Numbered from the stretch's first letter, positions 1 to 64,000 are shown. The stretch: DNA of 64,000 bases from Mizuhopecten yessoensis (GCF_002113885.1 NW_018404492.1:4125609-4189608), one strand, 5' to 3'. Made by a program: numbers and translations. Notes: generated from the sequence alone by a model not told the origin.

Positions 1-3000
1 GATTATTTTGTGAGAGCGCAGATCGAGGCTTTCATAACCGTACTTATCCCTTTGGTTTGCTATTAGTTTCGTCTCATGGAAGCTGTTGTAACGTATAAAA
101 CCGAATAATGTCGGAATGCTCCATCACGTGAACGTGTTCAAATTTCCTATCCAATGATTTGCAAGGATTTCTAAGAGTGTTTTCTCATCATACATTACGA
201 GCCCTTGTAATTACCAAGCATTTGTCAACCCAGTTTTATATACCTCACTCAACACGATATATAGGCGCAGTGAATTATTTATTATTTTTATAGTTCGACA
301 CATCGCTCCCCCCACGTGGGCACATATAAATCTCCTAGAATTACAACTTCTGTAATATGGTCTAATTTATCGATCTCCCCTGAAGACAGCAGCCGATACA
401 ATGTCAACACCTTTCCTAGTAAAGTTCCCCTTCCCCGTGGTGCAATTAAAGTACGCATACGGAAAGCAAGTATATTAACCTTTTTTACTGTCACTCAATA
501 ACATTCCAGGCAGAAACAGTAGATACTCCACAGCTAAAAAAAATGGTAGTAAGAAACAGCGGTAACGTCACATTCTCACATCGAGATTTAGGTTTTTAAA
601 GAATGACACTGACATCACGGTAACTGTTATTGAATACGGTTATCAGCATTTGTTTAACATATACCTGTACATTGCGACATAAAAATGATAAGTACTTCGA
701 GAAAATAGTGCTCTAAATGATACTGAAATATCAAGTGACTAATTTAGGAACGGTTCAAGCTATACAGTGAAACTCCGATATTCCAGCCGCCTTCAAGCCT
801 TGTAATCATGTTTGGATTATGTCAGATCACCCAGACAAAGTTCTTAAAAAGGATGGCACGATGTAACAAGATAAAAATTACACAATTAACAATTGTAAAG
901 AACCCCGTACAAAGCCAAACACTGAAATTATGCACTTGAAACTTTTCTTTTCTGGAAGGACAGACAAACCTTGATTTTTCTTTAAATAAAAAACATGCAA
1001 CAATATGCATGAAATAAACAATAAACGTTCTGGTCAAGATGTGCTACAGTTTCATTCAGAACGAAATCAAGGGGACGTAACTATATATAAAAAGAAAGAC
1101 AAAGGGCAGTGTAGTGTGACAGAGATCCTTAATCAAATATCGAAGACGTTACATTTCGTAACGTATACATTTTCGAGTCAATTGCTAGTAAAACTGTCGC
1201 GATTTTAAATGATTATTTGCTACTTTACCTGTCGGCTTCATTCATGTCGGTTTTTTTTAATAAAAGCTGAAAAATATGTTCTCATAATTAAGTACATTAC
1301 ATTAATACATAAAATCATCAAACGATTAATTCGGATTATAAACGTGATCCCAGAATCCAATGGTCAGCTTCATAACATGGTCACATCTTTACAAAATACA
1401 CGAGTCTCAATTGCGCCACTTGACGTTAGAGCTATTCAAAATGTGCGCAATCCTTACATAGGCTATGAGAATACCACTACTCAATGATACAGTCGACTAA
1501 TGGTGAAAGTATCTTTAAAAAAAAAAACATTAAAAAAAGATGATTACTGCAGCAAGCTACTTGGAAACCATATGTTCCGTCTTTAAACACACGTTGAAAT
1601 GCAAAAATAATGTATTAGATATTCTAATATTGTACCTATATGACATTTCAAATTGAAAACTTCACTTAATTCCATGATTGTCATCAGATAACACGGAGGG
1701 CATTGTACGGGTGTCATGCTCTACCTGTTCCAGTATCCTGCTACTGCAGCTGTTGCATATATAGACCTAGACATAGATAAACATATGTACACAATATATA
1801 TTTGATTGAAGTTTTCAAAATGACTATACCAGATATCGTAAGATAACATACTAAATTGTATATAAATGGCAACAGCAGCTGGTATGAACAGCACTATCCT
1901 GTAAATCACGCCTTTTTGCGAGTGATACATTTCTGTGTTTATTCTAATGCGCTCGCGAATTCATATCTTCAGAGGATATTGATTCCACGAATATCTAACG
2001 ATTGTATTGGGAAACCATCTTATTAATCGCAAATTTAAGTTTTTTGGGAATATAAGCGAAAGGCATAGATTGCGAAAATAAGTACACGCAAAAATTAAGC
2101 CGGTAGGAATTATTTGCTTATTAAAATATTTGCGAAAATTAAGCGATTTACAGTGATGCCTGAAGGTCATGTTTATATGAAAATTATTTAGGATATAATT
2201 AGACACCGCAAAACAATCGTGTGCTAAACGTGTTATGTGTCTTGGTGTTAATCAATGTAGTAATCATGGTTTTCGTATTGCTGACGAACGTATTTTCGAG
2301 AGCGTGCAATGTAACTCTCGATCGAACGACAGTGAAGGAACATGCTCTCAACTTTATATCACTACTTGGATGCAGGTGTTACGCCTGTCGTTAAAACATT
2401 TAAAAGTTGTCTCTTCTTTGGTCCGTAATGATGTACAACAGATGTAATTCTATCCAGAATCCTAAAATGAATTTAATTCGAAAATACAGCAAATGTATTC
2501 AAAGAAATACAAAGACCTGCTCACTATATCACAACTTACCATAAAAAAATAGCCCCTTAGTTTCTTAATAGGAGTTTATGTTGTACATTAGGTAAGATGC
2601 TGAATGCTATATCGTCTCAGATCAGCACGTATAGACGTATAATGGTGGTCGTGGGATTAATGAAAACCTCGGTATAAATTAGCCATGCTCCCTTTACTAA
2701 AGATCTTCTCTCCGCCAGGGACCAATTTTCAGGCTGTTGAATTAGCTCTGTTGATTCCCTAAGAACATTCAAGAAACGGTCTTGTCCTCCAGCTGTTCAG
2801 ATGAGCCTGTATCAGCTACAATGTGGTAAATGTATGAGAGAGCTCGTCCTGCTACACAAAGATGTACACAGAGCAGCATACCGTATGAATTAATGCTGTC
2901 GGCTCTTATACGTAATCACGATATCAATCGATCTCATTTCCCAGTAATAACCGGATCAACCTATAATTCGTATGCTTAAGAAGACGGTTTCACCGGGCCA

Positions 3001-6000
3001 AGGATTAGCCTGTTGGCGACATCATTAGTAAGTTATTGAATGTGGGTTATCAATAAAATCTTCTTATTTAATGATGAAGCACCAAACCTATGATCGTCCA
3101 ATGCTGCCCTTTTGCAGTTATTTGAATCCTTGTCAGAAGGAAATATTCCATAAATGGTAAAACAATAATTCTTATACATTTTATACCGTCTGCAAGAATT
3201 TGTCTATCTCTTAATTGGAAAGGTAACATCACAAGTTCATTGTATGTGAGCAATCAAGAACGTTTATTTACTGACTCTGAAGCACGAGGTTTACCACGAT
3301 TAGTAATGATGAAGCCTGCATACTAAGCTCGCCGTTTACTTAACACCATCATTTAACGTTGACGGATGGAGACGCGTCGTCAATCTGACAAGTTGATAGA
3401 GTGGTTGTATTGTACATAGCAACAACATGAACATTCAATTAGTGACGTGTAGTTAAATGGCCTCTGTGCATACAAATGACTTACACAGACCCATAACCAC
3501 CAGATAATGGCGTATGTGGGTGTACTCGCTGTACCAGTGTACACGAAATTGCAGGATTCCACTGTAATAAGTACAGAGCAGTTTATTATATTATATATTT
3601 ATAATAAGTTATGTCTAAAATGGGAATTCAAAATCAAATACATATGTCAAAACTTGAACGGGGATGGGAAATAATGAGGAGATAATCAGCTATTTGTATT
3701 GGCGTTAAATACTGCACATCCTTACTGATGTCGACGTAGCAGGTTCTCCATGATAGAATAGTTTAGTAAGTATTCAAAATACACCAGCAATGTACATGTA
3801 ACGGGCTAGAAGTGCTACAACAATAACCAAGACCATACAAAAAGGGAAACTTGGTATGTGTTTACTAATAATTTAAATTTAAATTTAATGGTTTGAATGC
3901 AAGTCAGTTTGACTATTCTGAACTCTGTCCAGCATCTTGGGTTGAACACACTGATTGAGTAATTCATGCTTTTATAAACTCATCATTCGTGAAATTCATG
4001 ATAGTTAGAACAAACCATTGATATTGCACATGTAATGTAGCGTGTACGTAACGCGCTTAAATAACCAATACTAAATCTCAAAGACAGAATTGTTTCTAAT
4101 TAAGTACTATTATGTATATGGAAATCAAATGTTAAGATAAAAATGCTTTTATCAGTTCATTACTGGCTTTCTCTGAATATAAGGTACGAAGTAAGTTATT
4201 GGATACAGTAGCTACAATGTAAATTATTTATTGGATACAGTATCATAATTATTTCCATAGAATTTAAGGTTGTTATGATTATCGTACATGTATGCATGCA
4301 ACCCCTATCAAGTAATAATTGAAATATTTCACTCCAATCCAAGCCGTCTCTCTATTTGAATTCCGTTGTAAAACCACACGTAAAGTACAAACCAACACGT
4401 TTGAATCCATAAACATCCCTGTTCTGTACGCAATCAACTAATTATATCATCATGTTGTGATTGAAAAAATGCTATTTGTTCTTATTGACGGTTAACTAGC
4501 GTTAATAGAACTCTATGTATGCGCAGGTTGGTATGCTGGGCATGGAATTCCAATTTGTGAATACATTTATCTGTAGCTGCTATGCATGGGACCCATATAA
4601 TATCCCTAGATACGTGACCTCATTCTATCAAGCTTCAGGTAGTTTATACTTCCATGCAATGTAATACCAATAAGAACTAGGGATATATCCTAAATGTCGT
4701 GCCTTCCTGCGAAAATTAATGTTGTGTTTGCTTTGCGTAAACATACATATATTTTGTTAATAGAATGATTAAACATTCTTACTAGGATAATTGACCGGGA
4801 AGGACATGCTAGAAAAAAAGTCAGTTGAAATGCAGATTTGATAGCACACTAAAAGTTACAAATTCATTTTAGCCGCGACTATCTATATCGCCTCCCTGTC
4901 TTGGCAGGACAATTCATTTGATTGAAGTCTATACAGAATTGTATCTCCAGCACGTCGCACTAAATCTTCTATAGCCTCTATCGGAACGTCAAAATGTGAT
5001 TAGAATGACGGTGATTAATTGGGAATCCGCTGCAATCTAAAATGTGGCAAAAGTACATAAAAAATATCAGTCTAACAAATTAGATTTGAGATATCCTTAT
5101 CCGCGCTCAGGAATAGAAAGCAATAGAGTTTCTACCCGTATATATCATCTGTGGTTAACCGCCTTAGAACACATCGCGCTCCACAGTCAAGTGTTATTTA
5201 CAAATATAAGATGTATTCAACTCTATGACATGTTGGCTCGCTACGTTAGAGGTGTGAAAATGGCGATCTAAACAATTCAGAAACCTTTTATCATCGTTCT
5301 AGGCTCAAATAGCTGTTTTAAAAGCAAACATCTTGCATTGGTGAAAATAGGCGATTGTAAGAAATATACATTTCTTAGTATGTGGAGCATCTCATTTAAT
5401 ATTATTGTTTATCTAAGGCTCCTTAAGTGCATTATTTTATAAAAACCTAGTACGCTACGTAAATGAATATTGTATACGAAACCTTTAAGATTAGAATAAG
5501 CGGAAGCTCCAGTGAGGCATACACGTTTTCTGATGTACCAAGCAAAGTAAAGTTTGACAATTATTCTTTTTTACGAATAACTGGCTAAATTTACAATGCT
5601 CATATTCCCTTTTTATCTTGCAGTATTTAACATGTTAGGATGATGCATTGGCCTTGTTCTTTTAAAGCAATCAGATAGTAGTGTGTAAAGCCGTATCGAC
5701 ACTGGTAATACCAATATGGGGTCGCTGATACGGAACAGCTTTTACAGCCTCTTAATGGCTGCTGCTGCTGTAAAAATGATTCCAACGAATCAACAGTCGA
5801 TCATGGTTGGAATTGTATCATTAAACCACATCAAGTCGTACATCGTACTGTTGTAATCTTGTTCGTTATCAACCATTTAAAAAGCGTGAAAAAACTTATC
5901 TAATAACATGTGTCTTCTACAGCGTGATTTGTCAAAATAAAGTTGTGCATGTAACTATGTTGACCACATTATGTCTAAAGTCATTAGATGACAGATACTA

Positions 6001-9000
6001 TAGAATTATGAACACTTCCATACTGTGTAATGATACATATACTCTTATAGAACATAAGCATGTACCATAAAATAAAATAAAATAATAAAAATCATAATTG
6101 ATGCTTATGATTGCAATACTGAATGTATCTCCTAATGTACCTTTTACGGACCGACTCAACGTTCCATTCATTAGATAAACCATTAATATTGATATCGGTT
6201 GTATTAATCTAATCCACAAGAGGACGCTCTTTGCGATGTTTTAAAGACTGTGAAACTGCCCCGAGGCCAAGTATATGATCTGAACATGCAATGAATCATT
6301 TGCAAACATTAATTATCCTGTTCAATCGAGAGAGAGAAAAGAGAATTTGTTTATTTGCGTCTTGGTTTAAGTATGATGTTTATACCTGAAAATATATATT
6401 ATTGATAATTAAAACCAGATTTTAGTTTTATGGTGTTTCTTTTACAATTATTGCATTATCCCCCAAATTGCGTGTTTACATACATTGAAGAGGAAATGTC
6501 AGGTTAACATCAGATATATTTCTGAATATATATATGCTTGTGATAACTTTACGAATGCTTTTCTACCATTGCAAATTCGAAAAAAGAATAGACAAGCTTT
6601 ATCTCCTAGCATGATCATATGAGATGATTAATGTAAGATCCCTTCACAATGGAAATTTTATCTTAGATTTTAGTTTCATTTGCTTTGTAGATATTGGAGA
6701 CACAAAAATGTATCTGTCGCCCCTTTTATATAACCTTGGACCGTTTTTGTTATTGTTCTATGGGGAATAAAGCTGTCTTACATTAACGGGGTCGGGGTAA
6801 ACGGGTACAGGAGTGGAGAAGTAGAATCGGATGAAACACATATGATACAGTTTATTGTTGTCATTCATAATACTGTCAGGGATGTTCGGGTAATACCTGA
6901 ACATTATCGCCAATAACCTTCCATTTTCCCACTTCCTGTTTTATGGACATGTTCATGTAGGAAATAATGTATTTCTGTAATATACCATGCAATTATTCCT
7001 GAGAATTATACATAGAAGGTGAACCGGTCACGGACTGTCGATAGCCTTTCATCATATATAAACCGAATGGTTTACGAGAGGAATATCCAATTATATAAGA
7101 CATACCTAGCTACCATATCTCTTGCGATATAAAAATGGATAACAAGTAGAATGCACAAATTCAGATATATATATCTATAAAAACAAGGTTGTGTATCATC
7201 TCATTTAATACGTGCTTAATACTGTGAAAGGTTTTATGCATCAAAAACATAAAGCTATATTTTTGCATTATATTGATGATACATAGGGTTTATGATGGAA
7301 ACAAAGTGGATAGTATTACTGTCAAAACACTGATTTTTGCTAACCTCTCCCCCGTAAAGAAACAAAGTGCAGCGGCACCACATCGTTTGACGCCATTGTA
7401 TGAAGACGGTATCTACAAATAATTGGTCGTTTCAGAGAGACATCTTAAGGTAATCTCACATGAATGTTATATTTTTGACAAGGAAGAATGAAAGGTCATC
7501 AGAGCATGGTGTTCTAACAAGAAACATACGAATTATGGAGACATCCTGAACAATACAATGTGTAGGAGAGAAAAGATAGCGGCCCAAACTGCTGCAGTCA
7601 ATTATTTTAGGTAAACGTCACTTTGATAAGAAACCGTACATGTACATGTATAAACGTGAATGGGTATATAGTTTGTAGTCGTTTGATTAAGTAAAAAGCA
7701 AACAAGTTTTACGCTAGAGGGAATAACAATACCTCTGTGCTATTCTAAAGATGTTTATGGAACATTAAAAACTTAGAGAGGATGTGTACTCCACTATACT
7801 ATGGTTTTGTGTACCACAAAATGTACCGTAGTCCATGCTCCGTATATAGAAACAAATCAAAGTTTCATGCAGGCGATTGTTTTGTGGAGATTAAGATTTT
7901 AGACCGCCACACCTTGTAGAATTGGAATCTGGTACGAACACCTATGGTGGAAATTTACCCGTGTTAAGTTAGTGTGTCTACTCGAGCTAATAAGCAATGA
8001 TCTGTTGGTGGTTAATGCACTTTAGTAGATATGCACTCGGCGACTCTAGAATCATTCTCATCCGAAAAGGACCATGATCTTCCAGCAAAGATAAGACTAC
8101 TGTCTACTAACAAAAGAACACTTAATTCGTAGCGACATTGGATTCACAGAAACTCGAGACCATAACTGGTACATAGAGTCCAAGATAGCCGTTTTACGAG
8201 GATCGTAAATAGCATTTGTCTGGTAGAAACGTTTTGTATTTGATCTAGATTATGATATACTTGATACATTTGTAAACGCATATGAAAGGAGGAGACGACA
8301 TCCACCGTTTTACAAAGCTCCCTGCGCGTACTTAATTCTACAGGTTGAATACATGTATACACAAAAGGAACCTTTTCTATCATTTGGTCATTTTCGTATG
8401 CGTTCCTCTATGTACTGGTCTCAATTAGTTGCTAAACAAAAATTGAGTTAAACAATATAGTGCATATATAGCGTCTCGATAAAAGAAACTCAGAGGCAAG
8501 GATAACTTCAAAATAAAATGATATTCAAGTATATAAAAATGTAAGACTAAAAGGATAAGCATGACTGCCTGCAAAACACATAAGAAGACAAAGTATGTAA
8601 TCTCGTAGGTTAAATACATATGTAAACATGAATCCTGTAACGTCTAATCAACTCCATTGACCTCTATGATATAAGACAGGTAAGCATGTGTTAAATTATA
8701 TAACAGTTGCAAGTCAGATGACACCGTAAACTTTCTTCTGCGTAGTTTGAAGCATCAATATTTGTTATCCCTGTATACATGCATTAGTCAATACAGATTT
8801 TAATGCTGAATAATTCTTAATCTGCTCTGCACATAGCTAGAAATATGATTCAATGACTCAATGTCTATCTGTGTAAACTTGTGAACCAAAAAAGCAAAGC
8901 AATATCGTACGTTGAGATGTTGGTTGTTTTGCACTTGAAAATATTTCGTGAAATGACAATCATCGAGAATATTATATTGCACGTTAGTTCTAAACCAGAT

Positions 9001-12000
9001 TTACATATCCCCCATAACGCCTTCCATTCATCGATCTAGAACAAAGCTAATACTGTACATGCTATAACATCCATATTCTAATTACAATGTAAATATCATA
9101 CATTTGTGTTCTCGTTCAAGCAAATGTCAGGAAAGCCAAGAGGCATGCGGAATGACTTCATTTCTATATCTTAACGCCCATCGCCTTGTACTAAAACATT
9201 AGTGTTAGCCTTCTAATATCACATGTTAATTTGTATGTCATTAAGCTGTCCGAGTTATCGGTGATATACGTGTACATCTCTGTTCGATAACAAGTCCCAG
9301 CGCATTAAAATGTCGGATTTATGGTGTTAAACTGCTCTCAGCCACTGAATTATCTGCAGCAAAAGCATTAGAGGCTAGCTATAAGTATTCATAAAATTTA
9401 TCTTGTCCGCTTTTTGTAACCACACATATACAAATAGGCTGCTGATAGAGATCAGAACTGCCTGATGTATCTTACATACACAGTCAAGACATATCTGGCC
9501 TAAGAAACGTTTTTTTCTATCATCATGATCCTTAAGAAAACCATAGCACACTCAATATAGTTATATTGATATTTTGTCAAGAATTCCCTTTTTTCATATT
9601 CATGTTTATCTAGTCATGTACATTAGGCGTGCTTGATTTGATTTCTCAGGAAGCAGTTTGATAATGTTTACTTTCACATAAAATCAAGTTTCCAATACTA
9701 CAATGCAATGTTTTACAGGACGTCACGTCGACGTGTACGCAAATACCTTTATTGATATGTACTTCTTGACATTCCTGAAAATGGAAGTTGATTGCACGCG
9801 TTTCCTGATAAGGCAGATATATTTGTTGCTCCAGAAGTTTTAATAATGGGTTATAATTCTAGTCTCTAACACCTAATACCCACTCTCTCACTAAGTGCAC
9901 TTCGAACACATCTAGTACAACAGAACGGACGTTTTAGTATATCTGAATACCCAGTGCTGTGGCACTACATTTCCTGTATACTTGTATATTAACAATGCGG
10001 GAAGCCCGTACGGGATGTTAGTAAGGTTTTATCATCTGCGTAAATACAATTACACCTAAATCAATAACGCAAATTAAGATAGACGGGTTCCGCGCTGGAT
10101 CCCGTCAAATGACAATGATGTGGCGTAGCATTCGATTCCTATGTGAAAGCGTATAAGGTTATTGGGGAAGGGGGCAATCTCCTACACGAATGTAGAAACG
10201 CCAACGGGGCCTTTTGAATTTGTGGATTACAATTTGTAATAACGAAATATTCCATGTCTGGAAAACACATCGATTGTTAATATTGCCCTTTTATCAAATG
10301 AACGGGAAAGAACTACTTGAGCACTCCGGTTTTCCTCTGTTATTCCTTGTGTTACAAGTGGTGCCCAACGCCTTTTTCGTCTCAGAAAATCTAGGATACT
10401 GTACAATAACATTGCCTTTCACTTGTTTCGTCTCCACGCCTCCCTCTGGTAATAATGACAACGTGGAGTTTGATATTTCGGGTTATTGGCAGATTATTGG
10501 TTTAACTTTATTGCCTCTTCGCCATATCCTTCATTAATATGTCAGTAATAAATAGTTCAGACCTCGTATTTAAGAATGAATTAGCGGATGAATTTCATAT
10601 TCCCTTTTTTTGTTTTGTTACACGAAACAAAATATTCAAAAAGTACAGTGAATAGTTTCCCTATAACAGTTTTAGACAGAGTATGAGGCTACAAATAACG
10701 AAGTCTATTCACCAAGTGTTATACGGTATGTGTTGTAATGTTACTTACATTTCAACTTTATCTGATCAGTTTCTTTGTTTTCTTCTGAATATTCTGGTAA
10801 ATGAAATTTGTTTTTTGGAAATTTGCATACTGTAAACAACGACATGTTTATAATGAAAGAATGGTTATTCTGCCTGGTAGGAAGAAATATTTTCCACTTA
10901 TATAATAAATGTAAACGGTTTTATGAATCAAACACCCCTGTCCTCTCCTAATCAATGCCAGCTCTGATTATAAGGCTTTAACTTCAATTTTTTTAAGACG
11001 CTATACGCGGACTAGGCTTGGAATTATTCCTTTTTATTACATTTGGCGCCATTTTAGTTTTGCATCTCAATCTCTTGCTTTGGAATTGACGAGCGTTATT
11101 GCCTTACGTAATATCCTCTTTGTGATAAGAGGGAGAAATATCCACCGGTGCTACAATAATGTTTCCACGAATTAATTAACTACACCCACCTAGGGTAGTA
11201 TATGTGCTTACCCCTCTGTTCCTTGTAAATAGAATCATTTATCCGTGAATATTTCAAGTATCCGAATTATAAAATTTAGCGCGACATGTTTTCTCTTCAC
11301 AATCCTCCTTGTACGGGTGTTTTTGAAGATGTTCAGGCATGAGATTAATTAAAGATACAATCATATTTCAATAAGTCAAATACATCAAGCACATCAAGAC
11401 GGCCAGTATTTCGCCGTACCTAACAAAACATTGAGCATGAGCATTTTCAAGACGCAAAACCAGAGAGAAAATATATCGTAAAAGATTATTGGTAATATTC
11501 ATTGTTATCGATTCAATATAGATTTTTGGCAATATTTAGGATACGTTTACCGTTCTCAACAGTTTTCACTCTGAACTGGTGAAGTTTATCAATGAAATCG
11601 AAATGCAAAAAATAAGGGCGAACAAAATGGTATATTTAGGAAATGTAACCGACAGTCAACAAAACATTCAGGACATTTTCACCGACATTATAATCACCTT
11701 GTAACAATGAATAGGTCATTTGAACCATTATAATTAATCGTGACACAAGTGTACAATCGTTGAAAACAGGTAACTCATATACATGTACGTTTTAATTGGT
11801 GTTAATGAAAGGCATCCGTATTCCTACATCACCACTCTGTCCGAAATAATCCATTTTCTCCAGTCGTTTCCATTTACTACATACACCTGTACCTATATAA
11901 CCATCTGACGAAATATTGATTGATAGCATCCATAGGTGTTGACCTCCAAGGAGGTTACGTCAGCGATACCAGCAGGATGACTTTATCAAACATACAAAAA

Positions 12001-12607
12001 CGCTCAAACTAGCCATTTTCTGTCTGACATTGTCTCCCTAGAGTACGGGAATGTGCTAAAGGAATGCTTGGTCAGACGCAGTCCATTCAGTAACAAATTA
12101 GTAAGCGATGATTCCGATGTAGTTCTAATTGGTTAACGGTCGTACAGCGTGACACGTGACTATAAGGAACCGATCCCTAAAAGTATAACCCGTTCTTGTT
12201 ACATGTGATCAATACCGCTACATGTAAAATGTCGAACCCAGCACGGCCATATACTGTAACACACCTATCGGGGTGAGATTATTAAACACTGGGATAAACG
12301 CTTATATTGCGTTCTACGTTAAATATATTCATATATCTTTACACATTTTTAAAGAAAGAATATAATTGAATCGGATGACATGGTACATTGTTACAACTGT
12401 CCAAATATGAACTCAGCATTGTTTTTGTAGTAAATATAAAATTGTGATATGATTGTGATTAATTACATCACGGGTATTCACTGATTCGTTAACACTTATC
12501 TGGTGTTTTACAGTTTGTGTTGAAACAGTACAAAGTTGCAGTAGAGAATGTTGTTTAAAAACCTACATGCAAGACTGATATTACTGCATTACGTAATTAA
12601 CCGTTAT

Positions 12608-12652
12608 GCATTATGTGACATGTAGCATTATGTGACATGTAGCATTATGTGA
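12608..12652. repeat. 17-bp tandem repeat (GCATTATGTGACATGTA x ~2.6)
   Basis: Two exact units plus a partial third read directly. Confidence 0.9.
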
Positions 12653-15534
12653 TATCGTGAAATTGTGATTTTTTTCTTTGGTGTCTAGTGTCCATACAGC
12701 AGCCAAGTTCCTATTACGACATGACACATCGTTAATAAACAAACATCCATTGTTTAGTATATACAAACACTACTGTAAAACTAGAGCATATATAAATACA
12801 CAACACACAAGGCATACAGTGAAATCTGTAAAGTCATTAGTTAGGCAACTTTTGGACTACATTTACTATTGCTATACGTACTTCTTTGAACTACAATTGT
12901 GTTTTATACAAGTAGCGAAGTACAGTTTTTCTGCTAACATACACACATAACTTAATAAGTACACGTACACTTACACAAAGTGTGGCTATTTTACTGATTA
13001 TGATACTAATCTATTAATCTGATTGAACAAAAAGTGGATGAGGCGATGTGGGCCTTTGAAGATAGGTGGCTGCAGTATATGCATTTTCTGTGCCTTTTTT
13101 TATCAAAGGAAATTCATCGTACGCGACCATTTTAGTACGACGTAATGACTTATTTGCATTAAGACATCAACATCAATGTTAAGTTTATATTTGTTGAGTA
13201 CTGACGACTAGATACGGGGTGTACTGAGTCAACGGGTTGTAGATTAGAAATTTCAGCGAGGGACATAAGAAATAGACTTGCAGCTAGTGGAGAGTGCAAA
13301 ACATACGAATATTGGAGATCGTTAAAACACAGAACTCATCCATGATGTATTTGGCCTATATCCATGTCGTTAAGGTGTTTGTACATGAATACAAAGATAT
13401 CTTTTCAGGATTAGCTGTGCTTAGTTTTTAAGTCAAACACGCCACATGGCGTTCTGTTCTGTGGCGTTTATGTGAAATATACATAGTGTCATACACGTAC
13501 ATTTTTATTATCATAATGTTACAGGTATTAGAGAGAGCAGCATTACCAACAACCATGCATAAGCAGGGGACGTACACTGTATCCACATATCCGGAATTTC
13601 GTTCACTCATCTTTCTATATTTATATACATACCAGATGTATTTCCGGTGTCAACACGATTGCTAGTCAGATCATTATACATGTTTTACTGTTAATGATAT
13701 GTAACTGGACCCGCACTACTACCATTCTGGTCGTTTTAATTATATTCTCCCCTCTGTCATCTCATAACGGCTATCTTTTAGGCAGTACATGTGTCTGGAG
13801 TTAAATGCAGACATTTACTGACATCACTCTAAAACAATTACACAATGATAGGCATTAAGATTCCTTAACGAGCTGTGATATTGGGTCTATGATTTTTTAC
13901 CACACTTGCATGATGTTGACTACTTTGACTGCCTATATATATCATTGTCATTACTTGTACACACACTTTGAAATGTCACACAGAGAATAACGCATCAATG
14001 TATATTACATACGCTCTGATGTCTAATTGGGTAATTAAATCGTTAAACAATTTTAGGGCGACAACGGAATGAAATAACACTCACCGGAAGTAACGTCACA
14101 GACAGAAAAAAGGGTGTAACGTACATGCGAGGTTATTCGAGCCGTGTGACCTTAATGATAATACATCATTTCGCAGGTTTGTTTTCTAGCCACGATATCT
14201 GACTACGATTGTTTCTCTTTAGTGGTGCAAAGCGTTGATCCTACATGTCATTACTAGTATGTACCTGCTAAACCAAACTAAGCTACTATTCGAAAAATCA
14301 ATAAAACCCCAAGCCACTTTTTTTTCGATAAAAAAAAGTAGTACTTTGGTCGTAAACAGCATTGTTCTGCCCGCATAATTTGCATTCAAAGAGTGTTATG
14401 TGCTGGTATATGAATAATATATAGCGGTATGATTGATTGCGGTGTTGCGTGTATAAATCATCTTTACTCCCGCAAAAATGGGATTAACCCTGCCTGGTCT
14501 AAAAATGCGAGTTCAGGGACAGCATTGCTCTCCCACTAATCGACTAATAGCATTTCGCAGTTTGTGTATCTAACTCTAATCAATCCTATTGGGTCAGATC
14601 ATGAAGACAAATTTATACAAAAACGCCCCCCCAACCTGGTTATGTGGACCTCAAGTTTCAAAGACTGTGACTATGTCAAATATATAGGAGAAGTCAATTG
14701 GCATACATGTACTAGATCTCACATGAGGTGTGGGGTTAAAGACGCACCCTGACACTACCTGCGTCACTCTACCTTAATAAAAGGTATATTTGGTTATCCA
14801 ACAGGAAAAAGCTCGATACCGCGAGTAACATTAAGTTAAATCATTCCTGGTTTACGATCGATGGAGACTAGTACTTATTTTGGATTGGAATCAAGATTAC
14901 ATCTGGGAATGTATGTTAATTGTGTTCCAGCGTTACTTTGACACAGTGCTCACATATATCTTAGAGAGACTCTTGCGATACTGGGTCCATACACTTAACA
15001 CGCCTGCTACATACACTTCATACTCAAAACAATTACATCCAGTTGTTAAAATCAATAAATGCGTCGAGTGAGATTTTCGTCAGGAAATTAAATTATTTTT
15101 TCATCTTGATATATTATACTCTGGTCAGATCTAAAGACGAAAGCCTCTATCATATAGTGGTACAGTACATTCCTGCCATGCTTTTTCATGTATCACCTAA
15201 TAAATGGAACATGTATGCACGCACGCAAGTACAATTAATCTTTAAATCAAGACAGGAAATACATACGATTTTCTGAGGAGAAAAAGGACTTTTTACGCCT
15301 GGACGATAAACCATACATGCACGTATAATACACTAGGTGCAGATTTAAGACCGAACGATATACAAAACTACAGTACATTATATGTACACATGAATAATAC
15401 GCACACACACGCAAACATAATTTAACATCTAAGCAAGGAACGAGACATTACTTGTGGGAAACCATTAACGCATGCATGATATACAAGATATGTATATATG
15501 AACAGAAAATATATCGTATACGCATTGACAATCA

Positions 15535-15824
15535 CGGACAATGTACGACCGGGCGATAAAAAAGGACACTCAGACGATGTACGACCGGACGATAAAAAAG
15601 GACACTCGGACGATGTATGACCGGACGATAAAAAAGGACACTTGGACGATGTACGACCGGACGATAAAAAAGGACACTCGGACGATGTATGACCGGACGA
15701 TAAAAAAGGACACTCGGACGATGTACGACCGGACGATAAAAAAATGGACACTCGGACGATGTACGACCGGACGATAAAAAAGGACACTCGGACGATACAC
15801 AACCGGACGATAAAAAAGACGCAT
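15535..15824. repeat. 36-bp minisatellite, 8 copies (consensus CGGACGATGTACGACCGGACGATAAAAAAGGACACT)
   Basis: Units start at 15535, 15571, 15607, 15643, 15679, 15715 (38 bp), 15753, 15789; degenerate tail to ~15852. Explains all overlapping repetitive ORFs at 15422-15871. Confidence 0.97.
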
Positions 15825-17679
15825 CGACGACAAAAGGGCGCACGGACGATGTCCTTCATGATGTAACTCACGATACTACAAGAACCTCATCTCATTCTTC
15901 TTTCGTTTAGCATTCATGCGTATTATTTACACAATACAGCCATAAATATATTATTCGGCAGCGTCATATCTGTGTGTTAATTTAACATTAGGTTTATTCC
16001 AGATATTTCGACCTATGGCGCATTGTAGAATTGCTCGTAAACAACGTTTCAGAAGAGTTTGCTAACGAATCTCATTACGTGGCTCATGAGGTTGCACCTT
16101 TATCCCCCCTTGGGCTTTTATCACTATTAAGTTGTTCATTTAGAAATGTCTGGAATGGTTATGCTAACGGCACTACGCATTTTTTTTTTTTTAACTTTTA
16201 ACGATATTACCATTGAAAGAATCCTTATATTGTTCAACGCTAAGAACTATACATTTTATTGCAATGTAACCAACCATCATTACTGAAGTCAAATAAATCC
16301 TCTGCTTCCTTAAATGTTGTTTTCTGATCTGAACATTATCTCGTTACTAATCACCCGCATAGAAACATTGCCTATCTCTTAGTGCACGGAGACTTGCCTA
16401 TAAGCACTCCTTCATCTACAGTAATACTTTCCTCTGCTCCCTTTTGTCAACTGATTAATATGCACACGATACCCGCCAGAGTGTGTGCTTCCTGCTTACT
16501 TTGTCACTGTGTCGTCGTCATCCGTTTTCTAGAACCACTCTTTGGATATGTTTATTATATGTGAATGTTTTGCTCATTAAAATGTCTCGTGGATCCGTTT
16601 TTACTATCACGGTGTTCGCTTCAAGAACGTGACGACAATTACCATTCCAGTACACCTTGTATTATTTCCCATGTAATGATTCAGGGTATCCGTGTACATT
16701 TCTGCTTTGTTCATATATTAATCTAGTGTCATTGATTTTACTGTATATGACAATTTCTTGAATGCTATTAATAAGAATATGGACCAAAGAACAAAGATAG
16801 ATAGCACCGGCACATCAATACAAACGATTATTAGTGTTACTGTGTTTTAGTAAAAAGAAAACCCTCTAATTTCAGAATATCCGGAAATAATTCAATATTC
16901 TAGGGTTTTTAATTAAGCAAAAAGACACAAATATTATAAATACTTGATACGTACATAGCGTTAGATGACAAAAAGTATAACAAAGTATAAAACAATTGAA
17001 AATCTTTGGTATTGAATCCGTTTTACAGTAGACGGTAACGTTCCATTTAGCCTTGAATCCGAAGTAATGAAGACGAATGCTGTTGTTGGCTTTCTAAATA
17101 TAGTGTTGGTCATCTCTCCTACCACCGCCTTGTTTGTTATGTGATATGTCGCAATCCGTCCCCGACCATTTAACACCAACTTACTAACGACATAGTAACA
17201 TGGGTGTAAATCTGGACTCTGCTAGTGACATATTTGTCAAAGTCGCCTAAGTGTTTGTTGTCCTTACCTCACTCTGTAAGGCGCTTGTATGACCTCCTGA
17301 AACATTTGTAAGTAATAGTTGCTGTCATTGTGCAAAGCTGTCGCGAATTTGTTCCTTAGTGACCTTAGCCCAGCATCTTTTGTAGACATATTCATCAAAG
17401 AATTTCAGTATGGCGATGGATCTAGCGACGTATGGGACAAACGCTAAGCTTGTCCAAGGACACTGAAAGCATGTACATTGTATTAAGTACGGATTTAAAC
17501 AATTACTTGCACTCGACTTGTAATGTAAGTCCTCTCCATAGCATAGGGTCTGTCTGACCATAGAGCACGCTAACCGATTAGTATGAAACAAGTGTTTTGT
17601 ATTATGTAAAAAGCGGCGAGTTCAAATAAATAATTACACACACGTAAAATTAGAGACATTTCTTACAACCTAAAACACA

Positions 17680-17857
17680 TTTTAAAACCTTTAAAACATT
17701 TCAGCACATACATACACAGAAATGTTGCAAACAGATGCATTTGTAACAAAATAGTCTCTTGCAAGCAAGAACGACCCTACAGAAGAAGGTGTTTCAATGT
17801 TTGCGCACTATCGTTCAGTCTTAGTTTACAATTAAGGACAATTAGATTCAAAATGTC
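17680..17857 (-). repeat. 178-bp inverted duplicate of 18832-19009
   Basis: Reverse complement matches 18832-19009 with 2 mismatches seen; 974-bp spacer. Confidence 0.95.
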
Positions 17858-18744
17858 ATCGTTCCTGCATTGCCTGAACAGGAGATATTCTATATCTATA
17901 TTGAATTGAAATTTCCACACAATACATGGTGTCAAGTCTTATTTACCCGTAGAAGAAGCTTGGGGTAGCGGCTGCATACTACCTATACTGATCACCTAGG
18001 ACTTAGGTCAGGGCAGATGTGTAACCGGGTGATTTATGACCGCACTGATACTGTGGTTTGTCAACTCTAGTTATATGGACTTTTTTTTCGAAATTCCGAA
18101 TGATAATAAATACTTTGTATCAAGAAAAAACCTCAAGAGAAGTTTATAGGAATGACTTATTTAAGCCCAAGAGACTTGACTCTAGATCTGGCAAGTAAAT
18201 CTTTTACACATTGCTTACTTCCAAGGCTTTATTTATTGGGTAATGAAACTCGCGCTTGAAATAAAAGATTTGAAATACTTGGCTCATGTATAGGTTTCGT
18301 GTGAATGTTGGTTGGATAGAGGGCAATATATTTTATATTTCCTGTACATCTGGAACACTATGTAATCATTGTATTGCTGGGATAATACATCGTGTTATTG
18401 TGATTTTATAACTTATTTTCATTATAAATCTGCCTATATTTACGCCTTTACAGTGAAATTGAGGGCGATTATACTTTATTGATCTCACTATTCCAAGACA
18501 ATCCTGGCGTCACTGCCTCCAGTCACCTCTACACACTTTCTACAGCATTCAGGTATTCAACTTGACAGTTTGTAAGTTATAATCATGCATTTTTGGGTTC
18601 CCTTCGAGGATGTATCCATCATCCAGTATAAGCTGAAATATGCCTTTCCTCTAACCACAATATAAGCCTAACTTTCGGATTATAATTTTGTACAGTCTAA
18701 TTTCTTATTTAATAGATATTCGTTTATGCCAGTTCAATAACGTT

Positions 18745-20138
18745 TATTTAAGCATTGAACTGTTTTTGTATGATATTTATGATCTATTTGAATGACACAG
18801 CTTTGCAAGCAAACAACATAATGCGTCATAAGACATTTTGAATCTAATTGTCCTTAATTGTAAACTAAGACTGAACGATAGTGCGCAAACATTGAAACAC
18901 CTTCTTCTGTAGGGTCGTTCTTGCTTGCAAGAGACTATTTTGTTACAAATGCATCTGTTTGCAACATTTCTGTATATGTATGTGCTGAAATGTTTTAAAT
19001 GTTTTAAAAATAATAAAAACAGTTCAATACTTATATTTACGTTTTCTCTGCCTCTTATGTTCTTTTTTAACTTATAATTTATAATTAAAATTAAAAATGC
19101 CCGCCTTATCGACAGTCCACACAATTTCGTTCAATAGTTTGAACAGCGTATTGTCGCGTGCTGATTGGCAAACAAAGTAGTACTTTGACATTTTAACAAA
19201 CACTTCAAATTTATTCCACAATTTAGTATCAATACAATTGCGTATGATATGTCTATAGGGTGATTCCAGTTTTTCAATAGAAATCTGAGCTGAAAGTTAG
19301 ATTTGAAATTGTTTCGATTTTCCCCCGGAACAAATTTCGCGCATGGATAAATACAGTGAACACCGTGAATGGGACCTTGACCTCCACGAGGGAGTTATTT
19401 TTGGAAGTTAATTCGAACTTTTCTCTTTGCTCATTTTGTGAAGAATCCAGGCGTGAATGTATTTGTTGATTGTATGGGAACCCGACAACAGTCGGTAGAT
19501 TCTATAACAGCATCGTTATTTGACATGTCGTCTGAAACTGAGGAACCGTGGATCCGAGACGCGTGAAACTGATAGCGTTTGAAGTGAGTGATCTAGCGAC
19601 GGAGCACAGGTTCGTTACAAATGTCTGAAATGACGAATGTTTATGTGTGCTGTGACTTATCAGTAGGTCTGTAACATATGTGTCAGTAGGTCTATAGAAT
19701 ATGTGTATTTCAGACATTTATAACGAACCCCTGTTGATCAGTGCAGTGTAACAGACGATATTTCTGATAAATTGCATGAGCGTTAAAATTGTTTCCATTG
19801 CCGGCATTGGTGTTTTCAACCGATGTGCATTTTGTACGATATTGCAGACCTTGGTCTTGTTTTCGTTGTAATAAAAATGTTTTTTATTTTATTTTTTATT
19901 TTGCACATGAAGTTACAATGACATTATCAAATCTCACAATGCCCAGCGATATTTCAGCAGCCGTCATGTTTATTTACATTGGATATTGTAGTTCCGGTCA
20001 GTGTTGTAATAAATACGCTAAGAATTGTGTCTCGTGCGGCATGGTAATTATGTCTCGTGCGGCATGGTAATTAAAGTCCCATTAACGACACAGCTCTCAA
20101 AGAGGCTATATAGTGGCAATGCCATGCAAATGTAAATA
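18745..20138 (+). mobile_element. Non-autonomous interspersed element, copy 1 (~1.4 kb, unclassified)
   Basis: 19015-20138 is the reverse complement of 34179-35266 (about 93-97% identity in two 60-bp blocks checked, plus indels). Ends TATTTA...TAAATA in both copies; internal 23-bp inverted repeat at 19609-19631/19707-19729; no transposase ORF. Confidence 0.88.
20028..20073. repeat. 23-bp tandem duplication specific to element copy 1
   Basis: TGTCTCGTGCGGCATGGTAATTA x2; single copy at the homologous site in copy 2. Confidence 0.9.
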
Positions 20139-20751
20139 TTATAAAACAACTTATTATTTTAACCTCTATATGGAAACAGCTCGGAAACCTTGATTCTTCT
20201 AAAGTCGTGACATCGACCGTAGATGAGCGTCCGCTAATATACTATCTTACGGCAAAATCGGTACTTCGTGATCCAAGGGAAGTGCACGTACGAACATCTT
20301 CAGAAACCCAAGCACGACTTAGACGCTTTTAGTATACGCGTTTTTTTTATCAATGAAATTAAATAAAATGTATGTACATAAAATGTCACTTCTTCATCCC
20401 CTACGAGAACAGGCAGAAGGTCTGGCGGGAATGGCGTTTGCCTTGTAAGACAATATTGGTAATAGGGCAGAAAGGGTGTGTCGTGCTGGTGTCAGCAAAG
20501 TGGTCAGACATACAGACATAACGATGCAGTTATATAGGGGAGTAAGGTAGGTTTAGAAAAAAAATGCTATGGTAGTAGGAACATAATTCCAAATGAAAAG
20601 CAAATTTACAACTACAATGGTACTTTTTGTTTTCCCAATAATTGATCTGGTGAATGTTTATAATTCTAGAATCAACAACCTTTGCCGTCGACTCTTTTCT
20701 AGCGTTTTAACCTGTCTTTATTTGTAATTGAAAATGTTTAATAGCATACGA

Positions 20752-20823
20752 CGCTTGAAGTCGAACTCTGGCTTACTAGCACACCAGGACTAAAACAGTG
20801 TCGACTACTCTAGACCTCACGGC
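20752..20823 (-). mobile_element. Degenerate tRNA-derived (SINE head-like) fragment
   Basis: Minus strand AGCCGTGAGGTCTAGAG (A-box-like) ... GAGTTCGACTTC (B-box-like). Confidence 0.3.
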
Positions 20824-23703
20824 TTACAACAATATACCATATGATAGAATGTATCGTTTGCATGAGTGTGATCTGATAGTACAAAGGTAATGGTCATATA
20901 CATGTACTATAAATAGTGAATAGCGGGCATATAAGAGGAGTTTTTTAAATCTCCAGCTATCATTAATTATTATATTCATTTAGAAAGTTATTGTTAAAAT
21001 TGAAAAACAAATCTTTTCTTTACTAAATTACGAAGGAAATCAACTTGTTTCAAACTTTGCCGTTTCACCCCTTTTTTACCATCAAACATTTAAACATTTC
21101 AATTTGGTCTAGAAGGAGATATTTTCTACGCTCAATCGTTTACGCGCAATACAATATTAAAAAAGGGCAAAGTATGTTCGTGTGAGGAAAACGCAAGAAT
21201 AAGAGAAACGTTAACAACACGACCAGTCATCTAGAGCAAAACAATTAGCAACACCAGTAATTATAAAATAGTGTAACCACAAAGGTTCTGAACAAAATAA
21301 CGATTGCCAACTTTCATAAGCCAACTACAAATTATACTTGAAGCAACATATTCACTTTCACATAGTAGTATTGCGATTTCTTTCAACTCCCTCTCCCTTT
21401 ATCTCCACTTGCGGGCGTTGTATCAGTTATCGGGTGATCCTCAATCAGGATTTGCCATTTTCCCGAATGCTACACGCGACATAAACAATAAAACTTAAGC
21501 CGTCCTTAAGACCACTTAACGTTGTAATAAATGCATAGCTTCATTATTTCTTTGAACTAGGCTTATAAGTTGTTGTCGACAAGAGAAAGCTATTTCCTTT
21601 GATACGCTTCCTGCATTACATCTTTGTGCACAGACATAAGGACGGCGATAAATTTAGACTGCTTCTCGAATCCACTTGACCATTTCGTCTTCAGGAAACT
21701 TTACGTTGGTAACAACAAACACATCCAGATTTGAAGGCCTAACTATCAATGTTCCTATTTCCGATTATTCACGTTCTTGTTATGTAATCGTGGATTGGTA
21801 AAACGTTTTTTGTTGATAGTCGATCAATACTTTGATTTTTATTTTCTCGTTGACTTGTTTAAAGATTTATCGACATCCATATAAATACATGACGTTTTTA
21901 ATGGTTCGTAAATTTATCATTTAATTGCGACTTTGGAGGTTACAGTCGAAAAGAAAATGTACCAGCATTTTGTGGTTATGGTTATGTGTCGACGGTATAA
22001 AATAACATGCTGTCCGTCTGTCTTTCTGACATTTGATATTTGATGTAATGGTATTTGTCCGGAAATTTCCTATTAAACAACCTAACCACTCTGAATGAAA
22101 ATTTCAACTCATCAACCTTATCTTCTGTGTTTTTTCACATGCCTTTCACTCAATGTATTCTTACCTTTTAAGTGATTGATGCAAAATTCTTTGAAAAAAG
22201 GTAGAAAAAAGCAAGTCCCGACCATTACACTTAAACTACCCAATTAAGTACACAGATCAGTAACTCATGCATATGTGCAATCTAGATTGGTTTATGTTTA
22301 GTATGTTTTCCTTTAAAATCGGCATGGTTCTCTTTGAAAACAAATAGAAATAACTTGTTCAGTATCTCTTTGAGCAGTGCACCTGTTAATCGATTACCGT
22401 TTCCAATTCATCACAAAGATCTGTGCCTTGTTTGCGTTTAAACATACCACCTCCTCTAAACGAGATTGATTCCTATCTGGTTCAACATAAGCTAACAATT
22501 AAGTTCGTTGCGATCTTGTAGGAATACTAAACATCATTAATTATTATGAAGTTATAATTGTCTAACAAGTAAACTGTTCCTTTTTTTTTGTCCATGCAGG
22601 GCAGACATATACAGGTATATGGAAGAGCAGGAAGTTCTCAATAGTCTCTGCCTTACAGTTCATGATTAACCGTTCAACATTACTTAGTTATATACGTACA
22701 CGCATCGGTTTAACCCATGTCTGAAATGAGTTTGATTTGTACAACGGATGCGACTTTGTGACTAGTATAACTAGGCCTAGACTAATGCCATGTATCTCAA
22801 AGGGAATGAGCTTGCAAATAGACTGTATTTTTGTACACAAAATGTGTTAATTACAGATGTATGTAAGCTATAAAACGTCTATTTGTTTTCCCGGGCGCTG
22901 TCGCTGCCTGCTTGGTTAAATTAGATAACGAGATATACATGTTAGTGACTGTCATGCAGCCAGTAGTATACTTATTATCATACAAAATATGTGTCGGGTA
23001 ATTATGCAGGCGCACTGATACATGCTCTCTCAGTGATCGGCTTCACAACATCAGGCTGTTTTGTTGATGATATCAACATCTACTGTGGAGAACTAATTCG
23101 TAAATAAGCTTCATCCTCTCCGAAATCTTATTGTCTGTGCAGGTTAACTAATGCAGATTTTGCGCATTTCTAACAAACTTCTGTATCAAAGGACCGCAAT
23201 ACATCATGCAACATCAATATTCATTAGTGTAGCGTTTGTTCTAAACTGAAAGGATACGAGGTATTTATAGCACAATTAAGATAAAAAGTGAAACCAATTT
23301 ACCATGTAAGGGTTTTCTTCTCTAATAAACGATTGCTGTAACTTTAATGTGCAACGTCTACTTTACCAATGACTATATCTACTTTGAATACAAACAAATA
23401 AAGGGTCATGGTTCACGTTACAGATAACTACTGATGAATATCATGTTTCCGATTAAGTTCGTTCGTTGGAGATATAATAAAGTTGCACTAGATGTTTGGA
23501 ATATCAACTTTAAACATAAACAGGTTTATCACATTATGTACTGTGCTTTCCTGTGAATATACCCATGTCATATTATTTTGCGTATTAACCCATGTAATAT
23601 GACCTATCAGCCCTGTTATAAGTTTCAATTGTTTCAATTGTGATGTCACGCCTAGGACAAGTACATGACGTCACAGGCTTACGAACTTGGGTCAAAATGG
23701 CGG

Positions 23704-23892
23704 CTTTTCACGTTTCAAGGTTGCATGAAAATTGTCGTTTTACACGAATAAATGCCACAAATCTTGAGTATGTGATACATGTACTAAGGATCTTACAAAG
23801 GTCTTTTCACATTTCAATGTTGCATGAAATTGTCGTTTTACACGAATAAAAATCACAAATCTTGATTTTGTGATACATGTAATAAGGATCTT
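23704..23892. repeat. ~99-bp direct duplication (2 copies)
   Basis: CTTTTCAC(G/A)TTTCAA(G/T)GTTGCATGAAA...TAAGGATCTT at 23704-23794 and 23803-23892. Confidence 0.9.
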
Positions 23893-24033
23893 GAACTCGT
23901 TTTCATTTCGTAAGAAATTTATGAAACTCGTCACGAAGTTAACATTTTAGCTCGTAAGAGGCTCGTTAAATTAAAAATATTCTTAAGATTCGTTTCATAA
24001 ATCTCATATGAAATGGAAACTTATGTTAGATCC
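23886..24033. mobile_element. Fold-back (MITE-like) element adjoining the 99-bp duplication
   Basis: 42-bp arms GGATCT...ATTTATGAAAC / GTTTCATAAAT...AGATCC, 32/42 complementary. Confidence 0.65.
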
Positions 24034-24746
24034 CACAATGTATATAAAACGACTGCCTTTTGCTGGTGTTGAACTCAGTGTGGTCTGAGAACAGCAGAAA
24101 TGTATCGTGGCGTCTGATTTAGCTTTATTAACCATGCATTGTATCTAGAAATCGTGAGCACAATTTGTTATACGAGTTGATGACCTTATTTCCAATCCAT
24201 AAACTCTAGTGTTATGGATTAAGACTTATTGACCATATCTTAGAGAATGTCACCAATATACAATCCAGGATTTTCGAAACCCACATACCATCCAGTATTT
24301 GATAGGGAGATATCATGCAAGATGTCACATATTCGGTGTTGAACACATTTTCCCTTCAGAAAGCCCTGGCTTCGTACCCAACTTTGTTTTTTATCAGGAT
24401 AATGTGAATTAGGGATATTTCTCATCTAAGCATTGTCTTCAATAAGCGTTGCTAGTACTTCGACATTTTAAGCGATGCCTTACCACCATCACCTAGGATA
24501 CAGTCTTCCTATGACCTATGACCTTAGCTGTTACATTGAGATTCTTGTCTTTCTGGGTTTTTTTTTGTCTTCTCAGGTATTGTTGGTGTTTATTCACAGA
24601 TGTTTATTCCACATTTGTCTTGGTTTGTAAATGGTATGGTATGTTTGGTATCTATTATTTTTTGTACATGTTTGAAGTATAGATATTGGGCGCTAAAAGG
24701 TAAAATCTTAATTTCCATGTCCACAAAATCATAACCAATTTTTGTA

Positions 24747-24764
24747 CCCCCCCCCCCCCCCCCC
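24747..24764. repeat. Poly-C tract (C18; G-quadruplex-capable on minus strand)
   Basis: Read directly. Confidence 0.9.
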
Positions 24765-26184
24765 AAATGTTTGATTAGTATATATTTCACAGTCAGTATT
24801 AAGCTTTAAAGGATACATTATTCCTGGCATCATCGACTAAAATCGTTTTAAACTCATACAATACTGTGCGATGATAAACAGTGACCCTGACACTTATTAC
24901 AGGTATGATTTTACACTGCATGTAACAAACGTTATATTATCAGAAATTTACATGAAAACGACGTTCTGTCTCCTCAATATTCGTGACTATTAACATCCCG
25001 TAAAGGTCGGTAACGTATACGCCATATCGTCGGTATACCGATCATAACGATCTAACGAGATAAACCTTGATCTGACATGTAAATCATCGTCCCGAGATGA
25101 CAGCAGAGATGAGATTTGAGATAATAATTATCCGTGCTGTCAATGTCAGTAGTCTATACTAGTATGTGCACGACGCTCAGACACTATACATTATGTAGGT
25201 TCTCGGTTAATGCTGAAATACCGTTCCTCTCATACCGTACATATCCACATAACATATATATTCAGTAGAAAATAATGCAATTTGCATGCATTTTTCGGCT
25301 TTATGTCAATATGTTCTTTTAAATAATTCAACAAAAGAGTTGTAAGGAACTTGTATATTATCAATCTCAAAGCACCAAACAGCAAATGCTCCTGTAAATG
25401 CCAGCTTGGTACAAATTAAATATTGCGATCAACCTGCGTTATTCATACTCTTGCCAAAAAAAATCCCAATAATATGTATACAAATGAAATATGCTTATAA
25501 TTCCTTATTTATATTGATATCTGATGGGACAAGGGGCTGTGGATATTTTTAACCACGCGCTAATGGACACATGGGAAAAATTGAATCCAGTTATAAGTTT
25601 CTACCACAATCAAGCACTAGGCTTTTGTAAGCAATGGCATGGATATTTGATTAAGTTCAGACCATGTGTACCCACTATATGGTCAAACCGTTACAGAAAA
25701 AATCCATTAAAATGTGCAAAACCATCAAAGGGTATGCATAGCTGTTTAAACATGGTTCCATATCGGAAACTAACACCTATGTTGAATAACGAAACTGATA
25801 TTATTAACATATGCCAACGGCAAGAAAAACAGTAAATAAAATAGGTAGTGAATAATAGCGGCATGTTCAGAGCAAACTGCAATTAAAGCGTATAATTAAA
25901 CCTTAAATCTACGAGGTCAGTGTCGACATCCAATCCGAAGACATCAGTTTTATGTTTTAAAGTCATTCGAAGTCTATTATAGCGTTAATCGTACAAGCTT
26001 TACTTCCTGGTGTACCTAAAACAGAGGGTAAAAGGGATACATTTACAAGAGTGCAATATTTGATTCAGTGGTAGGTATACTTTAGTCATCCATGAATATA
26101 CAGTAGTATACATTTTCAACCTTCCTTTATTGCTTTCAATATACAATACGTTCACATCTGTATGTATATCCTCCAGGTTAATTA

Positions 26185-26358
26185 CAGTTATATCTCAACA
26201 TAATGCCCCCTCGTTTACTGCCACCATATTTCAATGTCCCTTTTTCTCGTTTTTTTTGCCAGAATTATTTTATACAATTTCTTCATTTTATCGCCAAACC
26301 TCTTGATAATGCCAAAATATCTCATGACACATAATGGCAGTATAATGAGGTTTGACTG
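26185..26358. mobile_element. Tc1/mariner (pogo/Tigger-like) MITE
   Basis: TA|CAGTTATATCTCAACATAATGCC ... GGCAGTATAATGAGGTTTGACTG|TA; 19/25 inverted match including the TA TSD; CAGT...ACTG termini. Confidence 0.7.
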
Positions 26359-27387
26359 TATTTTAATTTGTGCTTAAGTCATGTAAACTGTTCTAACCGT
26401 TGATATGTATGTATCAGGAGTGACACCATTGGGTACTGGCGAAGAGGAAATTTTCGCGTTAAAAAACAATTCAAATAACAAACCACAATGTGGAATTTGT
26501 CTTGTCGAGAATGGTTCCGATTACGATTCATCTTTGTAGTGTGTAACATTTTCACGCTTATTTATTAAACGCAAAGTCTGCGAGCCTTCCAAAACTGACA
26601 TAATGTCGTCTAAAGTAATTGCATTGATGAAATGTGATGCCTAAATGACTTTTCTATTAGTGTGATGATACATTTCTGCTTAGAATGCGTGTAGTTTTAT
26701 TTGTTTGTTTACAATCAAGGAGTATTACGAACAACAAAAAACTACATATATATTTTGAATGTCTGTATCAGACATGTTCCGATATGCATTCCTCACTTTA
26801 AAGAAAGGTAAATCCACATGGTGTTATACCAATGATTAAAACATGTACACTGTGGTCAAAGGTCAGCGCTCGCTATCAGACAGTCCATGTACTTTGGAAG
26901 CAGACAAGTGGATGTACGATTGTACATCACATTTATTCCATACTATCGATTTTTTTTGTTTTAAAATTCTGAACATTTCTGGTTTTGTCATTTCCATTAA
27001 CTTTGACGGTGGCAAACCTAAAAGGTAACAGCTGTTTGACTAGGAAGGAATTATTGCTGTTCTTTTGTATACATATCTTATTTATTGCAATGACAAATAT
27101 TTACAAGATAATTAACGAAATCAAATGAAGCTTCTCGCTCAAACGTGTCTTATTTCCAAAGAGGTTTGCATGGTAAAAATAGACATTTATTAAATAGTTT
27201 TCCTTTGGGCTCTCATTTTTATGCCACAGTTTATGACGCGTTTCTTTGAAAATGGACACTGTTCTCTGCGGCCCCGTGTTTACTGTTGTGGCTAAATATT
27301 ATTCTCCTTTCAACAGTACCAATAATACACTATGCCTCAAACAAAGAATCAGTTCTTGTTTACCAGCGGAAATGCCTTTTAACCACC

Positions 27388-27577
27388 TATTCAGTCTTTG
27401 CGTATTGCAGAGTTATCTTCTCTTGTGAGCAGGTATTGATTGTTACGTCACTTATTTGTGAAAATAACGTCATCAATTTTTGAGAAATCGACGCAATTTT
27501 CTCGCACAAACCAATGACGTAACAATCAATACCTGCTCCCAAGAGAAGATAACTCTGCAATACGCAAAGACGGAATA
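27388..27577. mobile_element. Young fold-back MITE (190 bp)
   Basis: 63-bp arms 27388-27450 / 27515-27577, 61/63 complementary; interior is also an imperfect palindrome; TA at both ends. Confidence 0.9.
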
Positions 27578-28055
27578 ATATATTGCATGTTTAACAATTT
27601 GACGTTATTTGAAGCTCGTGTCTAATAAGGGATGAAATAATTGTATATCAACTTAACTGATCTTCATAGAAAATTACAAATATAAATCATTTCATATAGC
27701 TGGTTGATTTTCTACAAAACAAAGATACAGAAAGTGACATCAGCAACATTTATAATACCTACGATAAACTGGTCGGTTTATCAGTTAGTCATGATATTTG
27801 GCATATTTTGATATTTTTGAATCTTTTATCTTGATTCTCATAAAAATACACTCTTAGAAGATATTTCTAAATTTGTTTTTAAGAAATCTGATTAAATAAA
27901 TAATGCCATGTTATTTTACAGATACATAAAAACACGATTTCTAAACTTGATACTATATGAAATTCTGTTTTTGGATCCGCACATAAGAAATGTTGTCATT
28001 ACGCCAAGTAATCAGATATATTTAAAACAAGGTCGACTGTCTCATGATATTTTTT

Positions 28056-28107
28056 AGCACAGAGATGTATATACATGTTGAAGCACAGAGATGTATATAC
28101 ATGTTGA
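28056..28107. repeat. 26-bp exact tandem duplication
   Basis: AGCACAGAGATGTATATACATGTTGA x2. Confidence 0.92.
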
Positions 28108-28664
28108 AGACGTTCACAGTTCTACTCCTGGAGATTTTAAAGATGAGTCAATTCGTAAGCTGCAAATGACTAAATTGTAAGACTTATTTCTTATGAACAT
28201 AGGGCCGTCAAATAAGAATTTCTAACCTTTCTTACCACTTTAAAGTCTGAGGTAAGCTAGTGAACGGTTGTTACTGCATTAGTTTTACCAACATATTATT
28301 TATGTTGTAGAAATCAAGCCAAATTACGAATGGTTATATTACATAACTGTATTACCGGTACCATGTTGATGGTATAGTATTTGAAACCTCTAATATCTAT
28401 AAAAAAAAGAGTCTATATTCCGTATTACATTCTTCATTAAATTCGCTAATGATATCATATGCAATACAAACCGTGTTGTTACAATATATATATGGATATA
28501 TAACTGCACTCTTTTCATATTCATATCTTTCATTGACATTTATTTAATGCTGACAATTCATTTTTTTTCCAAAATTAACTACAATGTAGTTTTCAATCAG
28601 TGGAAAAACTAACAATCATTATCGACCAGCTACACTTGTATCTCAAATTTTATGAATAGGAAGA

Positions 28665-28689
28665 TGACGTCACAGTAGTAATGACGTCA
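28665..28689. promoter_or_regulatory. Tandem full CRE palindromes (TGACGTCA x2)
   Basis: TGACGTCA at 28665-28672 and 28682-28689; TATAAAT at 28764-28770. Confidence 0.4.
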
Positions 28690-30898
28690 GGATCATCACT
28701 CTGTCACGGCTGACCTTGTTAGGTTTATGCAGGGGCAAGGCTACAGAGTAAATGTAAACATTGTATAAATATGTTCATCCTTGAGATTGGTTACTCAACC
28801 TCTGCCGACACTCCGTTTCACCGACTGTTTTGGGATTCACAGCCATCTGTTAACTCCAGTACGTATGACACAGACGATCTCATCGATGAAAATGACATAG
28901 AACAGGTGACCCCCTAATGTAATCAGTAGGCATGTGTGACGCATTAATCGAGATTGGACTGCTTTGATGTCGCTTTCAACATATAACTGATTACCCGGAC
29001 TGTTCTATTGTTGATCAAGCTCAGCTCAATAGTATTTCAACATTTACTGCATAATTTTCTAAACATAAGGACGTGCTGTTTACTTTATTCGTATTTTGTT
29101 TCAAAGGAAAAGCGAATAGAGCTTTTTCTTTGAAAAAGAAGACATTTCAAAATAAGGTATACATTTTTTTCGGATGACAAGGAGTTATGTTTGAAACACA
29201 TAAGACTAACCGTTCTTTTGAATACACCCTTTATTGATGATACTCTACTGTTCGTTCATGAAACGCGAGTTGAGACTGCTCTTATGAAGGAGACTATAAA
29301 CAATTCCGGATGCTTACATTCATAAATGACCACGGTATAATGCGATTTCGGGGCTACTCGTAGTAATTCTGGCAAGACTCGCTGTGCCCGGACCATTGAA
29401 TGGCTGATGGCACGTATACTGTACACATGTAGGGAGACTATTAGTTCTCTAAGCCTCTGTTCAGTAAGGTCGCCTGTGATAGCACGCTCTGCTTGTGAAG
29501 AATTCCCGAGTCATGTTTACCAATTTGGTCTGATGTCGGATACTTGTGATAATCACCATTACTCGGATTCCTAGAATTTACCGTTAATTTTGGAATAATT
29601 TTATTACCGATCGCGAAGGGAATCAGGTGTATTTATTTAGTCGTGTGCATAGCTATAAATCGTGTGACCTGTACGTTCGCCAAATTGCAATGGTTTTATC
29701 GGATTAGCTCTTGGGGCGTTGTGTATTAAATTCAGTTGTATTTCGTTATATATGAATAACCTATCTTCCTTACCAAAGATCAAAATCTTTGAATATTTAC
29801 ACTTAATCAGTCAGTTTGTCAGTTTTCATTCTTTTTTTAAACGTATCAATCAAAAATGTAAATTCAATGGAATCCTGCTGCGTACACATTTTTTCGACTT
29901 TCTTTGACATAAATTGACACTATATCTTGATGATCTTCATACAGTATGTATTTTGAAGGCTCGCCAATATAAAATCAATTTCCGTTTCTGACGTTGAATA
30001 TCCGGAAAATCAGCTGGTTTAAATATTAGACTACTACTGTTCTACGGGGAGTCAAAGCGTGCCAGAGCAACAATCCACCATACAGAGAATAAGCCAAGTA
30101 TGTGTCTAGGTGTATATTATTTATCAAAATATAAAATACATGTTCAAATATAGGAACGAGATGTTCGCCCACCTGTCAGACTACATTTGATTTGACATAG
30201 GAAGGGAACATGATAAGATTAGGTTGGATATATTTCTTGCTTAGGTTGCTGTTACACTGGGGACTTTGCTGAAATATCAAGTATGTGATAGTGACATATT
30301 ACTTACATGCCAAACGCAATGGAAGAAGTCGTGCTGCACTCCAAAATAATCCAGCCAATCAAGTTTGGTTCGTGCTTACATTTATGGAAGGTTTATTTGG
30401 TTTTAATTTCAATTTAATACCTTTAAAAACTTCATGAAATTAATTTGAAGAGCATTAGCTGTGTCCGTGTAACATTTCAATACCATTCGGTATGACCAGA
30501 TTTAGTTTATAAATCAAAGCACAAACACCACAAAACAGTTCTAATATGGTTGTTTGTAAGGGAGGGATTCAATTTATAATGCTAGTTGTGTATCGATAGC
30601 AACCAGATTAATTTGCATTTTGACGTCGAGTTTGTATTCTGATATCTGCATACCAGCAACAGTTAATGAAAAAGATATTCCAAGACAAATGTTCGGAATA
30701 GCATCAACTCACGTTGGAAGGTTCTGTTAATGACAACCATTATTAGAAATACAACATGTTTGGTTCTGTAGATACAAGGTTAGATCGATATGGGGTAAAT
30801 TGCCAATCTCCATTTTGATAGGAGATGCTGTTTCAAGTATTGCGTTCTGTAGATCTACATCATGAGGTTTAAATGCAGCGCAGATCTCTCTTGATGGG

Positions 30899-31067
30899 CA
30901 CGTGTAGTCGTAGGACACTAAAAGGCTATCTAAAGAAACGTATTTCTGCGTGTAGAGATTAAATCTAACTATGTAATACGACGCATTAAACACATATCTC
31001 GGCACGTGTCGTCACGTCACGTGTCATATATCTATATATTGCATGACATGTGTCATCACGTCACGTG
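30899..31067. promoter_or_regulatory. Cluster of four CACGTG E-boxes
   Basis: CACGTG at 30899, 31003, 31018, 31062. Confidence 0.4.
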
Positions 31068-31356
31068 GCATTCAAGTTACGTTACTATAATTTGAGTGTA
31101 CAACTTTGTAAAACGATGCTCCCATTTTGTTTTAAAATAATTATTATTGTATCATAATTACATGTGTGTATGTACCTAATCTTCACTGTACATTTGATCA
31201 GGTTTTAAAATATGCCATGTAAGGTGTAAAGCATATATTCTATTTATGCATTATAATTAAAATACACCTGTTATATATAGTTTTTAGTATACTTTAATGT
31301 GAGATACTAAATATCTCAAATATATCATTTATATAAAATGAGAACAATTATGCGGT

Positions 31357-31575
31357 GGCCGTGGGGCGCAGTAGATAGCAAACCCACCCTTCACAAATAG
31401 CCGGGGTTCGATTCCTCGATTGGACGAGAAATGGTATGGGTCACTGGCCCGACCACGTGCGCTTTATCCGGGTACTCCGATTTCAACCCACTTTAAAATT
31501 CCGTCCGCGCTAACATCCGGACCAAGGATGATTGTTAAAAGTTTGAATAACTTGTTTCACAGTTGAATTGATTAA
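31357..31575 (+). mobile_element. tRNA-derived SINE
   Basis: A-box-like GGGCGCAGTAG, B-box GTTCGATTC (31406-31414), and central CCGGGTACTCCGATTTC motif typical of conserved-domain invertebrate SINEs; 3' end approximate. Confidence 0.8.
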
Positions 31576-32693
31576 AAACGTATTTCTGACATTAGTGCAC
31601 TTAATTACCTTACCTGATCATGCTGGGTTCGTTTATATAATTCCTTGGGTCTAACGTGTAAGTCGGCACGTTCATCATGTATTAAATAATCATAATCCTA
31701 TTCCATAGATATCATACCATAAATATGGCAATTACGTATGTTCTACTAAAGGAGTGAGGGTAAGGATTAAATGTTGAAACAGACGTTCCTAAATTTATCA
31801 AAACTAAATGAGAATGTAATACAGGATTATAAAAAGTGATCCGTCCCCACAGGTTATTGAGAAAGATGTACGTACATTTTCTGCCTGTCTGTTTTGTTCG
31901 GGATTATTCCAACTTAATACTGCGCATTGGCAGTAACGATGTTACATGTAACTTCATTTTTTTTGTGGTTGTAAAGAATGGTTTCGTTCCGAAGACTAGA
32001 ATACACGGCTCCTTTTTTGCTGGTTCCTGGTTAGGAATTGTCATTTAAATAGCCTGATTTCATGTTTACTGCATTCCTCGGCGCGTTTCTGGCAACAATT
32101 GGAACTGAATATTAGATTTCAAATTCTAAGTTCCTTAATTTTACTAATTTGTGTATGTCTGGCGAGTCGTTTCTGCAAGACTCCTGCTCTCACGACACCA
32201 CATGGGCTGTAGTAAGTTTAACTAATTGAGATTGTAGCTTACATTTTACGACTTGTACTGTAGCGTTTCTTTGCTATTCCTGCAGCTACGTACACTTATT
32301 TGTCCAGTTCAAATACAACATGGGGTAGCCTGCTTGAGACATTATCATCATATTTTTTTTTATTTTTTTTTTAACACACGTTGCGATCTGTTGGACGCTA
32401 TATCTGTCTGCGATATTTGAAGATTATTTTATTTATTTATCTTACAATTAGTTGGCGTTTCATTGATCCCCACCCCAGGATGCACATCTACAAAGCCTAC
32501 ATCCTTATAGTACATGAAGATTTACTTTTCTACAAATCGTTCGTGCACGTCACGCTACGATATCTTTTCGTACCAGACGATTCCTGGTGGGTAAACGACA
32601 AAATGGTGTGTTTCGGTCACGAAGGGGTCGTCTCAACGATGAAAGGTTTTAAATCATTGTGACTCTAGTGTGTCCCCCGCGGTACTTTTGACC

Positions 32694-32770
32694 GCAGCTA
32701 GATAGCGGAGTTAAAGCTTTTAATCTTCGATTACGACCCTGCTAGTCTGAACGTACACCAGCTAGGTGCA
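32694..32770 (+). pseudogene. Degenerate tRNA-like sequence
   Basis: Acceptor-like stem GCAGCTAG/CTAGGTGC (7/8), D-arm-like TAGCGGAGTTAAAGC, TAATC-TTC-GATTA hairpin, disrupted T-arm. Confidence 0.3.
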
Positions 32771-34178
32771 GTTTCCATCACATGTCAACTCCGGTAGACA
32801 TAGGGGTCTCAAGTGGTGAACACGATTTGTAATGTTAATTGCATTTTCGTGCGGCGACCAAACCGTCTGTGATGATGTTCATTCTATCAAGCGACGATTG
32901 TTATTGTTTGGTTCAGAAAAGAACAGCAGTCAATATTTTCTCTACTTTTTCTGGTTCAGATGCCAATTTGATGATTTCTCCAAAAAAAACAATCGAAATG
33001 TCTAAGGTATTAAAGCATACTTTATTCATACATGTTACTGCTCTCCTGCACAAGCATTAATTCTGTGCTCAATCTTACTTCCGTGTAACTCTCTTACTTG
33101 TAAACTTTGAAAACGATATTCGACTTTCTTTCTCTCCTTGTTTGTTTTCAAATAATTGAAAAATGTGAACTTTTTATAATTCATCAACGGAACAAGACAT
33201 TGGAAACAAAATTTGAGCATTATAGCGATATGGTGAACAGGGGCCCTGTCCTCGTGCCATCGTTTCACATTTGTTTTCCATACGACTTGCGATGTTTACT
33301 GCTCCATTCCTTAACATATAATATAGAACGATAATCATCCACTGTAGAAAGCAGCGCAAAGTATTGTACACTAAGAAATTGATTGGAAGCCATATATCAT
33401 GTAACGTTATGATTGCTTTGGTTTGGTTTAGTCACATGCTTCATTACCAAAGTGTTAATTTAGGACTTTAGTGCCTCATTTTGTCTGTCATTCATCTCGC
33501 ATATCTCGGTATAACTTATTTATACAAATATGCAAAATATAAATGTTTTAGAACATTTTAATTATTAACAGAAAGAAATCACTCAAATCTTTTTAAATAT
33601 TTGACTTTGTGTGCAGTACATTCAGAGGTCTAGATCATTTTCAGAAAATTGTATTCTACCAAATTTCCCTGGAGAGTGGGGTTTGCGAAATCTTATCAAA
33701 GATTACTATCATGCGTATATGAAAACGACTTTTAGATCTTCTCACACGGGAGTGTTAAAGTTAAATTAAACCTATGGTTAAGACCACATATATTTCTACC
33801 AAAAGTTTATCGCCATCTTCGGTCTGAAAAGAAATAAATCGAAAAATAAACTTCATATAAAATGTATTGACATGATTTTTTCAGAAGTCCTTCTGAATGA
33901 AGTCCGGATCTACAATACCAACATATGTATGTCATAAAATCAGATATTAAATGAAGGATTTAAATGTTTCAAACACGTATAACCGCGATTAAACAAACAA
34001 GGCTACTCAGAATAAGTTGAGCTGTAATTGTATGATCATTTCGTTGCAATTTATTTGTCGAAGCATACTTACCTTGAAGCTTAGTTAGGAGTAAGAGTAA
34101 CCGTATAGGATCTAAGTCATGTATAAGTCGCGTCTGTGTTTGATTGGTATTCCTCGATATTGTGGACATTCATATATA

Positions 34179-35341
34179 TATTTACATTTGCATGGCATTG
34201 TCACTTTGTAGCCTCTTTGAAAGCTGTGTCGTTGATGGGACTTTAATTAACATGCATCATGAGACACAATTCTTAGCGTATTAAAACAACACTGACCGGA
34301 ACTACAATATCCAATATAGATAAACATGACGGCTGTTGAAATATCGCTGGGCATTGTGACATTTGACAATGCCATTGTAAATTTATGTTTAAAACAAAAT
34401 AAATAACACTTTTATTACAACGAAAACAAGACCAATGTCTGCAATATCGTACAAAATGCACATCGGTTGAAATCACCAATGCCGGCAATGGAAACAATTT
34501 TGACGCTCATGCAATCCTTACATGTATCAGAAATAGCGTCTGTTACACTGCACTGATCAACAGGGGTTCGTTACAAATGTCTGAAATACACATATTATAT
34601 AGACCTACTGACACATATGTTACAGACCTACTGATATGAGTCACATCACACATAAACATTTCAGACGAACCTGTGCTCCGTCGCAAGATCACTCACTTCA
34701 AACGCTATCTTTCACGCGTCTTGCATCCCCCATTCCTCAGTTTCTGACGACATATCGAATAACGAGAATGTTATAGAATCTACCGACTGTTGTCAGGTAA
34801 CCATACAATCAACGTAATGCATTCACGCCTGGATTCTTCATAAAATGAGCAAAGAGAAAAGTTCGAATTACCTTCCAAGAAAAACCTCCCTCGTGGAGGG
34901 CAAGGTCGGATTTACGGTGTTCACTGTATTTGTCCATGCGCGAAATTTGTTCCGGGGGAAAATCGAAACAATTTCAAATATAATTTTCAGCTCAGAGTTC
35001 TATTGATAAACTTAAAATCACCCTATCGACATATCATACGCAATTGTATTGATACTGAATTGTGGAATAAAATTGAAGTGTTTGTTAAAATTTTAAAGTA
35101 CTACTTTGTTTGACAATCAGCACGCGACAATACGCTGTCCAAACTATTGAACGAAATTGTGTGGACTGTCGATAAGGCGATAAATTTTAATTCTAAATAT
35201 AAATTAATATTTAAAAAAGAACATAAGAGGCAGAGAAAACGTAAATATAATTATTGAACTGTTTTTGTATGGTATTTATGATCTATTTGAATGACACAGC
35301 TTTGCAAGCAAACAACATAATGCGCGCTCAATGCTTAAATA
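34179..35341 (-). mobile_element. Non-autonomous interspersed element, copy 2 (~1.16 kb), inverted relative to copy 1
   Basis: Reverse complement of copy 1 body; same TATTTA...TAAATA ends; abuts a (TA)n run at 34173-34180. Confidence 0.88.
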
Positions 35342-38300
35342 TGAACATCAAAGTTTGGAAGAAGATGCCAACCTTAGGTTCTCTTGTGTTACCAATGTAA
35401 CAACTCGTTTTATAACCGAATACATGTACAATATACTAAAATTAGTATGAGTTGGACAATTATACTTTTCGTCTTCAACAACTCAACCTATAAGTTCACG
35501 TTTCGATTGGATTCAACGTTGTAATAAAAGGGGTATATGAATAAGCACTTGTCTTTACTAGGATTGAAATTCAATCATTTAAGAATCACTAACAATAAAT
35601 CTAACATAAACCTTCTAGCATTTTGAAGTGCTAATTATCGTCACCTCATTCTTGATACGTGTACGCCTATAATTCCATCACCAAAGTTGTTTGGTAGGGT
35701 GGGTGTCATTGAAACAAAGGCTTTTCAATGTTTAATATGAATCCGTAATTTTAAAATGTATACGGTATGCCATTTGTGGTGTCTAATATATTATTTTAGT
35801 ATGCTATATCTTCACTTCTTTCCCATAAATGCCTGACTACTAGGAATGCACAGAACTGTGTCAATGCCACTATTGGAGACGATACATCCTTTGTGTAATT
35901 TTTCCTCACTCTTCACTACTTTCCAACACATTTACAGCACCTCATCAGGTTTAACGAGAATCGTGTATTGAAGAAGAAGCAGGACGTGGCGTGTGAAAAG
36001 CTTGTTGATCATGCATCTGCTTTCATAGTAATATGCATGATATCAGATGTTTTCGCTAATATTCCTGTCCAAATGCACTCAAATAATGAAGTTAATATCC
36101 TCTCCAAAATCGATATTAAAACGGAATCGATAGATCAGACATTCAATAGGATTTTTAATTTTATTTGTTATATTTTTCTTCACCCATGAATCACTGATGC
36201 CAGTTTATAAAAAAAATGTTAACGATTTTAATTAAAACCTTCATTATACCACACACAATTCTTATCATGTGGTCAACCGGAGGTTTTAATTCTCCGTTAA
36301 ACGTCATTATATAACACAAACTGGTTGTGTACGCAGTATAATCGATGTTTTAATAAGAATATTTTATTTTTCATAAGCTAGCATAATGGTAAAAGTTGAT
36401 TGAGCTTCTTAGATTTTTGATATTGGAATCACACTTGTAATAAATTGAAGAAAGAACAGTCGATGAGCCATGGGGTACCAAATGTTCAAAGACCTCTTTT
36501 CAAATAGTGCATTTTCAATCATTCCTGTTTGCAGATCACACAGATTTATATTTTGGTACCTATTGATTTCCCGTCATGTACAAGTCAAATGAAACGTGGA
36601 TACATGCATTATATGTTAATTAGACACTACTTCAATTGCAACAGAAGGGGGAACGTGTGTTTCCGTATCATTAACCTTAGACTGCAATGGAGATCACAAT
36701 TAAAATATATATTTATATTCAATACAGCCAGTTGTAGTCAGGTCTCTAGGGGTTAGCCGTAACCAGGATGAACCGGTTTACATATCATGTGACCGGATGT
36801 GAAGGTACTATCGATATCAGTTAGTGCCGCCTACTACCTTGTAAAGGATGGCATAAAACAGACGGTGGTAATTCCACATCCATGTCGGTCGGTATCTGAG
36901 ACCTTTCAGTTTATGTTTTCATTGATTTGACATTTTCGACCATACTGATCTGTCTAGAAGTATCTGCTTTCAGCAACGTTGCCATCAAATGTACATTCCA
37001 TCTGTAACTGTCCGAGATGTCTTGCTCTAACCTAATTTGGTCAACCTAACTCAGACCACGTGCTCGGGATTCAATTGTAAGTTTATCTACACCTGTTCAT
37101 AAACTGGGATATAGAGGATCGATACAATGTATGACATGATGAGGGGTATCTATGTAAGCATCCCTAATGTCCTTTGACACAATTAGTGTAAAGGTAATTT
37201 TAGATGTTACGTCATCTGAGGTCATGTGCCTTTTATGTTTAGACAAAAACATGATTTTCTGAACATGTTGTCAATACAATTAAGTTCGTTAATCAGCCAT
37301 CTCTCGATCACGACAATATGGACGTTTGCTGTGTAGCTTTAACTTTTTCTCCGGCAGAACTCAACAAGACGATTAGATTAGACTTCCGTCCCTATCAAAT
37401 CAATGTCCTGACACTGATCGATTACGTCGGGTTATATAACACAGTAATTGGTTATGGTATAAATCGTCCCGGTCTACAGCTGTCGAGGACAAATTGCCTT
37501 TACTGACCGTCAGCTTCAAGTAGTTGCTGGAATTGGTCATCTCTCGGTTCTCAGTCAGTTATAGTTTGGCAAATGTCATGAACAAACACAGCGCTAATAA
37601 AGTAAAGAAATTGTACACAACATCAGATAGATATTCCCCTATCTGTGTTATATGAGTGATAAGTCGGGAGTGACCGATACTCAAGACCTTCCCGTTGTTT
37701 CGACGCACATCGAAAACCAATTCTAGTATTAATTCTTTCCTGTATCCTGACTCCGATGCCGTCTATTATTTGGCAGTTGTGTTGGTTTCACTGGTGTTCT
37801 AACGAAACTGTTGATGAACAATTTCCGTCAATTTGATTGGTTAAAACTTGAGTTTGTTGGTGCATTGTACGTTACAGAGGCGGTGTCGGTGCATTGTTAC
37901 TTGACATTGAAAGTCATACAAAGATGAGGAAGAAGTTACTACACCTAGATCTCGTTAGTCAGTTTTTATATTGAAGAAACGCTAAACACGTTTTCGTTAC
38001 AATTCATTTTTTTATTTTTTATTTACAAGTTACATGTAATTAATTCGAGATTGATAACCTTGATACACAGAAGTCACTTCTTTTGGAACGGCCAGACAAC
38101 ACACGAAAATGTAAATGTTTTGGCCATTATCAAGAACCAGGTGTTGTTACTGTGTGATTATTTATCTAGCTTTTATCTTTCAAGAACATTAGCATGGTTC
38201 ATTGAATGCACACTTTACACATTATTAAAATAGAATTAACCAGTTCTTCTCTTACATTTGAAATCCATATTAGAAGAGGTTTTAAGCCTCTCTCTTTCTG

Positions 38301-40711
38301 TTTTAGAAGTACTTTAGATCAGTTTAGATGTTCACCTTTGTGGTTCTAACATCACCGATGATGCCTTGAATGACGAAACAGCTATATGGTTCAGCGGAAT
38401 TCGTTTTGGCTTGCTGTATGTACTACCAGCTTTCAAGGGTGCATGTTTGTATCTTATGTCCATCCTTAGTGATATCACAAAGAGACAGCTTCGATAAGTT
38501 GTTGCGATGTCTGTCCGGATGCATACAACCTGAGACGTCAGGGTCTAACCTGGTCAAGATAGGTCTCTTTAGACTAAGTGTCATCGAAGAAACAATCCGA
38601 ATGTATCATCAATTTCAATGACACTGTCATTACAAACACTAGTTATACCGCAACCTGTTACTGCCTCCTCCAATTGTGTGGAATTTGTAAAAGCCCATCC
38701 CATTTTTACAGAAAATTTGAATGCTTTAAGTGACAGGATTTTTTAAGCTGGTTTTTGTTTATACCTGAACACTTCCTTAAACACTGTGGCGAGATGACAG
38801 GTCTTTGATGATATTGATAGGCGTCACGCTATGTGCTTCTTTATCAATCGCACACAAAAACGATGGATCTTTGAAAAGTATGATGTAGACGAAAAACCCT
38901 TAAAAATGTTGTATTTTAGCATGAAAGTTTTAGCCAAAGGTAGGTAAAGAATATGAATGTAAAGGCAGAAATATGACATGGTCTTGAGTAATACTGTACA
39001 TCCAAATGTAACACTGAGTACCTATAAAATCAATACTTCGATCATTCCTCGAGGATATTAGGAAGTCATGTTGTACCCGTTTTGAAAAGCGCCTCAAAAT
39101 GTCTGTTCCTATTTGAGTCTTTTTTATACGTTTACTCTTTCGTCTTGAGCAAGCAACTGATGACACGATTGAGTCTAAGAGTTATTGATTGCAGCAACAG
39201 AAAGGACAACAATACCATTATTTTGACATGGTGTTAAAAGCGTACCAAATATGGCCTCTGCTAGGAAGTCGGCTTAAACGCATCGAGTGGCAACACAACG
39301 CCGCTCCAACCTAAGTGCTAGTGAGCAGGTGTAAATGAATAATGGAAAAGCGATTAAGATTCTCATAATGTTATTAAAGGTGCTACCACGTAATACCTGT
39401 CATGAGAATGTGATGGATAGAGTCCCTTGGTACATACATACACTGTATAGAATGTTAATGGCAGTGAAATACGTAGAAACAAATATCATGTACTTTCACC
39501 ATAATCTTAATTGAAATTCTTACTTTGTCATATTCCAAACAGCCAATGTTTTCCAAATGGCATGAAAAAAATGCTTTGATAGCATATGTTCGCAACTCAA
39601 ACAAAAATGTTCCTCTTTCTTCCTCGTGCTAGATTATGCGATGTCCCCCATCTGTCTAACACCTTTACGTGGCATTTGCCGCTAATTTTTAAACGGTGGT
39701 GTATTCATCCGCTCGCTAAAAAACGGACAACCTGCATTTGCAATGTTATATTTTGTCGTTTAAGTGCTGCTGTGGTGTTATGTAATTCAAAAGATTGATA
39801 TATAAACATAATTTACACCGTGGAACATTTTTTTGTTCTCTAGATATCACAGAATGGAAAAATACATTGCAATGATACAGTATATCTGTATTACATTTTG
39901 TATAAACCGAAAAAATCCCACACGCGATTTAATGTCAAAACAAGCATATCATTTCCATTATAGAAACCAATGCTTTTTTTGTCGATGTTGTAACAAAAAT
40001 GTAACAATAAATCGGGAAAACTCCTATCACTCGGCAGTTTTCCGCAACGTATTAAAAGTGTTTTCGCCTACGATTTATGTATCCTCATACATACACGGTG
40101 TGATATTGGCAACGTTACACCAGTAATGGACACGTACAGAATGACAAGTGTATTAGAAAGCTTTGTCAGAAATCAATACAGTAGACACAGCATGTGATCA
40201 ATTCATGATAAAAAAAACCCACATTTCACACTTTTCAAAAACTATATGTAAAATAAACGAAAAAATTGCAAGAACTAACTTGTACATGTAATACATGAAA
40301 GAGCACGAATCAAATGTGTGTTTGAGAACATGTTATATGTCATAATTTAGTAATTCATCGATTGTGTTAAACATCGACTATTTACCCAGTTAGAGGACGC
40401 ATGAATAGTATTGGAAGCTGAATACGATTCTACCGAATAATATCACTTCCCAAGGCCAGATAATGACACAACACAATTATTTAATTAATTAACTTTGAGA
40501 CTGGCTGTTTTCAGATTAGCTAATTAGATTGAAATGTTCCCTGCCTCCTTGAAACATGCAGGAGACTACCAATCCTACAAAAAACGGGGCTAGTGTTTAA
40601 ATGTTGATACTGATGACTTTAAGCTTTAACTTAAGCTTGAAGTTTAATCACACAATAGCAGATATGGAAGTAGGACCGGGAAACATTGAGTGCGTGAAGT
40701 CGACATTATTA

Positions 40712-40771
40712 GTTATATCTGGGTTAGGAGGAGTCTATGAGCCCGTAGACCGCTCCTAACCCAGATATAAC
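40712..40771. repeat. Perfect 19-bp inverted repeat hairpin
   Basis: GTTATATCTGGGTTAGGAG (40712-40730) / CTCCTAACCCAGATATAAC (40753-40771); loop and flanks partly self-complementary. Confidence 0.9.
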
Positions 40772-41766
40772 GAATTTGTCAGCCTGACAATCATTATAAC
40801 ATTTTTCCAGGAAAACTATAAGTCAGTTTGTGAGTTTGAGTTTTACTTGACTGCTACCAAAATAGCCCCTATGCCTACCGGACATCTTTTGAATACTTGT
40901 CGGCAATATTTCGGACAAAACACAACCATCTTTACAATTAGCAGCCAAGCGGCCCCCTCATTGTATGTTTCGTTGAATTTGCTGTTGTTTTAGATTGCTT
41001 GTAAGCAATTGCATCCTGTGAATGATTTGCAAACCTTGAACTGTGTGTGTCGGACGCCATCTGTGTTGTTATGAAGAGAGATTCTAGTTTGAGTCATCTC
41101 CTCTCGCACGTGCTTTTATAGACCCCGGCTCTATAGACCCCGGCAAGATATCCAATCAGAAAGAATGTTTCAAATTAGAAGGGTGACACAATATTGTATT
41201 TTCCTGTCATCTTACCAGTTACACCCAATTAGACACGCTGTTATTAAGTTGTGGTACAATAATACATTGCTGTGTTAGTTGTAAAAACTGTCAACAAAGA
41301 CAGTACAGTAGAAAACAACATCATTATAGGTTTATATTTGGCATTTATATACCCCGGAACAACATTTTGACATTTAATGTATTTTCCTTGCTTTATAATT
41401 ATAATGTTTATTACACAATACAGTGTATCATACAATCACTATATGCATGTATCATAAAATCAAACATTTACGAGAAAAACATCACTTCAAGCATTGCAAT
41501 ACTAATATATCATTACGATATACATTTATACAATTTATGTACAATACAAATAACATCAATGTATAATAGTGACATTTAAATACATTACCATTATACGTTA
41601 CAACATAGCCCCGTGGTAAATATGTATTATTAACGTGTGAATATTGTACATCTATACAATATCACTGAAGAAATAATACCAGTTTGTAAATGTTATTACT
41701 GCGATGCACTAATATCGATATTATCACATACAGAACATGTAAATTATTACCATTGACTTATCGCAT

Positions 41767-42099
41767 TGTTGACAAAATTACTATTTCGCCGTTAAATGGA
41801 AATCGCACGTTTCTTTTTTTAACATTTCAGTTATTGGCTTAGATTCGGAATTTTGCGTGTTCCTCTTGTTTGAGACACTGTATCTAAATCTTCATTTATT
41901 TCCTCGACTGTTTGTTTAACGTGCCTTTCTCGTGTGTGTAACTTATCTTACGAAGACTCTTGTCTTATGCATGCTTTGCGAGGCGCTCCGACTTTCAGCA
42001 TGCGTGCATTACAAGAGTCTCCGGATAATGTACACTAATAAACAAGACAGCCACCTGGACGGAAAAGTAGTCCGGAAAGACTACCCATCCGTGTCAACA
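41767..42099 (+). mobile_element. Possible solo LTR (333 bp)
   Basis: TGTTGACA...TGTCAACA 8-bp inverted termini, AATAAA ~55 bp before the 3' end, internal stem-loop; no TSD found. Confidence 0.35.
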
Positions 42100-44169
42100 A
42101 ATAAACATCTATATGCAAGGGAATGACGTTATTAATAAATCCATATCAACACATTATAATGGATATTAATTAATTTTGAGGAAAGCATGCCTAGCTTGAA
42201 TAAAGATTCAATGAGGAAACCATTTTTGTAGAATTTCCTGATTCAAATCATATTCCTTTGAAATTATGATGTTTCAACGAAATGAAACATAAACATTCAC
42301 AAATAAAGTATATCATTGTATAGTATTCAACGATGCAACACAAAATTCATATATTTCTACTTACCTTTTCTGACAACTCAAAATTGACGCTCTTATAACG
42401 TTGTTTTGCCGTCCTGACAATGATACTGCATAAAGTGTTAATTTTTATAACTTTTCTGAAATCATATTTCAAAACATTCTTTAATCTAAAGTCCTGATAT
42501 CATTAACATGCACATGTCTCTGCGTCAACATCATATTTGTCTTTAGACATGATCAATCATACTCAAACAGTTTTATTCGATTCGCCTAGAGTAATACCTG
42601 CTATAAAACAAATGCCTAACTACAGTGTATCAACAGCTTTCACAAAGAAATCATTGATATAGTTCAGATGGAGGAAAACGTAAATGCCACGTCTATCAAA
42701 CACAGCATCCTCAGGACCTCACCAATTCAGACCCATTATACACTCATAACTGCTTGCCGATTATACAATATTCTTGACAAATGACATTTGCAGCTGGATT
42801 AGAAGCCATGGTTTTATGGCGTTCATTCATGTGGTATTTATAATTCATGAAAAGCCTACTTGATTTATCAAGGGCTGTTTGTGTAAGCTTGACATACCCT
42901 AATTTAATTTCGGAACTCTCAAGATAAAATGAAATAAAAAGCCCAGTTCATATTGACAGGAAGACTGTGGTAATATTCATAAGGATGTTGAGATTACTTC
43001 TGCAAAGTTTACGTCTGTCTCTAATCAAAATTTGATTTTTTAAGACACCTGGGTAGATACGACAGGATCGGAAGTCTGCCACCAGCATGTTTCTGATGAT
43101 TTTTTGTTGACCGACCTCGTCATTCAGTTACCAAAATATTGTTGGAATAGTAACAGGAAATGTCACGTACCTGTACAAGGTGTATCGGTATAATTACCTA
43201 CATATCCAGGGCATGTCAAAAACGACGAGACTTCCGTTAAATATTTATCAATTCCAGTCTACCGTTTATATCAGAACGTACATTTCCTTAAATATTTAGT
43301 CCAAACGTCTTACAATATCTTATTGATATTTGAGACCTTATCATTTATGGATTTTAATGATAAAGTGGAAGTACGACAAACTAATGCTTTTGACGCACAT
43401 CCGGTATTTCTGCCTGAAGGTTATTGTTCTTGTTCCTAGATTGTATAACGTATCTTGCACTTGTTGATTAGAACAAATGGAACTTTATGTACTTTACCAT
43501 GGCTATATGGGTGGGAGACAACACCAGTTAATTCCTGAAGGATAACATATAAACTGTTGTAGCCGTCAGAAGTTCAAAAGACAATACAGATGATATTTTA
43601 TTGTGGTAAAACGTGTTGCAATGGCCTTACCAAATTCCAAACAGTGTTATTCAAGAGCAAGTGTCATACATACATTGTAATAGTATCATGTAATTACTTG
43701 AATTAATTCGCGAAAGATTGATGGGGTCAAGGTATATGCGAGGTGTTCTATTGCAAGCACGAAGCTTACAATTACACTATGGGAACATATGATCATCTTA
43801 CAAGACAGCTGATGACACTGCACATAGTCCTGAAATACATGATAATGCAGTTGATCGTACATTTGTATATGTATAATCTGTAAGTAAAACTCGCGCTACA
43901 TTTCGACATAGCTATTTACACTGCTACATCGAAAAGACGACTACATGCGGTTTCAATGTTGGCAAAATCGCCAGCATTAAAACAAAATTAACACAACATG
44001 TTATCTTCTCTTTGTAAAGAATAGCACAACTTGATAGATATACGATGTAAGAATTGCGAATGTTTAGCATTCTGAATATACAGTTTGATAGTGTCCCTTC
44101 ATTAAATCCATCCTATACAGGGGAATATACCCGTTGTGTCCCCCTGTGCGTTTGGAACCACCTTTCCAA

Positions 44170-44300
44170 ATCAGGTACTGTCCGTAGGTTGATGGTTGTC
44201 TCCGAGAGGTCCGGCGTTCCTCCACCGCGGACACCTGGCACATCCTTAAATGACCATAGCTGTTAATAGGACGTAACATACAAACAAACCGAACCAAACC
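44170..44300 (+). mobile_element. 5'-truncated SINE
   Basis: Degenerate GGTT..CTCCG...TCCGG..TTCCTCCA core; tail CCTTAAATGACCATAGCTGTTAATAGGACGT plus CAAA repeats, shared with 47135-47190. Confidence 0.75.
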
Positions 44301-44371
44301 TTCCCAAATCGGGGTTGTTTTCTCCTTGTCTTCTGTTTAGGAGACATTGAATACACCAGTAACATACTTTC

Positions 44372-44600
44372 TATATATCCCATTGCATGTGTATCGTAAG
44401 AGGTACCTAAAGTGGACCCCTGTAGATTCCGGGGTTTACTTCCAAACTGCTGTCCCCATTATGACACTTGCATTTCCTACTACATATTTCCATTTTTGTT
44501 TTACTTCTATGTACTTTTTCTTTATAGTGGCGTCTCCTTTGCCACCCTTCCTCAAATGACCCTGACTGTAGGAAGGACGTCAACCCCTAAACAAACAAAA
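44372..44600 (+). mobile_element. SINE-like fragment
   Basis: TATATCCC...CGTAAGAGG motif shared with 60580 and 58907; tail AAATGACCCTGACTGTAGGAAGGACGTCAA...AAACAAACAAAA. Confidence 0.6.
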
Positions 44601-46348
44601 AGTCATTGTGGACATATCGAGAAAATCCTTCAGTGATAACATAGGAAATGGCAAACTAGAATTACCAATTATTCAGTGGTGTGGTTTGTTAAACTAAAGG
44701 TGTGTAAAGCTATATCACAATTATCAGGCATCAGATCAGAGTTGATTTGCACATATGAGTGATGTGAAAGACTCAAACTCAGCCGAGATGTCAACGCATT
44801 ATGGCCTTTTGGAAACATATCGAAACATTAACCATTGTACATGTTTATACTTATACACGCTAGAGGTTGCAGCCAAAACATTAGTCTACAACTTACATGT
44901 ACCAAATTCAAAGTTTAAATGCACAAGTGTCATTCATACACACAACAAGAAACTCAGATGACCCATACATACGTTCATGATAATACAGATGAGTACACCG
45001 TCATAACGAACTTAACTGTATTCGAATAAAGACATATATGTGGTGCACCAATGAAATCATGAATTTTACAAATAAAACATTTCATAGGATAATGATGTGA
45101 TGCAATGGCTTCAATGTGGTTCGCGAGCAGCATCAACCCGCCTGAGACGCTCTCTCTTTCACTGTTCTACCGAAGTAGTACCAACAGTTTACTTATGTAA
45201 CGTAGTAAACATTTGCACTCGTGCGGGATTTATGCTTATGTATACATAAATATCGTAGGCGTTTCTGAAACTTCATATATAGAATCTATAACCGAACCGT
45301 ACATAGAGTTAAAGTCAAGACATTTCAGATATACGATCCTGTATGGTTGTAAGATATTTGTCAAGGGAACAACAGTTCGCTGTTAATGCCTTAAAGAAAT
45401 TATGTATAAAATCATTCCTCAGTTTAATGCGTTAATCCCATGTGTAACACGTGACAGATATATACTATACATAGCATGTACACAGCCTCCGTAATATAGA
45501 TATACACAGCTTATAAAAGGAAGAACAAATAAAAAAGATACATAACCGTGGTTTAGTACCCCGAATGTAAATATCTCTAAAGTACTTCTGGTCTGATGAG
45601 GTCGAAATGTGATAAGGATGAAATGGTTTATCACACTCTCACTTTTTTCCTTTCTAGAGCTTCTCATATTATTATTATATGTTTTTAACTTATTTATTTA
45701 TTATAATTTATTCAACTTATTTATATTTTCTCAAGTTTAAGTGTTTGTTTTACGCCTCTTTGGTTTCGTTTGTCTTTTTGTGTCGAAATTAATTTCCTAT
45801 TCAGTCATTGTGCAATTTTAAATTACTATATGGTGTAGGAGACAATTCATCATTTGACTTTGAAAACCATGGGTAATATATGTTATTAAAGAGAGGAAAT
45901 TGAAAGAATGAAAATAACAAATATATTATATTTTCAAAGGTCATATCAATGCAAGACGTATCTCTGGAATGTCAAGTCATGCACTATGATCGGGATGAAT
46001 TAATAAGTACCTGTATCTACATAGATTCGACGAGCAAAAGACATGATGTAGCCCATTTAATGCTATAAAAAGACGCGACGTGTTCAGGGATATGATTTTG
46101 TGTTAAGTAGGACAGCCTATGATGTTAACGTTTCAGTGACAAATCAGACCTGAAAAGAACAACTGAAGTTGTAGGTTTCACGGAAAACAATGGGAATACT
46201 ACATTGAGGGTTGGCTTCGTTAGGCTGTCTATAGTTTCATTTTCATGGTCTGTACATCATGCTTTTGTTTTTGCTGTTAGCCTCATTAAGTATGCAAATC
46301 TTACATAGCATTTCGACAAAGTTGACAACATATCCGCTTCAGGAAGCC

Positions 46349-46422
46349 TTCAATTGCTTGGCAAAACCATCAGAGCAACGGGATCTTTCAATTGCTTGGC
46401 CAACCCTTCAGAATAACGGGAT
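46349..46422. repeat. 38-bp imperfect tandem duplication
   Basis: TTCAATTGCTTGGC...CAGA..AACGGGAT at 46349 and 46387. Confidence 0.85.
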
Positions 46423-46845
46423 GCCTGTACGTGAATTAGGGCCAGCCGGGAACATTCCTAAAGGTCACTTTAACCATTGTAGACCATGAGGCCAGTCTTA
46501 TCACAGAGCTGTATACATAGAGCAGGTGTAACACTGTACCAGTGTTTTTTTTAAATCTTTAGGTATTGACTTTGTGACGTCAGAGGATAATAATAGAACC
46601 ACGATTCCTCTACTTTCAATATGTAATTACTTATTTTACCTATTGTCAAGATCGTAGACATTATAAAGTGATGGATGTTGAATCGATTATATTTATTATA
46701 GTGCTTAATAGTGTTTATACGGAGAGACTTTCTTAGCAGTGTAATTATAGAAGATGTCGTAGGATTAGTAATTAGAAGGAAAACAAGATGTATATCGTGC
46801 AGATAATTCATTAATGAATACTTAGCTAATTATCATCATGACCGG

Positions 46846-46871
46846 TATCCACATATCCACATATCCACATA
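46846..46871. repeat. 8-bp tandem repeat (TATCCACA x3)
   Basis: Read directly. Confidence 0.85.
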
Positions 46872-46938
46872 GCCGTAAATATTTTATTTTATTTGAGTGC
46901 ATGTCAAATCATTCGGCAGTTCAAAGTAAGAAGCCTAA

Positions 46939-47332
46939 TGCTACTTTCCCACAATCACGACCTTTATCGGGGCGTCCTGCTGGGTGTCTTCGGCAGTATG
47001 TTTCAGTGAGGTAGTCCTATAAAGTCGGCATCAGTTCCGCGCTATCACAAGGAGACAAACACGAACATATCGCAGCCTCCCAAAATACACACAAATACAC
47101 TACACGCATGCATCTTGCACACAGGGGAGGCCGTCCTTAAAACACCTTAGCTGTTAATAGGACGTTAAACAAAATCAAACAAACAAACAAAATTATCAGG
47201 ACCTCAACACGACCACACTCGACCTTAAGGTCGTGATCATGTTCCCGACCGCAATGCGACTCAGCGCGACTGCCTAGATCTGCTCAAGTCGTGCTCGGTC
47301 GTGACCAAGATCGTCTATGTGGGAAAGTAGCT
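46939..47332. mobile_element. PIF/Harbinger-like MITE interrupted by a SINE
   Basis: TIR GCTACTTTCCCACA / TGTGGGAAAGTAGC (14/14); TAA on both flanks (46936-46938, 47333-47335); internal CACGACC/GGTCGTG repeats. Confidence 0.8.
46969..47192 (+). mobile_element. 5'-truncated SINE nested in the MITE
   Basis: Tail CCTTAGCTGTTAATAGGACGTTAAAC plus (CAAA)n; TTATC on both sides (46964-46968, 47193-47197) as probable TSD. Confidence 0.8.
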
Positions 47333-50300
47333 TAATTCTCAAATGCTCAAATGATTTTTTTTTCTCTCAAATATACATGTAGTCTCGTAATCAGAGATTG
47401 ATTGAAGTGTGCACATTACCTATCTGAGAGTCCCTTGCACGTTAGCAAAACAATACACCTTTTGTATCCGACTGCATGTTTTTGTAAGAGGCGAATTATT
47501 TCGGCACCATCATTTTGACATGTTCAAGATTCTAACAGTTGTCTTGAACGTTTATATAATTGCAGTTTTCGGAAGACTTTTATGTATTTTTTGCATCAAT
47601 ACCTACATTTGTCTTGTTTATTAATATACTGCATTATGTCCCATCGACAACTAAAGGCGTGTACTTAAAAAAAATGTAAACAGATACGTTTGCAGAAAAA
47701 TACATCTCCTTAAGATTTAAAAGTCAAAAGGGTGAAAGTTGCAAACACATCAACAGCTAACGAATCGGTTGACACTTTATGTTATACAATGTATCTTATA
47801 GCAAAGATGAACTGTTTGGAAACATATAAACCTTGATATCAGAGACATGCAAACAGTACCGAACATTGTTGTCATTGTTGACACATCATAACATTTGCCG
47901 TGCGTTGAATTCTCTGTGGTCAATAAGTGTTACAATGTAAAAAGCCTATCGCATGCGCTTTCTTTCGTAAAATGCAGGCTTGTTTTATTTATTTACACCA
48001 TTTGTATATGTTATACGCGCACGAGTATTTCCATTCAACACAGCATTTTATAAATATATCAACATCTGTTGATAGTTCAAGTGAAGATAATGTTTTTAAT
48101 ATTGGCAACAGGTTTGGTTTACTGCTGATCGTGTTGGCTTTAGGTACTAAATTGGAGCTATTACCAACATAATCTTTAAATCACATGTTTATGTACCAAA
48201 ATTCGAAATCTACAATCACTGTTATTTTTTATATATTTGTATATATGTTCTTTTTCTGATCACTTAAACATTCTTAATTTTTGTTCGAACTCTACAGAAA
48301 GCCCTTGATCGTGGTTTCGCCTACTGTTTATATCATGTACTCTGTGCAACTACCGCTGGGGTACGATATATATATAAACATAATTGGATATTATCAGTAG
48401 CAACCTGCTTTTATCGGGACTTTTGCAAATCTCGTTATCCGTAATCTTCCCTGTTACCGCTGTCTTTTTAGCGTCCTAAACCAACATCAATACATGTTCT
48501 CACTAACTTTGTCAGTGGCATTTCTCTTATTACCTATACATATCGAGGGATTGGCACTGATAATCTAGTTCCAAGTGGCCAACTACTAGACATAACATAA
48601 TTGGGGAATGGACTGCCAATAATAGTTTAAGTTTGGAAATATGGAACCCTAACGACTATACTGACAAGCTAACATGTATACCGCGCCTAAAATAACGCAT
48701 ACAGTATTTGAGATATTAGTTTGTTAACGGCACTGTTGACGATTTGCTGACCTAAAATTAAACAACAAATCTTTTGATAGTCTTCAAATGATAAACAGTT
48801 ACACATGCTGTATATACACTGTGTGTGATAAAGGTAAGCTCCCACTCCACTCGAAACATGCCAACCTTTCAACACAGTAAGCATATGCTACGTAGTTTCT
48901 TTGACATTTAAGGGAAATATAGTCTAATGACTGGATTCCAACCACGGCCTTATCTCCTTGTACATGTAACCATTACTAGTAAAACGACTTTGTTATTGAA
49001 ACATAAACAAACATATAAATAACATTTTAAAAAAATGAAACCTTTAGGATCCTATCAACCATTTGTAAATAGCTGCGTACTTTCATATTACGTAAGTGGA
49101 TGTAGCGCCATCATGACGCTATAAACGAGAATGGTTTAGAATTATAGCAGAGTTGCAATGCAAATAAGTAAAATAAATAAGTGTCAACCCTGAATTACCC
49201 TGGAAGAAAAAATCATCACATCAATATCAAATTTCCAAAAACGACTTATACGTTAATATTGGGAATTGGCAAAGATATGATAGGTGTGTATCCTGACCTA
49301 TGGCACCAGTTTTCAACATTTTGCACTGATACGGAAAACTTTTTAACCTATATTACTGTACATCAGCATGCATCACGTTGACGTATATTGAACTCCTCCT
49401 TTATTAAAGTAAGATTATAATACTGATACCACTTGTGAACATTACAAACAATAAACCATGTTACATTGTACTTTCATAACATATTTAACAAACATTTACC
49501 GAGCACATGAATGTCATGTATTATAAATGGGTCGTTTTAATAACTAGCCCGCTTTACACGTGATGTGTGTATGGACGGCTTGACGAATGTTCAAATTTAT
49601 CTTAACGCTCCGATATGTTATGCAATGTTTTGCACTTTGCCACCGTTCATTTGTGTTTTGTCCTTTAAAATGTTACTTAGTTTAAACAGTATTTTATTTA
49701 ATAAATCAATACAATTCTAGCAAACATTCTATTTCAAAGGCATGTGAAAACAAGCTTAAATCTTACGTAAATCTCTTTTCAAATTGCGTCTGATGTTCAG
49801 AATACTATAGAAAGAACAGCTAATAATCAAGCAAACGCTTAAAAAGGGAAATCACTATTTCAATCATTTACTGTGTGGCGGCAATAGTCTATGGCTTCAA
49901 GCTTCTGTCGGAAACATCTGAAGACAAGTTCACCGCCAGTCCATGCATATCAATACAGACATGATGTACAATTGTCCAAGCCATGGTCACAGAGTAACAA
50001 CTGTCGCGTAAAACCCCAGCAACTCAATCTTCAATCGGTCTCCTCCTCGGCGGTTATTTAATAGTAATTCTTGGAAATGTATATTGGTTGTATACTGATC
50101 TAAGTTTAATTGTGTCCAGCTAATGTTGCGAGACTCGTGTTGGCAAAGAGGACGGAATGGGGCGACATGTTGTCCATGTTTCAAGGAGGAACGCATTACG
50201 TCACATGTCTTGCGTGAGAGAGGAACATGTAGACAGTAATGTAAATAATAAATTTATTTTTATTTTTGTTAAGATAACGACTCGTTAATTTTCTTGACCT

Positions 50301-53058
50301 ATGATGGCCGTGGAAACAAATGAGTCGACCAATTCAAGGCCACTTCACTAAAACATAATTTGGTCACGACAGCAAAACTATGAACTGACCTGCAGTGCCC
50401 GTTAAATTGTAATTGTACAGTAGAAACCCTCCTGCAACCTTTGGTGTAGTGTATTTGGATATATTTAGGCGCGTGTATTACAGCTGTATACCAAGTACAA
50501 TCCTATGTTATTGGTTTCACATGAGACCATATACAGAACAAATATCGAACATGTAACAGAGTTGTAATGAATTTCTCAATTTGACTGAAATTTTCAATTT
50601 ACCTAGTAATTGAGAACATCAACAAAGACATTTAGGAAACTCTGTCAATACCTCATTCAAATTCAAGCTTATTGACGGTCAAACACTTGTTTCCGTAAAG
50701 CATTTCACTTATACACATATTTGCTTCATTGCACCAAGTTTTTTTTCCTTGAAAACAATGCCGGCATTTGTCGGTTTCTTTATGGAAAGATAACTCGTAT
50801 AAAGATACGGATTTGTCAAAGCACAATATATATGTGCTAATTTCTCTGTCATTGAAATGAATAATTTTTGTATTATTATATCAAAGATATCTTCGTCGGA
50901 GATTTTGACTTATTGAATCTTTTTCGTACATCGTTTAGTCATGAATGTAACGTTATAAAAACCACATACTGCATGGATACAAAAATCGACATGTTTTCCA
51001 ATTTACAGATTTCCTTTGGGTTACAAGGGTGTCATTTATTTGCTCCTGTACATGGAAACCTCACCGAGAATGTCTTTTAAACCTGGCTTAGAAATATCAC
51101 TAGCTCTGACAGCGATATTCAACGTGATACGCTCTGTAGTTTTGTCAAATGGTGTGAAAGGATTATCGACGTATTGGAGAGCTAAGGCACTGCGTTATGA
51201 TATTTCCTGTCATTTGTAACAATAATGGCCCCCTCGGAGACGCTGCCTCAGTCCAACCTTGTACGTAACCGCCTGTTTTGGCACAAGATGGTATCCTTTG
51301 TGTTCAGGGCACGACCTGTTGACGGCATTCCCACGCTGATATATGAGAGTGCTTTACATTCCTGATATCAAAACAATAAACTAGCTAGACTGCTCTATCT
51401 ACCCTTGTTCAGTAATATATATATTTCAGCCAAGTTGAATTGCGTGTTCCTGGTGGAAGCACCATATACCGAATGTTTTATGCTTTTTAAGTGCAAAATT
51501 GTGTGTAAGCGTTTGAAGGCCGCTCTTGTTGTCCTGTTTGAGCTGCAATACCCCTTCCTGCACTGGTTGTATATGAGTCAGCTGCCCTTTGGCGTCACGT
51601 GACACTTATCAGTTCCCTATCATGCACTACAACTGATATTTTCTAATTAAAGAGAAAAGCGGAAATGAAAATAAAACAGAATCAATGGTGACCATTTCGC
51701 TTTCGGCAAATTGAGAACAATGTCAAATAGAACAGGATTTATAAATTAACAAATGTCAGACTGGTGTTGTTATGAGTAATATTGACATAATTGAATAACG
51801 TGTTTTTGTCTAGCCATTCACAAATAGGAAAGGAAAGAAATTGATTCATTTGAGAATCATTCTTCTTCCGATTGGTCAACAGTGAGATAATGTCCGATTA
51901 CTGTTGAACTATGTATGGCGGTATATATTTTGAGGAGAAAGAAGTAAATATAAATGTAATTTTGATATCACTTTTGCATTCACAACATTGTATTCCAGCG
52001 TTCTGTTTTGTTTTGACCTTTAAATATCACGGCTATATTTTGTAGGGAACTTTTCAAAAATTAGTTCGTCACTGTCGGCACAGAAAGAAAATAGCGTTGA
52101 CGTCTTGGCTTCTTTTCGCCAAAAACAATTTAAATTCTTTCAGGACTTAAATAAGATGTAACGTACCACTTAATAGTAAAACAATATACATTGGGTTTGA
52201 TAAATGCACCTACATCTTGCCTCCTGCTCGATCGGACGATGTTTCTAGAACGTGTATTACATAATGTGACGACAATACAATGACATTACAAACGATAACA
52301 CATCTGCAGTGCACGTGATCACGTGACTTTTGGTCGTATGCAACAATGGTTTGATCATCATTTTAGAAATTGCAGTAGTTATTGGCCTTTAAAGGAATTA
52401 TCAAACAACAATACATATTTGATTATTGTATTTCATTCAAGGTAAACGTGGATCCTATAATATCTCTAGATTGAAATGAATTACGTACATGGTTATTGAT
52501 AAAGATTAGTTATGAATTATAATTAATTAATGAATTATATTATTGGTCATAGACAAGACAAATTGTTAATTTTCATTATGGCGCCTGAATCCTTAAGAGG
52601 TCCTGAATAGTAAGGAGAAGTATTCCCTATTATTGATTCACCATGATCTGAAACATTGAATACTTATCTCGCCAGCAATCATGCTTACCTCTTTAAAGTT
52701 TATATGAACGAGGTACTTTTGACAACGCTTTGTTTGATGTAATAATATTTGTATTTGTTAAAGAAAGGGATAAAACAGGGAAAAATCAATATTTTAACTG
52801 TTTTCAGAGAAATAATTAAGTTTTCCGTGCCACTGGAACTAAATGTAACTAGGAATAGGATTTTTATTCTCCTTTCCGAATTTTATGTGCTTTTTTTTTT
52901 TAAATATGAAATACAATATTTGAAAACCGTTCTCCGAGAGTGATAACTAATAGATAATGCTTCCCGGAAAAGGTCACCGAGAACAAATCCTAAATAATGT
53001 ATCAAATTACATATAGATAACTTCAACGACACAGAAATTATAAACTGGACTACATACT

Positions 53059-53386
53059 TGACCTTTGATCTCAATGTGACCTTCACATTTGGCGTACAGA
53101 CTGAATAGTTAAACGACACACTGCCATGCCATCATTCATATACCCATAACTCTAAAGAAGAGTTATCTTCAGCAAGCCAGACGTTATGACCAGACGATGC
53201 ATTTGACCTTTGACCTCAATGTAGCCATGCCTTGTGTGTACAGACATGATAGTGGTACAGTTGTACGTTACTCGCCGCTATACCACTCTACATATAACCC
53301 GGAAATAATTCCATTGAGTTATATAATGTATCTAAATTATGGCCCGTACGATGTATTTGACTTTGTCCTCAATATAGCCTTGACCT
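53059..53386. repeat. Degenerate ~150-bp satellite with TGACCTTTGACCT motif (resembles Helentron/HINE-associated mollusc satellites)
   Basis: TGACCTTTGA(T/C)CTCAAT-like motif at 53059, 53204 and 53358 (spacing 145 and 154). Confidence 0.55.
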
Positions 53387-55131
53387 ACGCATTACTGAAA
53401 ATATTGTGGTTTGCGTCACAAAACAAAATCAGACGCTTGACATGTGTCGCCATATTGAACAAGGCTGATTTCCATTTATTGTTGGCTATCCGATTCTATT
53501 CCGCCATTGTTTGCCATGGAAGGATTTCATTTTGTTTTTTCTACAGTCGCTTTGTCAGCATCTGAAACCAATAATTTGTTTTTGTATGCAGTAAATAAAA
53601 AGTACTATTCTGATTCGTCAATATTAACGGTAATGTCTTAACATCAGAAGATAATATGTGGTATGTCTTCACAGCAGAGTTGATATAAGTTTATTTAAAT
53701 TGACAGTGTCTAATATTTCAAAAGATTTAATTAATTATATCTTCTCAGCAATGATGATTGAAGTTTTTGTTTTTAAATTGATTAAGGTTTCACCAGATAA
53801 CATATCGTATACCTTCACATATGCTTTTTTTAATTGATACTTTCTGATACTTCACAAATAAACGTAAAATGTAATACAATCCTCTCCTGTATAGAAAGAT
53901 ATTGGAGAACGTGGTTCTACTGGTTCAATTGCAATGAGTATTGCTCATCCCAAAGCCTCAATTTTAACAGCATTACCATATACAGCAAATGTATAAAAGG
54001 TCAGGAAGGGGATTTTCTAACTAGCAAAAATCAAATATAAATCTTTATCAGACCCTAGACATATGAATTATGCAATCATGTTATAACAGTCAAAATGATA
54101 AAAGTGTGATAAAAAGAGAATGGCAAGGACAAGGAAAAGCAATGACAAATATAAAATCTTAATGGATATGCATCGACAGGCCGAGGATGCACCTCTCTTT
54201 TCAGGTGTGGACGCTGAAGCACACTTTCAGCTTACCTGGGTATAAAGAAACATCTATTTTGGACATTGCAATTCGACGGAAAAGTCATATAGAAATCATT
54301 ATTCTGTTTTAGAAAATTAACCAAATAAAAAAACGGCAGTGAAAACAGGTCTACGTGATGCAGCAAAGTCATATGATCAGAATTATATATACCCCGTTTA
54401 TACTATAAAACTGTGTTCAGCCGAGTTGGGTGATGTAGTTTGAAGAATTAAATTGAAATAAAATCTACAGAATTCACCCAATGGCACTATATATAAATGA
54501 TCGACAATGTTTGTGCAATAATTGCTTAAGTAAAGGTCATGCACCTTATATCCACGCCAGCCCTAGAAGCGTTAAAACAGAAACTCGAAATTGCTGTCTG
54601 AGTGATCATTTCCAAGTTAAAATATCATTTGGATGGAAGTTCTGGCGCTTCTTATATACTGAAGTCATCGTTGATTATTTTTGATGGCTAAACACATCGG
54701 ACTGCTGAGTATTATAGATCCAAGCTAGAAATAGACCTAAGAGTTCGTAGACGAGTATACCACCTCACAAAGGCACCGTTTTCACAGCTCAAATATAACG
54801 TCCGCTTGGAGAAACTCTAAAAGTGTAGCGAGCACGTCCTTCATGAATATCATGTCAGGTAGTAAAGTTGCCCTAGCCGTGAGAGCGTGACAACATGTAC
54901 GCCTGTCTACGAACCACGTAAACCATAATAATACCCCATCTATTCATTTTATAACCAGTATTCACATTCATTATTCCATCAGGTTTTAGTATGGCATTTG
55001 GACTAGCGACTGTAACTTTATATCACGAAAACTATCAAATGAAAAGACTGGATGTGGAATTTTTTTAAATTGTACATGTGCAGATATACCAATTTCCTGT
55101 GGAAATAATTAAACACATATCAACCTCGCAG

Positions 55132-55154
55132 TTTTTTTTTTTTTTTTTTTTTTT
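55132..55154. repeat. Poly-T (T23)
   Basis: Read directly. Confidence 0.9.
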
Positions 55155-55317
55155 AACCTTCAATGTATAGCAGTAATACTGTAAGTACGACCTCCTTGCA
55201 CTAAAATTAAGGTACTGAAATACAAACAAAGCAGTAATTCGAATTCAAAATCGATAATGCTATGGAAAAATAAAAGCAAAAAAATGACATTTGAAAACAC
55301 GGAAGGATAATAACACC

Positions 55318-55568
55318 TTGCCCATATTCATGAAACCGTTATCATGCTCAAACATGGATTTTGTGCTCCAACCAATTTTCTTGTTACTCACTGAAAACCA
55401 TGTCAAACGATCAAAAACGTAAACATTGAAAACAGATATTCTCTTAAAATTTTGTCCGAATTATTAACAAAATAAGTTTTTATTATTAATTTATAAACAG
55501 AGCATGAAATTAGGCTTGAGCACAGAATCCCTACTTGAGTATTAGAACGTTTTCATGAATACGGGCCC
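55318..55568. mobile_element. MITE with ~60-bp TIRs (GGGCCCGTATTCATGAAA-type, Harbinger-like)
   Basis: Arms 55320-55380 / 55506-55566, 48/61 complementary. Confidence 0.8.
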
Positions 55569-56078
55569 AGATTTTCTAGCAGTGTGTAATGTGTCTTCTG
55601 CGTCGTTGACTATACCTCCTATATCGTACATCTAATTAAAACCTAGGTGACGTTGCATTCTTAAATAAGAAATGGGGTAGTGACAACGAAACGATCAGAC
55701 AAACAAACGGAATCCTTCATGCAGGTTAAACATGTTTCAAGTATGTCCAAGTTAGTCGGAAGAGCGGCATACTTCAGAAATGCGACCAAAAATAGACATG
55801 AACATAAACAAAGATTTCTGTTGGTGAGACGTTGAGTGGCATAAAATCATATGTACAGGTATACAGCGGAATGACAACTAAACCATTACATGTTTTGCGC
55901 TTTATTTTCCATATGATATAGGTCTTTGATTGAGTCTTGGAGGTGATCTTTCTTAAAAAAGAATGTGATATAAGAGTCTCCCCAACAGTTGAAATAAAAT
56001 CAGTGTCTAAGGACTAACGAAATATCATTCATCATTTGGGAATTGAGCTGTATCGTTTTAATATTTTTGATAGTGCAG

Positions 56079-56099
56079 TATATATATATATATATATAT
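56079..56099. repeat. (TA)10 microsatellite
   Basis: Read directly. Confidence 0.9.
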
Positions 56100-56692
56100 C
56101 TGCGATGCAATGTCACTATAAAAACAAAGGAAACATCGTTTCTGGTCATCATTCCATAAACCGAAGGGAGTAGAAACACGTTACCATGAAATAAACAATA
56201 ACGCGGAAGTCATTTTTCATTCTCGTTTAAAAGTTTTGGACGAGAAGTTGTCAACTCTGCAATTAAACCGTCACATGATATTTTTTTTTTTAAATTGCAG
56301 TCCTGAATGACGTTTAGGTGGAAATAACACGTTAAGGAATCATAATAAATCTTTCTTTGACAAAGCCATAGGTAACATACAATCTAACTATCACTACCTC
56401 ACTGTCTGCCATGGTCGTTTCCGGCTTCGTTTGAAATGTCGCTATTAGTGTCACAAAGCTCAAATTACAGGACTACGGAAACATGTCTCTTTCCAGGCTT
56501 GAAAATAGATGCATGCCTAGCAATATCATGTCTACCCTTTGTTCATTTACCATCTCAACTTACAAATGTTCCGCGGCCACCGTATTACTCAATTTTCGAT
56601 TTAAACGAATATGCATCCGCGGTCTGAAGTCATTACTACACAATGTCAATAATCATTATGATAATGTGACGGAGCCACTGGATTGTCTTTTA

Positions 56693-57201
56693 TGTTGTAA
56701 TTATGAGACAATGCACTGACTTCTATTTACAGTTTATTTAAATCTATATACATATATACAGGTACATGTCCATACGTTCACCACAACACTTTCACTGCTC
56801 ACATGTTGTCACTCCCACGTTCTTACCACAACTCCCAATAGCTACATCCTCTCTCCTGCACCTCAGAAAACTAAACTGAACTCTACACCCACACACAACC
56901 TGTTCTCTCTACACTGTAACACACACCACCCTTTGTTCTCATGACACTGGTCATTCTCAATCAACATTTCTCCCAAACGGTCCGAGCTTTAATTGACAAC
57001 TTAATAAGATCTCCAGAACCAAGTAATATGTCTCTACATTGAAATTGCACGCCTAATCTTATACAAATAAACAACTACAGACCCTCCGCAGACACTCACT
57101 GATACGTACAGCTGTGGCTGACACAACTCATTAATTAGAATCTCTGATCACTCTGACCACTAATGGCCCACTCGACTCTCCTCCTACTCTCAAAGGTAAC
57201 A
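56693..57201 (-). mobile_element. Probable solo LTR (509 bp; BEL/Pao- or Gypsy-like termini)
   Basis: TGTT...AACA termini; minus-strand TATAAG (~57060) and AATAAA (56738-56733) ~40 bp from the end; strong C/G strand skew; flanks CTTTTA / CTTTTT (5/6, TSD-like). Confidence 0.6.
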
Positions 57202-58364
57202 CTTTTTCACAATAAGAAAACATTATTGTGCTTTAAAAGATCTTTTATTTCTGGTACCATACAAAATATGACATAAAGATAGTACCACCTGATAAATTAT
57301 GTTTTAGAGTTCTTGTTCTCAAGAACTACATGTATATTTAAACTTAAGCCACACGATAAGGCAGGTGCCATAAGCTGTTCCTCCAATCGAACATTCCAGA
57401 AATTCTTGTTGGAATTTCGATATTTTCAATGTCGTTATATCTTTTTTGAAGAGAGAAAGACGGGAAAATGTAAATAGAAGTACGTTCATAAAACTGATTT
57501 CTGGTGCGGTTCGTAGGCAATTCCCACTGCACTATTGGAGAATAAAACATGAACCGCATATTGATTAACCATTAACGTCCACGAAATAGACATGCTTGAC
57601 TCCTCGTTGTTATATGTTACATGGTTTCCCTTTTTCCTATATTTCACAAGGCGAAGCGTTGTTTTTAACTGTAAACGGCCCAACTTTCTTCGGTGAGTTT
57701 TGCTCAGGTTATACATTATCCACAGTTTCTCGTTCGGCCAAATGATAAAACTGTTTGAAGGAATAATATTTCTCGAATGTTAATAATCACACATTCGTAC
57801 TTAAATCATACTTATCAAAGAATGCGATACAACTTATTTCTTTAAATCTGCTACTAAATAGTTTATTCGCATTATATTTTTCCAAATTTCTCGCTTTTAT
57901 CTTATCTCTAAGATGACAATCTTTGCGAAGGTCAGAAAATGATCCGAAAGTGATCCGCACGTGCGGCCAAGGAGTGTAAGATCTGAAAGGGTTAGGCTGG
58001 TGTCACTGATAGGATTATGTGACTTAGTGCCTCAGGATTCATTATATCACTAAGCTTCGGTGTCATTCCTGAGAACAAGTCATCACCGAGATCATCAACT
58101 TGAATAACATGAACATTTTCATTCTGCGCTTCTTTGATGGCTGAATGTCAGCCAGTAGGAAATGATAGTACCTACTATTGCTGATATCAAAGGTAGTATA
58201 TATACATGTATATACGTACATGGTGTGGACTGTCTGTATTTGATCAGGGTCGACATGGACGGAGGATAGACACAATCGATTAACCGACGACAGACCGATA
58301 TATAAAAAGTCGATAAAACATCAGAATAATTCGGACTATTGTTTGGGGCGATATTTGTATAGAA

Positions 58365-58457
58365 GAACTTGACTCAATTGATAGAACTTCGTCTAGCGAT
58401 CGAAAGGTTCCGGATTCGTATCCCGGTCTGACCGTGCATTTCTGTTTTCCTGTTACA
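58365..58457 (+). pseudogene. tRNA-derived repeat (pseudo-tRNA head ending CCTGTTACA)
   Basis: A-box-like GACTCAATTGATAGA; T-arm CCGGATTCGTATCCCGG. Confidence 0.5.
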
Positions 58458-60574
58458 AATGCTATTTATACTATATGTAAACAAATTTATGCACATATTA
58501 TGAATATAACATTGACTGCTATTGCTCGATTATCAGTACACAGTTCATACATTCCGTGTATTTATTCATCATCAGCCTATTTGACAGCATAAAAAGTTAC
58601 TGTGTTTCCACCTTTTCCTCCACGGATAGCCTAGACATATGAAGATCTTTTAGATATACGTTAGATAATGTACTTTGCTCGTATTTTCCCCTAGTTTAAT
58701 CCGTTTTAGGTTCAAATTAGTGTGTTGTTGACATTTCGGTATTATATTGTTTTGTTTTTCGTTTTCTTTATTTTGTCTTGTTATTTAACTGTTTTGACCA
58801 TCGTATATCACACAAATTCAAACACATTTCTTTTCCGTCATCCTTCTACCGTCGCCGTACCATTGGAGGTCGGGGATCGAGGAGAGAGCAAACCTTGTTA
58901 CCATGTTCGTAAGAGGCGACTTATGAGGTACCTCTGAAAATTAAAAGTTAACTACTTGAGAATCTGATAGCGGTCTTTATCATTTGGCAATGTTTAATTC
59001 TTCCTTCTCATCAATAACGCATTCCTTTGCAACTACTAGTCTTGGTGTTTAGCATTCACTATAGCTAGGAATGTTGCGGGTTGTGTCCTCTGGCAGAGGC
59101 CAAGCACAGTCCTCGACATGAGTACTTATTGCTCTGGGCTTAACGTTTAGCTTAAAATGATAGTCGGTCAAGACTGGTTTGCCTATTTTCAGTATACTTT
59201 GATTAGCAGGAGCGTCATGCTACCGTGTGTCTTTGCTGTGAAGTTGCTGTGAGACGACACTTGTAAATGGTCTATCATCTGAGGACACCGTCTTCTTATG
59301 GACGTAGCTGTTGCGAAGATGCAAAAAAAATCACAGACGGCTGTCACCGTTATATGAAAATTTATGACGTAGACAACGTAAATATAGTCCTGGGTCTGTA
59401 ATAAACTTAATGTCAAGGAACGCTACCTAATGTTGCCTGCGTTGTCTTACATCCCGCTGCAGTGTAGAACTGATCTATTCCCCATTACACCATGTAACAT
59501 TAGAATATACACAATTTTATTGAATTTAGAGGATCTTTGGAATAATTAGGACCGATCACGACTGTAAGTTGATATTTATAGTTTGTTTGAACGCACGACT
59601 GCTCTGTAAGTATTACATCTATTTTTATTGCCAGAAGAGTGTATGTTCTGACTTGATGCCAGACATCCAGCGATTTTCTCCTCATCTTTCGTCGGAATTT
59701 CGCGTCTATTTTTGTCCAATATAAATCTACGCTTATCGCGTTTCGATTGACTGCGGTTGTGTCCTAAATCAGAATCGTACATCGGTTTGATGACATGCAC
59801 AGATGGGTGCGAGTTACAAGCCTTTATAAGACTCGATTTCTGGATGACATAAATCGCCAGTAAAGAAATAGGGTGTACGCCTTGCAGTCATTTACGATAA
59901 TATCTCCTAGTCGTTTAGGTTTGTACGACTTCATTTATGGAAATTTATGCATTTTCTATGTCAGATTTAGGTAGCTTGGAAATAGTATAGCAGAGATTAA
60001 ATGTTTATAAAGTCTCATCACCGATATATCAATAATATACATTACGACAGGAATCAAGAGGCACATCTGCTAAGGACAAAGCTACAGCTATCAGTAGCCT
60101 GAGGTTACTGTAGCATAAATGTGCACTATGTCTTTGAATTGAGAGTATGTGCATGTATCATGTATATTTTACGGCTAAATATGGTCGCCTTTTGCACTTT
60201 TTGTACTTAAATCAAACTTACAAAAACATAAATTATATCCAATACAACATAAATGAAATAAAAAAATGTCCTAAAGCAAATTAAAGGACGCTTGCGGTAT
60301 ACATTTATATGTTATATTACGCGTATCTACGAAACATGATGTGTAATGTCATTTACAGCTACACTGTGTACTTTTGCACAATCAGTGTATGTTTATATGA
60401 CCCATTACACGGAAAATATTAATGAATTAATGACAGTTTTCTGGGAGTGATAATGTGTTGCTATTCCTATCTTCGATCATATGTCTATGTGGTTTTTTGT
60501 GGGTTTTTTTGGTAAATGCATACTGAATCCAATTTAGATAATATATGACCTGTGCAAGATCATGGGGGATAGAC

Positions 60575-60800
60575 TAGGGCTGCTATATCCCACTGCTTAT
60601 TGTAATAGGCGACTTATGTGGGGCCCCCAGCAGAATCGGAGGTACGAGTTGTTCCTCCTTGTCTACTGCTAATGAAACATTGAAGAAATCAAAATTGAAT
60701 TGTTTACTTTTCGGCAGTATCTTCCTCCATCTTTAATTCTGTGACCTTTCGTCTGCGTTAAATGATGCTGTGAGGATATAAACCCAAACAAACATACAAA
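60575..60800 (+). mobile_element. Old SINE-like fragment
   Basis: TATATCCC...GTAATAGGCGACTTATG motif (also CGTAAGAGGCGACTTATG at 58908); tail TTAAATGATGCTGT...AAACCCAAACAAAC. Confidence 0.5.
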
Positions 60801-63800
60801 ATTGTTCAAAATGTTTTTTCTCTCAAGAAAAAATTGCTAGAGACAGTTCAAGGAAATAACCTTAGAAAAGGAAAGATATTTCCCTGAAAGGTTTACTAAC
60901 CAATTTCAATGTTCGATTATATACATACATGTACAATCCTCACGTACAGTAAATCCTCATTATGCTGTCATTCTTTGTCCAATACATTTGGCCTTTTAAA
61001 GAGGTTTGACGATATAATGAAGAAGACAAATAAATATATACAAAATATTCCTTATAGTAATTCAAAACATGTTATTGGTAAGTTAGATTGCGTATAACAC
61101 GAGGGGCATTACATCGATGTTTTGCTGTACCACATAGCCATTTACATGTAGCTGAACTTTACAGGACGGCATACAGTGTTCAATTCAACCTTGATTCTAA
61201 ATGCCACTCTTGTAACGTGCAATTATTCTAAAGGACCTTGATTAACCATAACGCACGTCAGATTTGCACATAGATTGGTTCTTTATATGTAAAACGGCCA
61301 TGAACATGCATATCGAGGAGCTTTTTTGAAAGTAGACTTAATGCCTGTCTGGTTAAGGCTCCGTTGTCAATTTAACAGAAAATATGACAAGTATTCAATA
61401 TTTGAGGAATATTGCTTGCCTCGTAACAGTACGAGAGACTTCCATAAAGTACACTATATGTTGGTCACATTGATACTGCCAGCCAATCTCTGTTTCCAGC
61501 AATCTCATTTTTGCGCAATTTAGACAAGATTATAGAAATTGATTATGGCTATCCTGAGAGAAGTTATCTGGTCTGTTTAAAACCTCTGGTTGAAATCTTG
61601 TTAAACAATTTCTACAGTGTTTTATGTTCTTTTGTAAAATCCAGATTTCTACAAATCAAATTATTCCCTTATCCCTCTAAATCATGTAATTACAACATCC
61701 GGGGACTGCAGGTATCTCACCATTCTCTTGCGTCACTATCTAGACTTGAATTATTGAATATCCTGTTATACAAGATAGAGTTTGTGGTAGTTTACTGGTC
61801 CTATAGTGACCTAACTCAAATGCAATTATAATGCTTGATTTGTAAATGGAACAAGAAGATTTAAAAAGAAATCGAAAACTTTTGGAATTAATTCTGTTTT
61901 TATCGAAAGACGATTTGATAGCTTTGTTTGCTTAATTATTTTAGACTTTGTGACAGAAATACCGGATATTGTAACAAAAAATAAATTAAACCCGAAAGTA
62001 GCATCAGGTAATGAACCACGTGAGTTTTTACATTTTATTTATGACTTTAACGGAAAACTGAACTAACCACTGAACACATTTGCGGACAAATTCTATAATA
62101 CTTGTATGCTTTAAACTTGACAGGAATATGTTTTACCGCTATATGTATCGGTTACCTGTAACTGATTTTGATTTAAAGTCACATGATCATTAAAAGTAAA
62201 AGCATTTTGAAGCATGCAGTCATTATATTTTGTTCTTGTCATGAATACAACGTGTATAAAACTCGAACACCATATTGTTGTGCTACTTTAAGTTGCTTGC
62301 GAGTCTTTCGTTAAAATGCGACATTGAGTATACTAGCACACGCACTGGCTCCTGTTTCGATATAATATATGTTTATTCAGTATTGTTGTAATACTTATAA
62401 AAATTTACTGGTACGTATATGGCAAAATATAATATAACATGTACCAATGCAACATGTCATTTAAATATAACATTTATTTACTATGGCCACATTAGATAGT
62501 TTATACAAATTTGGACCGAAGGCATTACTGTTTCATGAACTTTTGACAATGGCAATAGTCCATTTTAGAAACAGACATATTACGGTGACCATTCATGTAC
62601 TATGAAGGTAGAGGTGGCCGATCAGTTTTATCTACGGTGTTACTGTAACCAAAAACCGACCACCTACATCCCGTCTTCCCCCTCACAAACCCCCACACAC
62701 TTTTGCTACACTGTCCTATGTGCCCATGGCGACGTCATTCGTACGATCACCCGTGAATGTTCACACTTTCAAGGTGTGGCCAAGTGATGAATACACTTCG
62801 AAATTGCCAATGACGGAATCATTCATCAAATCCAATTACGACCACACACCATGGCTACCGGCGTCTTAAGTAGGAGACACATATACTAAACCACCTACAC
62901 TGCAATACATCAGCCGTTAACAAGGACTAACTGTGTCACCTAATGATGACGAATGTAGGGGGGTATACTTATATACGAAAAGTCAACACGGGCAGGTACG
63001 TAAAGTCCGAGCTGTTTCCAAATGTACCAAATCAGTCAACATCTCCTGTATGTACATATAAGTAAACACCTCGAAGGTTTCGGTTCGTGTGGAAATTAAT
63101 TTTATCCCTATATTCTAGATGTAGGTTGTGTAGATACATAAGGTCACATGTAACCTATAATACCACCACTCCTGGGTCTAGTCGTCCGTCTTCATTAACA
63201 AACGCAGTTGTGTCGAGTCCACAATTTTTGGTTAATGCCATCTGCTAACATGGTTGTCCTTCAGAGCGGTCGTGGTACCACGAAACCCCGTGGTCGGAGT
63301 GACCTGCTCCAGGAAACTGTTTGTGTTAAGTGAGAGCAGTGATGCCCCGTATGCGCCTTTGTATTAATGTCGTTTCAATCTTAATCTAGGAATACGACAC
63401 CTTAGCACAGGAAGTACTATGCTTATTCGTATGCTTCACCAACACTATTATTTTTCTAAATAATAATTCACCAGCGACAGCTCAGAGCAACTGCTTTCTC
63501 AACATACAAACATATTGTTTCCTGATACTATAACTGGTACATTGTAGAAAAATATATAACATTACTAACGATTTGTTGACACACAAACCATAGTTATGGC
63601 ACACATTTGCAGTGTAATGCAATTACTCATTGACACATGTGTACACTTCTTCGAACATTGGATCGCGTGGCAAATGAAGACAATTTGGTGCATATATTCT
63701 TCAGTATTTCATATACTGCTGTTTCCAATTTAAATTTTGGAACAGATCTAAGGCAGCACCATAAACAGTATGGTGTGCCCATCTGTTACGTTGTAGTTCT

Positions 63801-63837
63801 AGTTTTGGCTCGCTTTCACTCCTTTTCCGATGTTTGG

Positions 63838-63961
63838 ACAGTCGGTCGAGAATATGTCAGACGCGTGAACAGTGGGACTAGCTTCCTTGTGATTTATGGA
63901 CAGCCGGACCAGCTTCCGCCAGACTTGTGTACAGTCGGTGTAGCTTCCGTATGTCTGTATT
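63838..63961. repeat. Cryptic 31-bp minisatellite, 4 degenerate copies
   Basis: ACAG(T/C)(C/G)GG starts at 63838, 63869, 63900, 63931 (exact 31-bp spacing); AGCTTCC at the same offset in 3 units. Confidence 0.75.
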
Positions 63962-64000
63962 TCACGGGTCAAATATAACCACATTTCAATGACTGATACA

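What the first reader, a model, noticed from the sequence alone, without database searches (positions are those of the whole stretch)
34519..34526. Paralog comparison suggests TACATGTA arises as a Tc1/mariner excision footprint
Seen: copy 1 (reverse complement of ~19760-19780) reads GCAATT-TA-TCAGAAAT, while copy 2 reads GCAATCCT-TA-CATG-TA-TCAGAAAT, so CATGTA is present at this TA in one copy only. Established: Tc1-type elements end CA...TG, duplicate TA and leave TA-CA-TG-TA footprints on excision. Seen: TACATGTA occurs at least 20 times in the window (e.g. 3793, 4285, 8350, 11780, 12219, 14704, 20899, 35421, 40283, 48961, and doubled as TACATGTACATGTA at 7637), against about 2 expected from base composition. 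A CAGT...ACTG MITE sits at 26185. Inference: the excess of this octamer is a fossil record of massive mariner cut-and-paste turnover rather than a transcription-factor site.
Basis: partly seen in the sequence, partly recalled or inferred. Interest (0 to 1): 0.75.

Follow-up and report, generated by a model that had tools for sequence, protein, structure and literature searches.

The report
Transposon excision scars (TACATGTA) in scallop DNA
The eight-letter word TACATGTA is several times too common in this animal genome (probably a scallop) because a few letters (CATG plus a repeated TA) have again and again been added at TA sites, most likely as repair scars left when Tc1-type cut-and-paste jumping genes cut themselves out.

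Summary
TACATGTA occurs 23 times in the window against 3.2 expected. It occurs 60 times in 232 kb from 60 contigs against 10-16.5 expected. It occurs 199,406 times in the 988-Mb genome, against 94,922 for the same word read backwards. So the real excess is 2-5 fold genome-wide, not 10 fold.

The site at 34519 lies in a 1.15-kb repeat. About 640 copies have the short form (TA) and only 10 have a long form. The long copies I could fetch form one clade, so the extra letters are a derived insertion. The insertion is untidy: 7-8 letters in nine copies and 6 letters in one.

Independent cases point the same way:
- One clean TA to TACATGTA insertion sits in a minisatellite unit.
- An unbiased listing of all longer variants in about 1,100 copies of an old repeat gave about ten CATG-type insertions that adjacent sequence does not template. 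The five in the TA-poor stretch lie at or beside its only TA.

Other support:
- The word has sharp edges.
- Its flanks look like any TA site.
- TACA-N-TGTA words decline in excess as the spacing grows from 0 to 3.

Tc1-like transposase genes are abundant. No occupied site was found, so the donor elements remain inferred. The scan found the same thing earlier on neighbouring DNA of this genome.

The parts
34519..34526 (.). The TACATGTA of the finding. It is part of a derived 8-letter insertion (CC + CATGTA) at a TA of a 1.15-kb interspersed repeat.
34177..35327 (+). Copy 2 of the 1.15-kb interspersed repeat. It has no terminal inverted repeats and a long palindrome near its 3' end; its class is not settled. 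It belongs to an older sub-lineage, 4.8% from the family consensus.
18994..20148 (-). Copy 1 of the same repeat, with the short (empty-site) form.
19768..19769 (.). The unoccupied TA in copy 1 that corresponds to the insertion point in copy 2.
7637..7650 (.). Doubled form TACATGTACATGTA (two scars sharing a TA). It is identical in four other individuals.
3793..3800 (.). TACATGTA in unique sequence; identical in four other individuals.
4285..4292 (.). TACATGTA in unique sequence; identical in four other individuals.
8350..8357 (.). TACATGTA in unique sequence; identical in four other individuals.
11780..11787 (.). TACATGTA in unique sequence.
12219..12226 (.). TACATGTA in unique sequence.
14704..14711 (.). 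TACATGTA in unique sequence.
20899..20906 (.). TACATGTA site.
23776..23783 (.). TACATGTA inside a 98-base tandem duplication. Both copies carry it, so it predates the duplication.
23874..23881 (.). Second copy of the same duplicated TACATGTA.
31943..31950 (.). TACATGTA site.
35421..35428 (.). TACATGTA site just beyond the end of repeat copy 2.
38031..38038 (.). TACATGTA site.
40283..40290 (.). TACATGTA site.
44894..44901 (.). TACATGTA site.
47374..47381 (.). TACATGTA site.
48961..48968 (.). TACATGTA site.
57327..57334 (.). TACATGTA site.
58203..58210 (.). TACATGTA inside a short TA run. Removing CATGTA restores an unbroken (TA)n.
60926..60933 (.). TACATGTA site.
61143..61150 (.). TACATGTA site.
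26183..26360 (+). Old short element flanked by TA, with CAGT...ACTG ends and imperfect inverted ends. Its family has at least 646 candidate copies. It is an example of the kind of element whose departure would leave TA-CA/TG-TA.

Best explanation
TACATGTA is over-represented because short, untemplated insertions of the form CA(0-3 letters)TG plus a second TA have arisen many times at TA dinucleotides. The best mechanism has four steps. A Tc1/mariner-type element (autonomous or a short non-autonomous relative) inserts at a TA and duplicates it. The transposase later excises it with staggered cuts that leave the element's terminal letters (CA on one side, TG on the other) on the flanking DNA. 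End joining then seals TA-CA to TG-TA. The scar drifts to fixation and decays by point mutation. At 34519 such an event (6 letters plus two extra C, or a complex 8-letter repair product) happened once in an early copy of a 1.15-kb repeat, and that repeat's own amplification then carried it to at least 10 loci. Shown here: the excess; that the long form is derived; the TA-site specificity and TA duplication; the variety of junction forms; and the presence of Tc1-like transposase genes and of a TA-flanked CAGT...ACTG element family. Inferred: that transposon excision rather than another process produced the insertions; the 2-base stagger; and the number of scars, roughly 1.0-1.3 x 10^5 perfect ones.
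For: (1) Excess. 23 against 3.2 in the window. 20 against 3.6 in 79.5 kb from 29 other contigs. 48 against 7.9-13.7 in 182 kb after masking repeats. 199,406 against 94,922 for the reversed word genome-wide. (2) Specificity. TACATGTA ranks first of 136 TA-NNNN-TA words in the repeat-masked pool. Of 16 palindromes TA-xy-yx-TA only xy=CA is enriched, apart from the TA microsatellite. One-mismatch variants have O/E about 1. Flanks match generic TA sites. (3) Junction diversity. TACA-N(0,1,2,3)-TGTA has O/E 3.5, 2.3, 1.7 and 1.4; no other TAxy half shows such a decline. TACAWTGTA occurs 85,459 times against 37,686 for the reversed control. (4) Polarity at the focal site. 642 copies match the anchored pattern, nearly all listed ones short. 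Ten long forms are seen. The long copies form one clade with 94/85 support. (5) A clean case. One of 11 units of a 33-base minisatellite has GGTA[CATGTA]TGCC, and another unit has TAATGTA. (6) Unbiased spectra. Among all 37+37 length variants of two anchored intervals in 581 and 514 copies of an old repeat, about 10 carry untemplated CATG-type insertions: TACATGTA, TTCATGTA twice, TACATGTG, TACGTGTA, TACAATGTA, TACACTGTA and others. In the TA-poor interval the five such insertions lie at or beside the only TA. Most other variants are homopolymer or TA-run growth or tandem duplications. (7) Doubles sharing a TA number 1,733, about 30 times chance. (8) The DDE_3 (Tc1-like) transposase family gave 835 candidates; all 150 scored passed the cut-off and many have open frames of 290-400 aa. 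(9) The sites are real DNA: five of them are identical in contigs of four other individuals from other studies. (10) Established knowledge: Tc1/mariner elements insert at TA, leave 2- or 3-base 3' overhangs, and leave overhang-plus-TSD footprints (PMC3878927, PMC7827188).
Against: No occupied allele or paralog (TA-element-TA) was found at any scar site, so no scar is tied to a named element. The focal example is not the canonical 6 letters: nine of ten copies have 7-8. In the old repeat, imperfect forms outnumber the perfect octamer by about 9 to 1, yet genome-wide the one-mismatch words show little excess under an order-3 model. The two observations fit only loosely. The canonical 3-base-stagger scar TACWGTA is only weakly enriched (1.4-1.8x), and the 4-letter scars are not visibly enriched. 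The reversed control word is itself above Markov expectation (24 against 11-18), so part of the excess reflects a general richness in TACA/TGTA words. Another palindromic octamer, TGACGTCA, is equally enriched in unique DNA, so enrichment alone does not prove a scar.
Confidence: 0.72

Rival explanations
1. A transposon-independent mutational process creates the insertions. Examples would be error-prone repair of breaks that arise preferentially at TA, or slippage that seeds and extends a TACATG hexamer repeat.
For: The insertions are shown but their source is not. Doubles are about 6 times commoner than uniform re-targeting predicts, and the reversed-phase 14-mer occurs 642 times, so some hexamer-repeat growth exists. 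Junctions are variable.
Against: CA and TG are not templated by the flanks in the clean cases. The TA is duplicated as in a target-site duplication. The added letters match the near-universal CA...TG ends of Tc1-type elements, as in the local element at 26185. A single TACATGTA has only 2 letters of repeat to slip on.
Confidence: 0.12
2. TACATGTA is a functional palindromic binding site (or structural signal) kept by selection, and the insertions seen are incidental.
For: It is a perfect palindrome, as dimer binding sites are. A bona fide binding-site-like octamer (TGACGTCA) is equally enriched in this genome. Five sites are invariant among four individuals. Under an order-3 model, one-mismatch variants show no excess.
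Against: There are 200,000 sites, spread evenly through non-coding unique DNA of a window with almost no open reading frames. Flanks carry no information. Variable half-site spacing of 0-3 shows a graded decline. The word arises by insertion with TA duplication. Decayed and variant forms occur in repeats. Overall polymorphism in those individuals is only about 0.1-0.2% per individual, so invariance says little.
Confidence: 0.07
3. The excess is mainly a composition effect: a genome rich in TACA/TGTA/ACAT/ATGT words and related microsatellites, with no special process.
For: Higher-order Markov models absorb much of the excess: 23 against 13.4 at order 5 and 17.8 at order 6 in the window. The reversed word is also above expectation. 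The genome-wide ratio to the reversed word is only 2.1.
Against: Higher-order models are built from sub-words that the octamer itself inflates. The octamer still stands 3.5x over order 3 after repeat masking and is the top word of its class. Composition cannot explain derived insertions at TA or 1,733 doubles.
Confidence: 0.09

Closest known systems
Tc1/Tc3 excision footprints of Caenorhabditis elegans (2-base staggered cut; van Luenen, Colloms and Plasterk 1994, and Plasterk 1991, as cited in PMC3878927)
   Same: TA target duplicated. The two terminal letters of each element end (CA and TG) are left between the two TA, which predicts TACATGTA. Variable junctions come from end joining.
   Different: Here the scars are read from a genome as fossils. 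No donor element or transposase is tied to any scar. The stagger length is inferred, not measured. The scale (about 10^5 sites, enough to shift the frequency of an octamer) is not reported in the papers I could search.
Sleeping Beauty / Frog Prince canonical footprint TAC(A/T)GTA (3-base stagger; PMC3878927 table 1, PMC7827188)
   Same: Same family of elements and the same logic: overhang letters plus the duplicated TA.
   Different: That 7-letter form is only weakly enriched here (1.4-1.8x). The dominant form has 4 letters between the TAs.
P-element-type excision scars reported by this scan in the same genome (s1-515148, s1-512441 and others)
   Same: Repair scars of cut-and-paste elements kept in large numbers in this genome.
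   Different: Those are 24-37-base palindromes inside 7-base target duplications. I did not test them.
Palindromic transcription-factor sites such as the cAMP response element TGACGTCA
   Same: A perfect 8-letter palindrome, strongly over-represented in unique DNA.
   Different: TGACGTCA shows flank preferences: ATGACGTC and GACGTCAC are enriched too. TACATGTA has none, and it is seen to arise by insertion at TA.

Membership tests
Tc1/mariner excision footprint | Lies at a TA target, with TA present on both sides of the extra letters (retained target-site duplication). | tested here: met
   34519...TA-CATG-TA... against a single TA in about 640 paralogs. L042 unit GGTA[CATGTA]TGCC against GGTATGCC in the other units. 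In the TA-poor interval the five CATG-type insertions lie at or beside the only TA.
Tc1/mariner excision footprint | The scar is the derived state and the bare TA is ancestral. | tested here: met
   Ten long against about 640 short copies. The long copies form one clade with 94/85 support, nested in a star-like tree that also holds old short-form copies. The root is not independently fixed. One of 11 minisatellite units is long.
Tc1/mariner excision footprint | [quoted passage not shown] | tested here: inconclusive
   CA...TG matches the ends of the TA-flanked element family at 26185 and the usual Tc1-type ends (own knowledge). The element that left any given scar is unknown.
Tc1/mariner excision footprint | An occupied allele or paralog (TA-element-TA) exists at the same site. 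| tested here: not met
   No family copy has ...[not A]TG-TA-TCAGAAAT... at the right junction (0 matches). The left-junction search gave only near-chance matches. Five window sites are monomorphic in four individuals. The sample is small, so this weakens the case but does not exclude membership.
Tc1/mariner excision footprint | Canonical size (6 added letters for a 2-base stagger). | tested here: inconclusive
   Clean +6 in L042. One family copy is +6 (TAACATGTA) and the other nine are +7 or +8. In the old repeat several are +6 and several are irregular.
Tc1/mariner excision footprint | Tc1/mariner transposases and mobilisable elements are present in the genome. | tested here: met
   PF13358 (DDE_3): 835 candidates, all 150 scored over the cut-off, many uninterrupted frames of 290-400 aa. 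The element family at 26185 has at least 646 candidates.
Tc1/mariner excision footprint | Staggered cleavage 2 bases inside the element ends. | not testable with these tools
   This needs mapping of the cut ends in an excision reaction. CAT-ended elements with a 3-base stagger would give the same octamer through 2-base pairing.
Transcription-factor binding motif under selection | Graded tolerance of variants and informative flanks; conservation beyond neutral; not generated by insertion. | tested here: not met
   One-mismatch words have O/E about 1. Flanks equal the generic TA context. The word arises by insertion. Variant and decayed forms occur in repeats. Conservation between species was not testable.

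The most novel reading that the evidence does not exclude
Excision scars of Tc1-type elements are the main recurrent class of untemplated small insertions in this bivalve genome. They number about 10^5 perfect copies plus at least as many variant forms. They form a readable fossil series (perfect, spaced, doubled, decayed) from which germ-line excision rates, cut geometry and end-joining habits could be measured without any experiment.
Probability: 0.5. Interest if true: 0.65.

Novelty: new member of a known kind. Interest (0 to 1): 0.55.

Why it matters
Excision footprints are known from genetic assays on single loci. A genome in which they are frequent enough to change the count of an octamer, and to dominate the untemplated small insertions seen in repeat families, would give a direct measure of how often DNA transposons leave as well as arrive. 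That quantity is usually invisible in genome surveys that count only resident copies. It also warns motif hunters: a strongly enriched palindrome in a bivalve genome need not be a regulatory site. I found no paper in the searchable library that reports this, though that library lacks most subscription journals.

Tried and rejected
I did not work around this. Later genome work used only counts and short pattern matches of at most 58 letters, which are the tool's normal output.

(2) Allele test. Contigs of four other individuals laid on window 3000-8999 show all five TACATGTA sites unchanged and no 6-letter indel. With about 0.1-0.2% differences per individual, this says nothing about origin.

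(3) All-against-all of the 274 kb I held gave few informative paralogs. Two differences are substitutions of unknown direction: the L014 array (TACATGTA against TATATGTA) and the near-identical loci L047/L049 (TACATGTA against TACATATA).

(4) Test for decayed scars by conditional left-context frequencies gave an excess of 13 +/- 14 against 29 expected at equilibrium. The power is too low and the baseline too uneven. I did not pursue it genome-wide.

(5) A naive scan for TA-flanked inverted ends was swamped by internal positions of long inverted repeats. Its one Tc1-like candidate (41421-41880, CAGTG ends) is single-copy in the genome, so I do not count it as an element.

(6) Search for a copy of the focal repeat with an element still at the TA: none found.

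(7) The L042 minisatellite is not a dispersed family; only one match exists genome-wide.

(8) The enrichment of TACAGGTA and TACAGTTA in the unmasked pool came from tandem arrays and one repeat family, not from scars. It fell sharply after masking: TACAGGTA stayed mildly above expectation and TACAGTTA dropped out of the top words.

(9) Literature. No report of TACATGTA as a genome-wide scar. Plasterk 1991 is not held.

(10) Assembly artefact rejected: independent runs carry the same sites.

Full report
**Observation**

The window holds TACATGTA 23 times. 100 dinucleotide-preserving shuffles give 3.17 on average and never more than 8. The sites sit in unrelated, mostly unique contexts. The first 15.4 kb of the window, with eight sites, has no other copy in the genome apart from one old 100-base repeat.

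Copy 2 reads GCAATCCTTACATGTATCAG and copy 1 reads GCAATTTATCAG. They differ by 8 letters, not 6.

The size of the excess depends on the null model. In the window it is 7x against dinucleotides, 3.5x against order 3, and 1.7x and 1.3x against orders 5 and 6. The higher-order models are built from sub-words that the octamer itself inflates.

**Extent**

The genome has 987.6 Mb in 82,659 contigs. Earlier notes of this scan call it a Yesso scallop, and the figures agree with my memory of that assembly. I did not test the identification.

- In 79.5 kb of flanks from 29 other contigs there are 20 sites against 3.6 expected.
- In 232 kb from 60 contigs there are 60 against 10 (order 1) or 16.5 (order 3).
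- After masking everything with a paralog in the sample there are 48 against 7.9 or 13.7 in 182 kb.
- The whole genome has 199,406 sites, and the same word read backwards (ATGTACAT) has 94,922.

So the excess is real and genome-wide, about 2-fold over the reversed word and 3-5-fold over Markov models. That is roughly 1.0-1.3 x 10^5 sites. The window is richer than average.

**What the enriched unit is**

- TACATGTA is the top word of 136 of the form TA-NNNN-TA in the repeat-masked pool, and third of all octamers there.
- Of the 16 palindromes TA-xy-yx-TA only xy = CA stands out, apart from the TA microsatellite.
- The shorter words ACATGT and TACATG have no excess left once the octamer is removed.
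- One-mismatch variants have observed/expected near 1.
- The eight positions on either side look like the surroundings of any TA. Only G just outside is slightly raised, 0.30 against 0.20.
- Words TACA-N-TGTA with 0, 1, 2 or 3 letters between the halves are enriched 3.5, 2.3, 1.7 and 1.4 fold. No other TAxy half shows such a decline.
- Genome-wide, TACAWTGTA occurs 85,459 times against 37,686 for its reversed form.
- The doubled form occurs 1,733 times. That is about 30 times what chance extension of a single site gives, and about 6 times what uniform re-use of the two TA would give.

Sharp edges at the two TA, uninformative flanks and a graded series of spacings are what junction variety in a repair scar predicts. 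They are not what a dimer binding site predicts.

**The focal site**

34519 lies in a 1.15-kb interspersed repeat at window 34177-35327. A second copy lies inverted at 18994-20148. The repeat has no terminal inverted repeats and a long palindrome near its 3' end. I leave its class open.

A pattern anchored on both sides finds 642 copies genome-wide. Of the 100 listed, all but the window's own copy have the short form, most of them exactly GCAAT-TT-ATCAG. A second pattern that admits only longer spacings finds 11 copies:
- three with CCTTACATGTA;
- four with CCTACATGTA;
- two with CTTACATGTA;
- one with TAACATGTA, which is exactly +6 and one substitution away from the clean product;
- one unrelated TT duplication.

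The four long copies among the 30 I could fetch form one clade (support 94/85). It sits in an otherwise star-like tree that also holds equally old short-form copies. Main-lineage copies are 0.3-2.4% from the consensus and the long-form copies 3.3-4.8%.

The most economical reading is one insertion in an early source copy, spread afterwards by the repeat's own amplification. The root of the tree is not fixed by an outgroup, and the left junction is untidy. So this example alone would be weak.

**Independent insertions**

(a) In locus L042 a 33-base minisatellite has 11.5 units. All read GGGGTAARGTATRCC except one, which reads GGTA[CATGTA]TGCC. That is a clean 6-letter insertion with the TA on both sides. 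One unit 172 bases away reads TAATGTA. The array is unique in the genome.

(b) As a test that assumes nothing about the inserted letters, I used two pairs of conserved anchors in an old repeat. It is tRNA-related, partly arrayed in 55-base units, and present at window 1023-1138. I listed every copy whose anchor spacing is longer than normal.

- Interval 1 (normal 19-22 letters, three to four TA) has 581 copies, 37 of them long.
- Interval 2 (normal 12-13 letters, one TA at its right edge) has 514 copies, 37 of them long.

Most long variants are homopolymer or TA-run growth or tandem duplications of neighbouring letters. About ten insertions are not templated by neighbours:
- TACATGTA;
- TTCATGTA, twice;
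- TACATGTG;
- GCATGTA;
- TACGTGTA;
- TACAATGTA;
- TACACTGTA;
- a longer one ending CACATGTA;
- CATGCA.

In interval 2 all five lie at or beside the single TA and none in the TA-free interior. There is one ambiguous exception.

Counting by eye from the listed strings, this is about 0.3-1% of TA sites in this old family. The genome-wide figure for the perfect octamer is about 0.15-0.2% of TA.

**Possible source elements**

A six-frame search with Pfam DDE_3 (the Tc1-like catalytic domain) gives 835 candidates. All 150 that were scored pass the curated cut-off, and many lie in uninterrupted frames of 290-400 residues. The loci could not be cut out, so I have not seen their ends.

It belongs to an old family with at least 646 candidates at about 79% identity.

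**Reads**

Contigs of four other individuals from two further studies cover window 3000-8999. They differ from it at 4-11 single letters each, and only one of them (X14) shows indels, four in all. All five TACATGTA sites there are unchanged. This shows that the sites are real DNA and fixed or common. It says nothing about origin.

**Mechanism**

Established knowledge:
- Tc1/mariner elements insert at TA and duplicate it.
- Excision leaves 2- or 3-base 3' overhangs made of the element's terminal letters.
- End joining leaves the overhang letters between the two TA (PMC3878927; PMC7827188 for the 3-base case and the TAC(A/T)GTA scar).

A 2-base stagger on CA...TG ends predicts TACATGTA. Extra or lost letters at the join predict the spaced and irregular forms.

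Shown here:
- the excess;
- TA specificity and TA duplication;
- that the long form is derived;
- junction variety;
- presence of the enzyme family.

Inferred:
- that excision made the insertions;
- the stagger length (CAT-ended elements with a 3-base stagger would give the same octamer);
- neutrality.

**Rivals**

- A repair or slippage process without transposons (0.12) explains the insertions. It does not explain why the added letters are CA and TG with a duplicated TA.
- A selected binding site (0.07) is suggested by the palindrome and by the equal enrichment of TGACGTCA. It fits poorly with insertion origin, empty flanks and variable spacing.
- Pure composition (0.09) explains part of the raw figure. 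It does not explain the insertions or the doubles.

**Weak points**

- No occupied site was found.
- TACWGTA is only 1.4-1.8x.
- In the old repeat, imperfect forms outnumber the perfect one by about 9 to 1. Genome-wide, one-mismatch words show little excess under an order-3 model (257 against 248), although they do under order 1 (257 against 188).

**Comparison and novelty**

The mechanism is the known Tc1/Tc3-type footprint. What is new is its scale in a natural genome. I found no paper that reports it, in a library that lacks most subscription journals.

This scan had already reached the same reading on the neighbouring window (s1-507913). Several first-reader notes describe the same thing on other pieces (s1-554183, s1-507957 and others). 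Those are not independent support. Everything above was tested here on my own data.

**Limits**

I did not try to obtain more sequence by other routes. The classification of the variants was done by eye from the printed matches.

Noticed in passing
pool of window plus loci L002-L060 (e.g. contexts printed): The palindrome TGACGTCA (cAMP-response-element-like) occurs 27 times in 182 kb of repeat-masked sequence against 2.5-4.6 expected. The contexts are unrelated, the flanks are preferred (ATGACGTC, GACGTCAC), and a second copy often lies nearby. It could be a real regulatory word, or the trace of old palindromic elements.
   Followed up: partly
window 17680-19009: A 1.33-kb unit bounded by 178-base arms that are 99% complementary. 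It abuts the end of repeat copy 1. An earlier first-reader note (s1-514908) describes the same place as a flipped element terminus.
   Followed up: no
window 27388-27577: A 190-base palindromic short element (73-base arms, 93% complementary). Copies at about 93% identity lie in L017 and L058, which suggests thousands of copies genome-wide.
   Followed up: partly
window 15500-15853: A 36-base minisatellite of about 10 units (unit GGACACTCGGACGATGTACGACCGGACGATAAAAAA). The only open frame over 130 aa in the whole window (15422-15871) is an artefact of this array.
   Followed up: no
window 7652-7663: Right beside the doubled scar, one individual lacks 8 letters (from 7656) and another differs at 7652 and 7658. 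That is three of the 26 variants seen in 6 kb, within 12 bases. It may be chance.
   Followed up: no
window 1023-1138; loci L031-L060 around position 1500: An old repeat (65-80% identity) with a tRNA-like part and a conserved core that also occurs as tandem 55-base units in many places. It contains a TA-CAGTTA...TAACTG-TA segment of 37 bases.
   Followed up: partly
L047 (a 1.7-kb contig) and L049: Two loci 99.7-99.9% identical, probably the two alleles of one place kept as separate contigs. They differ at one TACATGTA by a single letter (TACATATA).
   Followed up: partly
window 34177-35327 and 18994-20148: The 1.15-kb repeat that carries the focal site has over 2,000 first-look candidates and very young main-lineage copies (0.3-2.4% from consensus). 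It has no inverted ends and a roughly 35-base-stem palindrome about 55 bases from its 3' end. It may be Helitron- or Helentron-like, but it is unclassified.
   Followed up: partly
window 41421-41880: A TA-flanked segment with 12 of 14 matching inverted ends beginning CAGTG, like Tc1. It is single-copy in the genome, so it is either chance or a very old lone element.
   Followed up: yes
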